A DNA stretch of 64,000 bases. Origin: a virus. How positions within the stretch are numbered: the stretch's first letter is position 1; each line of letters begins with the position of its first letter. The translations under genes and the position numbers were made by a program. The notes under the pieces are model-generated. The model ran no database searches. It was not told the DNA's origin and worked only from the letters and a program-made list of their open reading frames with translations. Where the stretch lies: IMG/VR virus record IMGVR_UViG_3300002092_000025; one strand, 5' to 3'. Shown here one piece after another: positions 1 through 64,000 of the stretch.

Positions 1-2
1 CA

Positions 3-113
3 GAAGCCGCGGCCCAAGCACGGATCCAGACCCACGCCGCTAACACAAAAGACTGTCGGGTAGTATTGTATCAGCGTGGCACAAGCAAAGGCCCAGTGAG
101 AGTGGAGGACTAA
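3..113 (+). CDS. 3' end of an early hypothetical protein (truncated by window edge)
   Basis: Open frame EAAAQARIQ...PVRVED ending in TAA 111-113; it contains the GGAGGA RBS of the next gene. Confidence 0.55.
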   Translation, partial: EAAAQARIQTHAANTKDCRVVLYQRGTSKGPVRVED

Positions 114-115
114 CA

Positions 116-427
116 ATGGAAAAAGTAATCAAAGACGGTAAGGTAGCAGTATTGATCAGCACAGGGTATGGTGCTGGGTGGTCTACTTGGAATACCGAGA
201 GCCCAGAGATGCTGTTCGATCCCACATTGGTCCAAATGGTAGAGGCTGATGCCGATATGTCTGAGTTGGTTGCCTACGCAGAAAAGCAATGGCCCAACGC
301 ATATCACGGCGGGTTGGACGAGTTGGCCGTGTGTTGGATTGATCAAGGGACCGAGTTCCGGATCAACGAATACGACGGTTCCGAGAGAATCGAAGTGAGA
401 AACGAAGTAGATTGGATCGTGGCATGA
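116..427 (+). CDS. Conserved phage hypothetical protein (VAVLxSxGYGAGWSTWN family)
   Basis: ORF with GGAGGA RBS; motif recurrent in large phage early regions. Confidence 0.85.
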   Translation: MEKVIKDGKVAVLISTGYGAGWSTWNTESPEMLFDPTLVQMVEADADMSELVAYAEKQWPNAYHGGLDELAVCWIDQGTEFRINEYDGSERIEVRNEVDWIVA

Positions 428-642
428 CAAACGATAAACCATTGAGCCTTTATGAAATGAGCGTTCGCCGTGGTGAGAAACTGATCCTCGCCCACAGTAT
501 GGAACACCCTATCTACGAACGCCCTGCGGATGTTATCGCCGACATCCTCGCCTACTGTGAAGCACACGAAGTGGACTTCGACTTTGAAGTGAGGCTGGCC
601 CAAAAGTATATCCGTGATGAGCGGGAAGAACAGGCCACTTGA
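424..642 (+). CDS. Hypothetical early protein
   Basis: ATGA overlap with upstream gene; stop lies in the TTGAC of the next promoter. Confidence 0.75.
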   Translation: MTNDKPLSLYEMSVRRGEKLILAHSMEHPIYERPADVIADILAYCEAHEVDFDFEVRLAQKYIRDEREEQAT

Positions 643-666
643 CGTATAGCCTGTAGGTGCTATTAT
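639..666 (+). promoter_or_regulatory. Early sigma70 promoter, type A
   Basis: TTGACG-N13-TGCTATTAT followed by ATAAGCATAAAC leader. Confidence 0.85.
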
Positions 667-699
667 ATAAGCATAAACACAAACACAGAGGACAGTCAA

Positions 700-894
700 A
701 TGAATAAATTCGAACACGCATTCCGTGACTTGGATGAAGTCTATCACGCCGTCATGGACAAGGCAGAAATCAAAGAACTGAAACTCACCAGAGAAGACTA
801 TACCTGGATGCTCAGCCTCGCAGAGAAGGCACGTCGCATCGCGGACAAGATCAATGAACTGGACGAGAGCGAGAAGACAAAGCCCTGGGGTTAG
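700..894 (+). CDS. Hypothetical early protein
   Basis: ORF behind promoter and GAGGA RBS. Confidence 0.8.
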   Translation: MNKFEHAFRDLDEVYHAVMDKAEIKELKLTREDYTWMLSLAEKARRIADKINELDESEKTKPWG

Positions 895-911
895 CCTGAG
901 GCCCCGCTGTT

Positions 912-1268
912 ATGAAGAAGCCAGTCATTCGAACTGTATTGATAACGGAAAAGAACCTCCCAAGGTTAACCAGAGAGGCACTGGTCCAAAGCCGTTATGG
1001 TCAAAAGAAACTATACGATTCGATTGATTGGCGACCCTTAACTGAAAACGACTATCTGATTGAACTGTTAAAAAACCCAAAAGGTGAAATACCTCAGATG
1101 GCGGTCCTACACCAGTTGATTCTAAAAAATCATCCATATCATCAGGACATGAAATATTGGCAGTTGATAATAAGAGATGGACTGATACAGGTCCGCCCAA
1201 ATTCCGGACGAGGCAAGAACGATTGGCAAACATTGGGCATTGCCACACTGACTAAGACGTTCAGTTGA
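912..1268 (+). CDS. Hypothetical protein (AT-richer than neighbours)
   Basis: 118-aa ORF; stop lies in the next TTGACA. Confidence 0.7.
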   Translation: MKKPVIRTVLITEKNLPRLTREALVQSRYGQKKLYDSIDWRPLTENDYLIELLKNPKGEIPQMAVLHQLILKNHPYHQDMKYWQLIIRDGLIQVRPNSGRGKNDWQTLGIATLTKTFS

Positions 1269-1292
1269 CAGCACCTAAAGAGATGCTATTAT
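1265..1292 (+). promoter_or_regulatory. Early sigma70 promoter, type A
   Basis: TTGACA-N13-TGCTATTAT. Confidence 0.85.
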
Positions 1293-1322
1293 ATAAACAT
1301 AAACAAAACAGAGGAGCAATAC

Positions 1323-1673
1323 ATGATGTTGGACACAGACGCAATTTCCAAAGAAATGTTCGCAGAAGCCGCTAAGGCCGCCCGTGAGTTCGCAGACGCT
1401 CGCTTCGATGGTAGAGACGGTGGGGCTTGTGGCTTCAGTTGGGTAGAAGTTTACCCCGAGAGCAAGGGTAATACTAAACTGGGCAAGATTGAACGCTCTG
1501 TTCTTAAAGCGATGGGCTTCAAACATGACTGGACTGGCAAGGCTTATCAGATCTGGGACCCAGCGAAATGGCCTGGACAGAGCATTGATATCAAAGAAGC
1601 GGGTGCCACAGCCGCAGCCAATGTGCTCCGTAAATATGGATTTAGAGCATATGCTTCGAGCCGCTTAGACTAA
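1323..1673 (+). CDS. Conserved phage hypothetical protein (GxCGFxWV family)
   Basis: GACGFSWV...QSIDIKEAGA..AA.VL...G.RAYASSRLD motif; AGGAG RBS. Confidence 0.85.
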   Translation: MMLDTDAISKEMFAEAAKAAREFADARFDGRDGGACGFSWVEVYPESKGNTKLGKIERSVLKAMGFKHDWTGKAYQIWDPAKWPGQSIDIKEAGATAAANVLRKYGFRAYASSRLD

Positions 1674-1682
1674 GCCAACGAA

Positions 1683-1702
1683 GGGGGAGCAAGCCCCCCC
1701 CC
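1683..1702 (+). terminator. GC stem-loop preceding a promoter (terminator or processing hairpin)
   Basis: GGGGG-AGCAAG-CCCCC; no U tract. Confidence 0.4.
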
Positions 1703-1704
1703 AC

Positions 1705-1732
1705 TTGACGTATCCATGTTAGATGCTATTAT
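1705..1732 (+). promoter_or_regulatory. Early sigma70 promoter, type A
   Basis: TTGACG-N13-TGCTATTAT. Confidence 0.85.
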
Positions 1733-1760
1733 ATAAACATAAGCAAACAAGGAGCACACG

Positions 1761-2021
1761 ATGAACGGTTTCGAAGAAAAATGCTACGGCACTTCCGTTG
1801 AGTCCATCCGCGAGGACTACATGAACAGCCTGACTGCTCGCTTCGCTGGCTTGGAAATGGTCGTGATGAGCCTACTGAGCGACTGCCAAGAGATGCTGGA
1901 CATGGACGAGCGTATCGAACGTGCCGCCATTGTCGACAGTCGCATTGAAGTGGTCCGCAAGCAATTGAACATTGCCAAGTTCATCCTGGGCGAACAGTTG
2001 AAAACCCGTATGGAGGCCTAA
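1761..2021 (+). CDS. Hypothetical early protein
   Basis: AAGGAG RBS, behind promoter. Confidence 0.85.
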   Translation: MNGFEEKCYGTSVESIREDYMNSLTARFAGLEMVVMSLLSDCQEMLDMDERIERAAIVDSRIEVVRKQLNIAKFILGEQLKTRMEA

Positions 2022-2022
2022 T

Positions 2023-2223
2023 ATGACTAAGCCACGCATCTTCCGTGCCTGGATCAATCAGCCCAGCACTCTACAGCCACTCCACAACCTCCACGGTGTT
2101 AAATGTATCGCGGTGGAGGATCGTCCGGGCAATGTCCGCTTGTATTTCACCGAGGGTGCTGTCCATAGCATGGATGCGGATCCACTATGCGTCAGCGAAA
2201 TCAAACTCAGTTCGGCAGGTTAA
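2023..2223 (+). CDS. Conserved phage hypothetical protein (AWINQPSTLQPLH motif)
   Basis: GGAGG RBS; coupled ORF. Confidence 0.8.
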   Translation: MTKPRIFRAWINQPSTLQPLHNLHGVKCIAVEDRPGNVRLYFTEGAVHSMDADPLCVSEIKLSSAG

Positions 2224-2224
2224 A

Positions 2225-2374
2225 ATGAAATATTTTTACGAGATCGAGTTCAAAGATGGCAAGACAGTCCGCAGAGAAAACCTTACCAAAACTATCGCAG
2301 AGAGCATGTTCAAAGCGATGGAGTTCGAGATGTTCCTGTTCAATGTCCATGCGGTCACTTGGGGTAGGATGTGA
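2225..2374 (+). CDS. Hypothetical early protein (MKYFYEIEFKDGK)
   Basis: Start re-assigned to ATG 2225, directly after the upstream stop. Confidence 0.7.
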   Translation: MKYFYEIEFKDGKTVRRENLTKTIAESMFKAMEFEMFLFNVHAVTWGRM

Positions 2375-2378
2375 CCAG

Positions 2379-2406
2379 TTGACGCAGCCTACAGACGTGC
2401 TATTAT
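2379..2406 (+). promoter_or_regulatory. Early sigma70 promoter, type A
   Basis: TTGACG-N13-TGCTATTAT. Confidence 0.85.
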
Positions 2407-2431
2407 ATAAGCATAAACAAAGGAGCATGAA

Positions 2432-2641
2432 ATGACCATTGATCAACTCCGCGATGCTATTGCCTGGATGGAAAGCAACCACGCTCGTGCTATGGAAGGC
2501 CAAGCATATGGCCTGGCAGAGGCTATGTGGGAGAAGAGAGAGTCACTGTGGTGCGACCTCCAATGTGCTATACGTGAACAGCAAGACAACCAGCCCGACT
2601 GGACCAAACAGTGGTATGACACTTCTGCGGAACTAATCTAA
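2432..2641 (+). CDS. Hypothetical early protein
   Basis: AAGGAG RBS. Confidence 0.8.
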   Translation: MTIDQLRDAIAWMESNHARAMEGQAYGLAEAMWEKRESLWCDLQCAIREQQDNQPDWTKQWYDTSAELI

Positions 2642-2853
2642 TGGAACGGAATACCATGTGTGATACTATCGAACGCTATGCTAAGTCAAAAGGTTTCCCA
2701 GATATCCGCTGCTTTATCGTTACCCTAGAAGATGGTGCTAAAGAATATGCCATCTGCGACGATAAGGATTGGCTGTATGGTAGCCCACAGAGCGAAGCCA
2801 TTGCGGTCCATATTGATATGATGAAGTTAACAAAGGGACACTCAAATGGATAA
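2641..2853 (+). CDS. Hypothetical early protein
   Basis: TAATG coupling. Confidence 0.75.
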   Translation: MERNTMCDTIERYAKSKGFPDIRCFIVTLEDGAKEYAICDDKDWLYGSPQSEAIAVHIDMMKLTKGHSNG

Positions 2854-3067
2854 CGTCTACGTCATTACCCGCGAGGACACGACCGATCGCTCCAGTCAGA
2901 TCATGGGGGTGTTCCCCGCAGAAGGGTTGGCAGAGATCGCCCGCGTGGTGCTGGAGCGGCGTATGACCAATGAGGATAAGGACGCCGGCATCTTCTTCCG
3001 CATCACAGCCTACCAACTGGGTAAACTGTATCCAGTTGACGTAGCCTTGTTAGATGCTATTATATAA
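2846..3067 (+). CDS. Hypothetical early protein
   Basis: Overlapping start; the ORF reads through the next promoter. Confidence 0.7.
   Translation: MDNVYVITREDTTDRSSQIMGVFPAEGLAEIARVVLERRMTNEDKDAGIFFRITAYQLGKLYPVDVALLDAII
3036..3063 (+). promoter_or_regulatory. Early sigma70 promoter, type A
   Basis: TTGACG-N13-TGCTATTAT. Confidence 0.85.
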
Positions 3068-3099
3068 ACATAAGCAAAACAGACACACAGGAGCACATC

Positions 3100-3585
3100 A
3101 TGGGTTTAGATATGTATCTCACCGGTAAGCGGTATATGGCATCTTGGATCGACTCTGCTGATACTGAAAAGCAATCCGCGATCCAGACGCTGTTCCCCGA
3201 ACTGGCAAATCTCCCAGGGGCCCATAGCGATAACCCTGTCCGTGAAGTCCGCATTGAGGCTGGCTACTGGCGCAAGGCCAACGCCATCCACGATTGGTTC
3301 GTTAAGAACGTCCAGGACGGCAAGGACGAATGCCAACCTCACTATGTGAGCCGTGAAGATTTGGCTGAACTCAAGACGCTATGCGAACGGGCCATTGCGG
3401 CTCGTGGGCGCGACTTTGAAGAAGAAACGTCCGAAGACATACTGCCCACTGCCAGCGGGTTCTTCTTTGGTGGCACCGAATACGACGATTGGTATTACGA
3501 TAATCTGGCTGACACGATCATAATCGTAGATCGTTGCTTGGCTCTGCCCGACGCTTGGGAATTCGAATACTGCTCCAGTTGGTAA
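3100..3585 (+). CDS. Conserved phage protein (MGLDMYL...YWRKANAIHxWF family)
   Basis: Widely seen motif set including GFFFG and C-terminal YxSSW; AGGAG RBS. Confidence 0.9.
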   Translation: MGLDMYLTGKRYMASWIDSADTEKQSAIQTLFPELANLPGAHSDNPVREVRIEAGYWRKANAIHDWFVKNVQDGKDECQPHYVSREDLAELKTLCERAIAARGRDFEEETSEDILPTASGFFFGGTEYDDWYYDNLADTIIIVDRCLALPDAWEFEYCSSW

Positions 3586-3725
3586 GCCGTGCGCGACACT
3601 GTGTCGCACAGAACAACCGCTATAGACCTACAAAGACGCGGATACACAGGGGCAGAGCAGATCTGCTGTATGCTATACGCAAGAAAAAAACCCCTGCTGT
3701 ATGTGCGTCTTTGTTGGTTGCTACC
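3586..3725 (+). ncRNA. Candidate structured intergenic RNA
   Basis: Long imperfect stem 3626-3652 pairing with 3691-3718, plus palindromes at 3593-3607 and 3656-3667. Confidence 0.45.
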
Positions 3726-3728
3726 CAC

Positions 3729-3756
3729 TTGACGCTGTCGCTGTAGATGCTATTAT
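3729..3756 (+). promoter_or_regulatory. Early sigma70 promoter, type A
   Basis: TTGACG-N13-TGCTATTAT. Confidence 0.85.
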
Positions 3757-3785
3757 ATAAACATAAACAAACAGGGGAAAACATC

Positions 3786-3932
3786 ATGTGGACCACTAAG
3801 TATTTCCGAGACTTTGCGGCCCAATGTGAATGGATCCGCAAGAATCGCAATCGTTATCAGATCACTCCGCTGTTCGTCAACAACGGCTATGCGGTTGAAT
3901 ATAAACTCCTAACCGTGTTGAGGATGGCGTAA
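3786..3932 (+). CDS. Hypothetical early protein (MWTTKYF)
   Basis: AGGGG RBS; start re-assigned downstream of the promoter. Confidence 0.75.
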   Translation: MWTTKYFRDFAAQCEWIRKNRNRYQITPLFVNNGYAVEYKLLTVLRMA

Positions 3933-4008
3933 TGACAGACTATCCAGACCTAGCCTACTGGGGCTCTTGACGTATAGTTTGCTAAACTCAAACCTAAGGA
4001 TAACTGAT

Positions 4009-4191
4009 ATGGCTAAGGTAAAGCAGAAGACAATTTCATTGGAACTGAACGAAGGAGAGTTGGATACTCTCTTCATTGGGCTCGAACGGGCCTGTGATGC
4101 TACCAGCGACAATGAGGACTTCAAATACTTTATGAAACTGATGGCCAAGATCGAAAAGGCCCAGAAGAAACTGATCAAGGAGGCGGCCTAA
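4009..4191 (+). CDS. Hypothetical early protein
   Basis: TAAGGA RBS; start re-assigned to ATG 4009. Confidence 0.75.
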   Translation: MAKVKQKTISLELNEGELDTLFIGLERACDATSDNEDFKYFMKLMAKIEKAQKKLIKEAA

Positions 4192-4427
4192 TGACTGACA
4201 AGACCTTTACCTTTACGATCGAACAGATCAAAGACATCTACCGTGCGGGTATCCGGCGTGGAGAGAATCAGCAATGTGCCTACGATTGGGGCGCTCGTGC
4301 TGGTGGCGGTGAATATGACGAATGTGTGGAGGCTATCCACGATATCGTCAACGACGGATTTAAGTGGGGCGATGTTGGTTATACCCACTACACTGATGTA
4401 GAAGATTGGTTCAAGGAGGCCAAGTGA
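4191..4427 (+). CDS. Hypothetical early protein
   Basis: AAGGAGG RBS, TAATG coupling. Confidence 0.8.
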   Translation: MTDKTFTFTIEQIKDIYRAGIRRGENQQCAYDWGARAGGGEYDECVEAIHDIVNDGFKWGDVGYTHYTDVEDWFKEAK

Positions 4428-4579
4428 TGGACGAAGCAACCTACAGAGTCCTCTTAGAATGTGTGGATCTGATCTTTGATTCCACCGAAGGACCCGCCGC
4501 AATCGTCCTTTCCAAACTAATTGATCTGATCGTTGAATATGAGGATAAACACTATCCTATAGATGAGGAGACTGCTTGA
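4427..4579 (+). CDS. 50-aa protein resembling the N-terminal domain of HigA-type antitoxins (no HTH)
   Basis: MDEATYRVLLECVDLIFDSTEGPAAIVLSKLIDLIVEYEDKHYPIDEETA; AAGGAGG RBS; absent from the ORF track. Confidence 0.65.
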   Translation: MDEATYRVLLECVDLIFDSTEGPAAIVLSKLIDLIVEYEDKHYPIDEETA

Positions 4580-4716
4580 TGTTCACTGTTACCTACTCCT
4601 ATTATGGTACTTACCAGCACGAGAAGACATTCGCTAGTGAGACTGCCGCCAAGAAGTTCTTCTGGTTCATACAGAAGAAGACAGGTGTGACTAAGGTGGA
4701 ATGGAGGGCACTGTAA
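4579..4716 (+). CDS. Hypothetical early protein, 45 aa (MFTVTYSYYG)
   Basis: GAGGAG RBS, TGATG coupling; absent from the ORF track. Confidence 0.7.
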   Translation: MFTVTYSYYGTYQHEKTFASETAAKKFFWFIQKKTGVTKVEWRAL

Positions 4717-4949
4717 TGGACACAGAACAACAGATCCTAGACCTATTCCAACAGGCCAGTTTTCACTTCGCTGACGATACTGGGTCTGAATGGGATCGAG
4801 CCTACTGGTGCTTGGATCGCGCTGCCGAGATCATCGTTGAACAGCGATACCCCCTATACCGTATCAAAGAACTAGTCAGGACCAGCGATAGCCTGATCGA
4901 TATCGATACGATCTTGACCAGGGTGCTCAAACAGGCGTATGGACAATGA
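4716..4949 (+). CDS. Hypothetical early protein
   Basis: GGAGG RBS, TAATG coupling. Confidence 0.75.
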   Translation: MDTEQQILDLFQQASFHFADDTGSEWDRAYWCLDRAAEIIVEQRYPLYRIKELVRTSDSLIDIDTILTRVLKQAYGQ

Positions 4950-5299
4950 TTGATCTTGCGAAAAAATATGGCAGTAGAGGTCTTACCTTGGGGGACTTGA
5001 CCGACCTGTTGGATTGGGACAAATGTCCTTCATGTTATATGATCAAAATGGTATTATCTGATAATACGCATGAGACCGTAGAGTATTGGTATCATACGAT
5101 TGGGACCCTAGAGTTTTGGCTTGAAGAAAATAGAAAACATAAGGTAGATTATTTTTGGAAAGAAGAATGGGAATACGACTCCGACGGTGGAGTCGCAGAT
5201 TATTGTATTAAATTCTATATTGCCAATCCAAAAGATGTGACACAGATATGCCTAATTTGGCCCATTGAAAAGGTCTATGCGCCATTTGAACACGATTAA
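4946..5299 (+). CDS. Hypothetical protein
   Basis: ATGA coupling; AT-richer than neighbours. Confidence 0.75.
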   Translation: MIDLAKKYGSRGLTLGDLTDLLDWDKCPSCYMIKMVLSDNTHETVEYWYHTIGTLEFWLEENRKHKVDYFWKEEWEYDSDGGVADYCIKFYIANPKDVTQICLIWPIEKVYAPFEHD

Positions 5300-5304
5300 C
5301 CCAG

Positions 5305-5332
5305 TTGACATAGCCCTGCGATATGCTATTAT
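5305..5332 (+). promoter_or_regulatory. Early sigma70 promoter, type A
   Basis: TTGACA-N13-TGCTATTAT. Confidence 0.85.
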
Positions 5333-5363
5333 AAAGCATAAACAAACACAACAGGAGCACACC

Positions 5364-5642
5364 ATGAGCAGCATCTATACACGCAAGGAAGAGGAAACTG
5401 TTCTCCGTAAAATGGAAGACTTCCTGGGCGACTTTACCTACACTGCGGAAAAGGAAATAGATTGGGAACTCAGCGATATCTTTAAATCTGAGGAAATCCT
5501 GCCCAAGATGAAAGCCCTGTATGAGGCTGTCTACGCTATCCAGGAAATGGTAGAGGAACGCCTGTCAACCTTGGAATTGGAGATCGAGGACGAGGACTAT
5601 TTCTTTGAACAGTTAGAAGACGCAATCAAGGAAGCCGCTTGA
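5364..5642 (+). CDS. Acidic hypothetical early protein
   Basis: AGGAG RBS; start re-assigned; very D/E rich. Confidence 0.8.
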   Translation: MSSIYTRKEEETVLRKMEDFLGDFTYTAEKEIDWELSDIFKSEEILPKMKALYEAVYAIQEMVEERLSTLELEIEDEDYFFEQLEDAIKEAA

Positions 5643-5666
5643 CGTATAGCCTATAGATGCTATTAT
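5639..5666 (+). promoter_or_regulatory. Early sigma70 promoter, type A
   Basis: TTGACG-N13-TGCTATTAT. Confidence 0.85.
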
Positions 5667-5698
5667 ATAAACATAAACAAACACAACAGGAGCACACT

Positions 5699-6022
5699 AT
5701 GATCTGGGCAGAAAATTTTATCCGAAACGATATTAACCCTAAAGTCCGTGAGTTCGTATACACCCTCCCAAAGGTCTCCGCTAAGGCAATAGGTCTAGAC
5801 GAACGCTGTGGGTTGGTCTATGTGGCAGATGACGCGATCATAGTCTATGTGGCTAACGACCGCCAACTCCAATACTACGGTGGGTTTGAATACGTATCCA
5901 AGTCATACCGTTGTGGTGTGGGTGACTTCGTGTTCTACTTCGCAGACGATGAACGTGTGAGCGACTGCTTGGATCACTTTAGGGTCGACCAAAAAGACAA
6001 AGCCCAGGAAGAACTAGCATGA
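5699..6022 (+). CDS. Hypothetical early protein (LQYYGGFEYV motif)
   Basis: AGGAG RBS; start re-assigned. Confidence 0.8.
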   Translation: MIWAENFIRNDINPKVREFVYTLPKVSAKAIGLDERCGLVYVADDAIIVYVANDRQLQYYGGFEYVSKSYRCGVGDFVFYFADDERVSDCLDHFRVDQKDKAQEELA

Positions 6023-6222
6023 GCGGAGGCTGGCATAGGGTAAGACACACAGACTGGGCCACTTGGATTAGGCCCGGTCTACTCATAGCCTACGGTGAGG
6101 GTGATCCCCCCACAGATGGGTATCTGGCTAGGGTCAGCCCAGACCTAACAGTAAATGGGCTAGACTTTGAATTCATATTCAGCCAATATGAATGGGTCCT
6201 GATCCTTACCGAGGATATATAA
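6019..6222 (+). CDS. Hypothetical early protein
   Basis: ATGA coupling. Confidence 0.7.
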   Translation: MSGGWHRVRHTDWATWIRPGLLIAYGEGDPPTDGYLARVSPDLTVNGLDFEFIFSQYEWVLILTEDI

Positions 6223-6226
6223 GAGC

Positions 6227-6400
6227 ATGAGCAACCCAAGAGAACTATTACAAAAGAAAATTGAGCAGGCCGTTAAAGAATTCCAAGCCCAGGGTGGTAA
6301 GATACAGAAGATCCCCGAGGGCCAGAAGACAGACCCCGCGGAACTAAAGAACCAATGGGGTCGCCCTCGCAAGAAGAAGCCAGTTGACACAGCCAAGTAA
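6227..6400 (+). CDS. SutA-like RNA-polymerase-binding microprotein with C-terminal GRPRKK (AT-hook-like)
   Basis: MSNPRELLQKKIEQAVKEFQAQGGKIQKIPEG...WGRPRKKK; absent from the ORF track. Confidence 0.65.
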   Translation: MSNPRELLQKKIEQAVKEFQAQGGKIQKIPEGQKTDPAELKNQWGRPRKKKPVDTAK

Positions 6401-6411
6401 GATGCTATTAT
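6384..6411 (+). promoter_or_regulatory. Early sigma70 promoter, type A
   Basis: TTGACA-N13-TGCTATTAT. Confidence 0.85.
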
Positions 6412-6442
6412 ATAAGCATAAACAAACACACAGGAGCACACT

Positions 6443-6793
6443 ATGAGTGGTTGGCATATCGTCCACAAGAAAGCACCCTACGATTCAGTTAAGTGGTACG
6501 CAACAGAACGTGGCGCGAAGATCGGCGTCCGTGCAAGTAATAAGAACGCAGGGTGGCGTCGTGTTTCACCCTGCTGGACCAACGGTATCTATATGGAATG
6601 GGCTGAGAAAGATAACCAATACGACTACGCACCCTACCAAGTAATGAGCGACTATGATTACCAAAAGAAGTGGGTCGACGCCCTACCTGTTAAGGTTAAG
6701 AGCCTCATGGATAGCACAAAAGAAATAGAGATCCACCCCAGCAAGGTTGGAACGCATATGGACCCCAGCCAAGAACGCTATTGGAGCCAATAA
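6443..6793 (+). CDS. Conserved phage hypothetical protein (VKSLM...DPSQERYWS)
   Basis: AGGAG RBS; C-terminal motif recurrent in phage early proteins. Confidence 0.85.
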   Translation: MSGWHIVHKKAPYDSVKWYATERGAKIGVRASNKNAGWRRVSPCWTNGIYMEWAEKDNQYDYAPYQVMSDYDYQKKWVDALPVKVKSLMDSTKEIEIHPSKVGTHMDPSQERYWSQ

Positions 6794-6794
6794 G

Positions 6795-6977
6795 ATGAAC
6801 GAAGAACAGCACACGATCAATAAGGTTATTCTAGAACTGATCGCAGAACAGGCCAATCGTATCACTAAACTAGAAGCAGATGTGAAACGACTACAGAGCA
6901 AGAACACCTTCCGTAGTCTGGGCAAGGGTAAGAACTGCGAAAAACCTTCAATTGAAAAGGTCGTGATAGCATCATGA
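6795..6977 (+). CDS. Hypothetical coiled-coil protein
   Basis: GGAG RBS; start re-assigned to ATG 6795. Confidence 0.65.
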   Translation: MNEEQHTINKVILELIAEQANRITKLEADVKRLQSKNTFRSLGKGKNCEKPSIEKVVIAS

Positions 6978-6981
6978 CTAA

Positions 6982-7176
6982 ATGGATGCTCATGCTACCC
7001 ATACTGCTCTTACTGCTATGGATCCACTCTCTTATATTACTAGTGGAAACGGGTGGACCTTGAGATTTGATGAACCATATCACACTATACTATTATGGAT
7101 CGGCGAGCATTGGTATGTGCTCGCTATCCTACTCTACATGCTAGTCCAATATTGGAAAGAAAAGAACCTGATCTAA
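6982..7176 (+). CDS. Small membrane protein (start could be 7018)
   Basis: Hydrophobic stretch WYVLAILLYMLVQYW. Confidence 0.55.
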   Translation: MDAHATHTALTAMDPLSYITSGNGWTLRFDEPYHTILLWIGEHWYVLAILLYMLVQYWKEKNLI

Positions 7177-7442
7177 TGCCCGAGAATAACCTCAACGAGG
7201 TTCGCGCGATTTTTCCACACACGATCGCCGTATACCATATCCAACACAGTAGAGCAGCACACGATCTGATCAAATGGTGTATGGATAACTTCCAACACGA
7301 CTGGACTAAACACTTCGTAGACGGTATAGTCTATATCCAACTGGAACAAGAGTCCGACTTATCACTGTTCTTACTATATTGGGGTCAGGATAATCGTATA
7401 GACTATACTATAATAGATATCCTAAGCGAACTGGGACTATAA
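7176..7442 (+). CDS. Hypothetical protein
   Basis: TAATG coupling; WC..NF...D..LFLLYW pattern. Confidence 0.7.
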   Translation: MPENNLNEVRAIFPHTIAVYHIQHSRAAHDLIKWCMDNFQHDWTKHFVDGIVYIQLEQESDLSLFLLYWGQDNRIDYTIIDILSELGL

Positions 7443-7445
7443 CAT

Positions 7446-7739
7446 ATGATCACAACTATAACACTCCATGGCAATACACACCAATGCATCGAGATAAGCG
7501 AATGGATCACGAATCGTGGATACACGCACGATCAAGATTATACTTGGAGCAGAGTAGATCGTAATGGTGAGAGGTATATACTGATCCATACACGTGAAGC
7601 CAAACTAGCCACACTGGTAGCACTACAGTTCTCAAACCTAAACCCAATACAGGGTATACACCCAGATCTCAAACAGGGAGGAGATCAACTTCGAACTGAA
7701 ACTATGTGGCTAGGATCCGTATCGCACAACCACATATAG
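7446..7739 (+). CDS. Hypothetical protein
   Basis: ORF in operon orientation. Confidence 0.7.
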   Translation: MITTITLHGNTHQCIEISEWITNRGYTHDQDYTWSRVDRNGERYILIHTREAKLATLVALQFSNLNPIQGIHPDLKQGGDQLRTETMWLGSVSHNHI

Positions 7740-7814
7740 GCCCCGCTGTGACTATAAGCACAATACCAATACCCTATACACACAATGGCCCCGCTGTGGG
7801 CAATAGGCATACAG

Positions 7815-8135
7815 ATGAAACAACACGCCTACTTCGTCAGTGGACTAACAACGAACCAAAAGACCTTCTTAGAGTCTAATGGCTGCAGCATAGAACAGAA
7901 CTTAAAACGAACCCATCTCAACTATTGGCTCTCAACAGAAGGCGTTAAGGTCACAGTAAAGAACGAACAGGGCAAAGACGCATGGGGCCTCATACAGAAC
8001 AGTGATCTAACCGTAATACAGAGTTTGGTTTATACTCCAGAACCACATAAGCCGTTAAGTGGGACTAGAGCAGATTGGGTTATAGTGGATGAGGTTGAGA
8101 CTATAAGCGAAGAACTGTGGAGCGGAACCGTTTGA
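7815..8135 (+). CDS. Hypothetical protein
   Basis: ORF; start uncertain (7785 or 7815). Confidence 0.55.
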   Translation: MKQHAYFVSGLTTNQKTFLESNGCSIEQNLKRTHLNYWLSTEGVKVTVKNEQGKDAWGLIQNSDLTVIQSLVYTPEPHKPLSGTRADWVIVDEVETISEELWSGTV

Positions 8136-8158
8136 TATATCATGAGATCTGTTTGAAA

Positions 8159-8226
8159 TAACAGTTTGGGACAGAGTGTAACAGAATTGGGACAGATTGG
8201 GACAGAATTGGGACAGATTGGACATG
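8159..8226. repeat. Tandem 10-11 bp repeat array (ACAG[A]ATTGGG)
   Basis: ACAG at 8161, 8171, 8181, 8192, 8202, 8213 and ACAT at 8222. Confidence 0.85.
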
Positions 8227-8293
8227 TGGATATAAACATATCTTTATATCATTGTCGCTATACCTGCCGAGACCATCCCCTGAGAATCCTGCG

Positions 8294-8465
8294 GCCCACA
8301 GTAGACCACCATAGACCACCGTTCACACCAGCCAATTGAATGGTTCAGATCTGGAGATAATATGAATATATTCACATTCTGGAGTGGTCGGATCTGGTCG
8401 ATCCGCCATCGTAGACCACGATCCGGACCGGTCTGCCACGGTGAACCAACCACGATCAGCCACAG
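8294..8465. repeat. Degenerate 10-bp-phased (TAGA)CCAC repeats
   Basis: CCAC/CCAT/CCAA at 8296, 8306, 8316, 8406, 8416, 8436, 8446, 8450, 8460; TAGACCAC three times. Confidence 0.6.
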
Positions 8466-8485
8466 TGACTCTATACTATACAGTA

Positions 8486-8514
8486 AGGATAGCACGATTC
8501 CAGAACTGCGTCAA
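8486..8514 (-). promoter_or_regulatory. Antisense sigma70-type promoter
   Basis: Minus strand TTGACG-N14-TGCTATCCT. Confidence 0.55.
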
Positions 8515-8630
8515 GCGGATCCATAATGGATTGGGCGATCCACATAGGGATCTTGTGGAATTCTGGTCTGGGCGGGAATCCAGGATTCACCAACACTCTC
8601 GGCTCCCCAGTATCCCTGGACCTCAAGTAT

Positions 8631-8658
8631 ATAATAGCACGTCTGCACTCTGCGTCAA
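8631..8658 (-). promoter_or_regulatory. Antisense early promoter with the full consensus
   Basis: Minus strand TTGACG-cagagtgcagacg-TGCTATTAT. Confidence 0.8.
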
Positions 8659-8691
8659 CCTGGGCGGTCTAGGCCCCGCTGCTAGGGGCAT

Positions 8692-8719
8692 TTGACAAGC
8701 CCGTATTGTGTGCTATTAT
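8692..8719 (+). promoter_or_regulatory. Early sigma70 promoter, type B (no ORF before next promoter)
   Basis: TTGACA-N13-TGCTATTAT-ACATTATAAAC. Confidence 0.85.
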
Positions 8720-8736
8720 ACATTATAAACAAAAAC

Positions 8737-8766
8737 AAGCGCAAGCGCACCATAAGCGCAAGCGCA
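8737..8766. repeat. AAGCGC x4 mini-array
   Basis: Copies at 8737, 8743, 8754, 8760. Confidence 0.8.
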
Positions 8767-8777
8767 AAAAACACTAT

Positions 8778-8805
8778 TTGACACTATGCTAAGACGTGCT
8801 ATTAT
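8778..8805 (+). promoter_or_regulatory. Early sigma70 promoter, type B
   Basis: TTGACA-N13-TGCTATTAT. Confidence 0.85.
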
Positions 8806-8833
8806 ACATTATAAACAAACAACGGAGCGCAAC

Positions 8834-9082
8834 ATGTTGTCTCAAGAGTATATTATAAACAATAGCAAGTATACCCATGATTATGAAGCAGAAGCCATTG
8901 CTAGTTTTGAAGCAACGGGCGACGATAAAATGGACCTGTTGCTTGAACGTTTTGAGAACAGTATTGAGTTTGATGACAGCGACGACCTTGGCGGGCTGTC
9001 TGTATACTTTAAAGACGGCAAGATGGTAGCCTTTTACGACTATGAGAACTTCCGTGGCAGCAACGAATTGCTGTCTGCTTGA
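8834..9082 (+). CDS. Acidic hypothetical early protein
   Basis: GGAG RBS; start re-assigned to ATG 8834. Confidence 0.8.
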   Translation: MLSQEYIINNSKYTHDYEAEAIASFEATGDDKMDLLLERFENSIEFDDSDDLGGLSVYFKDGKMVAFYDYENFRGSNELLSA

Positions 9083-9106
9083 CGTGCTTATAGAACGTGC
9101 TATTAT
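9079..9106 (+). promoter_or_regulatory. Early sigma70 promoter, type B
   Basis: TTGACG-N13-TGCTATTAT. Confidence 0.85.
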
Positions 9107-9137
9107 ACATTATAAACATTAACAACGGAGCAAACAA

Positions 9138-9323
9138 ATGGCTACTTTCCTCGCACAACGTGTCGTCACTTATTTTACAAAAATTGAAGCAGACAGCCAA
9201 GACGCCGCACAAGACGCCGCAGACGCCTTAGCAATGGAAAAAGACGGCATTGTTGATACTAAGACTTGGTCCGTAGGGGCTGACGAACTTACGGTTGAAG
9301 AGGACGACCATACAGACTTTTAA
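9138..9323 (+). CDS. Acidic hypothetical early protein
   Basis: GGAG RBS. Confidence 0.8.
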   Translation: MATFLAQRVVTYFTKIEADSQDAAQDAADALAMEKDGIVDTKTWSVGADELTVEEDDHTDF

Positions 9324-9329
9324 GCAAGG

Positions 9330-9357
9330 TTGACGTGCTGATAAGACGTGCTATTAT
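9330..9357 (+). promoter_or_regulatory. Early sigma70 promoter, type B
   Basis: TTGACG-N13-TGCTATTAT. Confidence 0.85.
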
Positions 9358-9388
9358 ACATTATAAACAAAACGCAACGGAGCGCAAA

Positions 9389-9637
9389 ATGAGCAAGCAA
9401 TTCACAGTCGTTGGAACTAGCGTCCTCAATGGTGTCCTCAAAGTCCGCTTTGCTAACGATTTAGCAAGCCGCATCAAAGTATTGGGTCGCAACGGGCACA
9501 CGGACATTAACCTTATCTATTGTGCTTACGAAATGGATAAAGTAGACGCTGTTAAATTTGCCATTACGCAAGAAACCCAGTTTAACGAAGTAGAGCGTGA
9601 ATTGTTTGCTGCCTATATTAAAGCAAACGAGTTTTAA
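9389..9637 (+). CDS. Conserved jumbo-phage protein (KVRFAND...GHTD family), paralog 1
   Basis: GGAG RBS; clear paralog of 11082-11309. Confidence 0.85.
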   Translation: MSKQFTVVGTSVLNGVLKVRFANDLASRIKVLGRNGHTDINLIYCAYEMDKVDAVKFAITQETQFNEVERELFAAYIKANEF

Positions 9638-9658
9638 TACTATAAGCACAGGGCGGGG

Positions 9659-9686
9659 TTGACGTGCTCTCGCCCTGTGCTATTAT
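9659..9686 (+). promoter_or_regulatory. Early sigma70 promoter, type B, embedded in a hairpin
   Basis: TTGACG-N13-TGCTATTAT; GCACAGGGCG/CGCCCTGTGC arms flank the -35. Confidence 0.85.
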
Positions 9687-9714
9687 ACATTATAAACAAA
9701 CAACGGAGAACATC

Positions 9715-9939
9715 ATGACAGACGAGACGGCGATATTCAAGGTGACGGTGGTCTCCAACGGCAATCCGTTTTATCTGCGCAACACGGTGTGGACCAGCGA
9801 TCCCGACCGAGCCACTGAGTTCGAATCGTGGAACGAGGCTCTCGCAGGCCTGCGCAAGGCTGAGAAGTTCATGAAGTCTTCCATATACAAAAAGGCTGAG
9901 ATCAAACTGTTCGACGAGAACACAAAGACCCTAGGTTGA
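9715..9939 (+). CDS. Hypothetical early protein
   Basis: GGAG RBS; start re-assigned. Confidence 0.8.
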   Translation: MTDETAIFKVTVVSNGNPFYLRNTVWTSDPDRATEFESWNEALAGLRKAEKFMKSSIYKKAEIKLFDENTKTLG

Positions 9940-9963
9940 CGTGCTGTTAGGGTGTGCTATTAT
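9936..9963 (+). promoter_or_regulatory. Early sigma70 promoter, type B
   Basis: TTGACG-N13-TGCTATTAT. Confidence 0.85.
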
Positions 9964-9994
9964 ACATTATAAACATTAACAACGGAGCAAGCAG

Positions 9995-10174
9995 ATGAGC
10001 AGCATCGTAACCCACGCAAAGCGGATTGACCAAGGACTTGCGGACATCGTCGCTGAGTATATAGCCTCCAAGGGTGTCACAGTATGCCGCCCTGGGGCAA
10101 AGTCTACCAAGTCGCAGGGTAGCAAGCACGCCGGGAAGAGCACCTATATGAAGGGCAGCCGTAGGGCGGCCTAA
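9995..10174 (+). CDS. 59-aa basic protein, weakly SutA-like
   Basis: LADIVAEYIASKGVTVCRPG; GGAG RBS; absent from the ORF track. Confidence 0.65.
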   Translation: MSSIVTHAKRIDQGLADIVAEYIASKGVTVCRPGAKSTKSQGSKHAGKSTYMKGSRRAA

Positions 10175-10185
10175 CAAGAGTTTAT

Positions 10186-10260
10186 TCCGACATAGCTCAG
10201 CGGTAGAGTAGGTGGCTGTTAACCACTTGGTCCCTGGTTCGAATCCAGGTGTCGGAGCCA
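10186..10260 (+). tRNA. tRNA-Asn(GTT)
   Basis: TCCGACA/TGTCGGA acceptor, CT-GTT-AA loop, GTTCGAATC, encoded CCA. Confidence 0.95.
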
Positions 10261-10265
10261 ATCAT

Positions 10266-10341
10266 GCCTGCTTAGTGTTAGTGGCTAGCACGTCAGTTTG
10301 TGGAACTGAAAGAGTTGGATCGAAACCAACAGCAGGTACCA
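10266..10341 (+). tRNA. tRNA-His(GTG), alphaproteobacterial type
   Basis: GCCTGCT/AGCAGGT acceptor (G1:U72), A73, CCA; TT-GTG-GA loop; position -1 is T. Confidence 0.9.
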
Positions 10342-10348
10342 ATATAAA

Positions 10349-10426
10349 CTCTCGGTCGCCTAGTCTGGTATGGCACCTGTTTTGGGAACAGGAATAACGT
10401 CGGTTCGAATCCGGCCCGGGAGACCA
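10349..10426 (+). tRNA. tRNA-Pro(TGG)
   Basis: CTCTCGG/CCGGGAG acceptor, TT-TGG-GA loop, CCA. Confidence 0.93.
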
Positions 10427-10438
10427 AATCGAAAAAGG

Positions 10439-10466
10439 TTGACACGATCAGACTCTGTGCTATTAT
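10439..10466 (+). promoter_or_regulatory. Early sigma70 promoter, type B
   Basis: TTGACA-N13-TGCTATTAT. Confidence 0.85.
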
Positions 10467-10493
10467 GTATTATAGACATTAAGGAGCAAGCAG

Positions 10494-10682
10494 ATGAGCA
10501 ACACCACAGCAGGTACTATCCTCACAGTCGTTGGGATTTGGTTCGCTATCCTGGGAGTCTCGGGTATGGAATCCTCGATCAACGATCAATCGCTGTTCGC
10601 CGGTTCGTTGGTCAGCATCGTGGGCGTCGGGGTGTTGGGCTGTGGGGTGTTGATGCTGAGACAGGTTGACAGCAGAGGCTAA
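10494..10682 (+). CDS. Small two-TM membrane protein
   Basis: Two hydrophobic segments; TAAGGAG RBS. Confidence 0.8.
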   Translation: MSNTTAGTILTVVGIWFAILGVSGMESSINDQSLFAGSLVSIVGVGVLGCGVLMLRQVDSRG

Positions 10683-10693
10683 GGTGCTATTAT
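10666..10693 (+). promoter_or_regulatory. Early sigma70 promoter, type B
   Basis: TTGACA-N13-TGCTATTAT. Confidence 0.85.
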
Positions 10694-10725
10694 ACATTAT
10701 AGACATTAAGCAACAGGGGTAGGCG

Positions 10726-11001
10726 ATGTATAACGCGATGACCGACACTGCGATCCGCAAAGCACTCAAGATCCTCCGCAAGAACCGCGACGAGGGACGC
10801 GACGTCCAAGAAGCACAGATCATGATCGACGGAATGATCGACGAGTTGATCCGTAGGAACACAGACCCCTACACCACGGCAGCAGACATCCGCTACTTCG
10901 AGAGCGAAGAGTGTGAGCCCGACTGCGTCACTGGTTGCGATCCTGCGGAGTATGAGGATGAGGATTGGTCCAACCAATCCGCGATCTCCTATACATTATA
11001 G
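10726..11001 (+). CDS. Hypothetical early protein
   Basis: ORF behind promoter. Confidence 0.75.
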   Translation: MYNAMTDTAIRKALKILRKNRDEGRDVQEAQIMIDGMIDELIRRNTDPYTTAADIRYFESEECEPDCVTGCDPAEYEDEDWSNQSAISYTL

Positions 11002-11014
11002 ACCGAGGGGTAGG

Positions 11015-11042
11015 TTGACAACACTAGAACAGATGCTATTAT
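11015..11042 (+). promoter_or_regulatory. Early sigma70 promoter, type B
   Basis: TTGACA-N13-TGCTATTAT. Confidence 0.85.
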
Positions 11043-11081
11043 ACATTATAGACAGTAAGACACACACACAGGAGATACAAC

Positions 11082-11309
11082 ATGTCTAAGTCATTCACAG
11101 TTGCTGGTACTTCCGTCCTCAACGGCAAAGAAAAAGTTCGTTTCGCTAACGATATCGCAACCCGCGTTAAGGTGCTTGCTCGCAACGGGCACACGGATGT
11201 GGACTTGATCGAACTGCCCACAGAGATGGACAAAGAAATGGCTGTGCTGTTCCTCAAGGGACTGGAGCGTTTCAAAGATAAAGAAAGCGTCCTCGCTTAC
11301 ACCGCATAA
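11082..11309 (+). CDS. Conserved jumbo-phage protein (KVRFAND...GHTD family), paralog 2
   Basis: AGGAG RBS; paralog of 9389-9637. Confidence 0.85.
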   Translation: MSKSFTVAGTSVLNGKEKVRFANDIATRVKVLARNGHTDVDLIELPTEMDKEMAVLFLKGLERFKDKESVLAYTA

Positions 11310-11318
11310 GTAAGATCA

Positions 11319-11356
11319 TAGGGAGGTTGACAACAGCCTCCCTACTCTGCTACTAT
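11319..11356 (+). promoter_or_regulatory. Hairpin overlapping the tRNA promoter
   Basis: TAGGGAGGTTG-ACAA-CAGCCTCCCTA stem-loop containing TTGACA; TGCTACTAT downstream. Confidence 0.7.
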
Positions 11357-11378
11357 AAGACAATAGATAATAGTTCGT

Positions 11379-11455
11379 GGGCCTATAGCTCAATTGGTTA
11401 GAGCAACGGTCTCATAAACCGTAGGTTACTGGTTCAAGTCCATTTGGGCCCACCA
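11379..11455 (+). tRNA. tRNA-CAT, probably Ile2 (lysidine) rather than Met
   Basis: GGGCCTA/TGGGCCC acceptor typical of Ile2, CT-CAT-AA loop, CCA. Confidence 0.85.
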
Positions 11456-11464
11456 ACTATTAAG

Positions 11465-11540
11465 GCCCGCGTATTCCAATGGTAGAGAAGGAAGACTTAA
11501 AATCTTCACAGTGTCAGTTCGAATCTGACCGCGGGCACCA
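11465..11540 (+). tRNA. tRNA-Leu(TAA) with short variable loop
   Basis: GCCCGCG/CGCGGGC acceptor, CT-TAA-AA loop, 5-nt variable region, A73, CCA. Confidence 0.9.
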
Positions 11541-11561
11541 TTCCTCATACGAAAGAATAAC

Positions 11562-11780
11562 ATGTTGGATAATGTTTTAAAGTACGTGGGTATGATCGCA
11601 GTGATACTAGGTGCGATCCTCACAAGTCTCCGCATCGATCCCGCGAACATATTCTTCCTCAACCTCGGTGCGCTCGCATATCTGATATGGTCAGTACGTA
11701 TCCGTGAGTGGAACTTGGTAGCAGTCAACGGGACACTCTTAGCGATCTATATCGTTGGGGCGGTGTTGACAAACTCCTAA
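11562..11780 (+). CDS. Small three-TM membrane protein
   Basis: Three hydrophobic helices; resembles half-size PnuC/SemiSWEET-like phage proteins. Confidence 0.75.
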   Translation: MLDNVLKYVGMIAVILGAILTSLRIDPANIFFLNLGALAYLIWSVRIREWNLVAVNGTLLAIYIVGAVLTNS

Positions 11781-11793
11781 CAGATGCTATTAT
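11766..11793 (+). promoter_or_regulatory. Early sigma70 promoter (type A-like leader)
   Basis: TTGACA-N13-TGCTATTAT. Confidence 0.85.
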
Positions 11794-11819
11794 AACAGCA
11801 TAAACAAAGGGAGCAGATC

Positions 11820-12026
11820 ATGTTCGTACTGTCATTAGATCAGGGCTACGATGGCGAGGCATGCTTAGGTGTGTACTCAACACAAGCGAAAGCAGAAGCA
11901 GCCTGGGAAGCATATAAGCTGTGCCCTGTTTACTTCGAAAGCGATTGCTATCTAATCTACAAGATAGCAGTAGACGACAAGCCCCGCATACAGTCGATGG
12001 TAGACGATGGTTCATGGAGAGACTAA
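11820..12026 (+). CDS. Hypothetical early protein (LGVYST..KAE motif)
   Basis: GGGAG RBS. Confidence 0.8.
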   Translation: MFVLSLDQGYDGEACLGVYSTQAKAEAAWEAYKLCPVYFESDCYLIYKIAVDDKPRIQSMVDDGSWRD

Positions 12027-12027
12027 C

Positions 12028-12174
12028 ATGCTGAAGATGAAACGTTATACGGTAGTCATGGACTGCGGCGCACACCTCAATGTAATAGCCACCGGCTGTG
12101 CTAGAGCGTTAGAGATCGCAACACAAGCAGGATGGATGCCCTGGGACATACAGCATATAGAGGAGCGAACATAA
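12028..12174 (+). CDS. Hypothetical protein, 48 aa
   Basis: GGAG RBS; TAATG coupling to the next gene; absent from the ORF track. Confidence 0.6.
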   Translation: MLKMKRYTVVMDCGAHLNVIATGCARALEIATQAGWMPWDIQHIEERT

Positions 12175-12461
12175 TGTGGCTACTCCTACCCTTAGCAGGT
12201 ATGGCTGCTGGCTACTACCTAGGGCGTGAGAGTCCTGCTGCGATGTGGACTATCATCCTAGTCTGTTGTGTCACTATAGCGATAGGACTAGGTGACCCTG
12301 CCCTAGCTGTGATAGCACTGTGCTGGATGATAGGTATAGCAGTAGCCATAGCCGTCCTACTCAACATCATACCTATCCTACTGTTCCTCTTCGGGGCTGC
12401 TGTTGCCCTACTGTTCATCATAGTACTGTTCACGGGCATCTGTAAGCTGGCGGGGGTGTGA
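12174..12461 (+). CDS. Highly hydrophobic membrane protein
   Basis: GAGGAG RBS; start re-assigned to MWLLLPL. Confidence 0.75.
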   Translation: MWLLLPLAGMAAGYYLGRESPAAMWTIILVCCVTIAIGLGDPALAVIALCWMIGIAVAIAVLLNIIPILLFLFGAAVALLFIIVLFTGICKLAGV

Positions 12462-12462
12462 C

Positions 12463-12588
12463 ATGCGGGTTGGCGATCACATGTGGATCATCACTAGTAT
12501 CGACTCAGGATGGATGCATCACAGTTGGGCTTATTGGGCGGCGGAGAATACGGTTATGGTCAAGGCCATGGTGGTCTGGTCATTCTGA
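12463..12588 (+). CDS. Possible 41-aa protein
   Basis: GGGGGT RBS-like sequence, follows the upstream stop. Confidence 0.4.
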   Translation: MRVGDHMWIITSIDSGWMHHSWAYWAAENTVMVKAMVVWSF

Positions 12589-12793
12589 GACACCGACCGG
12601 TTAAGTGTTTGATAATGCTAGCGTATTTTTTGGGCGGGCTAGCGTTGCTGTTTCTTCACATGGGGTTGTAGAATCACCACCCGGCTAGGAAAGTTTACTT
12701 AATACTAAAAATATGCGCGACCACTTTGTATACTGTGTGTACTAGGTCGGGCCCACTGTTTTCCTATTTTGAAATTTTTTTTACAGCAGATTT

Positions 12794-13120
12794 TTATCGT
12801 TTTATATATTGGTGGATGAACTGTTTAAGATGTTCTGGGCTCTTTATTATTCTTCTCACCTGTATGTGTCTTTCTTTAGGCAGTAGTTCACCTAGAGTCA
12901 ATAGTATTTTATGACTCAACACACTGCTTAGATTCATCTCGCTACCATCTTGGAATACGATTGGTCTATTACCCTGTCTATCGATATTCTTCATTAGCTG
13001 CATCTGTATATTAGCATCACCAAGGTCTTTACGGTTTCCAAAGTCGTATGCTGTTGGGTCTACCCTCATCGCTCTTATAAAGGGTGATTCTGCTCGTTCT
13101 AAAAGTTCTTTAATTTTCAT
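12794..13120 (-). CDS. Hypothetical protein, candidate internal head protein
   Basis: N-terminus MKIKELLE; coupled to the kinase gene. Confidence 0.75.
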   Translation of the reverse strand: MKIKELLERAESPFIRAMRVDPTAYDFGNRKDLGDANIQMQLMKNIDRQGNRPIVFQDGSEMNLSSVLSHKILLTLGELLPKERHIQVRRIIKSPEHLKQFIHQYIKR

Positions 13121-13764
13121 ACGCCACCTTCCCCTATAGGGTCTGTTATCACTACAGTATCGCCACGTTGCATAAAGTTCCCACTGTGCATATCCCAGTT
13201 CTTCATCCTGCTAAACTTTTGACTCATATCCTTAAACGTGTAGTATAGTTTAGGAAACTCTGCTTTTAATTTAATTCCAGCATGTAGTACCTGTGCTGGA
13301 GTGGGCCACGGACCGTACATACTCCATACAAAACCCATAGCATCTTTGAAACTTTTATCAGTCAATGGATCGAGTTTCTCCATCATAACGAACGCTGTTT
13401 GATTATCAATACTCTTTATCATAGTTATACGGGGTAAGTGTTCATTCTTCTTACTGTATGCTTTACAGTACTCTGCCCATTTGAGATAGTTAGGGTTCTT
13501 ATGGAATAGTTTAATAACCTCATTGGGACGACGGGGATGTTGGAATACTTCACCAAAGTATCCTCTACCCAACTGTACGGGTTTATATCCCATAGCCTTT
13601 ATCTTATCTACGAACTGATCTATACGATCAGTATCAGTATAATCACCCGTACGTATGAATGTAGGATCTTTTTTCATAGCTGCTGCTTGTTTGTATATAG
13701 GGTGTTCTCTATATCCAGTTAGTTCATCTACGGTTGATTCTGTTAATATTTCGTTGATACGCAT
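13117..13764 (-). CDS. Ser/Thr protein kinase, T7 gp0.7-like catalytic domain
   Basis: LGRGYFGEVF Gly loop, VIK, DMHSGNFM catalytic loop, ITDP; N-terminus MRINEILTE. Confidence 0.8.
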   Translation of the reverse strand: MRINEILTESTVDELTGYREHPIYKQAAAMKKDPTFIRTGDYTDTDRIDQFVDKIKAMGYKPVQLGRGYFGEVFQHPRRPNEVIKLFHKNPNYLKWAEYCKAYSKKNEHLPRITMIKSIDNQTAFVMMEKLDPLTDKSFKDAMGFVWSMYGPWPTPAQVLHAGIKLKAEFPKLYYTFKDMSQKFSRMKNWDMHSGNFMQRGDTVVITDPIGEGGV

Positions 13765-13812
13765 CGTTTATTTACCGTTGATCTACTCTGTTTAGTATGT
13801 TATATTATATGT

Positions 13813-13989
13813 ATGGATTGGGATGATCTTGAGCACATAGCGCATCTAGAGCGTGAGATACGAGTATTAGAGTCTCGACTACAGCCCAGCGATACGGGGC
13901 ATATACACACAGCTATAAGTGTATTACGAGAGCGTGTACGTGAGTTGAGTCTACCGTTTGCTGTGGATTTAACAGATGGAATTTGGTAA
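13813..13989 (+). CDS. Conserved 58-aa phage protein (DTGHIHTAISVL)
   Basis: TTGATC-N17-TATATT promoter 6 nt upstream of ATG; absent from the ORF track. Confidence 0.7.
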   Translation: MDWDDLEHIAHLEREIRVLESRLQPSDTGHIHTAISVLRERVRELSLPFAVDLTDGIW

Positions 13990-14078
13990 TGAAAGAAACA
14001 CATACAAGAACTATAGTTAGAATGATTACCTACAGATTAACAGCTTGTTTGCGTATACGTTGGGGAACTGAGCAATAA
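13989..14078 (+). pseudogene. Internally deleted DUF2061-like remnant
   Basis: MKETHTRTIVRMITYRLTA fused directly to CLRIRWG; the central TM part is missing. Confidence 0.5.
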
Positions 14079-14416
14079 TGACATATGTAGTTATGGATAA
14101 TTGTATTAAATGCAAATATATGGATTGCGTGGAAGTTTGTCCAGTTGATTGCTTCTATGAAGGCAACAACATGTTAGTAATCAACCCCGATGAATGTATT
14201 GACTGTGGTGTATGTGAACCCGAGTGTCCAGCTGATGCTATACGTCCCGACACTGCTGCCGATGTTGATTCCTGGATAACATTAAACGACCAGTATAGTC
14301 GTATCTGGCCCAACATAACAATTAAGCGTGAGTCTCCAGCCGATGCCGAGCTGTTTAAGGGCGAGCAGGGTAAGCTAGAGAAGTATTTCAGTCCGGATCC
14401 TGGGCAGGGTGATTAA
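14078..14416 (+). CDS. fdxA: 7Fe ferredoxin FdxA (alphaproteobacterial type)
   Basis: [18 protein letters not shown] and [12 protein letters not shown]; C-terminal WPNIT...[10 protein letters not shown]. Confidence 0.95.
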
Positions 14417-14431
14417 CATTGTAAATACTCT

Positions 14432-14545
14432 ATGTTGCGTATTATGCTGTATTCTTTCTTATTATGTTTAGTTTCCTGGGGATTAGTCCTGTGGTATCTA
14501 TATGGGGTCGTGGTTTATATGAGCATGATCTCTATAATCTGCTAG
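14432..14545 (+). CDS. Possible 37-aa membrane peptide
   Basis: TAAATA 4 nt before ATG; fully hydrophobic. Confidence 0.4.
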   Translation: MLRIMLYSFLLCLVSWGLVLWYLYGVVVYMSMISIIC

Positions 14546-14605
14546 TATTATATTATAAAAAAATCTGCTTAAAAACCGCGCTACGCTCCGCGTTGCTTGG
14601 CCCTA

Positions 14606-16009
14606 TCACTCACCTATGCTCAATTTATAAGAGAATTTCTTACCTTCTTTAAAGGTCTGAGTAGTTGTAGTAGTTCCCTGAGTCTTTTTGTTTTTCCAAG
14701 CTGGTTGCCATTTCTGTCCTGGCTGTAGTTTAGCTGGTGCTGCTTGCGGTGTAGCTGGCTGCTGTTGAGCAGGTTGTTGTAGTTGACTTACGTTACGTTT
14801 AAATCCACCAGCTGCTGGTTGTTGTACAGCAACTCCTGGTTCAGCAGTTGGCACTGTTCCTGGTCCTGGTTGAGCTACTGGTTGAGCAGGAGTCTTAGAT
14901 CCAAATGCACCTTTGATAGCTGCTCCTGCTTTACCTATCGCACCTTTTACTGCACCCATTGCACCGCCTGTTGCGGCTCCCCCTGGTGTTGTTTTGCTGG
15001 CAGCACCTGCCGGAGCTGGCTCAGCTTTTGTTTTCTTCTCGCCGCCTGCCGCCGCGCCGGTTACTGCGCCTTGTACTGCTGCTGACAAGTTCTTTGCGAT
15101 ATCTTGCATTTGTGCTGCGGAAGACAATATCTGGTCTTTCTGCGCTTCTAGTGTTTTATTGACTGCTACAATACCGTCTAACCATTTTTTATAATCCGGT
15201 GAAGCAAAATAAGCACTGATCTGATTAAACTGTTGTTGGGCCGATGCATAATCGCTCGATTTTGCTGCCTTCACGGCTGTATTCCACCAACCCTGTAGTT
15301 TCTGAGCCTCATCAGCTGGGATCATAGTACGCAGATGGCCTGCTGCGCTACCACTTCTACTACCTCCCATCTCTATCCTCTGATAATCTAAATTAGCTTC
15401 GATGACATCTCTGATACCCTTTACAGGGTTCATCTGTATATGCATATTGGCTATAAAATCACCTAGTTCACGTATACCTATCCCTGCGAGCCAACCAAAT
15501 GCTGCGCCTTTTACACTCTTACCTATAGCAGTAGAAGCCTTCTCACCTTTAAGCAATTCATTACCTGCTCGTAGCACTGCGCCAGCTGCTGCACCGCCTG
15601 CTGGTCCTGTTACAAGACTTGCTACCGCAGTTAGCATACCTATGATAAGTCCTTGTTTAACTGGATTTTGTTTAGCCCATTCTCCGTATTTACGAGCAGT
15701 ATCGGCTAACTTAGGATTAGCTGCACCAATCTTTTGAAGTATACCGTCTACTTTTATATCAAAGCCCTGTACTGGTGCAGTTTTCTGTGCTAATTGTCCC
15801 AGTCTATTGATAGCATCGTTAGCTGTCTTTACACCTGATACACCTGCACCTACTGCGGATTTTACAGCGTTCCATACACCTGCTTCATCTAATCGACCTT
15901 CGTTTAGCATAACTTGTCTTAAAGCAAGTGCTTCAAACAGTGCAGCCATTTCTTTGATTTCTGCTTCTTGTCGGCGACTGTTATCAACTATATCGATGTA
16001 ATTTCTCAT
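14606..16009 (-). CDS. Ala/Gly-rich virion protein, candidate ejected/internal protein
   Basis: Start re-assigned to MRNYIDIV (16009) after TAAATA; LNEG/LDEA motifs; hydrophobic GxxxG helices. Confidence 0.75.
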   Translation of the reverse strand: MRNYIDIVDNSRRQEAEIKEMAALFEALALRQVMLNEGRLDEAGVWNAVKSAVGAGVSGVKTANDAINRLGQLAQKTAPVQGFDIKVDGILQKIGAANPKLADTARKYGEWAKQNPVKQGLIIGMLTAVASLVTGPAGGAAAGAVLRAGNELLKGEKASTAIGKSVKGAAFGWLAGIGIRELGDFIANMHIQMNPVKGIRDVIEANLDYQRIEMGGSRSGSAAGHLRTMIPADEAQKLQGWWNTAVKAAKSSDYASAQQQFNQISAYFASPDYKKWLDGIVAVNKTLEAQKDQILSSAAQMQDIAKNLSAAVQGAVTGAAAGGEKKTKAEPAPAGAASKTTPGGAATGGAMGAVKGAIGKAGAAIKGAFGSKTPAQPVAQPGPGTVPTAEPGVAVQQPAAGGFKRNVSQLQQPAQQQPATPQAAPAKLQPGQKWQPAWKNKKTQGTTTTTQTFKEGKKFSYKLSIGE

Positions 16010-16035
16010 TATGGTATCTTTCCCCAGTGATAGAT

Positions 16036-16050
16036 TATTTATTATAAATA
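16036..16050. promoter_or_regulatory. Back-to-back T4-type late promoters
   Basis: TATTTATTATAAATA gives TATAAATA on + and TAAATA on -. Confidence 0.7.
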
Positions 16051-16055
16051 ATAGT

Positions 16056-16421
16056 ATGAGAGCAAATGAATTCATAGCGGAAGATGTACATAGGATGCCC
16101 GACGACCATAAGTCATCGATTAAAGGTGCTATCACTACCCCTAAGGGTAATATGAGTACAGGATCTGCTTATCTCAACTATCGTATGGGTATCGCAATGG
16201 CTGGTGCACCAGAGTTTCCTACTAAAGCAACTAATGAAATAGGCGGTGATCCGTTATACAGCACATACACCGATGCTGAATTCGATATTATCAATTACGC
16301 TGCTAAACAAGTTGGTGCTGCTCCTGTTAAGAAAATAACCAACAACCGCAGCGAAGAACTCAGCAATACTAACAAAGTTAGCCCAGTTGCTAAGATAAAA
16401 CGCAACAAGTACGGCGTATAA
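16056..16421 (+). CDS. Candidate internal head protein
   Basis: Start re-assigned to MRANEFIAE, 5 nt after TATAAATA. Confidence 0.8.
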   Translation: MRANEFIAEDVHRMPDDHKSSIKGAITTPKGNMSTGSAYLNYRMGIAMAGAPEFPTKATNEIGGDPLYSTYTDAEFDIINYAAKQVGAAPVKKITNNRSEELSNTNKVSPVAKIKRNKYGV

Positions 16422-16449
16422 ACAATCTAACATGACAGTATGATGACAC

Positions 16450-16526
16450 TATGCGTTTTTCGCATACCTGATCTACGCTGCGCTGCAACATTTTTCCTTG
16501 CGTTGCCATATAAATATTGTTATAGT
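16450..16526 (+). promoter_or_regulatory. Regulated promoter with LysR-type palindrome, PhaR-like box and sigma70 elements
   Basis: TATGCG-N5-CGCATA 16450-16466; TGCGCTGCA 16479-16487; TTGCGT-N17-TATAGT; internal TATAAATA. Confidence 0.55.
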
Positions 16527-16556
16527 ACAGCATAGACAAACACACAGGAGACAGTC

Positions 16557-16736
16557 ATGTTACTAACATTTTTATCAAGCGTTAACGCTGCAATCAAGCG
16601 TTATTTCGAATACCGTAAGACAGTTTATGAACTCAACCAATTAACCAATCGTGATCTACGTGATCTCGGTATTGCCCGTTGCGATATTGAATTCATCGCA
16701 CGTAAGCATAGTACAGGAGCATTTAAAGTATCATGA
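16557..16736 (+). CDS. DUF1127 (YjiS-like) small protein
   Basis: YRKTVYELNQLTNRDLRDLGIARCDI; AGGAG RBS; absent from the ORF track. Confidence 0.88.
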   Translation: MLLTFLSSVNAAIKRYFEYRKTVYELNQLTNRDLRDLGIARCDIEFIARKHSTGAFKVS

Positions 16737-16810
16737 TCGCACTTGTATTTTTATTAACCGATGCTATAGAAAATCTATATCACAATCTAGTGATAGGTAA
16801 ATCATTATGA
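16733..16810 (+). CDS. 25-aa microprotein (MIALVFLL)
   Basis: ATGA coupling on both sides. Confidence 0.5.
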   Translation: MIALVFLLTDAIENLYHNLVIGKSL

Positions 16811-16908
16811 TCGCTCTATTAGTCAGTATCTATAACTTCATATTAGAATCTAGAACACGTCAAGTCGATGAAATGATTCGCACTGGACGTATTCCACGCT
16901 ACTTCTAA
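16807..16908 (+). CDS. 33-aa microprotein (MIALLVSI)
   Basis: ATGA coupling. Confidence 0.55.
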   Translation: MIALLVSIYNFILESRTRQVDEMIRTGRIPRYF

Positions 16909-16938
16909 AAAAACAGTACACACACAGAGGAGAAAACC

Positions 16939-17157
16939 ATGTACTCATTAGACACCTATATCGACACTATCCAGAATACTAAGAAGACAGTCACTAAGCA
17001 ATTAGTATCCGACGAGACTCTACAAAATACTCTAGTTGGCATGATCGACGCACAGACAACTGTTGCTAAGACATTTACTAATGATCTTATTAAGAGCACA
17101 AAGCAGTTTAATGATAATGTCTGGTCTGTTATGAAATCTTTTACAAAATCAGCTTAA
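16939..17157 (+). CDS. Small helical protein, possibly phasin-like
   Basis: GAGGAG RBS; amphipathic helical composition (IDTIQNTKK...IDAQT). Confidence 0.7.
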   Translation: MYSLDTYIDTIQNTKKTVTKQLVSDETLQNTLVGMIDAQTTVAKTFTNDLIKSTKQFNDNVWSVMKSFTKSA

Positions 17158-17375
17158 TAGCGATTGTAAGATTCGATATCGCTAAACTTTAAATCAAACA
17201 GGAGCGCACTGTTAGCGTCGGGGAATTCAACCTCAAACACGCTAACAATCGCTCCTGTTCCTTCACGGAAGTAGCTATAAGTGACTTTAACATCTTTATG
17301 ATCTATTAACCAATCATGGACTTCGCATTCGCGTTCCATCGGTAGATCAACGAACTTATAGATCCTCGTCGCCAC
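17154..17375 (-). CDS. Hypothetical protein
   Basis: Ends FPDANSALLFDLKF; overlaps the helicase end. Confidence 0.7.
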   Translation of the reverse strand: MATRIYKFVDLPMERECEVHDWLIDHKDVKVTYSYFREGTGAIVSVFEVEFPDANSALLFDLKFSDIESYNRY

Positions 17376-18771
17376 TGCCTAGATTTCCTAACAATTCTCT
17401 TAATTTACTAGATCCGGTCTCAGCACGTACTCTACCCATTTCTTTAATAGGATCTGCTTCATCGCTTGCTCTACTAACAGTTGTTCTGCTCTTAATACTC
17501 TCAGCGATACGATTACGTCCACCGTTGGGATTATATTCATCGTCGCCGTCTTCGCAGTCTGTTATCCTTAGTGTATCGGGATCAAACGCTAGATCTACCT
17601 TCTGCCCTACACCACTACTGGATCTTGTTTTCATGAACTGTATCTGATAACGTCCACGCTCACGCATAGCACGGCTTGTAAAGATACCGATCACATTATC
17701 TGCTGTCTGGATCTTAGATAGTCCACCTGAGATATGGCTATGATCAAATTCTACTTCTTCGACTGCTGCTCTGTTTAACTGACTCGCTGTTACAGTGATA
17801 GCACCAATCTCCATCGCAAAGTTTCTCAGTTCTTCACTCACATACTTGTCTTTGATAAACAGATTTTCCGGACTGATCTTAATAGATATAGGCATAAGCA
17901 AGTCTAGATAATCAATTAATATAACATCCGGAACATGTCCCTTACGTATGCTATATTCCTTAACATATGCTCTTAGGTCATTGATATTCTTACCACTGGG
18001 CATATATTTGACCTGTATAGCACCCGATTTCTTACCTGCAACTCTAACTTTAAGTTCTACTTCGTCTATACTTTTAAAAATTTCACGTGTAGTAATACCC
18101 GTGATCATACTATCGATACGCATACTAGTCAATGCTTCACTAAGTTCTAGTGTAACATATAGTACATTAAGATTAACTGTTGCGAAGTTAACTGCTAGAT
18201 TCTGTAAGAACAAACTCTTACCAGCACCCGATCCACCACAGAATATATTAAGTTCGCCTCGATTGAACCCGCCATATAGTTTCTGATCGACTGCTTTCCA
18301 CCCTGTGCTCAACTGTCCATTGTTATCTTTAAGGGCCATCAGTCTTGCTCTAGGATCTAAGAAGTAATCAGTACCCATATCTTTAGCTAGACTGATCTGT
18401 ACGGCTGCTTTAATCTTAGCTTCAACTGGACCATAGTCGCCTTTTGCTAATAGATCTGCTGATTCTAATATAGCTCTTTCTAGTGCTTTATGTCTAGAGA
18501 ATCTTTCAAATTCGTCCAATAACCAGTCAAAGTTTTCTTTAGGAATATCTGTCGCATCTTGTAAGGCTATGTTAGTTTCTGCGCTGATGATTCTCAGTTC
18601 GGGCATAACTTTGTATTTGTCTACGTAGTCTTTTAGATATTCGGCGACTGTTTGTAATCTACGATCAAAGTTATTTGGATCAAAGATATTCTGACAACGT
18701 ACAAATGTCTCAGCATCTGCCAAAAACATTTCAAGATATAGTTTCTGTATATCATAATTATAATCAGTCAT
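17356..18771 (-). CDS. dnaB: Replicative DnaB/gp41-like helicase
   Basis: Walker A GGSGAGKS, LIDYLD, TASQLNR, KTR. Confidence 0.95.
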   Translation of the reverse strand: MTDYNYDIQKLYLEMFLADAETFVRCQNIFDPNNFDRRLQTVAEYLKDYVDKYKVMPELRIISAETNIALQDATDIPKENFDWLLDEFERFSRHKALERAILESADLLAKGDYGPVEAKIKAAVQISLAKDMGTDYFLDPRARLMALKDNNGQLSTGWKAVDQKLYGGFNRGELNIFCGGSGAGKSLFLQNLAVNFATVNLNVLYVTLELSEALTSMRIDSMITGITTREIFKSIDEVELKVRVAGKKSGAIQVKYMPSGKNINDLRAYVKEYSIRKGHVPDVILIDYLDLLMPISIKISPENLFIKDKYVSEELRNFAMEIGAITVTASQLNRAAVEEVEFDHSHISGGLSKIQTADNVIGIFTSRAMRERGRYQIQFMKTRSSSGVGQKVDLAFDPDTLRITDCEDGDDEYNPNGGRNRIAESIKSRTTVSRASDEADPIKEMGRVRAETGSSKLRELLGNLGSGDEDL

Positions 18772-18776
18772 TCGTT

Positions 18777-18805
18777 ATTATATAACCTTTGTTTGTGTAG
18801 ATCAA
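18777..18805 (-). promoter_or_regulatory. Sigma70 promoter giving a leaderless helicase mRNA
   Basis: TTGATC-N17-TATAAT, 5 nt before ATG. Confidence 0.65.
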
Positions 18806-20250
18806 TATACATTTACGTAATATGTATCTGCAAATGCACGAGCATCAACGAGATCGTTTACTATAGGTTGTCCTTTGATATTAAGGCTAGTATTAAGCAA
18901 TACAGGACACCCGGTGGCTTCGTACCATTCTTCTAATAGCAATCGGAATCCGTGATTACCTGCAGGAACAGTCTGCACTCTACTAGTACCATCGTGATGT
19001 ATCGCAGCTGGTATCAGTTCTGGTTGTTTACACTTTACTGCATACTGCATAAAACGAGAGGTGTTGTTGTTTAAATTAAAATAATCATCTGCGAATTCTT
19101 CTAGTATAGCAGGAGCAAACGGACGGAACTGTTGTCTTTTCTTGATATTGTTAACTTTATCTTTCATCTCTTGTGTGCGTGGATCTGCTAACAAACTTCT
19201 ATTACCTAGAGCACGTGGGCCAAATTCTGCACGACCGTTAGCAACTCCGACAGCTTTCTTAGCCAATAGATCTGCTAATATCTTCTTAACAGGGTATTCT
19301 CTCTTTATATCATATCCCCAGAAGCAGTCATTCCACGTTAGATGTTTTTGACTATGTGCTAGTACAGCGCCTATAGCAGATCCACTATCTCCCGGATTGG
19401 GAAATATCCACACGTTCTCGAAATACTTTGATGCTATAGTGTTAGCAACACAATTAAGCGCACAGCCTCCAGCTAGTGCTATATTTGTTTTGTCTGTTTT
19501 CTCTCTAACCAGTATTAACAGTTTTTCAAACTCATCTTCGTAGAGTTTCTGTGTTGCCGCTGCGATATCAAAGTGATCTTGTATAGTGTTTAGTTCTTGT
19601 GCCCATTCCATACAACCTCGGTGTAGATTAACAGCTATGCCGTTATCTTTCCACATATCGTTGCGTATACGATCTATCAATCGAGTAGGATCGCCATATG
19701 CTGCCATACCCATAAGTATATATTCATCTTCTTGCGGTTTAAGACCTATACGCTGTGTCATAGCACTATAGAATAGTCCTAGACTATTTGGGTATGTACG
19801 GGTCCAAATCTTTTTAGGAGTACTGTTATTATCTACCCAGATACTAGTAGTATCCCATTCCCCGATGCTGTCAATAACCAGTGTAGCACAATCAGTAAAT
19901 GGTGCAGTGTAGTATGCTGCGGCTGCATGTGAAGTATGATGATCGACAAAAGTTACGGGAGCATGTATATCGGCAGATTTGAGATATTTGCTGATATTAT
20001 TATCAGACCATTTCCATCCTTGTCCGGCCCATAGTTGTCTAAATGTTTTGCTAATCGGACGTTCATACCAAAATACTTCAAATGGATCTCCCCATTGTTT
20101 TTTTAAGTAACGAACCATGTTTGCAGGTATATCTGGATCGTTCTTAATCTTAGAAAAACGTTCAGTATGCCCCGCGAACAATAATTGATTGTTTTCAAAA
20201 ACCGATATTGCTCCGTCGTGACTGTTAGCCGATATGCCCCATTTTATCAT
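18802..20250 (-). CDS. O-carbamoyltransferase (NodU/CmcH/TobZ family)
   Basis: HD, HHxSHA, DSIGE, LAGGCALN, EFGPRALGNRS, FRPFAP, LNTSLN. Confidence 0.95.
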   Translation of the reverse strand: MIKWGISANSHDGAISVFENNQLLFAGHTERFSKIKNDPDIPANMVRYLKKQWGDPFEVFWYERPISKTFRQLWAGQGWKWSDNNISKYLKSADIHAPVTFVDHHTSHAAAAYYTAPFTDCATLVIDSIGEWDTTSIWVDNNSTPKKIWTRTYPNSLGLFYSAMTQRIGLKPQEDEYILMGMAAYGDPTRLIDRIRNDMWKDNGIAVNLHRGCMEWAQELNTIQDHFDIAAATQKLYEDEFEKLLILVREKTDKTNIALAGGCALNCVANTIASKYFENVWIFPNPGDSGSAIGAVLAHSQKHLTWNDCFWGYDIKREYPVKKILADLLAKKAVGVANGRAEFGPRALGNRSLLADPRTQEMKDKVNNIKKRQQFRPFAPAILEEFADDYFNLNNNTSRFMQYAVKCKQPELIPAAIHHDGTSRVQTVPAGNHGFRLLLEEWYEATGCPVLLNTSLNIKGQPIVNDLVDARAFADTYYVNVY

Positions 20251-20360
20251 TTGTAAATAAACGGATCCCTTTTACGCAGTTCCTTCAATCTCTTTTTAAA
20301 TCTAAAATAATCGACCACATAGGTATAGGGCCATGATATTATTTCCCATATCTTTCTCAT
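20247..20360 (-). CDS. 37-aa conserved peptide (KELRKRDPFIYK)
   Basis: ATGA coupling to both primase and carbamoyltransferase; absent from the ORF track. Confidence 0.75.
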   Translation of the reverse strand: MRKIWEIISWPYTYVVDYFRFKKRLKELRKRDPFIYK

Positions 20361-21322
20361 AGTTTTTTCCTTAATTTGATTTTAAGTTCGTTATCTTCTA
20401 CACTCTTAATTATGCTTATCATTGTAGCTAATCGACCATATTTAAGTACAGCATCTCCAGCATCTTTTACATCATCGGCCCAGTCCGGAAAGCTCACTGA
20501 CCATCCCAGTTCGATAGCACGATCTATCATTCGTTCTCCGGGTTGATCCCTGTCCGGAACTACTATAATTTGTTTACCTGATGCATTAATCTGAGATGCT
20601 TGTTCGGGAGATATCTCGTTAGTTAGTACCGAAACTCCGCCTAGTAATATCGCATCTATACTACCTTCAAATACTAATATGAACTTATGTTCCCAAGGTT
20701 GATTATCTAGATTGAATACAATGTGTGGAGGATGTTCTGTTAGATATTTAGGTTTACCGTCGCCTAGTTTTCTTGCGATATAACCAACGATCTTCTTATC
20801 AACAGTCAGTGGAATTATCATACGATCTACGTATCCTGGACTATCACTCCAATAGAAATCGTGATCTTCTAAAGTCATTCCTCTGCTATAGATATATTCA
20901 ACTATAGGTATAACACGAGCATCTTCTTTTATAAGTTCTGTTGTGATCTTTTGTGTATTTTCGGGCATATCTCTAGGAACAAACGCAGGTATTATTACAT
21001 CTGTATTGCTTTGTCCTGTGGCTTCTATCCTCATACATTCAAATGCTATACGATTGATTTGATCGTCAGTTGCTCCTAACCACTGGAACAGACTTCGCAT
21101 TCTTGTACCAAGAGTTCGTCCAGGCCTCCAACTGGCTTTCCATCCGCAGTTAAAGCAGTGATAGCTTGCACCGTTGTCATCTGTACGGATTATACCGCCA
21201 CGTTTTTTTGTGTCTCGACTTTCGCCGTTGTGTACGCAACAGGGTGCATTAAAACTAGTCCAACCGTTAGGACTCTGTTTCTTCCGTGGAAGTAATGCTA
21301 CTAGTTCGTCATAGACATTCAT
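20357..21322 (-). CDS. DNA primase (gp61/DnaG-like)
   Basis: N-terminal Zn motif (PCC...HCFNC), TOPRIM FEGSID, PDRD, KDAGD. Confidence 0.9.
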   Translation of the reverse strand: MNVYDELVALLPRKKQSPNGWTSFNAPCCVHNGESRDTKKRGGIIRTDDNGASYHCFNCGWKASWRPGRTLGTRMRSLFQWLGATDDQINRIAFECMRIEATGQSNTDVIIPAFVPRDMPENTQKITTELIKEDARVIPIVEYIYSRGMTLEDHDFYWSDSPGYVDRMIIPLTVDKKIVGYIARKLGDGKPKYLTEHPPHIVFNLDNQPWEHKFILVFEGSIDAILLGGVSVLTNEISPEQASQINASGKQIIVVPDRDQPGERMIDRAIELGWSVSFPDWADDVKDAGDAVLKYGRLATMISIIKSVEDNELKIKLRKKL

Positions 21323-21328
21323 ACAAAC

Positions 21329-21357
21329 ATATTAGCTTCTATATAGGATTTTGTCAA
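21329..21357 (-). promoter_or_regulatory. Sigma70 promoter giving a leaderless primase mRNA
   Basis: TTGACA-N17-TAATAT, 6 nt before ATG. Confidence 0.65.
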
Positions 21358-22111
21358 CTGATCCTGTGTTACCAACATCTGGTTTGATGTGGAATCGGAT
21401 CCAATTATAAACACCTTTGAAGTTATGATATGATATATCATCGGTTATAGTTATAGTTTCAATCACTGCCCATTTAATTATATCAGTTACACCATTTTCA
21501 AGTGTTGCCTCTATATCGATTGTTCCCATGAAACCACTAGAATAGAATTGTACTGTGTGCATACTATCGTTGCTGTTAAGTTCGGGGCGAGCCGATAATG
21601 CTGATGTAATAAATCCTGGAGTCTCGCCTATCACACCATACCCTATAAATTCAGTTACTTCTTGTGAATTCAATGCCTGTGGAAAACTATTATTAATTAC
21701 TTCAACTGGAACACTAGCACCGTATTGACTATCACCGTATAGTATAGTTCTAGTACCTGTAGGACTAATCATATATGTACTATAGGTATAGTGTCCACTG
21801 TTTATATGTTCAATATCACCGGCCGGTATAATTATTGATATCAATGAACTAGCACTCGGTACTATTTCAATCGAAGTTATATATTTTAGTTCGGCGGTTT
21901 CGCGATCTAACATCTGCCAATACACAGTATATCCGAGAGCGTTAATAGGTTTTTGATCTCCGTTGAGCAATTTAAGTTCAAACGTATTATCTATACCTTT
22001 GTATAATTTCATCGGTTTGGCATACATATTCCTATATCCTGTTTTTGAGGTTACCAGATCTGTGTAAAGATACTGAATGTTTTTATATAAATACGCAGGC
22101 TGTTTAAGCAT
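21332..22111 (-). CDS. Conserved beta-rich protein, probably structural
   Basis: KGIDN...DQKP motif; TAAATA upstream. Confidence 0.75.
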   Translation of the reverse strand: MLKQPAYLYKNIQYLYTDLVTSKTGYRNMYAKPMKLYKGIDNTFELKLLNGDQKPINALGYTVYWQMLDRETAELKYITSIEIVPSASSLISIIIPAGDIEHINSGHYTYSTYMISPTGTRTILYGDSQYGASVPVEVINNSFPQALNSQEVTEFIGYGVIGETPGFITSALSARPELNSNDSMHTVQFYSSGFMGTIDIEATLENGVTDIIKWAVIETITITDDISYHNFKGVYNWIRFHIKPDVGNTGSVDKILYRS

Positions 22112-22134
22112 TGTGGTGGACCTTTTTTATATTT

Positions 22135-22506
22135 ATGACTAATTTAGCAGATAAGATTCAAGATCAATTTCCCTTTATAACAGTTGTCAAATACGGCAAT
22201 CAAGAGTATGTTGGGATAGTGATTAATCAAGACACTAATATTACCAGTTTATATGATTATAATCTACTCAAATTAGAAGAACAAAAAAGATTATTTTTAG
22301 AGTTAGGTGAAGTATGGTGGTGGGAATCAAACCGTATGTTACCTATTAACATATTCCTTCGTAAAGAGATGGAAGTATTTAGACCCGTTATAAAGAATTT
22401 TACTACCAAAGATGTTAATGTACTAATCGGTCCGGTAGTTAATTTAAACAATATAATGTTGAAGCGTGTTAAACGTAAGAGCATACAGATGTTACGTAAG
22501 CGTTAA
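22135..22506 (+). CDS. Conserved jumbo-phage hypothetical protein (WWWESNR motif)
   Basis: Start re-assigned to MTNLADK; TATAAATA at 22086. Confidence 0.8.
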   Translation: MTNLADKIQDQFPFITVVKYGNQEYVGIVINQDTNITSLYDYNLLKLEEQKRLFLELGEVWWWESNRMLPINIFLRKEMEVFRPVIKNFTTKDVNVLIGPVVNLNNIMLKRVKRKSIQMLRKR

Positions 22507-23009
22507 ACCTTTAAAAACCAAACAAAATTTGGACCGACATCATAATAATCAAACATCTCAGTTACCGCTCGATTAACTCCAGGATAATCTATATCATGAC
22601 CGCTTAGTAGCCCTCCTGATTTAATCTTTGGTTTATAATCAATTATGTCATTCTTTACATATTGGTATGAATGATTAGCGTCAATAAACACTAGATCTAC
22701 GCTATTGTTGGGTATATTTTTAGCAACATTCTGACTTAATCCCTGTATAGGGACTAATCTATCTTTATACTTTGTTTTGATTTCTTCTGTATAAAACAGA
22801 GAAATTTCGGAATCGATAGCATAATACGTTTCAATACACTCGCAGTTATCTAATAGATAGAATGTAGTACGCCCATCTCGCACACCCACCTCAACTATAT
22901 TTTTATACTGATTAATATCTATAATATGTTTTAGAAAGTTTTTTCTATTCGACTTACCATCCCATTTGATAGTCATAGGTACTGATAATCGATCTGTACG
23001 CTTAGACAT
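22503..23009 (-). CDS. Class I SAM methyltransferase (Methyltransf_24-like)
   Basis: VEVGV, VFIDANHSY, GGLLSGHD. Confidence 0.88.
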   Translation of the reverse strand: MSKRTDRLSVPMTIKWDGKSNRKNFLKHIIDINQYKNIVEVGVRDGRTTFYLLDNCECIETYYAIDSEISLFYTEEIKTKYKDRLVPIQGLSQNVAKNIPNNSVDLVFIDANHSYQYVKNDIIDYKPKIKSGGLLSGHDIDYPGVNRAVTEMFDYYDVGPNFVWFLKV

Positions 23010-23583
23010 AATCCCAGCTCACCTGTTCACATATAAGATTTAATTGTACCACAATAGCACACGCATATGCTATAGCATGTGATTTTTTAAAGAAGTATAG
23101 ATCTCCCGTTGTGGGTTTAATCCAAACTTCACGCATTATTCCATCCCAGTCATAATGTTCTAAGAATCTTTTAGCAGGTCTTATAATCGCGAGTACTGCT
23201 GCTAATTGTTCTATGCTTGTGGGACGTAATCTACGAACCAATGTATAATGGTCAGATATATGGAATAGTTTTTCTACTATCTCTCTGTGTTCTAACAGAT
23301 CCCAAAGTGGGTCTCGATCTAACAATCTCTTTAGATGTTCTTCGTCTTTGACACCGTTATATAAGCTCACATTAAGGAAATCTATCTTAAAATACCCACG
23401 ATTCTCCGCTGTTTCATACTCTATAGTACTGATATTAGTAAAAGGATCATATGGTATTTTTTGGAAGTAAACACCAGTATTATGTTTGACTTTTTCGCCT
23501 TTTTGATCTCTCATAGCGATACGATGCTCGAACATGTTAAGAGCGGTATTTCTATCTAAAAAATCTATATCAATATCGGGCAT
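23002..23583 (-). CDS. Minimal DNA polymerase III alpha (DnaE)-like catalytic core
   Basis: PDIDIDF, KHNTGVY, FKIDFL, IIRP, FKKSHAIAYA in only 193 aa. Confidence 0.85.
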   Translation of the reverse strand: MPDIDIDFLDRNTALNMFEHRIAMRDQKGEKVKHNTGVYFQKIPYDPFTNISTIEYETAENRGYFKIDFLNVSLYNGVKDEEHLKRLLDRDPLWDLLEHREIVEKLFHISDHYTLVRRLRPTSIEQLAAVLAIIRPAKRFLEHYDWDGIMREVWIKPTTGDLYFFKKSHAIAYACAIVVQLNLICEQVSWDYV

Positions 23584-23777
23584 CAGTGTTTCGTTGTGCT
23601 AGTGAATAGTAAGGGTAATTGTTTTTTCATATACTCTGCAAATTGTTCCATTTGTAGAGAATTATTAAATCCTGTAAATTTTACATAGACGTTTAGTTCA
23701 TCTGAGTCTGCCATAAATGTGTATCCGAGGTCTACTTCTTCGATAATAGTATCAGTTAGCAAATTGTCTTTTAACAT
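23583..23777 (-). CDS. Hypothetical protein
   Basis: Coupled ORF. Confidence 0.75.
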   Translation of the reverse strand: MLKDNLLTDTIIEEVDLGYTFMADSDELNVYVKFTGFNNSLQMEQFAEYMKKQLPLLFTSTTKH

Positions 23778-24514
23778 TAGATCTTAGCCTCCTTGATTAT
23801 ATTCTTTATGAATTCAAGGTCTGACTTTTGCTTCTTAAATCGATCGGTCCAATACAGTATATCAATCATCGGACCAATAGTCTGAAGTTGTTCATCAGTC
23901 ATCTTCTTAAGTGCTGCTAACCCGCTATCGCTGTTTAGCAATATCCAAGGAGAAACCTTGCCGTCCCGTATATCATATGTTATCCTGTTAAGGTTAGCAT
24001 ATGAGAAGTAATGATTCCATTGAGCTGAATTCTTATCAGCCCAATCGCACATTGTATTTATGGTTCGTTCGCTTGCGGATTCTATACCCTCATTTTTAAT
24101 GAGATCGATTATATATTTGTCATAAAGTTCTTCCCTACACCACTTATCTAATGGTATACTGCTCCGAATAATCCAATCTATATACTTGTCTGGATATAGA
24201 GGATTAACATTGCTCATGAAGCTACCAAATTTAACAAATGCGTTATAGTACGGACTCTTACAGAAATCTTCGTAGTTCTTTTCTGTTTTGCTATTTTGTG
24301 TTAATTTATAAAATCTATCATATACATAGAACCCGCTCTGTACACGCCGTTCATCTTTTTGCATATATCTACGTTTTGGTTCACACATATGCACAGCTAA
24401 GGTTTTTTCCTTAACAAAGTTTTTATTACAGAAGCGACAATTATGTTCTTCAGAGATCTTTAAGTTCCTTTTCTGTCCAACCGCAATCTCTAGCAAGGTC
24501 TTTAATTTCATCAT
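23777..24514 (-). CDS. Conserved protein with N-terminal zinc finger
   Basis: CRFCNKNF...LAVHMC; start uncertain. Confidence 0.8.
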   Translation of the reverse strand: MMKLKTLLEIAVGQKRNLKISEEHNCRFCNKNFVKEKTLAVHMCEPKRRYMQKDERRVQSGFYVYDRFYKLTQNSKTEKNYEDFCKSPYYNAFVKFGSFMSNVNPLYPDKYIDWIIRSSIPLDKWCREELYDKYIIDLIKNEGIESASERTINTMCDWADKNSAQWNHYFSYANLNRITYDIRDGKVSPWILLNSDSGLAALKKMTDEQLQTIGPMIDILYWTDRFKKQKSDLEFIKNIIKEAKI

Positions 24515-24917
24515 CGGTAGTAACCTTTAATAAAGTTTCAATTTCGTCGTGCTTCATATTTGGATAAACAGATTCTAATAGTTTAGATCTTTTAGTACTG
24601 GCCCTCTTACCTAAACCTATCCATTCATGATAGAATATCTTTTCTCCATTATAATTACACATACACAGTAATTGCCATAGTAGCTTAGGATGTTTCTGTA
24701 GTTCAAACCAATTCTTATTAAAATATTCGTTAACAGTTAGTACAAAGTGTTCCATCTGTTCTCGATTGCTTGTCTTAGCATTACTGATGTATCTGTTTAA
24801 GATCCACAGTTCTCCTTTGAGTTTTTTTTGTTGATCTTCATCGAGGTCGTCCCACATGCTTCTAGCATTTAGGTCAACTGCTGCCATTGCTTCTTTAAGT
24901 TCAAGTTTCTTTGCCAT
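24450..24917 (-). CDS. Putative clamp-loader small subunit (gp62-like)
   Basis: ILNRYIS...VNE...HPKLLWQLL...EWI pattern, size and replication context. Confidence 0.45.
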   Translation of the reverse strand: MAKKLELKEAMAAVDLNARSMWDDLDEDQQKKLKGELWILNRYISNAKTSNREQMEHFVLTVNEYFNKNWFELQKHPKLLWQLLCMCNYNGEKIFYHEWIGLGKRASTKRSKLLESVYPNMKHDEIETLLKVTTDDEIKDLARDCGWTEKELKDL

Positions 24918-25137
24918 CTTTTATAGTATAATATATAATGAGGAGATTATCAAGAGCTTTTTTGAGTGCAGGATTAGTTTTACTAAGTTCTTTTATTTCT
25001 CGTATATCTGCGTAGGTAAACAGATCGGGTTCTTTCTGAATATAGAGTTCACGTTCTGTTTCACCAAGTTTTCTGCGATATACAGTATCTCCGTTGTCTG
25101 GACTTTCGTAGATATATTCTGGAGATTGTATATTCAT
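24901..25137 (-). CDS. Conserved hypothetical protein (YIYESPDxGxTVYRR)
   Basis: Motif common in T4-like phages. Confidence 0.85.
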   Translation of the reverse strand: MNIQSPEYIYESPDNGDTVYRRKLGETERELYIQKEPDLFTYADIREIKELSKTNPALKKALDNLLIIYYTIKDGKET

Positions 25138-25643
25138 TACATTAACTTTGAGTATTGTACAATTTCACTCTGTCTACTTATTTCTTTTACAAAATAAGCA
25201 CAAGGCGGGTTGTCGCCGTCGCGTATTGGAGTAGCTAATAATTGACCGTTACGCATCTTTGGAAAATACCATTTTACATCTAGATAGATATTAACTATTT
25301 CAATAGTGCTAAAGTTAAATTTGAAATCAGATATTGGATTGAATATAAAAGCATCAAATCCTCTATCTGTTAAACTCGTTAACGGAACCACTTCTAGATC
25401 ATTTCCACTTTCACGACATCCGACTAGTACCGACCAATCGAGTGGCATCTGTATTTCAAAATTATCTATCTTCAATACTACTGCTGGTGCGTTAAAACTT
25501 TCTAAGAATACTAGAGGTACAAAGAAGAAATCTGGTTCATTTGGGTTCGAATTATCAAGAACCGAGAAGCGCATATTATCATCAACTTCTTCTGGTAAAT
25601 TATTTAGATTAAATGTTTTATTATCAAGTGTTAGTATCTGCAT
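25137..25643 (-). CDS. Conserved jumbo-phage hypothetical protein
   Basis: ORF following uvsW, AAGGA RBS. Confidence 0.85.
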   Translation of the reverse strand: MQILTLDNKTFNLNNLPEEVDDNMRFSVLDNSNPNEPDFFFVPLVFLESFNAPAVVLKIDNFEIQMPLDWSVLVGCRESGNDLEVVPLTSLTDRGFDAFIFNPISDFKFNFSTIEIVNIYLDVKWYFPKMRNGQLLATPIRDGDNPPCAYFVKEISRQSEIVQYSKLM

Positions 25644-25654
25644 TATTTTTCCTT

Positions 25655-27103
25655 TTAGATATCCACTTTGGTTATTGCGAATGGATATAGTGCTTCTTTA
25701 TAAAACTTCTTACGTTCTGTTAAATGTCTTTTAGCATACTTACATGTGCTGGTTATATCCCAAATCTGCACAAAATCTTTATCCTCAGCCTTTCTAATGC
25801 CTCTACCAATACTTTGAATGACACGAACAAAAGACTTGCCAGGCTCCAAGAGAATAAGATTAAAAATACGGGGAATATTAATACCAACAGCAGCAACACC
25901 ATAGGTAGCAATAATAACCTTGTTGTCGCTCGTCTTGATCTCATCATACTCTTCTTTCCTTGCTTTTGTCTTAACCGCACCACTGATAAACACACTATCG
26001 GGTATCTCGTTTATTAGTATTTTACCAGTATCGATTCGATTAACCAGCACCAATGTATTACCAGTTAGTGCTATTTCTTTAATCTTATTTGCCATCCACG
26101 TCATCCGCGATGTGTCTGACACTAGGTACTTGTATTCGTCGGCGTATGATCTAAATTCTTTAATATCAGTAACCTGTAATATATTAACATGACATTGTGC
26201 AAGCACGCCTTTTTCTTGTAGTTCGTGTGCCGTAACGTGATGTATAACGTCTCCAATACTGCAACGTATAGATTCAAATTCAAACTTTTCTTTAGGAACA
26301 GTTCCGGTTAACCCCCAACGAATTGGTGCATTGGCAAAGTTAATCGTTAGTAGTTTCTTTAGAACTTCTGCTTTCGCTTGATGGACTTCATCTATGATAA
26401 TAGCAGCAACACCTTCGGTAAATTCAGCTAGAGTTAGTGCTTCTGTATCGTGACTTTTTTTATCTAATATATTAAGACTCTGCCACGTGCATATAGTATG
26501 CATCTTACCTAGTTCTTTACGATCACCATAATAAACACCAACGTCTAATCCAACATTTCTATAGTCTTCTTCGGTCTGTTCTACTAGGCTTTTGTTAGGA
26601 ACAATTACCATAGATCTTCCATATTTCTCACATAATTTACTCAGTGTTGCAGTCATGATAGTCTTACCTGCACCAGTAGCAACTTCTTGTAATGCTTGTG
26701 GATTTTTTAAGAAGTTATTAACAACTTCGACCTGATCATCGCGCAATCTTATAGGTTGTCCTGCAAATCTATGTCCCGTAGGCCAGCATAGATCGCCCCA
26801 GAATTCTTCGTTTATTTCTTCTAATTCGATAACAGGGTGATGCCTTAGATCTTCTACTTCTAGATCATAATCGAGTGATTCTAATATTGGTAATATATCA
26901 TTTAGTTGATTGATATATCCGGTACCACCGACACCAAAGAAAGCTACTGTGCCGTCCCATCTGCCTAAGCGATATGATGGTTGGTATCGTGCCCAAGGTA
27001 CTTCAAACTTAAATTTATTTGCTAGTTTTTTCCTAGCTTCTAAACTTAACCCCTCAAATTTTATATTAACTTCATCTCGTATAATTAATTTACAATTAGG
27101 CAT
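25655..27103 (-). CDS. uvsW: SF2 helicase UvsW
   Basis: ATGAGKT, DEVH, GLTGT, QSIGRGIR. Confidence 0.92.
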   Translation of the reverse strand: MPNCKLIIRDEVNIKFEGLSLEARKKLANKFKFEVPWARYQPSYRLGRWDGTVAFFGVGGTGYINQLNDILPILESLDYDLEVEDLRHHPVIELEEINEEFWGDLCWPTGHRFAGQPIRLRDDQVEVVNNFLKNPQALQEVATGAGKTIMTATLSKLCEKYGRSMVIVPNKSLVEQTEEDYRNVGLDVGVYYGDRKELGKMHTICTWQSLNILDKKSHDTEALTLAEFTEGVAAIIIDEVHQAKAEVLKKLLTINFANAPIRWGLTGTVPKEKFEFESIRCSIGDVIHHVTAHELQEKGVLAQCHVNILQVTDIKEFRSYADEYKYLVSDTSRMTWMANKIKEIALTGNTLVLVNRIDTGKILINEIPDSVFISGAVKTKARKEEYDEIKTSDNKVIIATYGVAAVGINIPRIFNLILLEPGKSFVRVIQSIGRGIRKAEDKDFVQIWDITSTCKYAKRHLTERKKFYKEALYPFAITKVDI

Positions 27104-28295
27104 CTTCGATTTCCGAATTAAAGAATGATATTTGATCAGTATAATATATTACAAAAGGGTGTGTTGAAGTTAATATTTTTGTAGTATAATGTACATGGTG
27201 TACTGATGTACTAATAACTATAGGTGGTTTAAAGTCTATCTTGTATAGTACCTTTGGAATCTTATGATTTATAAAAACTACTTTGGTTTCCTCCGACACT
27301 AGATTATTTAATTGCTCATCTGCTACAAATGCATTGAAGGATTTATTTTTTTGACTACGAAACAAAACACTGATTTCTTTGTTTGATATTCCATTTTCTT
27401 TCAGACTGCTATACCATTTGTCTAGTGAGACATCGACGGTATCAAATTCCGGTAAGATAACCATAATTGGCCATATGTCTATCGTTTTTAAACTTTGTAT
27501 AAACATAGACATGTTGGTTTTCTTACTATTAATAACAGTATGACTCTTCTTTTTTTCTGTTAGAAAATATGGTATTTTCGTGTCTAAATTCATCGAAATT
27601 AATTTATCAATTAATTTTTTACCGAAGTTTAATCTTAATGATTTTGCCAGGAATAAATCCGATAAGAATATATCTTTTTTATTATTTTCAAAATAATCTC
27701 TTGTTAGTTTATTAGTGTTCTTGATTATTAAGCCGTTTTCATAATCAACGGTTGGAACAAATTCTTCTTTATTTTTGTAAATATGATCTATATTTTCATA
27801 TAGATTTAATAGATCAGAATCAATATCAAAATTATAGTTTTTTATCTTTTGATTGCTTAATATATTCAAAATATTTTTTTCGTTAAGTGGAAACGAATAA
27901 GATTTTTTCTCTTTATTATATAGAGACTTTCCAGGAATTTCGTCTTTAATTTCCTTTAATAGTTCTTTATTATATTGGAATTTTATTGTTATAACATCTT
28001 TATCATTTAACTTTTCAATATATATTTTCTTAGCTGTATCGATAGTTCTAAAAGGATATTTAAATTTAGGAATATCTAACAACTCATTAAATCCTTTTAT
28101 AGTTGAGAAAGTGTTTTTATTGTTTTCAAGCAAGCGCAGTGCTAGATTTGATTGACCTACTGTTAATGCTATATTATTTCCAAATTGATTCATTAAACTG
28201 AAAAATACAGTTTTATCTTTTAACGGAACATAGTCGGAATGTGTCTTAAAATTACGACAAATATATGTTATCAAGTCTTCGATATACAACAACAT
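27096..28295 (-). CDS. Hypothetical protein
   Basis: 399-aa AT-rich ORF; TTGACT-N17-TAATAT promoter 6 nt before ATG. Confidence 0.8.
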   Translation of the reverse strand: MLLYIEDLITYICRNFKTHSDYVPLKDKTVFFSLMNQFGNNIALTVGQSNLALRLLENNKNTFSTIKGFNELLDIPKFKYPFRTIDTAKKIYIEKLNDKDVITIKFQYNKELLKEIKDEIPGKSLYNKEKKSYSFPLNEKNILNILSNQKIKNYNFDIDSDLLNLYENIDHIYKNKEEFVPTVDYENGLIIKNTNKLTRDYFENNKKDIFLSDLFLAKSLRLNFGKKLIDKLISMNLDTKIPYFLTEKKKSHTVINSKKTNMSMFIQSLKTIDIWPIMVILPEFDTVDVSLDKWYSSLKENGISNKEISVLFRSQKNKSFNAFVADEQLNNLVSEETKVVFINHKIPKVLYKIDFKPPIVISTSVHHVHYTTKILTSTHPFVIYYTDQISFFNSEIEDA

Positions 28296-28309
28296 AAGAC
28301 TATATTAAA

Positions 28310-29170
28310 CTATTGTGATACAGAAGTCAATGCCGAATATATTCTTTCTAGCGGTTCTCCCTTGGCTATTTCATCGACAGTCCATTCAGTATATGCTAAG
28401 TCATTAGCCCATTGTTCTCTATCTGGCATTGATGGATTTTCTATCATATCAAAATCTAAATTAGCCACAGGAGCAGCAAGATTAGTTGGCCCCGTAAATA
28501 CCGGTATTCCATTTAACGCTGCAATAACTCCAGGATTACTATTCCAATTAATTACTGCCCAAACAGAGTTTAATGCATTTTTAAAATTAATAGAATCATC
28601 AACTGAATTAAGTGATTTTGGATAATCAAAAATTAAATCTTTATAATTATGATTTAGCTTTATCTGATGCCTTGGGTGGCTTCGAACTACGATTTTCCTA
28701 TCAGATTTTTTTCTTAACTTCCCTATAATATTATCTAGCCAGTGTTCTATCGCTGGCATTCCTTTCCATTGATCGCTTTTTGAATGTTGTAAACATATGA
28801 GAATATCTGTCGATTGTTTCCATGATTTAATATTAATGTCTAACATTTTTCGACGACTCGAATCCATGCCCTTGGGTCCAAAATATCCTGATCCGTTAAT
28901 CCCGTTTACACCAACTTTCCATAAGCGTCCCCTATCTAATGCTCCGACTTCAAGTACTACAACAGGTTTATTCTTGCTACGATAGTGATTCCAAACAAGT
29001 TCATTTCTCATCATACGAGCATGCCATAGTACAGACCATATAATAGCAACGTCGGCATCGTAGGAATTTTCTATTATCTCGTGTCCGTTTTTTTTACAGC
29101 TTTCTAAAAAAGCTCGCATCGTCGAACCTGAATCCAGTGCAGTCTGATTTGGGAAATAAGAAAATTTCAT
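28310..29170 (-). CDS. Putative GT-B glycosyltransferase (capsule-synthesis-like)
   Basis: VRSHP, NSNPGVIAALNGIPVF; paralog of 29939-30856. Confidence 0.65.
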   Translation of the reverse strand: MKFSYFPNQTALDSGSTMRAFLESCKKNGHEIIENSYDADVAIIWSVLWHARMMRNELVWNHYRSKNKPVVVLEVGALDRGRLWKVGVNGINGSGYFGPKGMDSSRRKMLDINIKSWKQSTDILICLQHSKSDQWKGMPAIEHWLDNIIGKLRKKSDRKIVVRSHPRHQIKLNHNYKDLIFDYPKSLNSVDDSINFKNALNSVWAVINWNSNPGVIAALNGIPVFTGPTNLAAPVANLDFDMIENPSMPDREQWANDLAYTEWTVDEIAKGEPLERIYSALTSVSQ

Positions 29171-29187
29171 AAGTTAAATACTCCATC

Positions 29188-29970
29188 ATGATTATACCAC
29201 AAATACAAGGGCAATTCAATCAAAATGATTTCTTTATCTATGCAGCTTGTGATAAAGATTATTTTGACGAGTTTGGTACTATATTGATTAATAGTATTAA
29301 ACGAAATAGTAAACAAAACATACATATACATTTATTCAATCCGAGAGATGATCAATTACAATTTTGTCATAATAATTCAGTATCAGTAACTTATGAATAT
29401 GCTCCGTTAGAATTATTTAACGATGCTGCAGATCGTTGGAATACTATTCCTACAGATCCTTTAGAAAAAATTAGATATGGCAGAATTTTAACATCAATGG
29501 AAAAAGGAGGTGACAAATCTATACTAGAGCGTATGCAAAAAACCTATTTTGCCTGTGCTAGATTTATTCGATTAATGGAAATAATAAAAGAACCTCAGTC
29601 ATTATTTTCCATGGATGTTGATGCAGTATTTAGGAGAGACTTAACGAGATTGCCTAACGGACCTGATTTTTATATCCATAAAAACAAACAGTTTTTAGCT
29701 GGTGGTATCTATCTAACTGGCAATGATAATAGTTTAAAATTCCTTAGAAAATATGGAAAAACTCTTAAAGCTAACCTAGAACGAGATTACATTTATTGGT
29801 CGTTAGACCAAGATATCCTAGACGAGTTAGTTCCAAATTTCCGTATAGATTCACTGCCACTATCGTATATAGACTGGCATATGCATCAGGATAGTTATGT
29901 TTGGACTGCTAAAGGAAAACGTAAAGAATTAGCGATCTTTATCGAGGAGCAGAAGAAATATAGGTCTTGA
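29188..29970 (+). CDS. Putative GT-A glycosyltransferase
   Basis: ACD..YF, RF, MDVD (DxD), AGG, LDQ; TAAATA 7 nt before ATG. Confidence 0.65.
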   Translation: MIIPQIQGQFNQNDFFIYAACDKDYFDEFGTILINSIKRNSKQNIHIHLFNPRDDQLQFCHNNSVSVTYEYAPLELFNDAADRWNTIPTDPLEKIRYGRILTSMEKGGDKSILERMQKTYFACARFIRLMEIIKEPQSLFSMDVDAVFRRDLTRLPNGPDFYIHKNKQFLAGGIYLTGNDNSLKFLRKYGKTLKANLERDYIYWSLDQDILDELVPNFRIDSLPLSYIDWHMHQDSYVWTAKGKRKELAIFIEEQKKYRS

Positions 29971-30856
29971 TCGCCGCCCAAAGTTTACCACTTTTTACTT
30001 CGTCATTTGACCAATGTATATTTGCTATCTTTTTAACCCATTCAGATCTATCTGGCATTGGTGGATTTTCAATCTGTGCGAAATCTGTAAATGCGATATC
30101 ATTGGCCCAACTGTTTAAAGGATCTTGCAAAAATACAGGTATACCTTCAATTGCAGCCACTGACGTTGGCGTTGAATTATACCCAATACCGCACCAACAA
30201 TTTTTAAGAGCATCTCTGATATCTTCTTCATCAGATATTGATATTAAATTACCATAACGTTTTTTAAGTTTTTCTATCTGTTTATCTTTAGTACCATCTC
30301 CGGGATGCATACGTACACGTATAGGACGTTGGCTATATTTTCTAATATTTTCGATAGTCTGTTGCAACCAAAGATCTTGATCATTTCCAAATAAATTCCA
30401 ACCTTTAGGACGTTGGCAAAATATTAGTATATGATTACCGTTGCTTCGCCAAGGCATTAATTTTGCATTGTGCCAATTGCTATAAGTATCCCATTTATTT
30501 TCATCTAGTTTATCAAAGAAATAAACACCGTTGCTCGGATAAACTGAGTTCAAACTATATCGATGCCATTCGTGTTCTTTACGAGAATAATGTAATATAT
30601 TACTATCTACAAACACTTGTGGGGTATTATTATCTCTCAATATGTTAATAATCTTTTTTCGAAAATTATCTTCAAGGGTATAACCTAAAACAAATCCAAC
30701 ATCTATTTTTTGATTAGGAAGAGAATTATCTCGATGATCAATAACTTTGTCACCGTTAGCTAATACACCTTGACTAAAGTTATCCATTAACATAACTTTA
30801 TTAGAAAATTTTCCTGGGTTAGCTATTGAATTATAAAATATACCTACTCTCACCAA
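29939..30856 (-). CDS. Putative GT-B glycosyltransferase (capsule-synthesis-like)
   Basis: VRMHP, NSTPTSVAAIEGIPVF. Confidence 0.65.
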   Translation of the reverse strand: MVRVGIFYNSIANPGKFSNKVMLMDNFSQGVLANGDKVIDHRDNSLPNQKIDVGFVLGYTLEDNFRKKIINILRDNNTPQVFVDSNILHYSRKEHEWHRYSLNSVYPSNGVYFFDKLDENKWDTYSNWHNAKLMPWRSNGNHILIFCQRPKGWNLFGNDQDLWLQQTIENIRKYSQRPIRVRMHPGDGTKDKQIEKLKKRYGNLISISDEEDIRDALKNCWCGIGYNSTPTSVAAIEGIPVFLQDPLNSWANDIAFTDFAQIENPPMPDRSEWVKKIANIHWSNDEVKSGKLWAAIKTYISSAPR

Positions 30857-31614
30857 GTTTCCCCTTTTGTACGAACAGCAGAGGAATTACCTTCGTCTCC
30901 AAATAGTTCTCTACCCATAACATGTGTTAGTATTTCTATTTTACAAATGCTAGAGTGTATAGCATTATCAGATGGTAAAAACCAAGGACGATAATGTTTT
31001 ACAAGTTTTTTAGCAGCGTTGGGTTTGATCGCATAAGCCTGTGTGCCAGGCATTGAACTGTTAGTCCAAGGTATAATCTGTAAAGGTCCTTTAGGATTTT
31101 CTAAATAAGTTTTATAGGGTTCGCCTTTATATAATGTTTTTCCAAATGCTAAAATTAATATGTCTTGCCAATGGTATTCTTCAAAATTTACATTCCTATA
31201 AATTTTAACATCATCTTCAAATATCATAATAGGTTCGTCAAGTTCGGTGCATTTTTCCCATAATCTATAATGACTATAAAAGCAACCTTTTACTCCGGGT
31301 GAGGATATTTTATCAATTTTATTTCCAACATATCTAGATTTTTCCTGTACAGTTATTATAAAATTATCTAGAAATTCTTCCCACAAGTTATCTTTAATAT
31401 ATTTTTTAATACTGTCAACTTCTAGTTCTGTTGTTTTAATGCCATACGGATATGCTTTTCTTTTTTCTTTATGTGCTAATTCAACAGCATCAGTTCCGGA
31501 AATTCCTTCAAATAATTCTGCATCATATCCATAGCCTGTTAATATGTCTTTTGTTTTTCTTGAATGAGTTATGCTATTTTCTTTTTGTGGAAGGCATATT
31601 ATAAATGCTTTCAT
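30850..31614 (-). CDS. Glycosyltransferase family 25-like
   Basis: FIICL, GCFYSHYRLW, IFEDD, GTQAYAI...AAKKL. Confidence 0.85.
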   Translation of the reverse strand: MKAFIICLPQKENSITHSRKTKDILTGYGYDAELFEGISGTDAVELAHKEKRKAYPYGIKTTELEVDSIKKYIKDNLWEEFLDNFIITVQEKSRYVGNKIDKISSPGVKGCFYSHYRLWEKCTELDEPIMIFEDDVKIYRNVNFEEYHWQDILILAFGKTLYKGEPYKTYLENPKGPLQIIPWTNSSMPGTQAYAIKPNAAKKLVKHYRPWFLPSDNAIHSSICKIEILTHVMGRELFGDEGNSSAVRTKGETW

Positions 31615-32285
31615 TTGTTTTCATAGTCCTTTAAAATATCATTCCATTTATCTGCATATTCGCAATCTTTATAATTATCAAACCAAGGACCACCGTCGGT
31701 GTAATGTATCGCTTTCGGATTTCCATCTTGTGGCTCATCATATACACCTACTAACCAATTCCACTCGTGTGATATCTCACCAATTTCGTGATCTTCTAAC
31801 CAACTAAACCTATGTAGATATTTTCCTGTTTCGGTATTGACTAATTCTTTTGTCAGTAAAGCATTGCTAGGATGTCCACAATTAATAAGCATAACAGAAC
31901 TCCAATTTTTACGTGGATATACGTGCTGTACCTTACCGTCCATCTTTATGCCTTCTTTAACTTCGTAATCGTGTTTGACACACATGATAGCATATTGATT
32001 ATCGACTTGGTCAAATAATTTCTGAATATCATCTAAGAATACAATATCACAATCACAGAATAATGCCCAACCTTTATAATTCATAATTGTAGGAATTAAA
32101 AAACGAGTAAACGTAAATTCAGTACTTGATAACGGGTCAACGTCTCTTGTGTATAATCCAACCGTTCTAAGATCTTCTTGTACTAACGGAACTATATCTG
32201 CCGAAGGACTAATCTTGTGTATGCTGTGTTTACATACTTGATACGCAATATCTTCTCGCGAATCCCACCCAATAAAAACTTTCAT
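31611..32285 (-). CDS. GT-A glycosyltransferase (GT8-like, KNWSS family)
   Basis: IGWDSRE, STEFTFTRF, DCD, RKNWSS, HYTDGGPW. Confidence 0.85.
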   Translation of the reverse strand: MKVFIGWDSREDIAYQVCKHSIHKISPSADIVPLVQEDLRTVGLYTRDVDPLSSTEFTFTRFLIPTIMNYKGWALFCDCDIVFLDDIQKLFDQVDNQYAIMCVKHDYEVKEGIKMDGKVQHVYPRKNWSSVMLINCGHPSNALLTKELVNTETGKYLHRFSWLEDHEIGEISHEWNWLVGVYDEPQDGNPKAIHYTDGGPWFDNYKDCEYADKWNDILKDYENK

Positions 32286-32293
32286 ATTATCCC

Positions 32294-32749
32294 CTAAAGC
32301 GAAGCATCTTCCATGCCCGCTACTCTTAATTTTATTACGTTACTTAGTTGCCATTGTTTAATATCAAGTGCCTTAATAATACCAAGCCACTTGTTTCTAA
32401 GTAGAGCAAACTCGTTAATGATCTTTTCATAATCAACAACATCGCTCTCGCCGTCTACGTATTTTTCCACGTCTCTACTACTGAGAGCTCTTTGATAATT
32501 CTCAAGATATTTCTTGAAGAACTGGCTACGTAGACGGCGGAGTTCGATGTTCAAGTATTCTAATATCGCTTCAATTTCTTGAAGTTGATTGTAACGATGT
32601 TCAACAATGCCTGGCATACTTGCCGCAGCTTTCTCGATATTTCCTGTAATCTTTACTTCTTTACGAGCGTCATTTAGCTCGCTTTCGAAGAAAAGAATCG
32701 CATCTGGAATGTTTGATAGATCTTGGCTGACTAATGTATACCAGGTCAT
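32294..32749 (-). CDS. uvsY: Recombination mediator UvsY
   Basis: Helical protein with KYVDGE and KQWQLSN motifs; adjacent to uvsX. Confidence 0.75.
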   Translation of the reverse strand: MTWYTLVSQDLSNIPDAILFFESELNDARKEVKITGNIEKAAASMPGIVEHRYNQLQEIEAILEYLNIELRRLRSQFFKKYLENYQRALSSRDVEKYVDGESDVVDYEKIINEFALLRNKWLGIIKALDIKQWQLSNVIKLRVAGMEDASL

Positions 32750-32752
32750 GTC

Positions 32753-32989
32753 TTACTCGTCATCGTAGTCGTAATCATCTTCCTCATCTTCCTCTTCGTC
32801 GAGGTCAAGGAAAATACGGATAGCATCATCTAAGTGATCATCATGCCCAAGGGCTTCTGTTAGATTCTGCTCTGTAGCACCGTGATCGCTGAGAAGATCC
32901 ACAAATCTTTCAGCTACTACAGTTACTTGTTTCTTATCTGTATATTCTCTGAGAAGGTCCCACATCTCAACAATTAGTGCTTCATTCAT
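32753..32989 (-). CDS. Acidic hypothetical protein
   Basis: Coupled ORF with D/E tail. Confidence 0.8.
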   Translation of the reverse strand: MNEALIVEMWDLLREYTDKKQVTVVAERFVDLLSDHGATEQNLTEALGHDDHLDDAIRIFLDLDEEEDEEDDYDYDDE

Positions 32990-34059
32990 CCTAAAATTTC
33001 TCCAGTTTCATCGTCAACCAACAGAACATTATCGGGTAACTCTGCTGGTTTCTTATATATATGATCTTCCATAACCATATTTAATAATTCACCTGTCCAT
33101 TGTTTACGATATTCAATAAATTCTTTTCCTTTAGAATCAATATATTTTAATCGATTACCTTGTTGTACGATCAAACCTTTCTTTTCAAAAAGTTCAAGTA
33201 ACCCACTGTAAGGATTCATACCTGTTTCATATGGAATTTTAATCTGGAGTGTTTCGAATGGTTTAGAATAACGTGTTTTCATGATCTTACAAGCAGCACG
33301 AATACCGTTAACTTCACTAACCTTATTACCATCTTCATCTTCTTTTAGTTTAAGTTTCTTCATAGCGACTACGATTGAGCTCGCATAAACGAAACCTTGT
33401 CCGCCGCTAATCTTATCATCTGGATCAAACATGTCTTGACTCGCGTAAGTATGATTTGTACAAACCATACCAACATTATATGAACCAAACATATTAACGC
33501 AGTTACGGACCAATGCTGTTAGTGCTTTAGGCTTACGGCCCATGTCGCCTTTTAGATCGCCTGCTTCAAACTGATTAATGTCAGTTGGAGTGAGTAACAT
33601 ACCTAAACTATCAACTACAAACAGTACCTTAGGACGATCATCTGTCGCAAGTAGTTTATATTCTTTCATGAATTCATGGATAGTTCTAGCAACATCATCG
33701 ATCATTGCCATGTTCAGTTTGAGTAATTTATCTTCGCCGGTATCAACTCCGAGAGCATGGAGCCATTTCTGATCGAGAGCGTTCTCACTGTCAACAAGCA
33801 CTACAAAAATGCCCTGCTCTTGTGCGTTCTTGATGATGTTACCCGAACAGATGTAACTCTTACCTGCGCCGGACTCACCGGCAAAAACGGTCACTTTACC
33901 TAGCGGAATGCCTCTTTGGAAGTCTCCGCTGATGAGATAATTGAGAGCGTAGTTGCCTGTACCGATCCAATCGGTTGGATCATTGAAACCGACGCCTAAG
34001 CCGTCGATACTCTTAGTTAATGTTTTACGAAATTTAGTTATGTCGAATGTCTTAGCCAT
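32986..34059 (-). CDS. uvsX: RecA/UvsX recombinase
   Basis: GESGAGKS, DSENA, VVDSLG, SGG. Confidence 0.95.
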   Translation of the reverse strand: MAKTFDITKFRKTLTKSIDGLGVGFNDPTDWIGTGNYALNYLISGDFQRGIPLGKVTVFAGESGAGKSYICSGNIIKNAQEQGIFVVLVDSENALDQKWLHALGVDTGEDKLLKLNMAMIDDVARTIHEFMKEYKLLATDDRPKVLFVVDSLGMLLTPTDINQFEAGDLKGDMGRKPKALTALVRNCVNMFGSYNVGMVCTNHTYASQDMFDPDDKISGGQGFVYASSIVVAMKKLKLKEDEDGNKVSEVNGIRAACKIMKTRYSKPFETLQIKIPYETGMNPYSGLLELFEKKGLIVQQGNRLKYIDSKGKEFIEYRKQWTGELLNMVMEDHIYKKPAELPDNVLLVDDETGEILG

Positions 34060-34097
34060 TTCTGCCCCTTAAAATAATTATGGAATATTCGGTGAAT

Positions 34098-34130
34098 TTC
34101 GGGGGATTTTCATGAAAAATATCCCCCGAA
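34098..34130 (-). terminator. Stem-loop between gp32 and uvsX
   Basis: TTCGGGGGAT...ATCCCCCGAA inverted repeat. Confidence 0.65.
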
Positions 34131-34139
34131 TTATTCGAA

Positions 34140-35117
34140 TTATTTAGACTGCCTTGCACGGATCATGCTAAGGATATCATTAGCATTGCCGCTGCCTGAT
34201 GGCTTAGATTCGGTCGTTACAGCAGGTGACACTGACTTTGTAACTACAGGATCCGGATCAAACGGAATGTCATCCTCATCTGCTATAACAGCTTTTACTG
34301 CTGTTCTTGTGTTAGGATCGCCAGTTGCAGCACTCATTCCGCTCGGACGATAATATTGTCCCCAACGCTCTGAGTCAAATGCTTCACCATCAACAGATGC
34401 TTCAAACATTTCCTTAATAACCTTAAGTTCAACGTCGGTTGGCTTCTTAGGGAGGAAGTCCTTAAGGCTAAACAATCCGTTCTTATTAATTGTTTCAACA
34501 TCGCTATTGCTTAGAGCACGTTCACGACGTCCCCACTTGCTTGTGCTATAGTCAGCATATCCGCCCTTGCTAGTCTTAGCGATACGAAAATCAAGACCAT
34601 GTACATAGTCAGTTGGCAGATCTTCAATCTCAGGATCGAGCAACGCAGCACGAACGATCTGGAAAATCTGTGGACCAATAATAAGCCTACGGATGGGATT
34701 TTCTGGGGTTGCGTCTTCTTTAATAGGATCCTCAACAACAAGCCCTTGGAAAAGATAACTCTTCTTCTTCCAATACTTACGACCCATATCTTCGAGACTC
34801 TTATCCTTAAACCAAGGACGTACTTCGCTGAGGATCGGGCAAGTTTCTCCGTACATCTCTACGCACGGAACCTGTACTTGAACGCTACGGCTATCCGTTT
34901 CGCCCTTAACACCGTTGAATGGAAGTTTAATCATCGCACGTTCTACCCAGAAGAACGTGTTGTTAGTATCACCATCTGGAAGGAAGCGAACTAATGCTTC
35001 TTGGCCTTCTTTGAGATTCCAGAACGGATAAATCCCGTTATCTCCGCCGCCCGAGTTTCCTGATGATTTAGTTTCTTGCTCGCGTAATTTAGCGCGAATT
35101 TCTGCTAATGATGCCAT
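34140..35117 (-). CDS. Single-stranded DNA-binding protein (gp32-like)
   Basis: VRFLPD, CPI, YWKK, GYADYSTSKW; SSB-uvsX-uvsY-uvsW synteny. Confidence 0.88.
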   Translation of the reverse strand: MASLAEIRAKLREQETKSSGNSGGGDNGIYPFWNLKEGQEALVRFLPDGDTNNTFFWVERAMIKLPFNGVKGETDSRSVQVQVPCVEMYGETCPILSEVRPWFKDKSLEDMGRKYWKKKSYLFQGLVVEDPIKEDATPENPIRRLIIGPQIFQIVRAALLDPEIEDLPTDYVHGLDFRIAKTSKGGYADYSTSKWGRRERALSNSDVETINKNGLFSLKDFLPKKPTDVELKVIKEMFEASVDGEAFDSERWGQYYRPSGMSAATGDPNTRTAVKAVIADEDDIPFDPDPVVTKSVSPAVTTESKPSGSGNANDILSMIRARQSK

Positions 35118-35165
35118 GTTGCCTATCTCCTATATTTGCCTTGGCTTTTTCTTTTTGTGCCTAAT

Positions 35166-35213
35166 AAAAAACTGCACTATATTACTATAGCGCAGTTTTA
35201 TTTATCATGTCAA
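35166..35213 (-). terminator. Intrinsic terminator overlapping the gp32 promoters
   Basis: AAAACTGCGCTATA-GTAA-TATAGTGCAGTTTTTT; TTGACA-N18-TATAGT and TAAATA within it. Confidence 0.7.
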
Positions 35214-35234
35214 TCTTTATTTTTGTTTTTATTA

Positions 35235-37973
35235 TTAACTTACGCCTGCTAATTTTCTCATTCTCATGATGTTTTCATCAAAGGTATTTTTTAGATTTTC
35301 GATACACTCTTGTGCATGTCTACCTGCTTGATGCCCGTATTTCTTTTCTACACTTGTTATTACCCCAGTTTCGCCTCTTGGAAATTTACCTGTCTTGCTA
35401 TCGTATAGTGATTTTACAAATTCTTCAACTTCGGTATTTTGTGATGCTGGTGGATTATAAAATTGATCAGTTGCCTGTGCGTCTGAGTTTTCTTGAGGTG
35501 CTGCTGGTTCTTCTTCCGGTGGTACTGCTGGCGCTGGTGCTTGCGGGTTAGTTGGGTCTGATGCCATATCGCCCGGATTAATCTGACTTTCTAATTCTGG
35601 AGCCTTTTCTTTTATCCAATCCATTATGGTTGAGCGGGCACAAGTGTCAGCATCTTGTTGGCTAATTTCTTCAAATTTGTCATCGAGAATAGGGTCATCT
35701 ATGATTCCCCTTAGACTCTCTTTTGCATTAATTCCGTTTGTTCCTACGGGGAAATGTTCTTGCATTAGCTCATTTAATTCGCTCAGGGCCTTTTTTTGTA
35801 CGTCAACATCGTCGCTTAGTAGATCGTTGTTTTCTCCGATAACTGCACTAAGTCTTCTTTCAAATTCGTCAACATAGTCTAACGTGTTATGTGTGCGTTC
35901 TACTACTTTACTATTTTTTGATAGTAGTGTTTCTAATTCTTCAAAAGTTGTACTTTCATTTGAGAACATTGGTACTAGCTTAACTTTTAACATCATCATT
36001 CTAATTAGGTCATTAACTTCTTTTTGTTCTGACTTATCCATACGAGGATAATCGTCAGCTATACGAGATAATAATAATGATATTTTATCATCTTTTACAT
36101 GTGTTGATAAATGTTCAATTGTTAATGCATTTTTAGTAACATTATTAGTTGCCTTAGGTTCAGCAGTTCCCAGTCTTGCCTGTAGTAGGCCCAGACGTGC
36201 TTCTGCTTTTTCAATTCCATACTGTATCTTCTTTTCTTTAGGATTCTGTTCTGCTGCCTTTTTCAATTCTTTAATCTGATGATGTGTACCGTCGATTGCC
36301 TTAACAATAGAAGCCTTATCGAATGGTTCCATACGGATTTCCGATGCTGCGTCGATAGCCATCTTGAGGTCCCATGCTTCATCACGAGGACGATCTTTAT
36401 AATCAGTTACTGGCTCTTGTGCTGCATCAGAGTCGTCGTAGTCGCCGGTTGGCTTACCTTGACCTTTAGCAGGAGCACCTTTTACGAATGGTTTTGCTTC
36501 GTCAACTTCGCTAGTATGATGTTGTAGTTGTTGATGTATCGCGTTCATAAGAGGAGCGAGTAATTTCTTAACAGTTGCTCCATCCATGATTTCAGTTAAA
36601 GGCCATTCAACTTCACGCTCCAATGTCTGTGCTACACTGCGTAGAATTTCTTCTGGATTACCAAAATCACTTTCTTCCATCTGTGTACCTATATGTTCAA
36701 TTTCCTGTTCAAACTGTTGAGAAATCCATTCCATAGGATCGCCATCTCGGCCTTTTTGTATTCCATATGGCATCTCGCCCGATGCAGCATAATAGTTATA
36801 TAGAGCATCAAACAGATCATCGCTCATCTCACCACCTGCTTTGAATTCTTCTACATCATTTTGAAAGTTATTAATGATACTTTCGAGATCATTTCCGCTT
36901 TCGTACATATCAGTCGTTGACATATTATTCCCCCTAGGATCTCCGAGTTTATTACCTTGTGGACTTTCTGGATTCTTCATTCCCATAGAGGCTGTGCCAC
37001 CACCTTCGCCGATTAAATCTGTTATATACGGAAATAAATCTTTTAATTCTTCATTAAATTGATGTAAAGTAAATCTATTTTTTAGATCCTCTAACATCTC
37101 ATCATCGACATCTTTTTTCTCAAACGCAATAAAGTTTTCTTTAACTGCTTCGTATCCGCGTTGCTTCTGTATACTCTCCAGTGTCTTTTTTAGATTAATG
37201 CTTTTATGTTTTGCAGCTTCAGCGATTCCAATAACATCTGTATTTTCTAAAAATGCAGAACGATTAACTAAATGATTAAAGCGACGTAGGTTATAAATGT
37301 TTTCACTAAGTCCAACGATGTATTGTCCAAAATCATCATATGGACTACCACTGTTAGATACGTGTCTCTGCATAGCACGAGCACCTGCTAGATGTATAAA
37401 AGGATAACGGAATCTTTCACCGTTCTCACCTTCGATGAACATCGCATCGATATTTCTAGTCCTGCTATTAGGACTTTCCTCATCGATTTTCTTTGAGTGT
37501 CTAATGATTAATTTTGTATTTTCGAGTTTTTGATAACTTGATCTCGTTGATCCATATAGTGATGATTCGCTCATAGGAAGGTCCTTAAATTTATCTTTCG
37601 CATCAGCCGCAAAATTTTGATAATCTCTTTTTTGTATTTTTCCTTTTACAGGATCCATTGGTTCAAAATTTAATAATCTAGCTTTGGCAAAATTACGCAT
37701 ATTCCTCAAGAATCTAAACCAAACATTCTTGATTCCGTCTTCTTGGCTGTCTAATGCATCTTCGGTTCTGATTAATTTTAATGTTTTACCATCGGCTATA
37801 CTGATAGTTATTGATGCTATCTTTTGATCATCAACTATAAATGGAAAATCAAAGAATACTGCATTCTCTAATTTCCCGCCTTGTATATTATTTTTGTCGC
37901 TAAAAGTTACCTCAGGAAATTGATTCTTGAGTCTTAAGTAAAGGGCATTGCTGATCGAACTGTTGCTAGACAT
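35235..37973 (-). CDS. Large acidic virion/prohead-core-like protein
   Basis: 912 aa; late TAAATA promoter; many xxE[S/A/G] motifs; C-terminal RMRKLAG. Confidence 0.7.
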   Translation of the reverse strand: MSSNSSISNALYLRLKNQFPEVTFSDKNNIQGGKLENAVFFDFPFIVDDQKIASITISIADGKTLKLIRTEDALDSQEDGIKNVWFRFLRNMRNFAKARLLNFEPMDPVKGKIQKRDYQNFAADAKDKFKDLPMSESSLYGSTRSSYQKLENTKLIIRHSKKIDEESPNSRTRNIDAMFIEGENGERFRYPFIHLAGARAMQRHVSNSGSPYDDFGQYIVGLSENIYNLRRFNHLVNRSAFLENTDVIGIAEAAKHKSINLKKTLESIQKQRGYEAVKENFIAFEKKDVDDEMLEDLKNRFTLHQFNEELKDLFPYITDLIGEGGGTASMGMKNPESPQGNKLGDPRGNNMSTTDMYESGNDLESIINNFQNDVEEFKAGGEMSDDLFDALYNYYAASGEMPYGIQKGRDGDPMEWISQQFEQEIEHIGTQMEESDFGNPEEILRSVAQTLEREVEWPLTEIMDGATVKKLLAPLMNAIHQQLQHHTSEVDEAKPFVKGAPAKGQGKPTGDYDDSDAAQEPVTDYKDRPRDEAWDLKMAIDAASEIRMEPFDKASIVKAIDGTHHQIKELKKAAEQNPKEKKIQYGIEKAEARLGLLQARLGTAEPKATNNVTKNALTIEHLSTHVKDDKISLLLSRIADDYPRMDKSEQKEVNDLIRMMMLKVKLVPMFSNESTTFEELETLLSKNSKVVERTHNTLDYVDEFERRLSAVIGENNDLLSDDVDVQKKALSELNELMQEHFPVGTNGINAKESLRGIIDDPILDDKFEEISQQDADTCARSTIMDWIKEKAPELESQINPGDMASDPTNPQAPAPAVPPEEEPAAPQENSDAQATDQFYNPPASQNTEVEEFVKSLYDSKTGKFPRGETGVITSVEKKYGHQAGRHAQECIENLKNTFDENIMRMRKLAGVS

Positions 37974-37988
37974 AACTGATTATTTATC

Positions 37989-39557
37989 CTATAAGTAGCT
38001 GGTTATGAAGATCGGCATTGGTAGACTTTCTTCTTCTAACCTCTCCGTCATCGTTTCATAAATGTTTGGATCCCAGTCTGCTAACACTGCTGCCATGCGG
38101 CAGATTAATAAAGATGCCGAGACTAGATCGTCGCTCTCTTCATTTTTACCTTTAAATCCTACACCACTAGCAACATAAGTTTTTAATTCTGATACTAACG
38201 GTTTACTATTAATCGTCATCTTTTTTGATTCAATTAACGATTTTAATTTAACACAGGCAGTCATTTTAACGCGATGTGATGTATTAAATCCTTTGCGGAA
38301 TTTCCTAACGTGTCCTTTACGTATTGGCTCGCTTAGGAACAACCCGGGAATGTTTTCTTCACCAATATCTTTAACTGTAACGAGTGCTGCTTCACCTATA
38401 GTATTATTTTCAATTGACCAATAGGTCATAGGATCGCCGTAACTTTTAATATGATTTGTTATTTCTTTTAATATTCTTATCTGTTGATTAACTGGGGTAG
38501 TATTATGATGCCATTCTGCTACTTGATCAAAACTTGGTAATTCAAATATCTGTATAGCAGCATTATCGCCTCCTGTGCCGAGGCTTGGATCGAGAGCAAC
38601 TAGATAAGTTGATTTAGGATTTATCTTTTTATACCAACGCACTTGACCCATTCGTTCGATTGGTTCTACACCTTTTAGTTCTGATAGTGTAATGCTGTTA
38701 ATAAGAGTTTCGTCGTAGACTAAGAATTCACATCCGTACTCACGACGGAAACGTTCTTCGCCAATACGACCCATTTCCTGTTGCATCCATGCATCGTCTC
38801 TGTCTGGGTGCTCGTGCCATTCGGCTCTAAAAGGAAAGAATCCGTTCTTTCCTGTTTCTTGATCATTTCCGTATTCGTCGAATTTCTGATTAGCTTCCGA
38901 CCAGATTAAAGCGAATGTATCTTCGTCGCTATTGGGTGTACTTGTAATAATAGCACGACCGCCTGTTGCTAGTGTAGGTGATATTGAAGTCCAGAACTCT
39001 GTTGCTATCTCTGGAGGAACGAACGCAAACTCATCGCAATATAATAATGAAATACTCATACCACGTCCGGTATTTCCAGTAGTTGTTGTTGAAACAATAC
39101 GACTACCATTATCAAATTCTATGCTGCCTTTATTATAACTTGTTACTCCGCAACGTATATGATCAGGGCATAATTCATAAGCATATCGTACACGCTGCAT
39201 GATTTCTTGCGAACCTGTAAATTTGTGTGCTGCAATCAATACAGTTGAATCAGGATTAAACATTGTATACCATAGCAAATATCCAGCAGCACAAGTAGTT
39301 TTACCGCTCTGACGAGGAAGCATATTCACGTTAAATCGATGATCGTGATAACTTGCTACTAATCTATTCTGATAATCAAAAGGATCAAATTTTAACTTTC
39401 CCTTTACGGGATGCTGTATATAAAAGAAATTACTCATAAAAAAATAAGGGCCTGTTATTGGATCTAAACAGGCACTTATTTCCTCGATCTGTCGCTCAGT
39501 GTATCTTTCTTTTTTATTCGCCTTTTTAACAAGGACGCCTTCTAGGGATCTACTCAT
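37989..39557 (-). CDS. terL: Terminase large subunit (gp17-like)
   Basis: PRQSGKT, YCDEFAF, ITSTPN, FRREY, ALDP, DDLV. Confidence 0.96.
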   Translation of the reverse strand: MSRSLEGVLVKKANKKERYTERQIEEISACLDPITGPYFFMSNFFYIQHPVKGKLKFDPFDYQNRLVASYHDHRFNVNMLPRQSGKTTCAAGYLLWYTMFNPDSTVLIAAHKFTGSQEIMQRVRYAYELCPDHIRCGVTSYNKGSIEFDNGSRIVSTTTTGNTGRGMSISLLYCDEFAFVPPEIATEFWTSISPTLATGGRAIITSTPNSDEDTFALIWSEANQKFDEYGNDQETGKNGFFPFRAEWHEHPDRDDAWMQQEMGRIGEERFRREYGCEFLVYDETLINSITLSELKGVEPIERMGQVRWYKKINPKSTYLVALDPSLGTGGDNAAIQIFELPSFDQVAEWHHNTTPVNQQIRILKEITNHIKSYGDPMTYWSIENNTIGEAALVTVKDIGEENIPGLFLSEPIRKGHVRKFRKGFNTSHRVKMTACVKLKSLIESKKMTINSKPLVSELKTYVASGVGFKGKNEESDDLVSASLLICRMAAVLADWDPNIYETMTERLEEESLPMPIFITSYL

Positions 39558-39572
39558 GGTAGATATTTATAA

Positions 39573-40067
39573 TCACTTAACCTTGATGCCTTGATATTCA
39601 TGCATCAATTTTGCAGAAAGATTTTCAGCTAGTGAATTATTTCCCATAGGTTGTCCAGGTCTAACAGCCTGCTTATGTGGCTTATTCATCCCACCTGCAG
39701 TCTTCATTGTGACGTCGTCAATGCTACCTGGATTGTCAGCAACTTCGTGATCTAACTCAGTGCTTGCACTAGTATAGCCACCTGACATTTCTTCACCAAC
39801 ATCGTCGACAAACTTCTTCGCTGCTTGATCAGCATAACCGCCAACGCTTTGTATTGACTTAACCATAGGCATGTTTGAACCCATTGCGGGCATCATATCT
39901 GGAGTAACTGGTTTCATTCCTGATAGCTGTACTATTTTACTTAACATATCAGTAACATCACAAGCAGTTTCACCTGTTGCATTAATGCTTAAAGAAACTG
40001 CTTCGTTAATTGCGACTGGTTTCTCTACTTTGTCTACTATCTTTAATAAGTTTAACATGTCTGACAT
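39573..40067 (-). CDS. Hypothetical head-associated protein
   Basis: ORF in morphogenesis block; INEA motif. Confidence 0.7.
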   Translation of the reverse strand: MSDMLNLLKIVDKVEKPVAINEAVSLSINATGETACDVTDMLSKIVQLSGMKPVTPDMMPAMGSNMPMVKSIQSVGGYADQAAKKFVDDVGEEMSGGYTSASTELDHEVADNPGSIDDVTMKTAGGMNKPHKQAVRPGQPMGNNSLAENLSAKLMHEYQGIKVK

Positions 40068-40071
40068 TGTG

Positions 40072-40533
40072 TCAATCCTTCTTTGAAAGTTCTTTTAATA
40101 AATTAAGAACACGCTTTTCGCCAACCATGTCCTGAGATTTTGTTTTATCATCTTCGTAATCTGAAGTTAGCTTAGTTGCATACTTCTCTTCTTTAGTATC
40201 TTGATACTGTTCGCTTGGCTCATTAGGTGAACGCACTACAATATTAGACCTAGCTATGCCTGTTTTCTCTACGATATAACTTGCTAATATTGGAGAAATT
40301 TCAGGATAGTCTAAACAAATTTCAAAAATATGTACCTCAGAGCATTCGCAGTTTGGAAAATCTAAAGGTACTTTTTGTATAGGTGTTTTTGATGATGTCA
40401 TGCTAGAAACACTGTATTTTTCCAGAGCAGTCTTGAGAGTTGATTCAAATTTCGCTGGAAGGTCACCTGCGATTTTTACCTTAAAATCGTATGTTTTTTT
40501 ACCTTCAATTAAATAATCTTTAAATCTTTTCAT
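40072..40533 (-). CDS. Conserved protein with capsid-targeting-like N-terminus
   Basis: MKRFKDYLIEG; TAAATA upstream. Confidence 0.75.
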   Translation of the reverse strand: MKRFKDYLIEGKKTYDFKVKIAGDLPAKFESTLKTALEKYSVSSMTSSKTPIQKVPLDFPNCECSEVHIFEICLDYPEISPILASYIVEKTGIARSNIVVRSPNEPSEQYQDTKEEKYATKLTSDYEDDKTKSQDMVGEKRVLNLLKELSKKD

Positions 40534-40550
40534 GGTTTTATTCCCTTGAA

Positions 40551-41051
40551 TTATTTATCTATCTTTTTTAGTTTTTCTAACAGGCTATTACGATCAGATA
40601 TAACATAGTCAGTTGCATCCAGCACATGATCATCATCATTTTTACCTCGGGCGTCTTGATCAATTTTTAATTTCTTTAATTGTAGGTCGACGATTTTCAA
40701 TTTTTTGTCTATCTTTGCTGCTTTTGCATCAACGGCATTCTTAAGCATATTGGCTGCAACTTCAAATAGTTTACTGCTATATCTAGCTTCAACGTTCATT
40801 CCTAAGTCCATTAAATCTTCGTAGGCCTTAGTTGCTTTGTCTGCAAGCTCATCAAATTCTCTGTCGCTAGTTGTACCTAGTCCTTCAACCATTGGTAAGG
40901 AAAATGCTATTTTATCAAAGTCTTTAAGAGTTCTTTCCATTTCTTCTTGCGAAGTTAGGGCTTTGGTTTGAGTCTTAATCTCTTTTTCAAGTTCTTTGAC
41001 TGTTTCTTTATGTTCGGGTAAATTTAAAAGTTCTTCTAATTTTTTAGTCAT
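40551..41051 (-). CDS. Putative terminase small subunit
   Basis: Helical; LFEVAANMLKN...IDKKLK resembles the gp16 core; near terL. Confidence 0.5.
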   Translation of the reverse strand: MTKKLEELLNLPEHKETVKELEKEIKTQTKALTSQEEMERTLKDFDKIAFSLPMVEGLGTTSDREFDELADKATKAYEDLMDLGMNVEARYSSKLFEVAANMLKNAVDAKAAKIDKKLKIVDLQLKKLKIDQDARGKNDDDHVLDATDYVISDRNSLLEKLKKIDK

Positions 41052-41065
41052 AATCTTACTTATTA

Positions 41066-41500
41066 TTATCTACGTCCGTTGTGGAATAAATCATTTTCGT
41101 TAACTACACGAAATATCATACCCTTCTGTTTGCACCAAGCTCGTGCTGCTTCCCATTTGGCCATATTCTTAACATACTGATATTGATTTACTAAACTTTT
41201 TCCAACTTTTTCTAATAACTGTTGATTTGAAGGTTTAATTTCAACTATCTCAGCATGTTTCTTTCCGTTCTTATCTGTATATTCTATAAAAAAATCTGGA
41301 ACATAAATCGTTGATTTACCTGTAGTCGGGTCACGATATGGTATCTTTATCGCTTCACTTGCCCAACGTTCAATAGAAGAATGTTCATCACATGTTTTCA
41401 TAAAAGCAAATTCCCACCCAGATCGATATATTGGAGATTTGTTGCCAACATACTTACTTGGATTTTTTAGAGGAAATGCTCCTTGTGCAAACCTTCCCAT
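41066..41500 (-). CDS. Head completion nuclease (gp4/TnsA-like)
   Basis: YRSGWE, WASE, YVPDF, VEIKP, KWEAA. Confidence 0.9.
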   Translation of the reverse strand: MGRFAQGAFPLKNPSKYVGNKSPIYRSGWEFAFMKTCDEHSSIERWASEAIKIPYRDPTTGKSTIYVPDFFIEYTDKNGKKHAEIVEIKPSNQQLLEKVGKSLVNQYQYVKNMAKWEAARAWCKQKGMIFRVVNENDLFHNGRR

Positions 41501-41874
41501 TAAATTAAAATATTCCTTAATTCATATTGATTTAATCCGGAATTATCTACTTTATATCCGAGTGTGCTAATTCTTAATCTATTATAATTTAATATTTCAG
41601 TTACTATCATGTTCATCTGGGGTTCATTGAGACCTTTTAATGTATCTACGAGTTTATTAACATTTACATTTTCTATTTTTGCTTGTGTTAATAATGTAGC
41701 TCCGATTGTTTCGGCAGCAGTTTGATCGAACTTTTTTGATAGAAAAAATCCAACAACTGAATCAACGTCGCCTGCTGACAGTGCTATACCTTTTTGATAA
41801 TATGAATTAAAAAATGTCTTCAGTCTTGTTGCGCTGTCTGAAGACGTTGTGTTTATAGGTAGATTATTTTGCAT
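41500..41874 (-). CDS. Conserved hypothetical protein
   Basis: Coupled ORF. Confidence 0.8.
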   Translation of the reverse strand: MQNNLPINTTSSDSATRLKTFFNSYYQKGIALSAGDVDSVVGFFLSKKFDQTAAETIGATLLTQAKIENVNVNKLVDTLKGLNEPQMNMIVTEILNYNRLRISTLGYKVDNSGLNQYELRNILI

Positions 41875-43619
41875 TATACGAATCCTGTTCCTTCATAACC
41901 AGATACTACATCTCCCTGATATTGGGCTGCCGGCGGTTCTCCGTAACTGGATATTGATCCACCGCCTTGATCATACGCTGCTGCATCTGTTTGTGTTTGT
42001 GCTGCAAATCCCGTATTGTCTCCGTACGGATCGCTAACATTAGCCAATTGAGAATCAACTGCTGCTTGATCAACTTGTGACAAATCACCACTAACGGTTT
42101 CACCTGGTAATCTATCAGCACGACTTCCAGCCTCACCACCTGCAAATTGCCCTGACTCAACCATTGATGCGTTTGATCGTTGCAAGTCGGCTGCATCCGA
42201 AGCTGCTTCTGATCTTCTTCCATAACTAGGTGCCGGTGGACCATATGCATCATTAACCGGTACACCGCGCTCTGCTGCTCTACCTGATGCTAAGTCTGTA
42301 GTGTTAGCAGTAGCACTACCAGTTGCTGCACCAGCTTCTCTATCTGGATTTGTTGCGCTATTTGGATTAGTAGTTCCACTAGCACTTCCTGGTTGATTAG
42401 GTTGAGATGCTCCATTTGCTGTTGCTGCTGCTGCTTGTCCTGATGGATTATCAGGTGTTGATACTCCGTATTTTGATGCATTATTCATATCTACTCTTTG
42501 TCCACTTGGAGAGAAAACATTTTTAAGTACATTACCTACGACATTTCCAGCGATTCCGATTCCCGCTGCTGTTAATAGAGTATTAGTTGATATTCCGGTT
42601 CCGCTAGTTCGTCCAAAACCATAATTTTGTAATCCACCTACCGAATAAGGACTCATTCCTGTTGATCCATAGAAGCTCGGTGTTCCGTATCCAAACGATT
42701 GTTGATTACCCGTATTAAGATAGGGACTTGCCATCTTACCTAGATTAGCAAGATAACTCAATGGTGATGCAAAACTGTTTAGAGAAAATACATCGCCGAA
42801 TATTCCTGACATTCCGTGCTGTAAAACTTCTTCGTTAACGATTGGACTTGGTGTTTGATCATAATGTAATAATGCGAATCCTGCAGGATCGTCAACATCG
42901 ATAGATCCGGAATTATAGATAACAGCCTCATATGCTAATGTCATTCTATTTTCAACGATACCGCCACCTTCGGATTGATTCATAGTATCGTGATCCCATT
43001 TTGTTATCTTTGGATTACATAATAGGTAGCTAAAGAATCTCTGTCTCGATAATGTGAATAGTTGTATACTATTGAAGAAAGGTTGTTCTGCACCAGTTAC
43101 ACCTTCCATGCCACTGACATCTAATCCGTAACGAAAAGGACCCTTACTTTTATATGTACTTTTCTGATATGCTGCGGGATTAACATCCGAATACGGATCC
43201 GATGAGTTGTGGCTATCATTAAAGTAATAACCATAATATAACGACCACAACATATTTGTTATCCCGTTATTATCGTCGTGTAGTGATAAACTAATTGGGT
43301 CGTATGTTATCTTAGTATAGATATTTGTTTTTCGATTATATTGATTTAATGTTTCTGTATTAATCGTATATTTTGGTAGATCGGTACTTTTAACTAGATA
43401 ATTTAATTCTAAAGCATGTCTATCTTGGAAACTAGCATTTGTTAGTGCTTCTGAATTAATATTAAAAACTACGTAATATAAAAATTTATTTTTAGGAGCT
43501 AGACGGAATGTATCGTCAACATACAATCTTGATGCATGTTGATAATCGCCGAGGTTTCCTTTGGGGTCAAGGAACCCGCTTAATATATCACCTAAAAATT
43601 TATTAAACTTATTGGCCAT
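41874..43619 (-). CDS. Tail-tube-fold baseplate protein (gp19/gp54-like) with low-complexity C-terminus
   Basis: VKSTDLPK, NQYNRK, YDPI..HDD; adjacent to the tube gene; TATAAATA promoter. Confidence 0.65.
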   Translation of the reverse strand: MANKFNKFLGDILSGFLDPKGNLGDYQHASRLYVDDTFRLAPKNKFLYYVVFNINSEALTNASFQDRHALELNYLVKSTDLPKYTINTETLNQYNRKTNIYTKITYDPISLSLHDDNNGITNMLWSLYYGYYFNDSHNSSDPYSDVNPAAYQKSTYKSKGPFRYGLDVSGMEGVTGAEQPFFNSIQLFTLSRQRFFSYLLCNPKITKWDHDTMNQSEGGGIVENRMTLAYEAVIYNSGSIDVDDPAGFALLHYDQTPSPIVNEEVLQHGMSGIFGDVFSLNSFASPLSYLANLGKMASPYLNTGNQQSFGYGTPSFYGSTGMSPYSVGGLQNYGFGRTSGTGISTNTLLTAAGIGIAGNVVGNVLKNVFSPSGQRVDMNNASKYGVSTPDNPSGQAAAATANGASQPNQPGSASGTTNPNSATNPDREAGAATGSATANTTDLASGRAAERGVPVNDAYGPPAPSYGRRSEAASDAADLQRSNASMVESGQFAGGEAGSRADRLPGETVSGDLSQVDQAAVDSQLANVSDPYGDNTGFAAQTQTDAAAYDQGGGSISSYGEPPAAQYQGDVVSGYEGTGFV

Positions 43620-43636
43620 ACTATTATTTATAAGAT

Positions 43637-43669
43637 AAAAAAAGACCAGTTTTTGGGCTGGTCTTTTTT
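43637..43669. terminator. Bidirectional intrinsic terminator after the tail tube gene
   Basis: AAAAAAAGACCAG...CTGGTCTTTTTT. Confidence 0.85.
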
Positions 43670-43692
43670 AAAATCAGTCTAGGATTTTAATA

Positions 43693-44325
43693 TTATATAG
43701 CGCCGCCGCCGCCAGTTGCTAGTGTTCCAAGTGTACGACCAACTGCTGTACCAATACCAACACCTTGTGGTGTTTGGATAGCATTATCAAATCGTATATT
43801 TAATGTTACACTAACAGGAGCATTTTCAGTATAGTTTAAGCTATTATAGTTTGCACCCTGTACAAAGCAGCCGTATAGCTCAAAAGTTTCTAGTACTTGT
43901 GGAGCATTGGCGCCATTGCCGCCGTCTAGAATTTCGATTACAGTTGTAAACTTATAATCGATACCGCTAGCTGCTGAACTTTGTTCGTAGAAGTCAAACT
44001 GCTTCTGTAGTTGTTCACCAACAAGTTTTTGTACATTTCCATTAACATCTTCACGAAGGTTAAGTGTAATAGCTTCCCAGCTATGCTTACCTGCTAGATA
44101 TACTTTGGAATTGTAGATATCTACAGTAATTTCTTCGAAAGTCACGTTAGGGCGTGTAACATCCATAACCTGCTTTGTTAGTTCTGTAGTCGGTGTACTA
44201 ATACCGAAATTTTGCAATGTAACCCTAAAGCGATATTGCAGCTTAGGCATAAGCATCGACTGGGTCGAGCTGCTCTGACTTGATGCCAGGGGTACAGTAA
44301 ATTTTGTTAACGTTGAAATTGCCAT
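43693..44325 (-). CDS. Tail tube protein (gp19-like)
   Basis: YRFRV, AGKHSW, DYK, LYGCF; downstream of the sheath gene. Confidence 0.88.
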   Translation of the reverse strand: MAISTLTKFTVPLASSQSSSTQSMLMPKLQYRFRVTLQNFGISTPTTELTKQVMDVTRPNVTFEEITVDIYNSKVYLAGKHSWEAITLNLREDVNGNVQKLVGEQLQKQFDFYEQSSAASGIDYKFTTVIEILDGGNGANAPQVLETFELYGCFVQGANYNSLNYTENAPVSVTLNIRFDNAIQTPQGVGIGTAVGRTLGTLATGGGGAI

Positions 44326-44383
44326 CCTAGACTCCTAATTTCCTTTTATATTTATGTCTTTTTTAGACCCCTGATTGCTGGGC

Positions 44384-47300
44384 TTATTTAAGCCCAGCAA
44401 TTTCACCTGTATTCTTCAATCTCAATGGAATGTATATAAATTCAACTGCTTTAACTGGTTCAATAGCAATGTCTAGATATAGTTCATTACGATCGATTCT
44501 AGCTGGCGTATTATTTGAATCATCACAAACAACCAAGTAATCATATAGAGCACGTTGACCAACTAGTTCTAGCATGATGCTTTCTGCACCGGCTTTTAGT
44601 TCATCTCTAGTGATCTTATCATTTGGTTCAAAGATATATGGTTTAGCAAGTTTGCTTAACTGACCACGTAAGTAAACAACTAATCTTGCAACATTTACAC
44701 GATCAAGTGCGCTAGCGTTTGCTGCACGTGTCTTTTGTCCAAATATAACTATACCTGAACCAGTAATAAATGTAATCGGATTAATTGCAACACTATACAA
44801 TGTATCACGTTGACCTTCGTTAAGTGATATCGCTTTCCATTCGCCATCTATAGCATTTACATAACCGATCGATGTCGCATTGTTTACATGTCCACGACGT
44901 GTACCAGCCGGAGCAAACCAAGGATAGCTAACATTATCGCTAAGTGCGATAGTGCGTAGTACCATGTGACTCGCAGGAACTACGATGTTATTACCATAGT
45001 TATCAGTAGTATAACCGCTTGGATAATAAACACCTAGATACTCATCATAAGTTACTAATGCTTCTTCGCCATTATCAACAGCAGAAGTATTTGCATGTGA
45101 CCCCCAGTTGTTTAATGTTGTTGCATCATTGGTTAAGCGGAATGGTGTATCACCAATAACAAATGCAGTCTGCTTACGATCAATGTTTAAGTTAATCATA
45201 TTACTGATCAATTCAACATATCCCGGGCAAGCAATTAGATTAAATGTACGGATTTCTTGTTCACGTAGATCTGCATTTGTGTCAACTAGTGCTTTTAGAT
45301 GTTTAACAACAACTTTACGCTGTGCCTTACGTCCAAATAGTCCACGACCATCAGCAGCATTACCACTTTCGTTAACCCAACGATGTGGATAATAATCACC
45401 CATTGTTTGGCCATTACTTGTAGTTACTGTATGATTCGCATCACCGTTATAACGGAAATTATCAGCATTAACATCTACATAGTCACGTACGAAACGCTTA
45501 ACATTATTTCCACTACGACGTGTATTGAATAATAGCATACCACGTGGATATAATGCAGGATCCGGAGCATCAAAATCTAGGAAATTGCTAGATAATAGAT
45601 CCTGAATTGATCCCATTTCATCACTATTAGATCCTTCTGTATTAAATCTTGCGTCAGCAAATAAGATACCATTTTCTGTAGTTTGATCAGTTACATCAAT
45701 CGCTACCCACTTTAAATTAAAGAAATCATATCTGTAAATTGCAGGATAATTTTCAGTATCACCGCTATCGATCCATAAGTCACCATCGCGTAGTTGTCTT
45801 CCGCTCTGTTGTAGTGATGGTTTAGTTGCACTAACGATTGGGCCATATGGATCAGTTCGTTCTTCTTCTGTTGAAACGTAATAAGGACTTGCAGCTTGCG
45901 GAGACCCTGATCCATCATATAGATAACCTACCCATGTTATACCATTGTGGATCATAATATCTGCTTCAGTTAATACTGGATCAAACCATAAAGTACCATC
46001 TTCTGCTATAACATTTGGTGGAGAATCACTAGCTGTATACTTTAATGGTTTCCAATTTGAAGCCATATAATCATGCAGTGTATCACCTGGCATATCATAG
46101 TTATTTACAACATCATCAGTATAAGGATCAAGAGCTGTTCCGGCATGTCCTTTATAGATAGTTCCTATTTGTGCTGGTGTGTTATAGAAGTTTGCAGTAC
46201 CGCCGCCAGTATCGACGTCATACACGTGATATATTCTGCTCATTGGAGATGCAACTTCAATTACTACCTTAGCATGACCGGTACTGGTCGGATCAGGTGA
46301 TACTGTATCGCCAGTAGCTTTCGCAGTAAATATTGTTCCAACTACCGGTGTTACTGATAAAGGTACCCCGATAACGTGCCAATCAGTATTTCCAAGTGTT
46401 GTGATCTGATATTCGGTATCAATTATAAACTCACTATCACCAATCAGATCACCACTTTGAGTATATTGAATACCATCTTTAAAACGAATTTCTCCGCCTA
46501 ACTCATGTTTGATAACGAGTCTATTACGTGTATCGACACTAGCTATTAAGTTTGGAATACTCTTAGAATTAATAGCAGATGCTAATGCAGCAGCATCACC
46601 ATTAGTACCAGTTGCTCTAAAATGTACTAGATAATCAGATGTTAATGACGAACTTCCAGGAATGCTAACCGCTATATTGAATATAACATCCGGTCCAACT
46701 GTTGGTGCAAAAGTAGTTGCTGTTATAACATCACTAGTTATAGTAGTAGGATCTGGTAATTCTCTACGATACAATTTAAATGTTGCAATACGAGGAGTAT
46801 CATCAGTACCAAAATCTTCACCAACGTCAAATTGCACGAATATTGCACCAGCAGCAATGTTCTTTCCACCGCCTGTTCTGTCTAGTTTAAAGATTGCTTC
46901 TTGATTTGAAGCATACACTGGTGCTGCTGTTGGTGCCCAATCTGATATTCTCGAACTCCATTCTTTTACTCTCCAACGAGCACCTAGGTTAACGTCTGTG
47001 GTTTTAATCCATACGCTTCCGCTTGGGCGGCCTGTTGTTGAAGCACCTAATAGGTCTTTTCTCTTAAATCTAGGAACTGATGTATGTGGGCTAATCTGTA
47101 AAGCTGTTCCAAAATATGTTCCAATTTTAATACCTAAAATACTATCAGATTCTGTAGCAGCTACTAATGCGCCTTCACCGGAAGCGATTACTATTTCATT
47201 TGATAATGTACTATCTCTCTGTGGTGAATCAACTGCACCGTCGCTATAGATTTCTAAGTGTCCTTCGATAATGTTAGCGGTTATGCCTCGTAAATCTCCG

Positions 47301-48133
47301 GAGTCGTTTAAAGCATTGATAGCAGTTTTAACAGCTACGAGATCCACTGGCTCTGGATCACCTGCTACCCAGCCTAGTGTAATTTCTGTACCATTTATAA
47401 AGAAAGACATTTTATTGTTAATAGTTGATGGATTAACTTTAGATCCAGCGATTGTTGGCCAGCTCCTGTTCCACTCCGGTGTTCCAACTAATACCCATGT
47501 ATTATCTCTATTCTTATAATAGATCTTGTTTAGTGTAGAAATACAAACAACAGCATAGTCGCCAATCTTACCAATCGAAGATTTAGGAGAACCGGAAACT
47601 GTATCAATTTTATTTGCGTCTGTTATAACAGTAGGAATTACGTTAGTGAACTGTTGTCCGCCTTTAACTGTTACAGCAGACCCATTCCATTCGAAAATAC
47701 CAAAACGTGTATTTTGTACATCTAACCAATAAGTTCCATCAGCTGGGTTTGCATTTGGTGGAGTAGCTACTGGTATCATCTGTTTAGTATCTAAATCAGC
47801 TCTAACAATATACGCCGAATTACTAACACCTAAATAGCTGTAAGCTGCTTGTAACCCATATTCATTAAGTTCGCCCCCGTGTATTGGATTTTGGCTCGAA
47901 TCTTTATAAAATAAAGGAGTACCAAATGTATCGGAAAGCTCTCTTTGGCTAGTAATCAAATAAGGCTTACCAGCATTGGCTTTTAACGTGCCAACTGCTA
48001 TGCCTGTTCCGCTAGCGTTACTTTTATTTTCTTGCGACGTCACTATTATTAGTGGTCGTGTACCTGGTTCTGCTGGGACGTAAAAACTTTCGTCAATTAC
48101 TTGTACTTCTACGCCGGGTGAATTCAATGCCAT
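44384..48133 (-). CDS. Tail sheath protein (gp18-like), enlarged
   Basis: Start MALNSPGVEV (48133); PWFAPAGTRRG, INPI, RVNVARL, FEPND, EFIYI. Confidence 0.95.
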   Translation of the reverse strand: MALNSPGVEVQVIDESFYVPAEPGTRPLIIVTSQENKSNASGTGIAVGTLKANAGKPYLITSQRELSDTFGTPLFYKDSSQNPIHGGELNEYGLQAAYSYLGVSNSAYIVRADLDTKQMIPVATPPNANPADGTYWLDVQNTRFGIFEWNGSAVTVKGGQQFTNVIPTVITDANKIDTVSGSPKSSIGKIGDYAVVCISTLNKIYYKNRDNTWVLVGTPEWNRSWPTIAGSKVNPSTINNKMSFFINGTEITLGWVAGDPEPVDLVAVKTAINALNDSGDLRGITANIIEGHLEIYSDGAVDSPQRDSTLSNEIVIASGEGALVAATESDSILGIKIGTYFGTALQISPHTSVPRFKRKDLLGASTTGRPSGSVWIKTTDVNLGARWRVKEWSSRISDWAPTAAPVYASNQEAIFKLDRTGGGKNIAAGAIFVQFDVGEDFGTDDTPRIATFKLYRRELPDPTTITSDVITATTFAPTVGPDVIFNIAVSIPGSSSLTSDYLVHFRATGTNGDAAALASAINSKSIPNLIASVDTRNRLVIKHELGGEIRFKDGIQYTQSGDLIGDSEFIIDTEYQITTLGNTDWHVIGVPLSVTPVVGTIFTAKATGDTVSPDPTSTGHAKVVIEVASPMSRIYHVYDVDTGGGTANFYNTPAQIGTIYKGHAGTALDPYTDDVVNNYDMPGDTLHDYMASNWKPLKYTASDSPPNVIAEDGTLWFDPVLTEADIMIHNGITWVGYLYDGSGSPQAASPYYVSTEEERTDPYGPIVSATKPSLQQSGRQLRDGDLWIDSGDTENYPAIYRYDFFNLKWVAIDVTDQTTENGILFADARFNTEGSNSDEMGSIQDLLSSNFLDFDAPDPALYPRGMLLFNTRRSGNNVKRFVRDYVDVNADNFRYNGDANHTVTTSNGQTMGDYYPHRWVNESGNAADGRGLFGRKAQRKVVVKHLKALVDTNADLREQEIRTFNLIACPGYVELISNMINLNIDRKQTAFVIGDTPFRLTNDATTLNNWGSHANTSAVDNGEEALVTYDEYLGVYYPSGYTTDNYGNNIVVPASHMVLRTIALSDNVSYPWFAPAGTRRGHVNNATSIGYVNAIDGEWKAISLNEGQRDTLYSVAINPITFITGSGIVIFGQKTRAANASALDRVNVARLVVYLRGQLSKLAKPYIFEPNDKITRDELKAGAESIMLELVGQRALYDYLVVCDDSNNTPARIDRNELYLDIAIEPVKAVEFIYIPLRLKNTGEIAGLK

Positions 48134-48197
48134 CTTCGGATCTCCTGTTATCACAGACTTCAACTAATATTTAGTTAGAAGATAAGAAAAATAGCAT

Positions 48198-48782
48198 TTA
48201 TATCAGGCTTTTAATTTGAGATTCTAGGTCTTCGATCGTGCTATTGTTGTTTATTATATGATTGAATTCAGATAACGCCCATTGCCATTCGCTAGGATGT
48301 ATGTGTTCGGGTATAATACGATGAGATTGGTACTTCTGAAACCATACGGGATCTTTACCACGCTTTACACGCCATACTTCTCCATCCATGCGCTGGATCA
48401 TATCAATCTCGTTAGGAAATCTTGTATCAGGTATTACATAATTTTTACTGTGATCTTCTAGTTTCTTTTCAATACTAGCGATCCATATATCTCGGTGAAA
48501 TCCTTCACGACACACTTCTGTGCCCCACATCTGCAATACCCAACGCGGAGTAAGATCAGCGTAGCCTAATCTATCAGCCCACCACGGATCACGTTGTTCT
48601 CGCCAAGCACGACTTTCGTCTGTGTCGCCTTCTAAAAGTGCTCTATCCCAACTAAAAACAATAGCGACAGCATCTTTTAGACTATCTGCGAAACTGATCT
48701 TAATAAATCCATGTTTTTGCTGTAAAAGATCAGCAACAGTACCTTTACCGCTGCCAATCAATCCACAAACACCTACAATCAC
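48198..48782 (-). CDS. Deoxynucleoside monophosphate kinase (gp1-like)
   Basis: GLIGSGKGT, FADSLK, PR..LQ.WGTE, DTRFPNE; GTG start overlapping the upstream stop. Confidence 0.9.
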   Translation of the reverse strand: MIVGVCGLIGSGKGTVADLLQQKHGFIKISFADSLKDAVAIVFSWDRALLEGDTDESRAWREQRDPWWADRLGYADLTPRWVLQMWGTEVCREGFHRDIWIASIEKKLEDHSKNYVIPDTRFPNEIDMIQRMDGEVWRVKRGKDPVWFQKYQSHRIIPEHIHPSEWQWALSEFNHIINNNSTIEDLESQIKSLI

Positions 48783-49888
48783 TGAGGTAGATCCTTTTCT
48801 TCTATTCCCATTAATAAACAATTATTCTTAAGTCTAGCATCATTTGGGTTTTTTGCTAGTGCTAATAATGCTTGTTCTCTAGCTGTATCTTTAAGACCAC
48901 TATACCACGCCCCTAATGATGCTAGATCGTGTGGTTCTTGCCCCCAGCATTCACTATCGGTAATATAGCTCATACCTTTTCCTGTTATTGATAAGCACTT
49001 GGCAGCAGCCCAATAGCAGGTAGGCCAATCCTGTTTCCGATAAGCAGAACGAGCGAGTTCTAGCCATGGTTCTCTGGTCCAAGGCCATTCTAATACTGCT
49101 TTGTGTGCCCAATGCAGACTTTCGTCTTTTTTATCCATATTCCCGTAACAACGACTCATATAACGAATACTCGCACAACGTTCTTCAGCCCAGGTTGCAC
49201 TAGGTAGTGATAAGTGGCGTTGGAATTCAGAAATAGCTAATTCGTTTTGTCCAACAAACATACACTCACGTGCGTAGTAATGAGCCATACGATCATTATT
49301 TGGATCTTCGTCCACTGCTTGTTTTAGTAGAGGTAGATACTGGCTACGACTTTTACTATTATCAGCACGATGATGTAATTTAATACCCGGAACAGTTACG
49401 CGATTTTCCGGACCTTTTCCTTCCCAGTATAGTGTTTCGTGGCAAGGATGACGCCAACGATATCCTTTACGATTGTGCATTTTATCTGCGAAAAACACTT
49501 TATCAGGTGATCCGTCTGCTTTCCAGTTCCAAGTATAATCATATGCTATTCTTTGGATATTTCCATTATGTTGATCCCATGCTTCTTGCATAGCATCTAA
49601 CCACCCAGGTTGCAAGTATTCATCGATATCGATGCTGAGACAGAAATCAATATCCGGTGGAATCAATGCTAGAGCAGTATTACGTGGAACATCAAAACGC
49701 CATGGTTTTTGCTTAACAGTGTAAACAGTTGCACCTAGTTCTGTTAAACGTTCTACTGTGCCATCGGTACTACCGGTATCACATACTAGGATGAGGTCTG
49801 CATCTTTTGATGCTTCCATAAAATTATCAACTTGAGCGATCTCGTTTAAACTAATCGCATATACGCAGGTCTTTATTTTAGCCATCAA
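48779..49888 (-). CDS. GT2 glycosyltransferase with TPR domain
   Basis: DTGSTDGT, PWRFDVPRN, DIDE, HE; TPR-like C-terminus. Confidence 0.88.
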   Translation of the reverse strand: MMAKIKTCVYAISLNEIAQVDNFMEASKDADLILVCDTGSTDGTVERLTELGATVYTVKQKPWRFDVPRNTALALIPPDIDFCLSIDIDEYLQPGWLDAMQEAWDQHNGNIQRIAYDYTWNWKADGSPDKVFFADKMHNRKGYRWRHPCHETLYWEGKGPENRVTVPGIKLHHRADNSKSRSQYLPLLKQAVDEDPNNDRMAHYYARECMFVGQNELAISEFQRHLSLPSATWAEERCASIRYMSRCYGNMDKKDESLHWAHKAVLEWPWTREPWLELARSAYRKQDWPTCYWAAAKCLSITGKGMSYITDSECWGQEPHDLASLGAWYSGLKDTAREQALLALAKNPNDARLKNNCLLMGIEEKDLPQ

Positions 49889-50612
49889 TTTTTCTCCAAA
49901 TTCTATTATGTGTCACTGCAAATTGTAATTCAAAATCTGTATCATTTTCTAAACAATCTCTTACGGCTTTACTTACATCTTCAAAACCTGCCCAACGATT
50001 TTTTGGTATTTTAAGATATAAATTGCAATCATCAATTACTAAAAATCCACCTGGTTTTACCTGTTTCTTATAATGTTCGATATCGCTACAGACTACAGAA
50101 TAATCATGACATCCATCGATATAAACGATATCATATGGTCCTACACTATCACTCATTTTTATAACAGTTGGGTCGTCACTAAATCCTCTAATAAGTTTAG
50201 TACGATCCCATTCTTTTATCCTAAAATCTTCAAAGATAGTTTTAATAGCAGTGAAGTAATCAATATCAGGATGATTGCTATATTGATCACCGCTATTGTT
50301 TAGCGGTGTTATACCAACTGCTTCGCAATTCTTCATCTGTACTTGTGCAATCAGAGATACTAGACTTAGTGTTTGTCCTTTAAATACCCCAATCTCTAGG
50401 AATTTAAAATTTTTAGGCATCTCATCAACGATTAACTTCCACATCCAGTGGAGTTCTCTATCGCCATATCCCCATTTGTTTTGTTCTACCCAATCTCGAT
50501 GCATACTAAGGTATTTTTGCTCGTTAACGTTTTTTATAAAATCATTATGGAGAATATCATATGCATTTTCATCGTCTGAATAAGACTCTACTGCTTCTTT
50601 AAAATCAACCAT
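49878..50612 (-). CDS. SAM methyltransferase (Methyltransf_24-like)
   Basis: LEIGVFKG, YIDGCHDY, GGFLVIDD. Confidence 0.88.
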   Translation of the reverse strand: MVDFKEAVESYSDDENAYDILHNDFIKNVNEQKYLSMHRDWVEQNKWGYGDRELHWMWKLIVDEMPKNFKFLEIGVFKGQTLSLVSLIAQVQMKNCEAVGITPLNNSGDQYSNHPDIDYFTAIKTIFEDFRIKEWDRTKLIRGFSDDPTVIKMSDSVGPYDIVYIDGCHDYSVVCSDIEHYKKQVKPGGFLVIDDCNLYLKIPKNRWAGFEDVSKAVRDCLENDTDFELQFAVTHNRIWRKIDG

Positions 50613-51687
50613 TGATCTTCTCTTTATAAAATTTTAAATTTGTTTGTAGACGAGGATCGTCGGGATAAAAATCTAATGCTTTTTGTCCATAATCGATTGC
50701 TTGTTTATACAAGCCGATATTATAAGCAGCTAGAGCGGCAATATCATAAGCAGTCATTCCCCAAGCAGCTGGATCATTTGTATATCCATCTCTACGAGCA
50801 TTAATTTCGGTGCATTTTTTCATCGTTATGTAGCAATTTTCCCAATCGCGTCGATCGTGGTAACTCTTTGCCCAATGATAATATGTTTCTCGTTCTGGAC
50901 TATCAGTAACACCTTTAAAAAACCATAGATCTGCCTTTGCCCAATCTTCAGTTCTAGCGTATACACTCGCTATTAGACGTGCGATATAGGATTTAACGAT
51001 TACACCATCTTCGCAGAGATCATAACTCTGTAGACGTTTTTCTAGTTCTTGATCATATCGACCTAGCATTTGATATTCACTTGCTAAAAATGCATAGGTT
51101 TTCCATTCTCGATCGCCTTCTTGTAATTTCAATTCGAGCAGATCTAGATAGCTAGTACGACTACCTTTAACTTCTTGTTGTTCATCTAAATAAAAATTTT
51201 GTAACCATATATCTTTACGTTCTTTGCCTGTTGCCCACATCAGTTTTTCATGTACGGGATATTTCCAAAAACAGTCGTGTCTGGCATGGATCTTATAATG
51301 CCATTGCCATTGCCCGCCGTTAAATCTATAACGATGGTTTGCTACAGTAGTACCTTCTTGCCATTTTTCTTCAATTTCTTGTCGCCACCCCGGTAATAGT
51401 GCTTCGTCGAGATCTTGCCAGATACATATATCTACATCTTGTGGTAATAGATTTAGACTGGAATTACGTGCAACATCAAAACGCCACGGATTTACAGTTA
51501 TATCAAATACCATAACGCCGTGTTTTCGTAATGCTTCTTGGGTACCGTCTGTGCTGCCAGTATCACAGATTAACCGCACGTCTGCTTCACTATTGCTAGC
51601 AGCCCAGCGTTCTACTTGATTTACTTCATTTTTACAGATAGTATAAATCGCAATTTTTAATGGTTTTTTATTATCATTGTCTGTCAT
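50605..51687 (-). CDS. GT2 glycosyltransferase with TPR domain
   Basis: CKNE, DTGSTDGT, PWRFDVARN, DLDE, VHE; TPR-like C-terminus. Confidence 0.88.
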   Translation of the reverse strand: MTDNDNKKPLKIAIYTICKNEVNQVERWAASNSEADVRLICDTGSTDGTQEALRKHGVMVFDITVNPWRFDVARNSSLNLLPQDVDICIWQDLDEALLPGWRQEIEEKWQEGTTVANHRYRFNGGQWQWHYKIHARHDCFWKYPVHEKLMWATGKERKDIWLQNFYLDEQQEVKGSRTSYLDLLELKLQEGDREWKTYAFLASEYQMLGRYDQELEKRLQSYDLCEDGVIVKSYIARLIASVYARTEDWAKADLWFFKGVTDSPERETYYHWAKSYHDRRDWENCYITMKKCTEINARRDGYTNDPAAWGMTAYDIAALAAYNIGLYKQAIDYGQKALDFYPDDPRLQTNLKFYKEKING

Positions 51688-51707
51688 AGATTTTTGCCCT
51701 CATGATT

Positions 51708-51736
51708 ATTATATCATAAGTGAGAGCAAAGGTCAA
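51708..51736 (-). promoter_or_regulatory. Sigma70 promoter of the GT2-MTase-GT2-dNMP kinase operon
   Basis: TTGACC-N17-TATAAT. Confidence 0.7.
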
Positions 51737-52491
51737 CCAATAATGAATGTATATCCCTGACCGCCGGTGACCTGTTGCATTAATTCTGCTTCGAGCTGTG
51801 TGATCATTTCTTTGGCTTCGGATTTCATAGCTGTACCATTAAGGCTAGATCCGCCCTGTGGTCCTGCGATCTGTGCGAATTTTTCACGTGCTTCGCCCAT
51901 CATCATTTTACATGTTGCTAATGTATAATCTTTAATCCACTGATTAGCATAGATATCTTCTAATATAGTAAAATCAGGTCGATAGTTATATGTCCAAACT
52001 AATATTTCTTCAGGCCCACGTGGGCGTTGTAATATGGTTAATTTGCGTGTTGATTGGTTATAGTTATAATTGATAAAACTACCAAACATACGTCCGACCA
52101 TTTCTTGGTATTGTGCAAAGATTTCGTAGGTCGCTAAACCGCCCATATTTGAACTAGAAAGTAGGTATGTATTAGTATAGGCCATATTGAATGGTTCAAA
52201 CAGTGTTCCACCGTCACCCCCGCCTGATCGTGAACCCACGCTACGACGGAAAAGTTGTCTTACATTAACAACTTCTTTTGGCATAGTATACGTATTAACA
52301 TCTGTTTCTAATGTCATAAACATATAGCTTTCTTCGACTGAGCTGTCACCACGTTGTCTATATTTGTTTAGCGCACGATCAAAGCTAACCTGTAGATGTA
52401 TTGGATCTAATTCAACATCAATCATACCACCGCCAAGCATCGCGTTTACATATTCAAATACATTTTGTTTAGCATCGTCGAGTTGGCTCAT
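51733..52491 (-). CDS. Neck protein (gp13-like)
   Basis: LGGGMIDVEL, WIKDY..A..K, KF...GG..LNG. Confidence 0.85.
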   Translation of the reverse strand: MSQLDDAKQNVFEYVNAMLGGGMIDVELDPIHLQVSFDRALNKYRQRGDSSVEESYMFMTLETDVNTYTMPKEVVNVRQLFRRSVGSRSGGGDGGTLFEPFNMAYTNTYLLSSSNMGGLATYEIFAQYQEMVGRMFGSFINYNYNQSTRKLTILQRPRGPEEILVWTYNYRPDFTILEDIYANQWIKDYTLATCKMMMGEAREKFAQIAGPQGGSSLNGTAMKSEAKEMITQLEAELMQQVTGGQGYTFIIG

Positions 52492-52510
52492 TTATTATCT
52501 CCAGTCATAT

Positions 52511-55351
52511 TTATCTGCTAGTACTCCAGCCGATACTATTGATTATGTCTTCGTTTGTGCTGAGATTTTGATCCGATGTTTTAGATATTTGTAAACCATC
52601 TGCTAATGTAGTTGATGTTATTAACGTTTTTTCCAGACTCTGATTAGAGTTGTTATCTACTCTAGCGAGATAATAATTTGATAATTTTGGTGGAGTAATT
52701 GGTTGTGACTTAATATATGCCTGTTCTGTAGGAAGTGAAACTGTTTTTCCGGTTGGTGTCGGGGGCGTCGGTGTTACTGTAAATAATGCTGATCCGGTGC
52801 CAGTGGGAGTTTGAGCTAATGTTAATGAACCGGTTGAAAAATTACTGTTTACAGATATTGAAGTTCCAACTGGTAGTGAAGGGGTTCCTACATACGTTGT
52901 AGTTACTGCAACTAGACCTTGTGGAATAGTTGTATTAACAGATAACGCAGCCGACGGAAAACTACTCGTAGCATATCCTGGACCGTTAACGGTTATTCTA
53001 ACAGCACCACCTGCTCCTAATCCGTTAGGGCCGCCACCTCCGCCAAAAAGACCGCCATTTGCCCCTACCGCATTATATCCATAAGAACCACCACCACCAC
53101 CACCACCACCATCTTTTCCCGAACCATAAAGGTTAACACCACCACCGCCTGTTCCGGTTCCACCACCACCACCACCACCACCGGTGCTTGCTGCTGGACT
53201 AGTAGTCGATCCTGTTCCTCCAGCTGCGGTATATCCACCAGCACCGCCACCTCCGTAGCTTCCATTAGACGACGGACCACCAGCATACCCGCCATTTGCT
53301 CCTATTGCTGGTAAAGTGCCTACTGATAAATTACCACCCGGTGCTCTTACAGTACTATAGTACATAGTAACATTTGTGTATGATTGAGCAGTACCGAGCT
53401 GTAATGCGCTAGTTGAATTAGGTGAGTTACATAATTGTATAGTTAGATTACTTGGATCGGCAGATAATATATAATATATCTGTAACGCAACTATCGTTGA
53501 GATAGCTTTATCGAAATAAACCGGAGTACCAGCAGTCAGATTTGTCATTGATGTTCCTGTTGGTAATCTTAAAGATATTTGGGCCGCAAATACAGTTCCA
53601 GTTGTTACCGATCCTCCAGTACCAGTAGTAGCGGCTGTAAAGCTACTTCCCATCGCATAAGTAACACCACTAGTACCTGCGATAGTGTTCCATTGTAATT
53701 GAGTAGTATTACCTAAATTTGCGATAACATAACTAGTTCCTACTGTTAAAGAAGTCCCACCTGCTGTTATTGATGCAACATCGTATGCAGTAGCAGTTGG
53801 AATGGTCTTAGATCCAGGAAAAATTATTCTAACTGCTCCGGGTCCACCACCACCGCCGATAGCCGATGCACTACCACCGCTACCAATTGAACTCGATGCA
53901 CCACCGCCACCACCAAAAGCACTCATACTTGCGTAAAGAGTAGTACTAGTAGGTACAGATACAAAGTATGGATTTGTAATATTAGTAAAAGAAGTGATCA
54001 AGGTGCCGCCGGTGCCTACTGTTACATATCCAGTTACGCCGACTCCGGTGATAACCATTCCAGCAACAAGCGTAATCGACGTAGAAGATGTTAGTGTTGA
54101 CACCCCAGTTACTGTATTTGTTACTGTAATAGTTCCTAAGAAAGAAATATTATTGTAATTTCCGCCTTGTCTACCATTGGTATTATCACTAGTTTGTCCT
54201 AATCCGGCACCGCCAGCAATACCACCACCGCCACTTCCGCTACCAGCTCCTCCACCACCGCCTGTAGTAGTATTACTGCCCCCGTTAGCAGTAGTATACG
54301 CACTAGTGGTATATAATCCAACTCCACCACCGGCTCCACCGCCAGCGAGACCCTGTGCACCAGGTGCACCTTGCCCACCACCAGCACCACCTCCTGTAGT
54401 TGTATTTCCTGCTGCTGACACACCACTACCGCCAGCACCTCTACCGCCAGCACCTGCCCACCCACCACCACCACCACCACCACCGCCTCCGCCAGCAACG
54501 GTAGAAGCTCCACCACCACCACCGCCTGGACTGATAACTGCTGTACCGTTTATTCCAACAGCAGTTAATGAAGCAGTTATAGCTGTATATGATGTAAAGA
54601 CATTTGTTGAAGATGCAGTTCCTACAGTACTATTTGTTGGATTAACTCCCCCATTTGTTCCGCCAGAACCTCCCGCTGCGATCGCAAGAGTAACATTTGG
54701 CGTACCAACTGCTACGATAGACGATGCTCCTCCTGGATTTCCTGCTCCTGTTGTTGATTGTACTGCACCGCCCGAACCAACTGTTATATTGTAGGTACCA
54801 CCTGTATTTGTAACATTATTAATATATACTAATGAGCCACCGCCACCACCGCCGGTGGCACTGGATCCACCACCGCCACCACCGCCACCTATTAAAATTG
54901 CTGAAAAACTAGTACCAGGTATGGTTACATTACTAGCATTTCCAGTAAAGATCATCTGTCCAGATGCAGTCGATACTACGCTAAATGTCCCAACTATTGG
55001 TGCACCATTGGAATCAAATATTATACTATCAAAACCAGCACTTGCTGCTGCATTACCAGTTGATGCTCCACCAGAACCTACAACAATGGCTATACTAGTT
55101 CCGCCAGTTACTGGTATATTATTCCTATAGCATAGATATCCGCCACCCCCGCCATTTCCGCCGCCACCTGCGATACAGACAGCATTGATACTAGTAACAC
55201 CGTTTGGTATAACAACACCATAACTTCCCGGAGTGCAGAAAGTAATTTCGTTGTTATTAGTATAATTGTATACTCCAACTAGGTCTTTGCTAGTAGTATC
55301 GGTTATCCAACCTACAAAAGTAGCAGGTGACGGTGAAAGATTAGTTCCCAT
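52511..55351 (-). CDS. Glycine-rich fibre/adhesin protein
   Basis: Poly-Gly GGGGG motifs, GAVRI domain ends, Ser/Thr rich. Confidence 0.8.
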   Translation of the reverse strand: MGTNLSPSPATFVGWITDTTSKDLVGVYNYTNNNEITFCTPGSYGVVIPNGVTSINAVCIAGGGGNGGGGGYLCYRNNIPVTGGTSIAIVVGSGGASTGNAAASAGFDSIIFDSNGAPIVGTFSVVSTASGQMIFTGNASNVTIPGTSFSAILIGGGGGGGGSSATGGGGGGSLVYINNVTNTGGTYNITVGSGGAVQSTTGAGNPGGASSIVAVGTPNVTLAIAAGGSGGTNGGVNPTNSTVGTASSTNVFTSYTAITASLTAVGINGTAVISPGGGGGGASTVAGGGGGGGGGGGWAGAGGRGAGGSGVSAAGNTTTGGGAGGGQGAPGAQGLAGGGAGGGVGLYTTSAYTTANGGSNTTTGGGGGAGSGSGGGGIAGGAGLGQTSDNTNGRQGGNYNNISFLGTITVTNTVTGVSTLTSSTSITLVAGMVITGVGVTGYVTVGTGGTLITSFTNITNPYFVSVPTSTTLYASMSAFGGGGGASSSIGSGGSASAIGGGGGPGAVRIIFPGSKTIPTATAYDVASITAGGTSLTVGTSYVIANLGNTTQLQWNTIAGTSGVTYAMGSSFTAATTGTGGSVTTGTVFAAQISLRLPTGTSMTNLTAGTPVYFDKAISTIVALQIYYILSADPSNLTIQLCNSPNSTSALQLGTAQSYTNVTMYYSTVRAPGGNLSVGTLPAIGANGGYAGGPSSNGSYGGGGAGGYTAAGGTGSTTSPAASTGGGGGGGGTGTGGGGVNLYGSGKDGGGGGGGGSYGYNAVGANGGLFGGGGGPNGLGAGGAVRITVNGPGYATSSFPSAALSVNTTIPQGLVAVTTTYVGTPSLPVGTSISVNSNFSTGSLTLAQTPTGTGSALFTVTPTPPTPTGKTVSLPTEQAYIKSQPITPPKLSNYYLARVDNNSNQSLEKTLITSTTLADGLQISKTSDQNLSTNEDIINSIGWSTSR

Positions 55352-55354
55352 TTT

Positions 55355-55660
55355 TTACCCCCATCCTAATCTTCTGTTTGTGTTTATATTTTGAGCATCT
55401 TTTACAAAATTTACATCTATTTGTTGAATTCCAGTTGCTATTACAGAGAAAGTCGCAGTTCCAGTTGTTGATGCCGTTTTACTCATGATCAGAGAAGGAG
55501 TAGTGCTGCTGATATATGTACCTGAAGGAATCCCTGACGCAACTATTGTATAATATTGATAAGCAGTCGGTGGCGGAGTGGGCGAAGTTATCGTGTTTGA
55601 ATTCTGTGTAAGTGTTCCGGTAAATGTAGTTAATACCTGTCCAGGAGAGATATTTGCCAT
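55355..55660 (-). CDS. Small structural protein
   Basis: GIPSGTYI module common in fibre proteins. Confidence 0.7.
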   Translation of the reverse strand: MANISPGQVLTTFTGTLTQNSNTITSPTPPPTAYQYYTIVASGIPSGTYISSTTPSLIMSKTASTTGTATFSVIATGIQQIDVNFVKDAQNINTNRRLGWG

Positions 55661-55666
55661 TTTGTC

Positions 55667-57142
55667 TTACCTCTTTGGTACTGCTAAACCAACACGATAA
55701 CCCCACCCGTCAGCTAATGGCCATATAGAATATGTAATACCACTAACAGTAAATTCATCCCCCGCAGCATAGTCGCCGTTGAAAAGATAAATTCCGGATT
55801 TATCGCTTATTAGTCCGCCAATATTATTATAATCTGCTCTATTCCAAACCATAGGATGTAAAACATAAGAACCTTTCGCAGACACGTCAGCTGATGGCCA
55901 TTTAAAATAAGCATTTACTGTTGATGTACTAGCATTATATTCTGTTATCGTGGGTCCGTACAGAGATGCCGATTGTAATCCATGCCACGCTGATCTAGAT
56001 ATAGAGGTATCTGTTACATTTCCTTTAATAGTTGAAAGATAACCATTATAAATACTAGTTGAATTATAGTTAATAGTACCAGTACCAGCTACACCAGCGG
56101 ATGTTGTACCAAGTGCTGTATTAGTTGTTGTTCCAAGTGATGTTTGATCAGAAAATCCTCTTATATTAGTTCCAAAACTAACTTTCTGTCCAGTAACTAG
56201 CGTTGAACTTAAAAAAGAATTGTTATTAACAGTAGGAGCTCCATATAAATTCCATTGCCCTGTTGTATTAGCTGTTGCATCTAGGGTATTCATTACTGAA
56301 AAAGTAGTATTTGAATTACTAGATGGAAATCTAGGATTAAAATTATAATTTAAAGTTAAAGATCCAAACCCTAAATCATAGTTCCAACTTAATCCATAGT
56401 ATGGTCTATATGTTGAATCTCTTCCATTAATCCAAGAAACTGGAACTATACCATTAGTGTCAGTATTCCATACATCTAACCTTGTATATTGGCTGCTAGA
56501 AAACGGTCCGTATTGTTTTGGAGAAGAATAGGCCCAATTAGTTGGAGTAGTTTCGTAAACCATATACCATCCGGATCGCGTTTGAGTAGGAGAAGCACTT
56601 GCAGCCCAAGTAAATGTAGTAGGACTTATATATGCCCAATAACAAAAAGCGTTACCAGCTGCCCATGTTTGTGCGGCACTAGCATTAGTAGCACCTAACA
56701 CCATCGCTGTAGCTGCTGATGTAGTATTACTAGTAAATGTTGGACTAGCGGATGTTGCATGTTGGAATGTAGTAGGTGTTAATTGTAGGAAAGAATTAGT
56801 GGTGCTAGTATCTTGTATTAATGACTTAATAGTTAATGTTGGACTAGCACCTGAGTAATAATATGCTAACGGCATAACATCAGAAGTAGTATAGATAATT
56901 TCGCTGTTGGCTGCATCAAAATACCCACTCTTAATAACAGCTATCAATGCAGCACTCGCAGCACTTCCGTTTACATTTATACTATTAAAAAATATTGTAG
57001 CATTTGCAGTTCCGGTATTAGTTTTAAAGCTATTGTTAGTTACCCAGTTAAGATTAGTAGTTAGATTATTTAAAATCCAATATATAGAATCAAACCATAT
57101 GCTAGGAGCTTGGGCTGTATTAAAATTCAGTTTTATAAACAT
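55667..57142 (-). CDS. Structural/fibre-associated protein, paralog 1
   Basis: MFIKLNF start and FNGDY...WPLADG...GLAVPK end shared with the neighbour. Confidence 0.8.
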   Translation of the reverse strand: MFIKLNFNTAQAPSIWFDSIYWILNNLTTNLNWVTNNSFKTNTGTANATIFFNSINVNGSAASAALIAVIKSGYFDAANSEIIYTTSDVMPLAYYYSGASPTLTIKSLIQDTSTTNSFLQLTPTTFQHATSASPTFTSNTTSAATAMVLGATNASAAQTWAAGNAFCYWAYISPTTFTWAASASPTQTRSGWYMVYETTPTNWAYSSPKQYGPFSSSQYTRLDVWNTDTNGIVPVSWINGRDSTYRPYYGLSWNYDLGFGSLTLNYNFNPRFPSSNSNTTFSVMNTLDATANTTGQWNLYGAPTVNNNSFLSSTLVTGQKVSFGTNIRGFSDQTSLGTTTNTALGTTSAGVAGTGTINYNSTSIYNGYLSTIKGNVTDTSISRSAWHGLQSASLYGPTITEYNASTSTVNAYFKWPSADVSAKGSYVLHPMVWNRADYNNIGGLISDKSGIYLFNGDYAAGDEFTVSGITYSIWPLADGWGYRVGLAVPKR

Positions 57143-57151
57143 AATCTTTCC

Positions 57152-58975
57152 TCAAGTCTTAGGCACTGCGATGCCTAACCTCCTAGTAAATCCATCCGCC
57201 ATTGGCCACAGTGCATAATTCGTTCCGCTATATGTAAAATAGTCATCTGGTTGATAGTCACCGTTGAATAACATAAATCCTGCTAGTGTAGGTGTTAGTT
57301 TTCCACCTGCTGTATTATATGAACTATTTGACCATACTAGCGGAAATAATCCAAACGATGAATTTCCGCTAGCATCAGGGAATTTATATGCTGGTTGATC
57401 CCATAAAACAGGTGTTATTGCTCTATCAGTAACATTTCCGGCAACACACATAATAGATGTGCTTGACGTTATACTTACACTGTTTGGATTTGATATAACC
57501 CAGGATAATGCTGATCCTGATGATATAGACATATTTCCTGTTATACCCGGACCTGATAAAGTCTGTCCAACAGCAACAGTTCCTTGTGATACAGACTGTA
57601 TAGTTAGTGTAGTACCTGAAATAGACGCATTTATAACTGCACCATTTAAATCACCCAGAGGAGCACGTTCAAGTGTTCGTTGATCAGTTCCGATATAAAC
57701 ACCGGCGTTGTATGTTGGGGACCAGGTTCCACTAGCATTTGGTGTAGGATTTTGGATACTTAGAATTTTATAAGATTGGGAACTAGTATATGCATCCCCA
57801 AATAAGAAATCCTGTGCAGCCATTCCATACCAACCTTTTTGACATCCAGTTGTTCCGCCGGCGGCTGCTATACTTGTATAACCACCGTTGTACATAACTG
57901 GAACGTATCCATTAGAGACTACAGCCGTGCTGTCATATGGTGTAAACTCACTAACAAAAGCAGGACCAAAATGTGCAGCGAAATTATTATTTGCATTTAT
58001 TCCATGAGGAATATATCCATCAACATTCATAGTTGGGCCAGGGCCTGTGGAGGCTACCCTGACTATTGGATTTGCGGTGTGATGATTAAATAAACTATTT
58101 GTAATACTAAATGTATTAGCTTGGTTTGTATTTCTAAGATAATAATAGTTTCCGAGAGCAACACTAGTATCTGAGGGGTTGCCTAATGATGAGAATGATA
58201 TTCTAGATCCATCAGCAACTAAAGTAGTTACGCTTGTTAATGTTGTTGTAGCAGTTGTGGTTGTTGCTGTAACAAAAGGTCTAGATGTAGTCATTAACCA
58301 TCCTTGGTCAGTTTTAGAACTCGTAGGACCTTTCCCTCCAATTAATACAGAATATTGATTCATAAACATAAAGAAGCTAGTAGCCAATGACATTTGATAT
58401 CCGATAATCTGATCCGATCCGTTAGTGAGGGTGTATGTATTAGCGATTTGTCCGCTTGCTTGCCCTTGGCTGCTCGATGACACGCCCACAGAGAATGGTG
58501 AAGCTCCTGTTATACTCCTATAAGTTCCTAAAGTAAGATTAGTACTCCCATCATATTTTAACCTTACATAGTATTTTCCCGATTTATCTGTTGAAGAAGT
58601 TGGTGAATATGTACTGATAGTTCTTTCAAAAATTAATTCCGGTCCGGTGGTGTTTGTTCCAGTATATGAAAGGGTTGAACCATAAGTTCCTACTGTAGAA
58701 CCAGGGAAATTTGTTCCACCTACAGTACTTTGCCAGTTCCATGACCAAGGAACTGTTGTAGCATAACCTACCCCCGGAGATGCTGTACGAAAAATTTCGC
58801 TAGTTCCGACATCGAGTAACGATCTAGTAGTACTGTCTATATAATTATTACTAGTATAGTCAGCTAATGATGTAAGATCAGAGACTGAAAGAACATTATT
58901 AGCTATTATCAGTCTAACCATATTAAAGATATGTTTCCATTCAACATTGCCAGTAAAATTTAATTTAATATACAT
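57152..58975 (-). CDS. Structural/fibre-associated protein, paralog 2
   Basis: MYIKLNF start and FNGDY...WPMADG...GIAVPK end. Confidence 0.8.
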   Translation of the reverse strand: MYIKLNFTGNVEWKHIFNMVRLIIANNVLSVSDLTSLADYTSNNYIDSTTRSLLDVGTSEIFRTASPGVGYATTVPWSWNWQSTVGGTNFPGSTVGTYGSTLSYTGTNTTGPELIFERTISTYSPTSSTDKSGKYYVRLKYDGSTNLTLGTYRSITGASPFSVGVSSSSQGQASGQIANTYTLTNGSDQIIGYQMSLATSFFMFMNQYSVLIGGKGPTSSKTDQGWLMTTSRPFVTATTTTATTTLTSVTTLVADGSRISFSSLGNPSDTSVALGNYYYLRNTNQANTFSITNSLFNHHTANPIVRVASTGPGPTMNVDGYIPHGINANNNFAAHFGPAFVSEFTPYDSTAVVSNGYVPVMYNGGYTSIAAAGGTTGCQKGWYGMAAQDFLFGDAYTSSQSYKILSIQNPTPNASGTWSPTYNAGVYIGTDQRTLERAPLGDLNGAVINASISGTTLTIQSVSQGTVAVGQTLSGPGITGNMSISSGSALSWVISNPNSVSITSSTSIMCVAGNVTDRAITPVLWDQPAYKFPDASGNSSFGLFPLVWSNSSYNTAGGKLTPTLAGFMLFNGDYQPDDYFTYSGTNYALWPMADGFTRRLGIAVPKT

Positions 58976-59265
58976 TATGGATTATCTCCACTTACTTCTT
59001 CTGATTGAGTAATTATTTTTGGTAAATCAGTAACAGATTCGTATTCACTTAGCGTATCTTTTAAAACAACGTCTTTATTTAAAATCGCAAAAAATCTACC
59101 ATATTGATTTATAAAATAGAAAGTTTGTATATTATCGGCATTTTCGGAAAAGTATTCTGGGAATTGATTTTGTTCACATGGAGGATTTAATAATACGATA
59201 GCGATATGTCTATCGCTATCAATATCAGCTAGATGTAGGTATTGTTTAAATTCTTCGTATATCAT
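58975..59265 (-). CDS. Hypothetical protein (possible fibre chaperone)
   Basis: Small acidic ORF directly after the collagen gene. Confidence 0.7.
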   Translation of the reverse strand: MIYEEFKQYLHLADIDSDRHIAIVLLNPPCEQNQFPEYFSENADNIQTFYFINQYGRFFAILNKDVVLKDTLSEYESVTDLPKIITQSEEVSGDNP

Positions 59266-59267
59266 CT

Positions 59268-63998
<4,731 letters not shown>

Positions 63999-64000
63999 AT

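Follow-up and report, generated by a model that had tools for sequence, protein, structure and literature searches.

Can a protein kinase of the T7 gp0.7 family be carried in a phage head and reach the next host together with the DNA? The question is raised by an open reading frame in a stretch of 64,000 nucleotides (hereafter the window) from the virus record IMGVR_UViG_3300002092_000025, which the initial annotation read as a gp0.7-like kinase with a late promoter and a capsid-targeting-like N-terminus, and for which it proposed late synthesis, packaging, and delivery with the DNA to phosphorylate host defences. The window belongs to the genome of a jumbo myophage that is a relative of Pseudomonas phage PA5oct: its TerL is 55% identical to that of PA5oct, and 63-82% identical to those of many environmental IMG/VR contigs. 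From position 1 to 12.5 kb the plus strand carries small genes preceded by stereotyped extended -10 promoters, together with five tRNAs. A block of minus-strand genes that starts at 12.8 kb encodes a DnaB-like helicase, a carbamoyltransferase, UvsX/UvsY, a gp32-like protein, TerL, a head-closure protein, the tail tube, the tail sheath and fibres; a gp4-like protein is also encoded in the window. The source phage is an uncultured freshwater giant. A megablast search of the 12-17 kb region against phage records returned no match, and no match was returned by tblastn against plasmids.

The open reading frame is real and encodes 215 residues, with the specification that it is read from the minus strand, its ATG occupying positions 13764-13762. 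The motifs quoted for it in the initial annotation, LGRGYFGEVFQHP (residues 65-77), PNEVIK (80-85), DMHSGNFM (191-198) and ITDP (206-209), are all present, as is the N-terminus MRINEILTE; those given there for T7 gp0.7 are also correct, as can be seen from the alignment with that protein (LGNGHFSAA, FDMHSGNIM, ITDPV). The proposed relationship to the T7 kinase goes far beyond chance: the protein matches PHROG 15752 (T7-type kinase) with E = 1.8e-17 and, over residues 55-210, PHROG 2828 (T7K family) with E = 6.7e-8. Pfam PF27024 is listed for it in the source database, and only sub-threshold matches were obtained with the local Pfam copy. By tblastn, annotated kinases of T7/T3-like phages are 24-30% identical to the window kinase, and a search of 1.84 billion representatives recovered 823 clusters of relatives at E<=1e-3.

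The AF2 model of the kinase has a pLDDT of 85.8 and a pTM of 0.82, with residues 1-5 and 8-15 below a pLDDT of 50. Foldseek gave 219 matches in the PDB with E<=1e-3, and all those listed are protein or small-molecule kinases with probability ~1.0. We are confident in reading the predicted fold as that of a kinase; its absence, which the initial annotation had named among the outcomes that would speak against its own reading, is contradicted by both the model and the matches. In a family alignment of 60 sequences G68, K85, E129, D191 and D208 are invariant, while G66, N196 and P209 are nearly so (N196 and P209 at least 90%). As judged from this alignment, the catalytic residues (Gly loop, Lys85, Asp191/Asn196, Asp208-Pro) are intact, and the gene product is predicted to be a minimal Ser/Thr(/Tyr) protein kinase belonging to the T7 gp0.7 family. 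An enzyme of the aminoglycoside- or metabolite-kinase type, acting on small molecules or nucleotides instead of proteins, is a most improbable alternative: aminoglycoside phosphotransferases and amicoumacin kinase do occur among the Foldseek matches, and the C-lobe is strongly reduced in a protein of this length, but most of the top matches are Ser/Thr protein kinases, the nearest sequence families are T7-type protein kinases, and the T7K motifs HP..PN.VIK, DMHSGN and ITDP are all there.

The hyperpromiscuous kinase T7K disarms many bacterial defence systems by mass phosphorylation (PMC13645617). The window kinase and T7 gp0.7 have in common the Gly loop and, within it, the counterpart of G76 (the G76F mutant of T7K is catalytically dead; PMC13645617), the VIK lysine within HP..PN.VIK, the DMHSGN loop, and the DFG-like DP(V/I), described as DPV in T7K (PMC13645617). 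The two proteins differ in that they are ~25% identical, the DFG-like motif of the window kinase has Ile and not Val in third place (DPI), and the window kinase ends 7 residues past ITDP while in the alignment T7 gp0.7 runs ~140 residues further: the C-terminal shutoff/DNA-binding domain of T7 is therefore absent. Their phages are also different, a T4-related jumbo myophage in one case and a member of the Autographiviridae in the other; T7K is an early cytoplasmic protein, whereas the window kinase has a T4-type leader and no early promoter in front. An Ile as third DFG-like residue has been reported for jumbophage homologues of T7K, and those of the Salmonella phage Munch and the Escherichia phage G17 have no shutoff domain and are stated to be of unknown function (PMC13645617). 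Like the window kinase, the Munch and G17 homologues consist of the kinase domain alone and belong to large myophages. However, the Munch protein (tblastn E = 0.1) starts with MTKQEIFK, has no leader and is encoded among small early-looking genes, and the window kinase is a member of a far larger family, that of the 823 clusters, which is mostly metagenomic. The coordinates of the kinase gene, its motifs and the adjacent features are collected in Table 1.

Table 1. Kinase gene, sequence motifs and adjacent features in the window (a slash marks a predicted cleavage site).
Feature	Position	Strand	Basis or remark
Minimal T7 gp0.7-family protein kinase, 215 aa	13117..13764	-	ORF, PHROG, AF2, Foldseek, alignment
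Codons of the leader MRINEILTE; predicted cleavage after Glu9, LTE/S	13738..13764	-	Pattern counts, likeness to T4
Gly-rich ATP loop LGRGYFGEV	13546..13572	-	G68 = T7K G76; aligns to T7 LGNGHFSAA
VIK, catalytic lysine K85	13510..13518	-	K85 invariant in alignments A2 and A4
Catalytic loop DMHSGN (D191, N196)	13177..13194	-	Identical to T7 DMHSGN
ITDP, DFG-like Asp208-Pro209(-Ile)	13138..13149	-	Equivalent to T7K DPV 213-215
GTAAATA, one-mismatch form of ATAAATA, 4 nt before the kinase ATG	13769..13775	-	Kept in relatives
Basic 108-aa protein, pI 9.9, N-terminus MKIKELLERAE (leader-like)	12794..13120	-	Coupled to the kinase by ATGA overlap
Divergent sigma-70-type promoter TTGATC-17-TATATT with TG	13778..13806	+	Serves a small ORF and a 7Fe ferredoxin
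Basic Ala/Gly/Gln/Pro-rich 467-aa protein, AATAAATA upstream (16036-16042)	14606..16009	-	Motif and composition
Basic 121-aa protein, start MRANEFIAE, TATAAATA 5 nt before ATG	16056..16421	+	Has the EFIAE of the T4 capsid targeting sequence

The first nine residues of the kinase follow a pattern that recurs elsewhere. At the DNA level the leader pattern has 2 occurrences in the window, where 0.09 would be expected; in its strict form, M[RK]xx[DE]ΦΦx[DE], the leader occurs at 21 of 371 ORF N-termini, compared to 1 of 1634 internal Met positions. Relatives whose kinase part is 93-97% identical have MRINEILTES or MRIQELLTES at the N-terminus, and what follows the leader in these near-identical relatives is nothing, or ParB_N (Pfam E = 5e-6), or a second ParB-like segment, or else a 150-residue domain of no assigned type, either alone or joined to a further domain via VDELLTES. 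In every one of them the start of the kinase unit, (T/V)(I/V)DELTGYREHP, comes next. ParB_N is combined with the kinase in relatives P0002 and P0004, and two extra domains are present in locus L001. The window gene, for its part, looks like a strict leader joined directly to a complete kinase unit.

Similar N-termini head other kinds of protein. Contigs whose TerL is ~65% identical to that of the window encode A/G-rich proteins that begin with MRINELILE or MKINELLAE and, directly after the DnaB helicase and in synteny with the window, a nucleotidyltransferase that begins with MRIVELLNE. Family kinases are encoded at 15 further viral loci, amid other leader-bearing ORFs and in some cases on contigs of up to 518 kb; one kinase locus in this diverse set of jumbo-phage contigs encodes a protein of 756 aa that has a GH19 peptidoglycan-hydrolase domain and begins with MRVTEFIAE. 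The locus search was seeded with the narrower alignment A3, the family alignment A2 being too divergent for it. The leader proteins that we examined, in the window and in close relatives, are mostly basic. Copies of the leader vary synonymously (the second codon, for example, is CGT, AGA, CGC or AAG), and these differences point to selection on the peptide. By the criterion of its occurrence in sequences, MRINEILTE is a recurrent, N-terminus-specific and portable module, found on unrelated cargos.

Outside these loci, no kinase of this family was found in five large related contigs (20-38% complete) or in PA5oct, where the 9-mer is not enriched genome-wide (5 matches versus 7 in the control). 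With the spacing of the 9-mer there are essentially no matches in Rak2, GAP32, Vibrio phage 2.275.O and T4; in Rak2 there is one loose match, in which the first residue after Met is neither Arg nor Lys, and those T4 leaders in which position 6 is Glu require a spacing different from that of the 9-mer pattern. As a positive control, the 9-mer DNA pattern was applied to T4 and gave five matches, two of which are the exact starts of gp21 and gp22. ORF 40072-40533 of the structural module (MKRFKDYLIE) was considered as a leader protein and then dropped: its PA5oct homologue begins with MKSFRDYYD, so that this N-terminus seems to be integral to the protein.

Among the genes close to the kinase, the 108-aa partner is kept beside the kinase also in L001. 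It has no Pfam, PHROG or Atlas assignment, its Atlas matches being viral hypothetical proteins only. The 121-aa protein has two paralogues in L001, and the ferredoxin behind the divergent promoter was identified by Pfam. The A/G-rich leader proteins of the related contigs are likened here to the 467-aa protein by composition alone.

In T4, with which these observations can be compared, MKTYQEFIAE serves as the capsid targeting sequence (PMC8442874), and Alt is cleaved at ITE-6 and LTE-619 (PMC5694885). In the T4 record, gp24 begins with MAKINELLRE, gp21 with MNEPQLLIE, gp22 with MLKEQLIAE, Inh with MIDKDYIAE and gp67 with MEGLIE, and gp23 contains FLTE/A. The window leader, MRINEILTE/S, has INE-5 and LTE-9 and ends in Leu-x-Glu. 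In its residues it resembles the N-termini of the T4 prohead-core proteins, and in this sense the initial description of a capsid-targeting-like N-terminus is borne out, by a 9-mer that is both recurrent and portable. The T4 leader proteins (IPI-III, Alt, gp24 and the prohead core proteins that gp21 cuts) likewise have a short N-terminal leader ending in Leu/Ile-x-Glu. Other points of likeness are that one leader is used on unrelated, hypervariable and mostly basic cargos, that the genes are late in T4 and probably so here, and that a gp21-type protease is encoded by relatives in the lineage. The differences concern the cargo, which in T4 is an ADP-ribosyltransferase or a restriction inhibitor and here is a protein kinase (with fusions and multi-kinase chains in relatives), and the leader itself, which is locally a 9-mer, M[RK]xx[DE]ΦΦxE, with a putative role in packaging and cleavage. 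Alt is also a precedent for an injected host-modifying enzyme, and together with the diverse internal proteins that follow a constant capsid targeting sequence it provides a precedent for the arrangement as a whole (PMC3012670, PMC5512222).

A gp21-type protease had no candidate among the scanned ORFs of the window, the head module being located outside it. Peptidase_S77, the gp21 family, is encoded by PA5oct (E = 7e-25) and by relatives G001 and G003 (E ~1e-27). The proteases of the relatives begin with M(H/R)QISYLRE, and their capsid proteins have LLE/G or LTE/G close to the N-terminus. In PA5oct, which is the closest cultured relative, the 73-aa protein EST35_0150, the one informative case in that genome, starts with MKINDIITE and is encoded directly after the portal gene, at the position of T4 gp67; it is annotated as a structural protein by ESI-MS/MS, in a virion mass-spectrometry list that is noisy, and unlike the window protein it has no kinase domain.

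A second group to be considered is that of the polyvalent proteins, for whose enzymatic domains (kinase, ParB-like, nucleotidyltransferase, peptidoglycan hydrolase) injection along with the DNA has been predicted (Iyer et al. 2017, PMC5512222). The likeness consists of cassette-like recombination and of the ParB_N-kinase fusions in the near-identical relatives. The kinases of the polyvalent proteins form a separate monophyletic group, from (pro)phages of Verrucomicrobia/Chlamydia and Bacteroidetes (PMC5512222). Furthermore, the polyvalent model relies on MuF, portal or zincin-like protease (MPTase) contexts and not on a T4-type leader, and the window protein consists of one domain, while at least two disparate effector domains define a polyvalent protein.

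The kinase family itself suggests another origin for the N-terminus. Among 148 family representatives, 62 begin with M-x-[IL]-x-E-L-x-G-Y, which does not include the second Glu (the family consensus is M[RK][IL]xELxGYKxxPxY), and 7 with the strict leader; in multi-kinase forms, which have up to six active-looking units, the joints read Leu-x-Glu-Leu-x-Gly-Tyr. Considered together with the start of T7 gp0.7 (MNITDIMN), this native N-terminus means that the leader may in part be an ancestral feature of the kinase, and its partial likeness to the leader makes room for an explanation that does not involve packaging. The protein would then be an ordinary cytoplasmic phage kinase, made at middle or late times and left unpackaged, in which M-R-I-N-E-I-L is an ancestral family segment, partly duplicated as MRINEIL...DELTGY, and the resemblance to T4 is coincidental or due to a generic amphipathic helix. 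We consider this explanation rather unlikely. It agrees with the fact that neither T7 gp0.7 nor its Munch homologue is known as a packaged protein, with the action of T7K inside the cell as an early protein (PMC13645617), and with the imperfect form of the promoter-like motif of the kinase. It leaves unexplained why a 9-mer with a final Glu is also found on a nucleotidyltransferase, on A/G-rich proteins, on a GH19 protein and on the 121-aa family, why it heads a virion-detected protein of the PA5oct head module, why the variable domains are inserted precisely at the joint of the 9-mer with a complete kinase unit, and why the leader genes are tied to late-type motifs. The first 15 residues of the kinase, moreover, are mostly of low confidence and lie outside the predicted fold.

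The motif ATAAATA is depleted in the window (15 copies, with 29 expected), and 13 of them are placed directly upstream of genes read from the same strand. Among the genes behind it are the TerL gene, that of the 912-aa virion protein, tail genes, the leader ORF of 121 aa and the A/G-rich ORF. ATAAATA is a mark of the late genes of this phage, and homologues of a gp55-like sigma factor are found in relatives. The shorter TAAATA is located 3-8 nt before the ATG in 11 of 32 leader genes, as opposed to 9 of 257 others (Fisher p = 5e-7). At the kinase it is exactly 4 nt before the ATG, as initially reported (13774-13769, in the context GGTAAATAAACGATG), and it is kept in loci L001-L004 as CGGTAAATAAA(C/A)GATG. 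Other kinases of the family have a perfect ATAAATA 5-7 nt from the ATG (L104, L110) or CTAAATA (L103, L106, L112, and L102, where it comes after terminators). The late promoter claimed for this gene is a candidate: TAAATA abutting the ATG is tied to leader genes and ATAAATA to structural genes, but the copy of the kinase is GTAAATA, with one mismatch, and at only 4 nt from the ATG it would place a T4-like start site on or inside the start codon. On the kinase strand no early-type (extended -10) promoter was found, and upstream of 13764 there is no promoter comparable to the divergent sigma-70 one of Table 1. A TATAAT ~40 nt upstream of the kinase was rejected as a sigma-70 promoter: it has no TG and no -35, and was not reported by the scan.

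In several cases just 5-7 nt separate ATAAATA from the ATG, implying leaderless late mRNAs. Such an arrangement, together with the domain swaps at repeated leader-like junctions (for example, VDELLTES and DELTGY), is what one would expect if the conserved 5' end were mainly a module of nucleic acid or translation, serving as the start region of leaderless late mRNAs and as a recombination handle for cassettes, with no role in protein targeting. This seems to us highly improbable: the residue pattern is kept through the synonymous variation among copies, and the leader is present also on genes that have Shine-Dalgarno-like sites and untranslated leaders of the ordinary kind. A recombination handle is in any case compatible with a targeting role, as in the proposal made for the T-even internal-protein loci (PMC3012670).

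Overall, the initial interpretation is partly supported, in its favour being the homology, the fold and the leader, and against it the GTAAATA variant and the native M-x-I-x-E-L-x-G-Y N-terminus, which partly resembles the leader. In the packaging model, transcription would occur late, from a gp55-type promoter abutting the start codon, and yield an mRNA with almost no leader, on which the kinase would be co-transcribed with its coupled, leader-bearing 108-aa partner. MRINEILTE would dock the kinase to the prohead core, where a gp21-like prohead protease would cut the leader after Glu9 (Leu-Thr-Glu/Ser). The mature kinase, which would be basic (the pI of the whole protein is 9.2), would remain in the head with the DNA, enter the next host with it, and phosphorylate host proteins before any phage gene expression; its targets would probably include defence and nucleic-acid-handling proteins. 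Timing, packaging, cleavage, ejection and substrates are what we infer here, and for the model in its entirety we judge the chances to be evenly balanced.

Some elements of this model are already known, namely injected enzymes (T4 Alt), hypervariable cargos of the capsid targeting sequence, predicted injected kinases of another clade, and the anti-defence function of T7K. In the literature searched we found neither a T7K-family kinase behind a T4-type leader nor the fusion and multi-kinase forms. As a tentative generalization, to which we give less than an even chance, a large and mostly uncultured clade of T4-related jumbo phages may use a portable 9-residue leader to load a hypervariable capsid arsenal. 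This arsenal would include T7K-type kinases, single, fused to ParB-like and other domains, or in chains of 4-6 units that the prohead protease would cut at Leu-x-Glu/Leu-x-Gly-Tyr, and host defences would be phosphorylated at DNA entry, before phage transcription. The locus is unusually plastic, with cargo domains swapped behind a constant leader, and the combination of M[RK]xx[DE]ΦΦxE with an abutting TAAATA offers a simple rule by which capsid cargo may be predicted in environmental jumbo phages. T7K needs to be expressed first; a capsid-borne version, if true, would act before sensing or restriction, and would extend the principle of T4 Alt and the internal proteins to protein phosphorylation.

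The kinase genes of the relatives (proteins P0002-P0005, the gene at L001:9248-10639 and the loci L002-L004) are 93-97% identical to that of the window, and the inserts between the constant N-terminal leader (MRINEILTE in the window) and the kinase differ among them: the types found are ParB_N, a second ParB-like segment and two domains without assignment. This variation is cassette shuffling at leader-like junctions that recur. In the 266-residue relative P0018 the order is leader (MKLFELIQKE), twin-arginine-like signal (TTRRGFLKGLGAV...SNA) and kinase.

The leader is also present in cultured phages. The protein EST35_0150 of Pseudomonas phage PA5oct, which begins MKINDIITE and was found in virions by mass spectrometry, is a positional analogue of T4 gp67. 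In Sinorhizobium phage Phosso (PV764938.1; cultured, 469 kb, TerL 49.5% identical), small ORFs at 327-343 kb (L122) carry the leader as MKAIEILSE and MRLSEIINE; they lie in a variable region directly 3' of a DnaB-like helicase, a genomic position that matches the one in the window. Leader-bearing A/G-rich proteins of the related contigs L092 and L093 resemble in composition the 467-residue protein of the window, which is possibly one of the abundant internal proteins of the head. In the window a sigma-70-like promoter (13778-13806), diverging from the kinase, precedes a 58-residue ORF and a ferredoxin, a pair that also adjoins the kinase in the relative L001.

Features in the window and in related loci
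Feature	Location	Strand	Remark
TerL gene	39557		ATAAATA 5-7 nt from ATG
581-aa gene	43619		ATAAATA 5-7 nt from ATG
912-aa gene	37973		ATAAATA 5-7 nt from ATG
121-aa ORF	16056		ATAAATA 5-7 nt from ATG
58-aa ORF + 7Fe-type ferredoxin	13813-14416	+	ferredoxin: Fer4 plus DUF3470, E 4e-16
467-aa basic protein	14606-16009	-	Ala/Gly/Gln/Pro-rich; late-type motif upstream
EST35_0150, 73-aa basic protein	PA5oct MK797984.1 82921-83142 (L128:3922-4143)		immediately 3' of portal gene
non-coding DNA, ~480 bp	L102:2060-2540		between early array and three tandem kinase genes

The late-type motif ATAAATA is rarer in the window than expected by chance (15 copies, at 16036-59294, vs 29), and 13 of the 15 have a same-strand gene start directly 3'. 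Since at four genes the motif lies so close to the ATG, the arrangement implies that late mRNAs would be leaderless, with a putative T4-type late system. The plus strand of window 1-12500 holds about 20 small genes, each with its own near-identical extended -10 promoter and each preceded by an A/C-rich leader, of two subtypes, ending GGAG(C)A. Analogous arrays, each with its own consensus, occur in the related contigs L102 and L104. Two terminator-like hairpins close the L102 array, and the non-coding DNA that follows contains the short direct repeats aaaatcgtgccaac, ttttctccaac and caaagtgtaagtacctt.

Two to six complete T7K-like kinase units, with catalytic motifs in each, stand in tandem within single ORFs (L103:5998-9747 and the proteins P0013, P0014 and P0016). 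Most of the junctions between these units have the sequence (L/I)-x-E-L-x-G-Y-K, a candidate site for cleavage by the prohead protease.

What the first reader, a model, noticed from the sequence alone, without database searches (positions are those of the whole stretch)
16450..17157. Hidden DUF1127-microprotein-phasin-like operon carrying apparent host regulator boxes
Seen: three ORFs missing from the track (DUF1127 59 aa; 25 and 33 aa peptides both starting MIAL, ATGA-coupled), then a 72-aa helical protein. Upstream are TATGCG-N5-CGCATA overlapping GCAT-acc-TG-atc-T, then TGCGCTGCAACA, then a sigma70 promoter with an internal TATAAATA. Known: rhizobial/Brucella DUF1127 genes are activated by the LysR regulator LsrB/VtlR and affect RNA turnover and phosphate/carbon metabolism. 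PhaR binds TGC-N3-GCA boxes at phasin genes. I recall the LsrB motif as GCAT-N3-TG-N3-T, which needs verification. Inference: a phage operon wired to host nutrient and PHB-status regulators, possibly to tap storage granules.
Basis: partly seen in the sequence, partly recalled or inferred. Interest (0 to 1): 0.75.

Follow-up and report, generated by a model that had tools for sequence, protein, structure and literature searches.

The report
Phage DUF1127 cassette behind PhaR operators
An uncultured freshwater giant phage carries a cassette of four tiny genes (a DUF1127 regulator of alphaproteobacterial type, two micro-peptides and a small phasin-like protein) behind the DNA boxes that the host's PHB-storage sensor PhaR uses, so it probably turns these genes on according to the host's carbon reserve.

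Summary
The 59-aa protein is a true DUF1127 (Pfam E 1.5e-10). The 25-, 33- and 72-aa ORFs are under purifying selection in related lake-metagenome phages, so they are real genes.

The strongest result concerns the PhaR boxes. The promoter holds a perfect core of the alphaproteobacterial PhaR/AniA operator (YGCRNYGCR, 16479-16487) and an 8-of-9 copy 20 bp downstream over the -35 (16499-16507). This is the layout of the Sinorhizobium phaP1/phaP2 promoters. All ten related cassettes keep at least one perfect core, and changes fall only on degenerate positions. The closest bacterial DUF1127 genes carry the same boxes (15 of 31 lineages, about 1.4 expected).

The 72-aa protein fails all phasin HMM thresholds. 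It does show a weak, control-beating profile match to Phasin_2 and a compatible two-helix fold.

The LsrB/VtlR box occurs at chance frequency and keeps its defining TG in only 4 of 10 cassettes. It is not supported, though a similar box precedes the nearest bacterial homologs.

New here: phage DUF1127 genes are paired with a conserved ~30-aa partner peptide.

No binding or expression has been tested. Other agents in this scan noted PhaR-type operators on other freshwater giant phages. This cassette's sequences were not among them.

The parts
16450..16466 (.). Inverted repeat TATGCG-N5-CGCATA. It consists of two YGCR half-sites 4-5 nt apart and marks the left boundary of the cassette.
   Evidence: 1 match against 0.13 expected; hairpin -6.6 kcal/mol, z -3.3; homology to L001/L012, which has a different upstream gene, begins here. 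The arms vary G/A and C/T. Spacing is 4-5 nt and the left arm is missing in L020.
16462..16474 (+). GCATACCTGATCT, a match to the published VtlR/LsrB motif GCAT-N3-TG-N3-T. Only the GCATA(C/G)C half is conserved.
   Evidence: 9 matches against 10.3 expected in the window. TG kept in 4 of 10 cassettes, GCATA(C/G)C in 10 of 10; a similar GCATAGCTG(T/A)CTT lies upstream of the nearest bacterial DUF1127 genes.
16479..16487 (.). PhaR/AniA-type operator box 1, TGCGCTGCA (perfect YGCRNYGCR core), 78 nt before the ATG.
   Evidence: one of 3 perfect cores in 64 kb; same core as the S. meliloti phaZ, panC and SMc02240 sites; perfect in 7 of 10 cassettes, with changes only at R, Y and N positions.
16499..16507 (.). 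PhaR/AniA-type operator box 2, TGCGTTGCC (8 of 9 positions, 7 of the 8 specified), overlapping the -35. Its centre is 20 bp from that of box 1.
   Evidence: 7/8 in seven cassettes. It is a perfect core and a 16/16 match to the 21-nt consensus in L017, L019 and L020. TTGCnnTG is invariant in all ten.
16498..16526 (+). Sigma-70-like promoter: TTGCGT, 17-nt spacer, TATAGT (TG two bases before the -10). It is a diverged copy of the phage's stereotyped early promoter-leader.
   Evidence: the leader GCATAGACAAACACACAGGAG matches the leaders of 19 early promoters at 639-11766; below the scan tool's threshold (8 of 12). No transcription start has been mapped.
16509..16516 (+). TATAAATA in the promoter spacer, identical to the T4-type late promoter consensus.
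   Evidence: invariant in all ten cassettes while its flanks vary; four of the other six copies in the window lie just upstream of gene starts.
16557..16736 (+). DUF1127 small protein, 59 aa, net charge +4, of alphaproteobacterial type.
   Evidence: PF06568, E 1.5e-10, 41.1 bits against a 23.3 cut-off; phrog_26566; 34 clusters of close relatives; all 80 nearest bacterial genes are alphaproteobacterial.
16733..16810 (+). 25-aa micro-peptide, ATGA-coupled to DUF1127. Hydrophobic N-terminus, acidic middle.
   Evidence: variable columns by codon position 6/1/13, pN/pS 0.06-0.37; present and near-identical in all ten cassettes.
16807..16908 (+). 33-aa micro-peptide, ATGA-coupled. 13-aa hydrophobic N-terminus, then a basic helix ending RTGRIPRYF. 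It is the conserved partner of phage DUF1127 genes.
   Evidence: 8/4/17, pN/pS 0.23-0.38; homologous to the 29-30-aa peptides that follow DUF1127 in Hsp20-linked phage loci (hhalign 89%, E 2e-6); none found after 80 bacterial DUF1127 genes.
16939..17157 (+). 72-aa two-helix protein with weak phasin-like features and its own Shine-Dalgarno leader. It is an optional part of the cassette.
   Evidence: pN/pS 0.06-0.21; pLDDT 93, helices 2-22 and 26-71; match to Phasin_2 above controls; absent from L017, L019 and L020.
17198..17258 (.). Long hairpin between the convergent transcription units, a probable two-way terminator.
   Evidence: -32.9 kcal/mol (+ strand) and -37.9 kcal/mol (- strand), z about -6; conserved in L001, L002 and L004.

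Best explanation
This is a self-contained, moron-like cassette of small genes in an uncultured freshwater jumbo phage of Alphaproteobacteria.

Its first gene is a DUF1127 small regulator of host type. Two micro-peptide genes (25 and 33 aa) are translationally coupled to it. The 33-aa peptide is a conserved partner of phage DUF1127 genes. A 72-aa two-helix protein with weak phasin-like features follows in most, but not all, cassettes.

The promoter is the phage's own early-type promoter and leader. Two operator boxes of the host PHB sensor PhaR/AniA sit 20 bp apart, and the second lies over the -35.

Inferred mechanism:
1. In a host without PHB, free PhaR sits on the boxes and holds the promoter down.
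2. In a host loaded with PHB granules, PhaR is drawn onto the granules and the cassette is expressed.
3. The DUF1127 protein, probably with its partner peptide, then acts as bacterial DUF1127 proteins do. Either it binds the phosphate sensor kinase PhoR to retune the Pho regulon, or it binds RNA to change turnover.
4. The 72-aa protein may sit on the granule surface.

Shown: the genes, their selection, the domain, the boxes and their conservation in phages and in bacterial kin.

Inferred: PhaR binding, the direction of control, and every protein function.
For: Genes
- ORFs present. Purifying selection on all four. DUF1127 above Pfam's cut-off.

Host clade
- The helicase is nearest to Pseudomonas PA5oct-group phages (55%), then Agrobacterium Atu_ph07 (53%) and Sinorhizobium Phosso (49%).
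- The tRNA-His has T at -1, G1:U72 and A73.
- All 80 nearest bacterial DUF1127 genes are alphaproteobacterial.
- All 11 GenBank phage records (7 distinct phages) with a DUF1127 hit come from phages of Alphaproteobacteria.

Operator
- The published S. meliloti PhaR motif is WNWDDN-YGCRNYGCR-NHHWNW, with two copies flanking the -35 of phaP1 and phaP2 (PMC12542648).
- The window has a perfect core at 16479-16487 and a 7/8 core at 16499-16507. There are only 3 perfect cores in 64 kb.
- All ten cassettes keep at least one perfect core. Where box 1 decays, box 2 is a 16/16 match to the full consensus. Variation falls only at R, Y and N positions.
- The 19 early promoters are at background, and 8 Hsp20-linked DUF1127 genes have none.

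Bacterial kin and class controls
- A perfect core lies within 130 bp upstream of 35 of 80 bacterial DUF1127 genes (4.6% expected per region), at fixed positions per lineage. After dereplication this is 15 of 31 lineages.
- Positive control: 25 of 36 phasin genes of the class have a core upstream and 19 have two or more. For ATP-synt_B loci the numbers are 5 of 25 and 1 of 25.
- No PhaR homolog was found in the window or the phage loci. PhaR was present in 5 of 5 sampled alphaproteobacterial genomes.

Partner peptide.

Phasin-like signal
- The protein-language-model neighbours are PHA-related.
- hhalign against Phasin_2 scores 26.6. Reversed controls score about 14, 300 column shuffles reach at most 15.2, and ATP-synt_B scores 8.4.
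- HMM cross-hits: 19 of 36 phasin domains, against 4 of 36 reversed and 0 of 29 ATP-synt_B.

DUF1127 functions: PMC12501420.
Against: - No binding, transcript or protein data exist. The host is unknown and only 64 kb of the phage is visible.
- Box 2 overlaps a -35-like TTGC, so part of its conservation may be promoter constraint.
- The ten cassettes are related, so shared boxes are not ten independent events.
- In the window the boxes match the full 21-nt consensus only at 14 and 13 of 16 positions.
- The boxes could be relics carried in with a captured host gene.
- The 72-aa protein fails Pfam, NCBIfam and PHROG phasin models. Foldseek finds nothing. The solved phasin is one of many tied long-helix matches. 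In the phasin-HMM direction the reversed control still gives 10 of 29 hits.
- Three cassettes lack the 72-aa gene, so any granule function is optional.
- PhaR can activate as well as repress (PMC12849132), so the direction of control is open.
- Which of the known DUF1127 activities applies, and whether the phage copy mimics or blocks the host proteins, is unknown.
Confidence: 0.55

Rival explanations
1. The boxes are ordinary phage promoter parts (a -35, upstream contacts, or the site of a phage-encoded regulator), or inert relics of a captured host DUF1127 promoter. The cassette follows the phage's own early/late programme and host PHB status plays no part.
For: The promoter and leader belong to the phage's stereotyped early family. 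TATAAATA, the T4-type late box, is invariant in the spacer. Box 2 overlaps the -35. Short palindromes with a GC core are easy to find, and near-matches (7/8 or better) occur 0.22 times per 110 bp.
Against: The 19 true early promoters carry no perfect core. Box 1 lies outside the -35. A perfect core is kept through divergence that has scrambled neighbouring bases, with changes confined to degenerate positions and a switch of the perfect copy from box 1 to box 2. The same boxes mark bacterial DUF1127 and phasin genes.
Confidence: 0.25
2. One reading: the host LysR regulator LsrB/VtlR activates the operon through GCATACCTGATCT, as it activates DUF1127 genes in Agrobacterium and Brucella. This could act together with PhaR.
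For: The motif is as published (PMC7486931) and is present at 16462-16474. The GCATA(C/G)C half is kept in all ten cassettes. The motif is enriched upstream of bacterial DUF1127 genes (11 of 80 against 1.8 expected), chiefly in the freshwater Hyphomicrobiales nearest to the phage protein, as GCATAGCTG(T/A)CTT.
Against: It occurs at chance frequency in the window (9 against 10.3). The defining TG is lost in 6 of 10 cassettes. No such box precedes the DUF1127 genes of Atu_ph07, Phosso or phiM12, whose hosts have VtlR/LsrB. The published consensus rests on very few sites.
Confidence: 0.2
3. The cassette is a membrane-acting or lysis-timing module, or a toxin-antidote set. The hydrophobic micro-peptides would be the effectors and DUF1127 their modulator.
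For: Both peptides start with a hydrophobic stretch of about 13 residues. In the Hsp20-linked loci the homologous peptide lies directly before a GH19-like gene that looks like an endolysin (weak Pfam hit, E 8.3e-05, 22.9 bits, below the 25.5 cut-off).
Against: 13 hydrophobic residues are too few for a normal membrane span. In the window and in nine other cassettes no lysis gene is nearby. No similarity to known holins, spanins or type I toxins turned up in Pfam or PHROGs.
Confidence: 0.1

Closest known systems
PhaR/AniA-phaP1/phaP2 circuit of Sinorhizobium meliloti (PMC12542648), and PhaR-phasin circuits of other PHB-forming proteobacteria
   Same: Same operator core YGCRNYGCR with AT-rich arms. 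Two copies about two helical turns apart around the -35. A small amphipathic helical protein is among the genes controlled. The mechanism to be expected is a repressor drawn off by PHB granules.
   Different: It sits on a phage. The first gene controlled is a DUF1127 gene, not a phasin. The helical protein is about half the size of a phasin and fails the family's HMM thresholds. Nothing has been tested at the bench.
Small DUF1127 proteins of bacteria: Agrobacterium SDP1-3 and E. coli YjiS (PhoR binding, PMC12501420); Rhodobacter CcaF1 (RNA binding)
   Same: Same domain above Pfam's cut-off, the same small size and basic charge, and the conserved R..T..EL..L..RDL.DLGI.R.DI core.
   Different: It is phage-borne. 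It has a hydrophobic N-terminal segment. It is followed by translationally coupled micro-peptides that were not found after 80 bacterial genes. PhaR-type boxes lie upstream, a link not reported in the papers I could search.
VtlR/LsrB-activated DUF1127 genes (atu1667, BAB1_0914, BAB2_0512; PMC7486931)
   Same: A DUF1127 gene with a GCAT-N3-TG-N3-T match upstream, in a phage of the same bacterial class.
   Different: The match is not conserved among related cassettes and is not above chance.
Stand-alone DUF1127 genes of cultured phages of Alphaproteobacteria (Atu_ph07, Phosso, phiM7/M12/M19/N3, Roseobacter CRP-7), all annotated as hypothetical
   Same: A phage-borne DUF1127 gene of 47-52 aa. Two of these phages are jumbo relatives of this one.
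   Different: Only 37-45% identical. No annotated partner-peptide gene follows in the three records examined (Atu_ph07, Phosso, phiM12). No 72-aa family member or phasin homolog was found in any GenBank phage record. No VtlR box lies upstream in those three. Their upstream regions were not scored for PhaR boxes.
Host-regulated phage auxiliary genes, such as cyanophage pstS/phoA under the host PhoBR system (my own knowledge, not checked here)
   Same: A phage gene placed under a host nutrient-status regulator through the host's own operator.
   Different: The signal would be stored carbon (PHB) sensed through PhaR. The cargo is regulatory micro-proteins, not a transporter or an enzyme.

Membership tests
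DUF1127 (Pfam PF06568) | Score above the family's curated cut-off | tested here: met
   41.1 bits against 23.3, E 1.5e-10, profile positions 3-37 of 37; phrog_26566, E 2.4e-10.
DUF1127 (Pfam PF06568) | Small basic protein with the conserved core | tested here: met
   59 aa, net charge +4, 10% Arg. Invariant R20 T22 Y24 L26 L29 R32 D33 L34 D36 L37 G38 R41 D43 I44 E45 across 22 phage-type members.
DUF1127 (Pfam PF06568) | Binds PhoR or RNA, as the studied members do | not testable with these tools
   Known only for the Agrobacterium, E. coli and Rhodobacter proteins (PMC12501420).
PhaR/AniA operator | Core YGCRNYGCR | tested here: met
   Box 1 is 8/8 and box 2 is 7/8. There are 3 perfect cores in 64 kb, and this one is the only intergenic copy.
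PhaR/AniA operator | Full 21-nt consensus with AT-rich arms | tested here: inconclusive
   The window scores 14/16 and 13/16. L017, L019 and L020 score 16/16 at box 2. At 2 or fewer mismatches the pattern is common in the window (59 found, 94 expected).
PhaR/AniA operator | Two copies around the -35, as at phaP1/phaP2 | tested here: met
   The box centres are 20 bp apart and box 2 lies over TTGCGT. The layout of the S. meliloti promoters is in PMC12542648. The -35 here is inferred, not mapped.
PhaR/AniA operator | Conserved in related loci and found at genes of the regulon in the host class | tested here: met
   10 of 10 cassettes. 25 of 36 phasin genes. 15 of 31 lineages of bacterial DUF1127 genes.
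PhaR/AniA operator | PhaR binds, and output depends on PHB | not testable with these tools
   This needs EMSA and reporter assays.
Phasin_2 (Pfam PF09361) and other phasin families | Score above the family's curated cut-off | tested here: not met
   No phasin model was listed at E up to 10 for 19 close members, nor at E up to 1 for 29 distant members.
Phasin_2 (Pfam PF09361) and other phasin families | Remote sequence relationship | tested here: inconclusive
   hhalign gives 57% probability, P 1.1e-4, over 34 columns, above the shuffled, reversed and ATP-synt_B controls. HMM cross-hits occur in both directions, but the reversed controls are not silent. Language-model neighbours are PHA-related at scores of 0.81-0.92.
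Phasin_2 (Pfam PF09361) and other phasin families | Amphipathic helical fold like solved PhaP | tested here: inconclusive
   5ip0_A gives Z 7.5, rmsd 1.9 over 70 residues, at rank 18 and tied with many long-helix chains. Foldseek finds nothing at E below 1.
Phasin_2 (Pfam PF09361) and other phasin families | Binds PHB granules | not testable with these tools
   This needs localisation in PHB-forming cells.
VtlR/LsrB box | GCAT-N3-TG-N3-T present upstream | tested here: met
   16462-16474. The motif was verified in PMC7486931.
VtlR/LsrB box | More than chance, and conserved in related cassettes | tested here: not met
   9 found against 10.3 expected. TG is kept in 4 of 10 cassettes. It is absent upstream of the DUF1127 genes of Atu_ph07, Phosso and phiM12.
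T4-type late promoter | TATAAATA upstream of the gene | tested here: inconclusive
   It is present and invariant in ten cassettes. The total count in the window is at chance (7 against 8.6), and its use has not been tested.

The most novel reading that the evidence does not exclude
A jumbo phage reads its host's PHB store through the host repressor PhaR and, only in carbon-loaded cells, deploys a host-derived DUF1127 regulator with a phage-specific partner micro-peptide, plus a miniature phasin, to retune phosphate signalling or RNA turnover. As a corollary, one subfamily of DUF1127 small proteins would be an unrecognised member of the PhaR regulon across Alphaproteobacteria, linking carbon storage to the phosphate control these proteins exert.
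Probability: 0.4. Interest if true: 0.8.

Novelty: new variant of a known kind. Interest (0 to 1): 0.72.

Why it matters
If PhaR really controls this promoter, the phage makes part of its programme depend on stored host carbon. That would be a form of host-state sensing by a lytic giant phage that the papers I could search do not describe.

Independently of the phage, the bacterial comparison suggests that many alphaproteobacterial DUF1127 genes sit behind PhaR operators. That would connect two fields studied separately: PHB storage, and DUF1127 control of phosphate uptake or RNA turnover. It can be tested directly in Sinorhizobium, Agrobacterium or roseobacters.

The conserved pairing of DUF1127 with a ~30-aa peptide offers a handle on how this widespread small domain finds its targets.

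Tried and rejected
The long contigs (135-381 kb) that hold close relatives could therefore not be read. Contexts came from the search for related loci instead.
- DNA search of GenBank phages: no match.
- A conserved 31-aa upstream ORF (16440-16535) was considered and rejected. Single-base indels change its frame among cassettes and it has no ribosome-binding site.
- Rfam: only sub-threshold microRNA noise.
- A second PhaR-controlled gene at the perfect core 12064-12072 was rejected. The core lies inside a small coding ORF.
- A phage-encoded PhaR: none in the window or in 34 phage loci. The related phage records are not held for family searches.
- DUF883 as a helical negative control: not found in the genomes sampled. 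ATP-synt_B was used instead.
- Contexts of the distant relatives of the 72-aa protein: the family alignment was too diverse for a scan, two single-protein scans found nothing, and the sources give no names.
- tblastn of the 72-aa protein, a distant relative and a true phasin domain against GenBank phages: no match.
- Foldseek against PDB: nothing below E 1.
- My first phasin extraction, by longest ORF, picked wrong frames in GC-rich DNA and was redone from the match coordinates.
- One literature search was swamped by the word 'phasing'.
- Genome G045 is unpublished. It enters only the tallies.
Full report
**What is there**

The window is part of an uncultured jumbo phage.
- Its DnaB-like helicase is 55% identical to that of the Pseudomonas PA5oct group, 53% to Agrobacterium phage Atu_ph07 and 49% to Sinorhizobium phage Phosso.
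- The region has no DNA match in GenBank phages.

The genes hold up as follows.
- The 59-aa product is a DUF1127 protein by Pfam's own cut-off.
- Ten related copies of the cassette were recovered from IMG/VR and, by the samples' names, lake metagenomes.
- Against three of them, all four ORFs vary mostly at third codon positions, with pN/pS between 0 and 0.44. The micro-ORFs give 6/1/13 and 8/4/17 variable columns by codon position. The 25-, 33- and 72-aa ORFs are therefore genes.
- A 61-nt hairpin at 17198-17258 (about -33 to -38 kcal/mol, z about -6) separates the operon from the convergent helicase unit.

**A mobile cassette**

Homology to L001/L012, whose upstream gene is a radical-SAM enzyme, begins exactly at the inverted repeat at 16450. 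The cassette lies at a different genomic position in each phage:
- next to the helicase in the window;
- next to a capsid-like gene in L017;
- next to a fibre-like gene in L020.

L017, L019 and L020 lack the 72-aa gene. The unit therefore behaves as a moron whose constant core is promoter, DUF1127, 25-aa gene and 33-aa gene.

**A conserved partner peptide**

In other lake phages the DUF1127 gene lies directly after an Hsp20 gene. In seven of those loci (L006, L021, L022, L023, L026, L027 and L030, with L031 identical to L030 over this stretch) it is followed by an overlapping 29-31-aa ORF. Six of these peptides were aligned and compared with the 33-aa peptide. They share its hydrophobic N-terminus and a K(A/S)QE(R/K)(R/K)(A/V)E..(I/L)R(T/N) segment. 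Profile-profile comparison gives 89% probability, E 2e-6.

No such ORF follows 80 bacterial DUF1127 genes. None is annotated after the DUF1127 genes of Atu_ph07, Phosso or phiM12. Among what I could search, the pairing looks phage-specific.

**Host clade**

Several lines point to an alphaproteobacterial host.
- The phage tRNA-His has T at -1, G1:U72 and A73. By established knowledge this is the tRNA-His type of Rhizobiales, Rhodobacterales, Caulobacterales and kin.
- All 80 nearest bacterial DUF1127 genes are alphaproteobacterial. The closest are Hyphomicrobiales MAGs, several apparently from lakes. The search patterns were specific, so this is biased towards close kin.
- All 11 GenBank phage records with a DUF1127 hit (7 distinct phages) are from phages of Sinorhizobium, Agrobacterium or a roseobacter.

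**The promoter**

The -10, the transcribed leader and the Shine-Dalgarno sequence are a diverged copy of the stereotyped promoter-leader that drives 19 small genes at 639-11766. The -35 is weaker, TTGCGT. TATAAATA in the spacer is invariant in all ten cassettes.

**The PhaR boxes**

The published operator of S. meliloti PhaR/AniA is WNWDDN-YGCRNYGCR-NHHWNW. The phasin promoters phaP1 and phaP2 each carry two copies flanking the -35, and mutation of the palindromes abolishes binding (PMC12542648).

In the window:
- Box 1 (TGCGCTGCA, 16479-16487) has the same core as the phaZ, panC and SMc02240 sites.
- Box 2 (TGCGTTGCC, 16499-16507) matches 8 of 9 positions and lies over the -35, 20 bp from box 1.
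- The perfect core occurs three times in 64 kb. The copy at 12064 is coding. The copy at 835 falls between early-promoter cassettes in a stretch I took to be coding, but I did not read it.

Across the ten cassettes:
- Seven keep box 1 perfect and box 2 at 7/8.
- The three most divergent have box 2 perfect, with 16/16 on the full consensus, and box 1 decayed.
- Substitutions are G/A at R, T/C at Y and any base at N. The GC pairs never change.
- The 19 early promoters hold only background near-matches. Eight Hsp20-linked DUF1127 genes hold none.

Class-wide controls:
- 25 of 36 alphaproteobacterial Phasin_2 genes have a perfect core within 250 bp upstream, and 19 have two or more.
- For ATP synthase b loci the numbers are 5 of 25 and 1 of 25.

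**The bacterial kin of the phage gene carry the same boxes**

- Within 130 bp upstream of the 80 nearest bacterial DUF1127 genes, 35 have a perfect core. Shuffling predicts 4.6% per region.
- Positions are fixed within lineages. The freshwater Hyphomicrobiales nearest to the phage protein have the core at about -80, against -78 for phage box 1. Roseobacters have pairs 19 bp apart. An Aestuariivirga-type group has pairs about 30 bp apart.
- After grouping alignable upstream regions, 15 of 31 lineages have a core and 6 have two. One 23-member Paracoccus paralog group has none.
- I found no paper that links DUF1127 with PhaR or PHB.

This explains why the three cassettes without the 72-aa gene still keep a perfect box: the operator goes with the DUF1127 gene. 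No PhaR homolog is encoded in the window or the fetched phage loci. All five alphaproteobacterial genomes I checked have one.

**The 72-aa protein**

Its close family is narrow: 18 clusters, all at least 69% identical. An exhaustive profile search found about 40 distant small relatives that share M(F/Y)x5-ID-x-(V/I)QN-x-KK ... IDAQT-xxx-K.

Evidence against a phasin:
- No member touches any phasin model in Pfam, NCBIfam or PHROGs.
- Foldseek finds nothing.

Evidence for a phasin-like relationship:
- A protein-language-model search placed it nearest to a viral cluster auto-named 'Phasin family protein'. The nearest Pfam-bearing clusters were Phasin_2, PHB_acc and PHA_synth_III_E. This is a lead only.
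- I built a Phasin_2 profile from 36 alphaproteobacterial genes. hhalign scored 26.6 (P 1.1e-4, 34 columns). Reversed profiles scored 14.5 and 14.2, 300 column shuffles reached at most 15.2, and ATP-synt_B scored 8.4.
- HMM cross-searches hit 19 of 36 phasin domains, against 4 of 36 reversed and 0 of 29 ATP-synt_B. In the other direction they hit 18 of 29 family members, against 10 of 29 reversed.
- The match centres on ..l..fIDaQTefaKt against the phasin KTLKDAIDLQTGFAKT.

Structure: with the deeper alignment the model has pLDDT 93 and two helices. The solved phasin 5ip0 aligns at Z 7.5, rmsd 1.9 over 70 residues, but many unrelated long-helix chains tie with it.

Verdict: it may work like a small phasin, but family membership is not shown.

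**The VtlR box**

The motif as recalled is correct. Against it:
- It is at chance frequency in the window.
- Its TG is kept in 4 of 10 cassettes.
- It is missing before the DUF1127 genes of three phages whose hosts have the regulator.

For it:
- The motif is enriched before bacterial DUF1127 genes (11 of 80 against 1.8 expected).
- In the nearest Hyphomicrobiales a conserved GCATAGCTG(T/A)CTT lies about 55 nt upstream of the PhaR core, much like the phage's GCATACCTGATCT.
- The GCATA(C/G)C half is invariant in the cassettes.

The phage promoter thus looks like a compacted host DUF1127 promoter. Whether the VtlR half-site still works is open.

**Mechanism**

Shown: gene content, selection, domain, operator sequence, and its conservation in phages and in bacterial kin.

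Inferred from the established PhaR model (a repressor drawn off by PHB granules; PMC12542648): the cassette is silent in PHB-free hosts and expressed in PHB-loaded ones. PhaR can also activate (PMC12849132), so the sign of control is uncertain.

Inferred from studied DUF1127 proteins (PMC12501420): the phage copy binds PhoR or RNA. PHB builds up when carbon is in excess and phosphorus or nitrogen is short. Tying a phosphate-signalling modulator to PhaR would therefore make sense for a phage with a very large genome to replicate. The direction of the effect is unknown.

**Relation to the rest of the scan**

After I had reached the PhaR reading, a look-up showed eight earlier notes of PhaR-type operators before phasin-like or micro-protein genes in other freshwater giant phages. 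Those are unchecked AI notes on other DNA and are not used as evidence. No earlier finding shares sequence with this DUF1127 or 72-aa protein.

Three things appear to be specific to this locus: the DUF1127 first gene, the link to bacterial DUF1127 promoters, and the partner peptide.

Noticed in passing
window 16043-16058 (+) and 43617-43632 (-): Both sites read TATAAATAATAGTATG, with the start codon 5 nt after the late-type box. At 39564-39571 (-) the ATG follows after 6 nt. Late transcripts of these genes may be leaderless or nearly so.
   Followed up: no
L003, L005, L006, L015, L016, L018, L021, L022, L025, L026, L030, L031 (L023 and L024 are cut at the contig end): In other lake phages the DUF1127 gene lies directly after an Hsp20 small heat-shock gene, often with overlapping or abutting stop and start. 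In several it is followed by the partner peptide and a GH19-like lysozyme gene. Pfam confirmed Hsp20 only for L003, L006 and L021. The other loci were read by eye.
   Followed up: partly
window 17154-17375 (-): A 73-aa ORF on the minus strand runs through the strong terminator hairpin at 17198-17258 and overlaps the stop of the 72-aa gene. Its 3' part may not be coding.
   Followed up: no
window 12000-12500: A patch of 51% GC in a roughly 40% GC genome. It holds a 55-aa ORF and a very hydrophobic ORF of about 95 aa (12175-12461), possibly a recent acquisition.
   Followed up: no
window 10266-10341: The phage tRNA-His lacks G-1 (T at -1) and has G1:U72 and A73. This is the tRNA-His type of one alphaproteobacterial clade and is useful for host assignment.
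   Followed up: yes
P0053 (632 aa) and P0063 (1492 aa): Two long proteins contain 7 and 4 stretches that match the 72-aa family profile (region 32-65). The IDAQT..K helix unit therefore also occurs as a tandem repeat in large proteins.
   Followed up: no
L076, L077, L080, L082, L090, L098, L104, L106, L109, L113 (roseobacter genomes): Their DUF1127 genes are preceded by two perfect PhaR cores 19 bp apart, with gcATAAATac between them. This resembles the phage's box followed by TATAAATA.
   Followed up: partly
window 16011-16421 (+) and 14606-16135 (-): A divergent pair of genes with no family match: a 121-136-aa protein with a late-type box, and a 509-aa Ala/Gly/Gln-rich protein.
   Followed up: no
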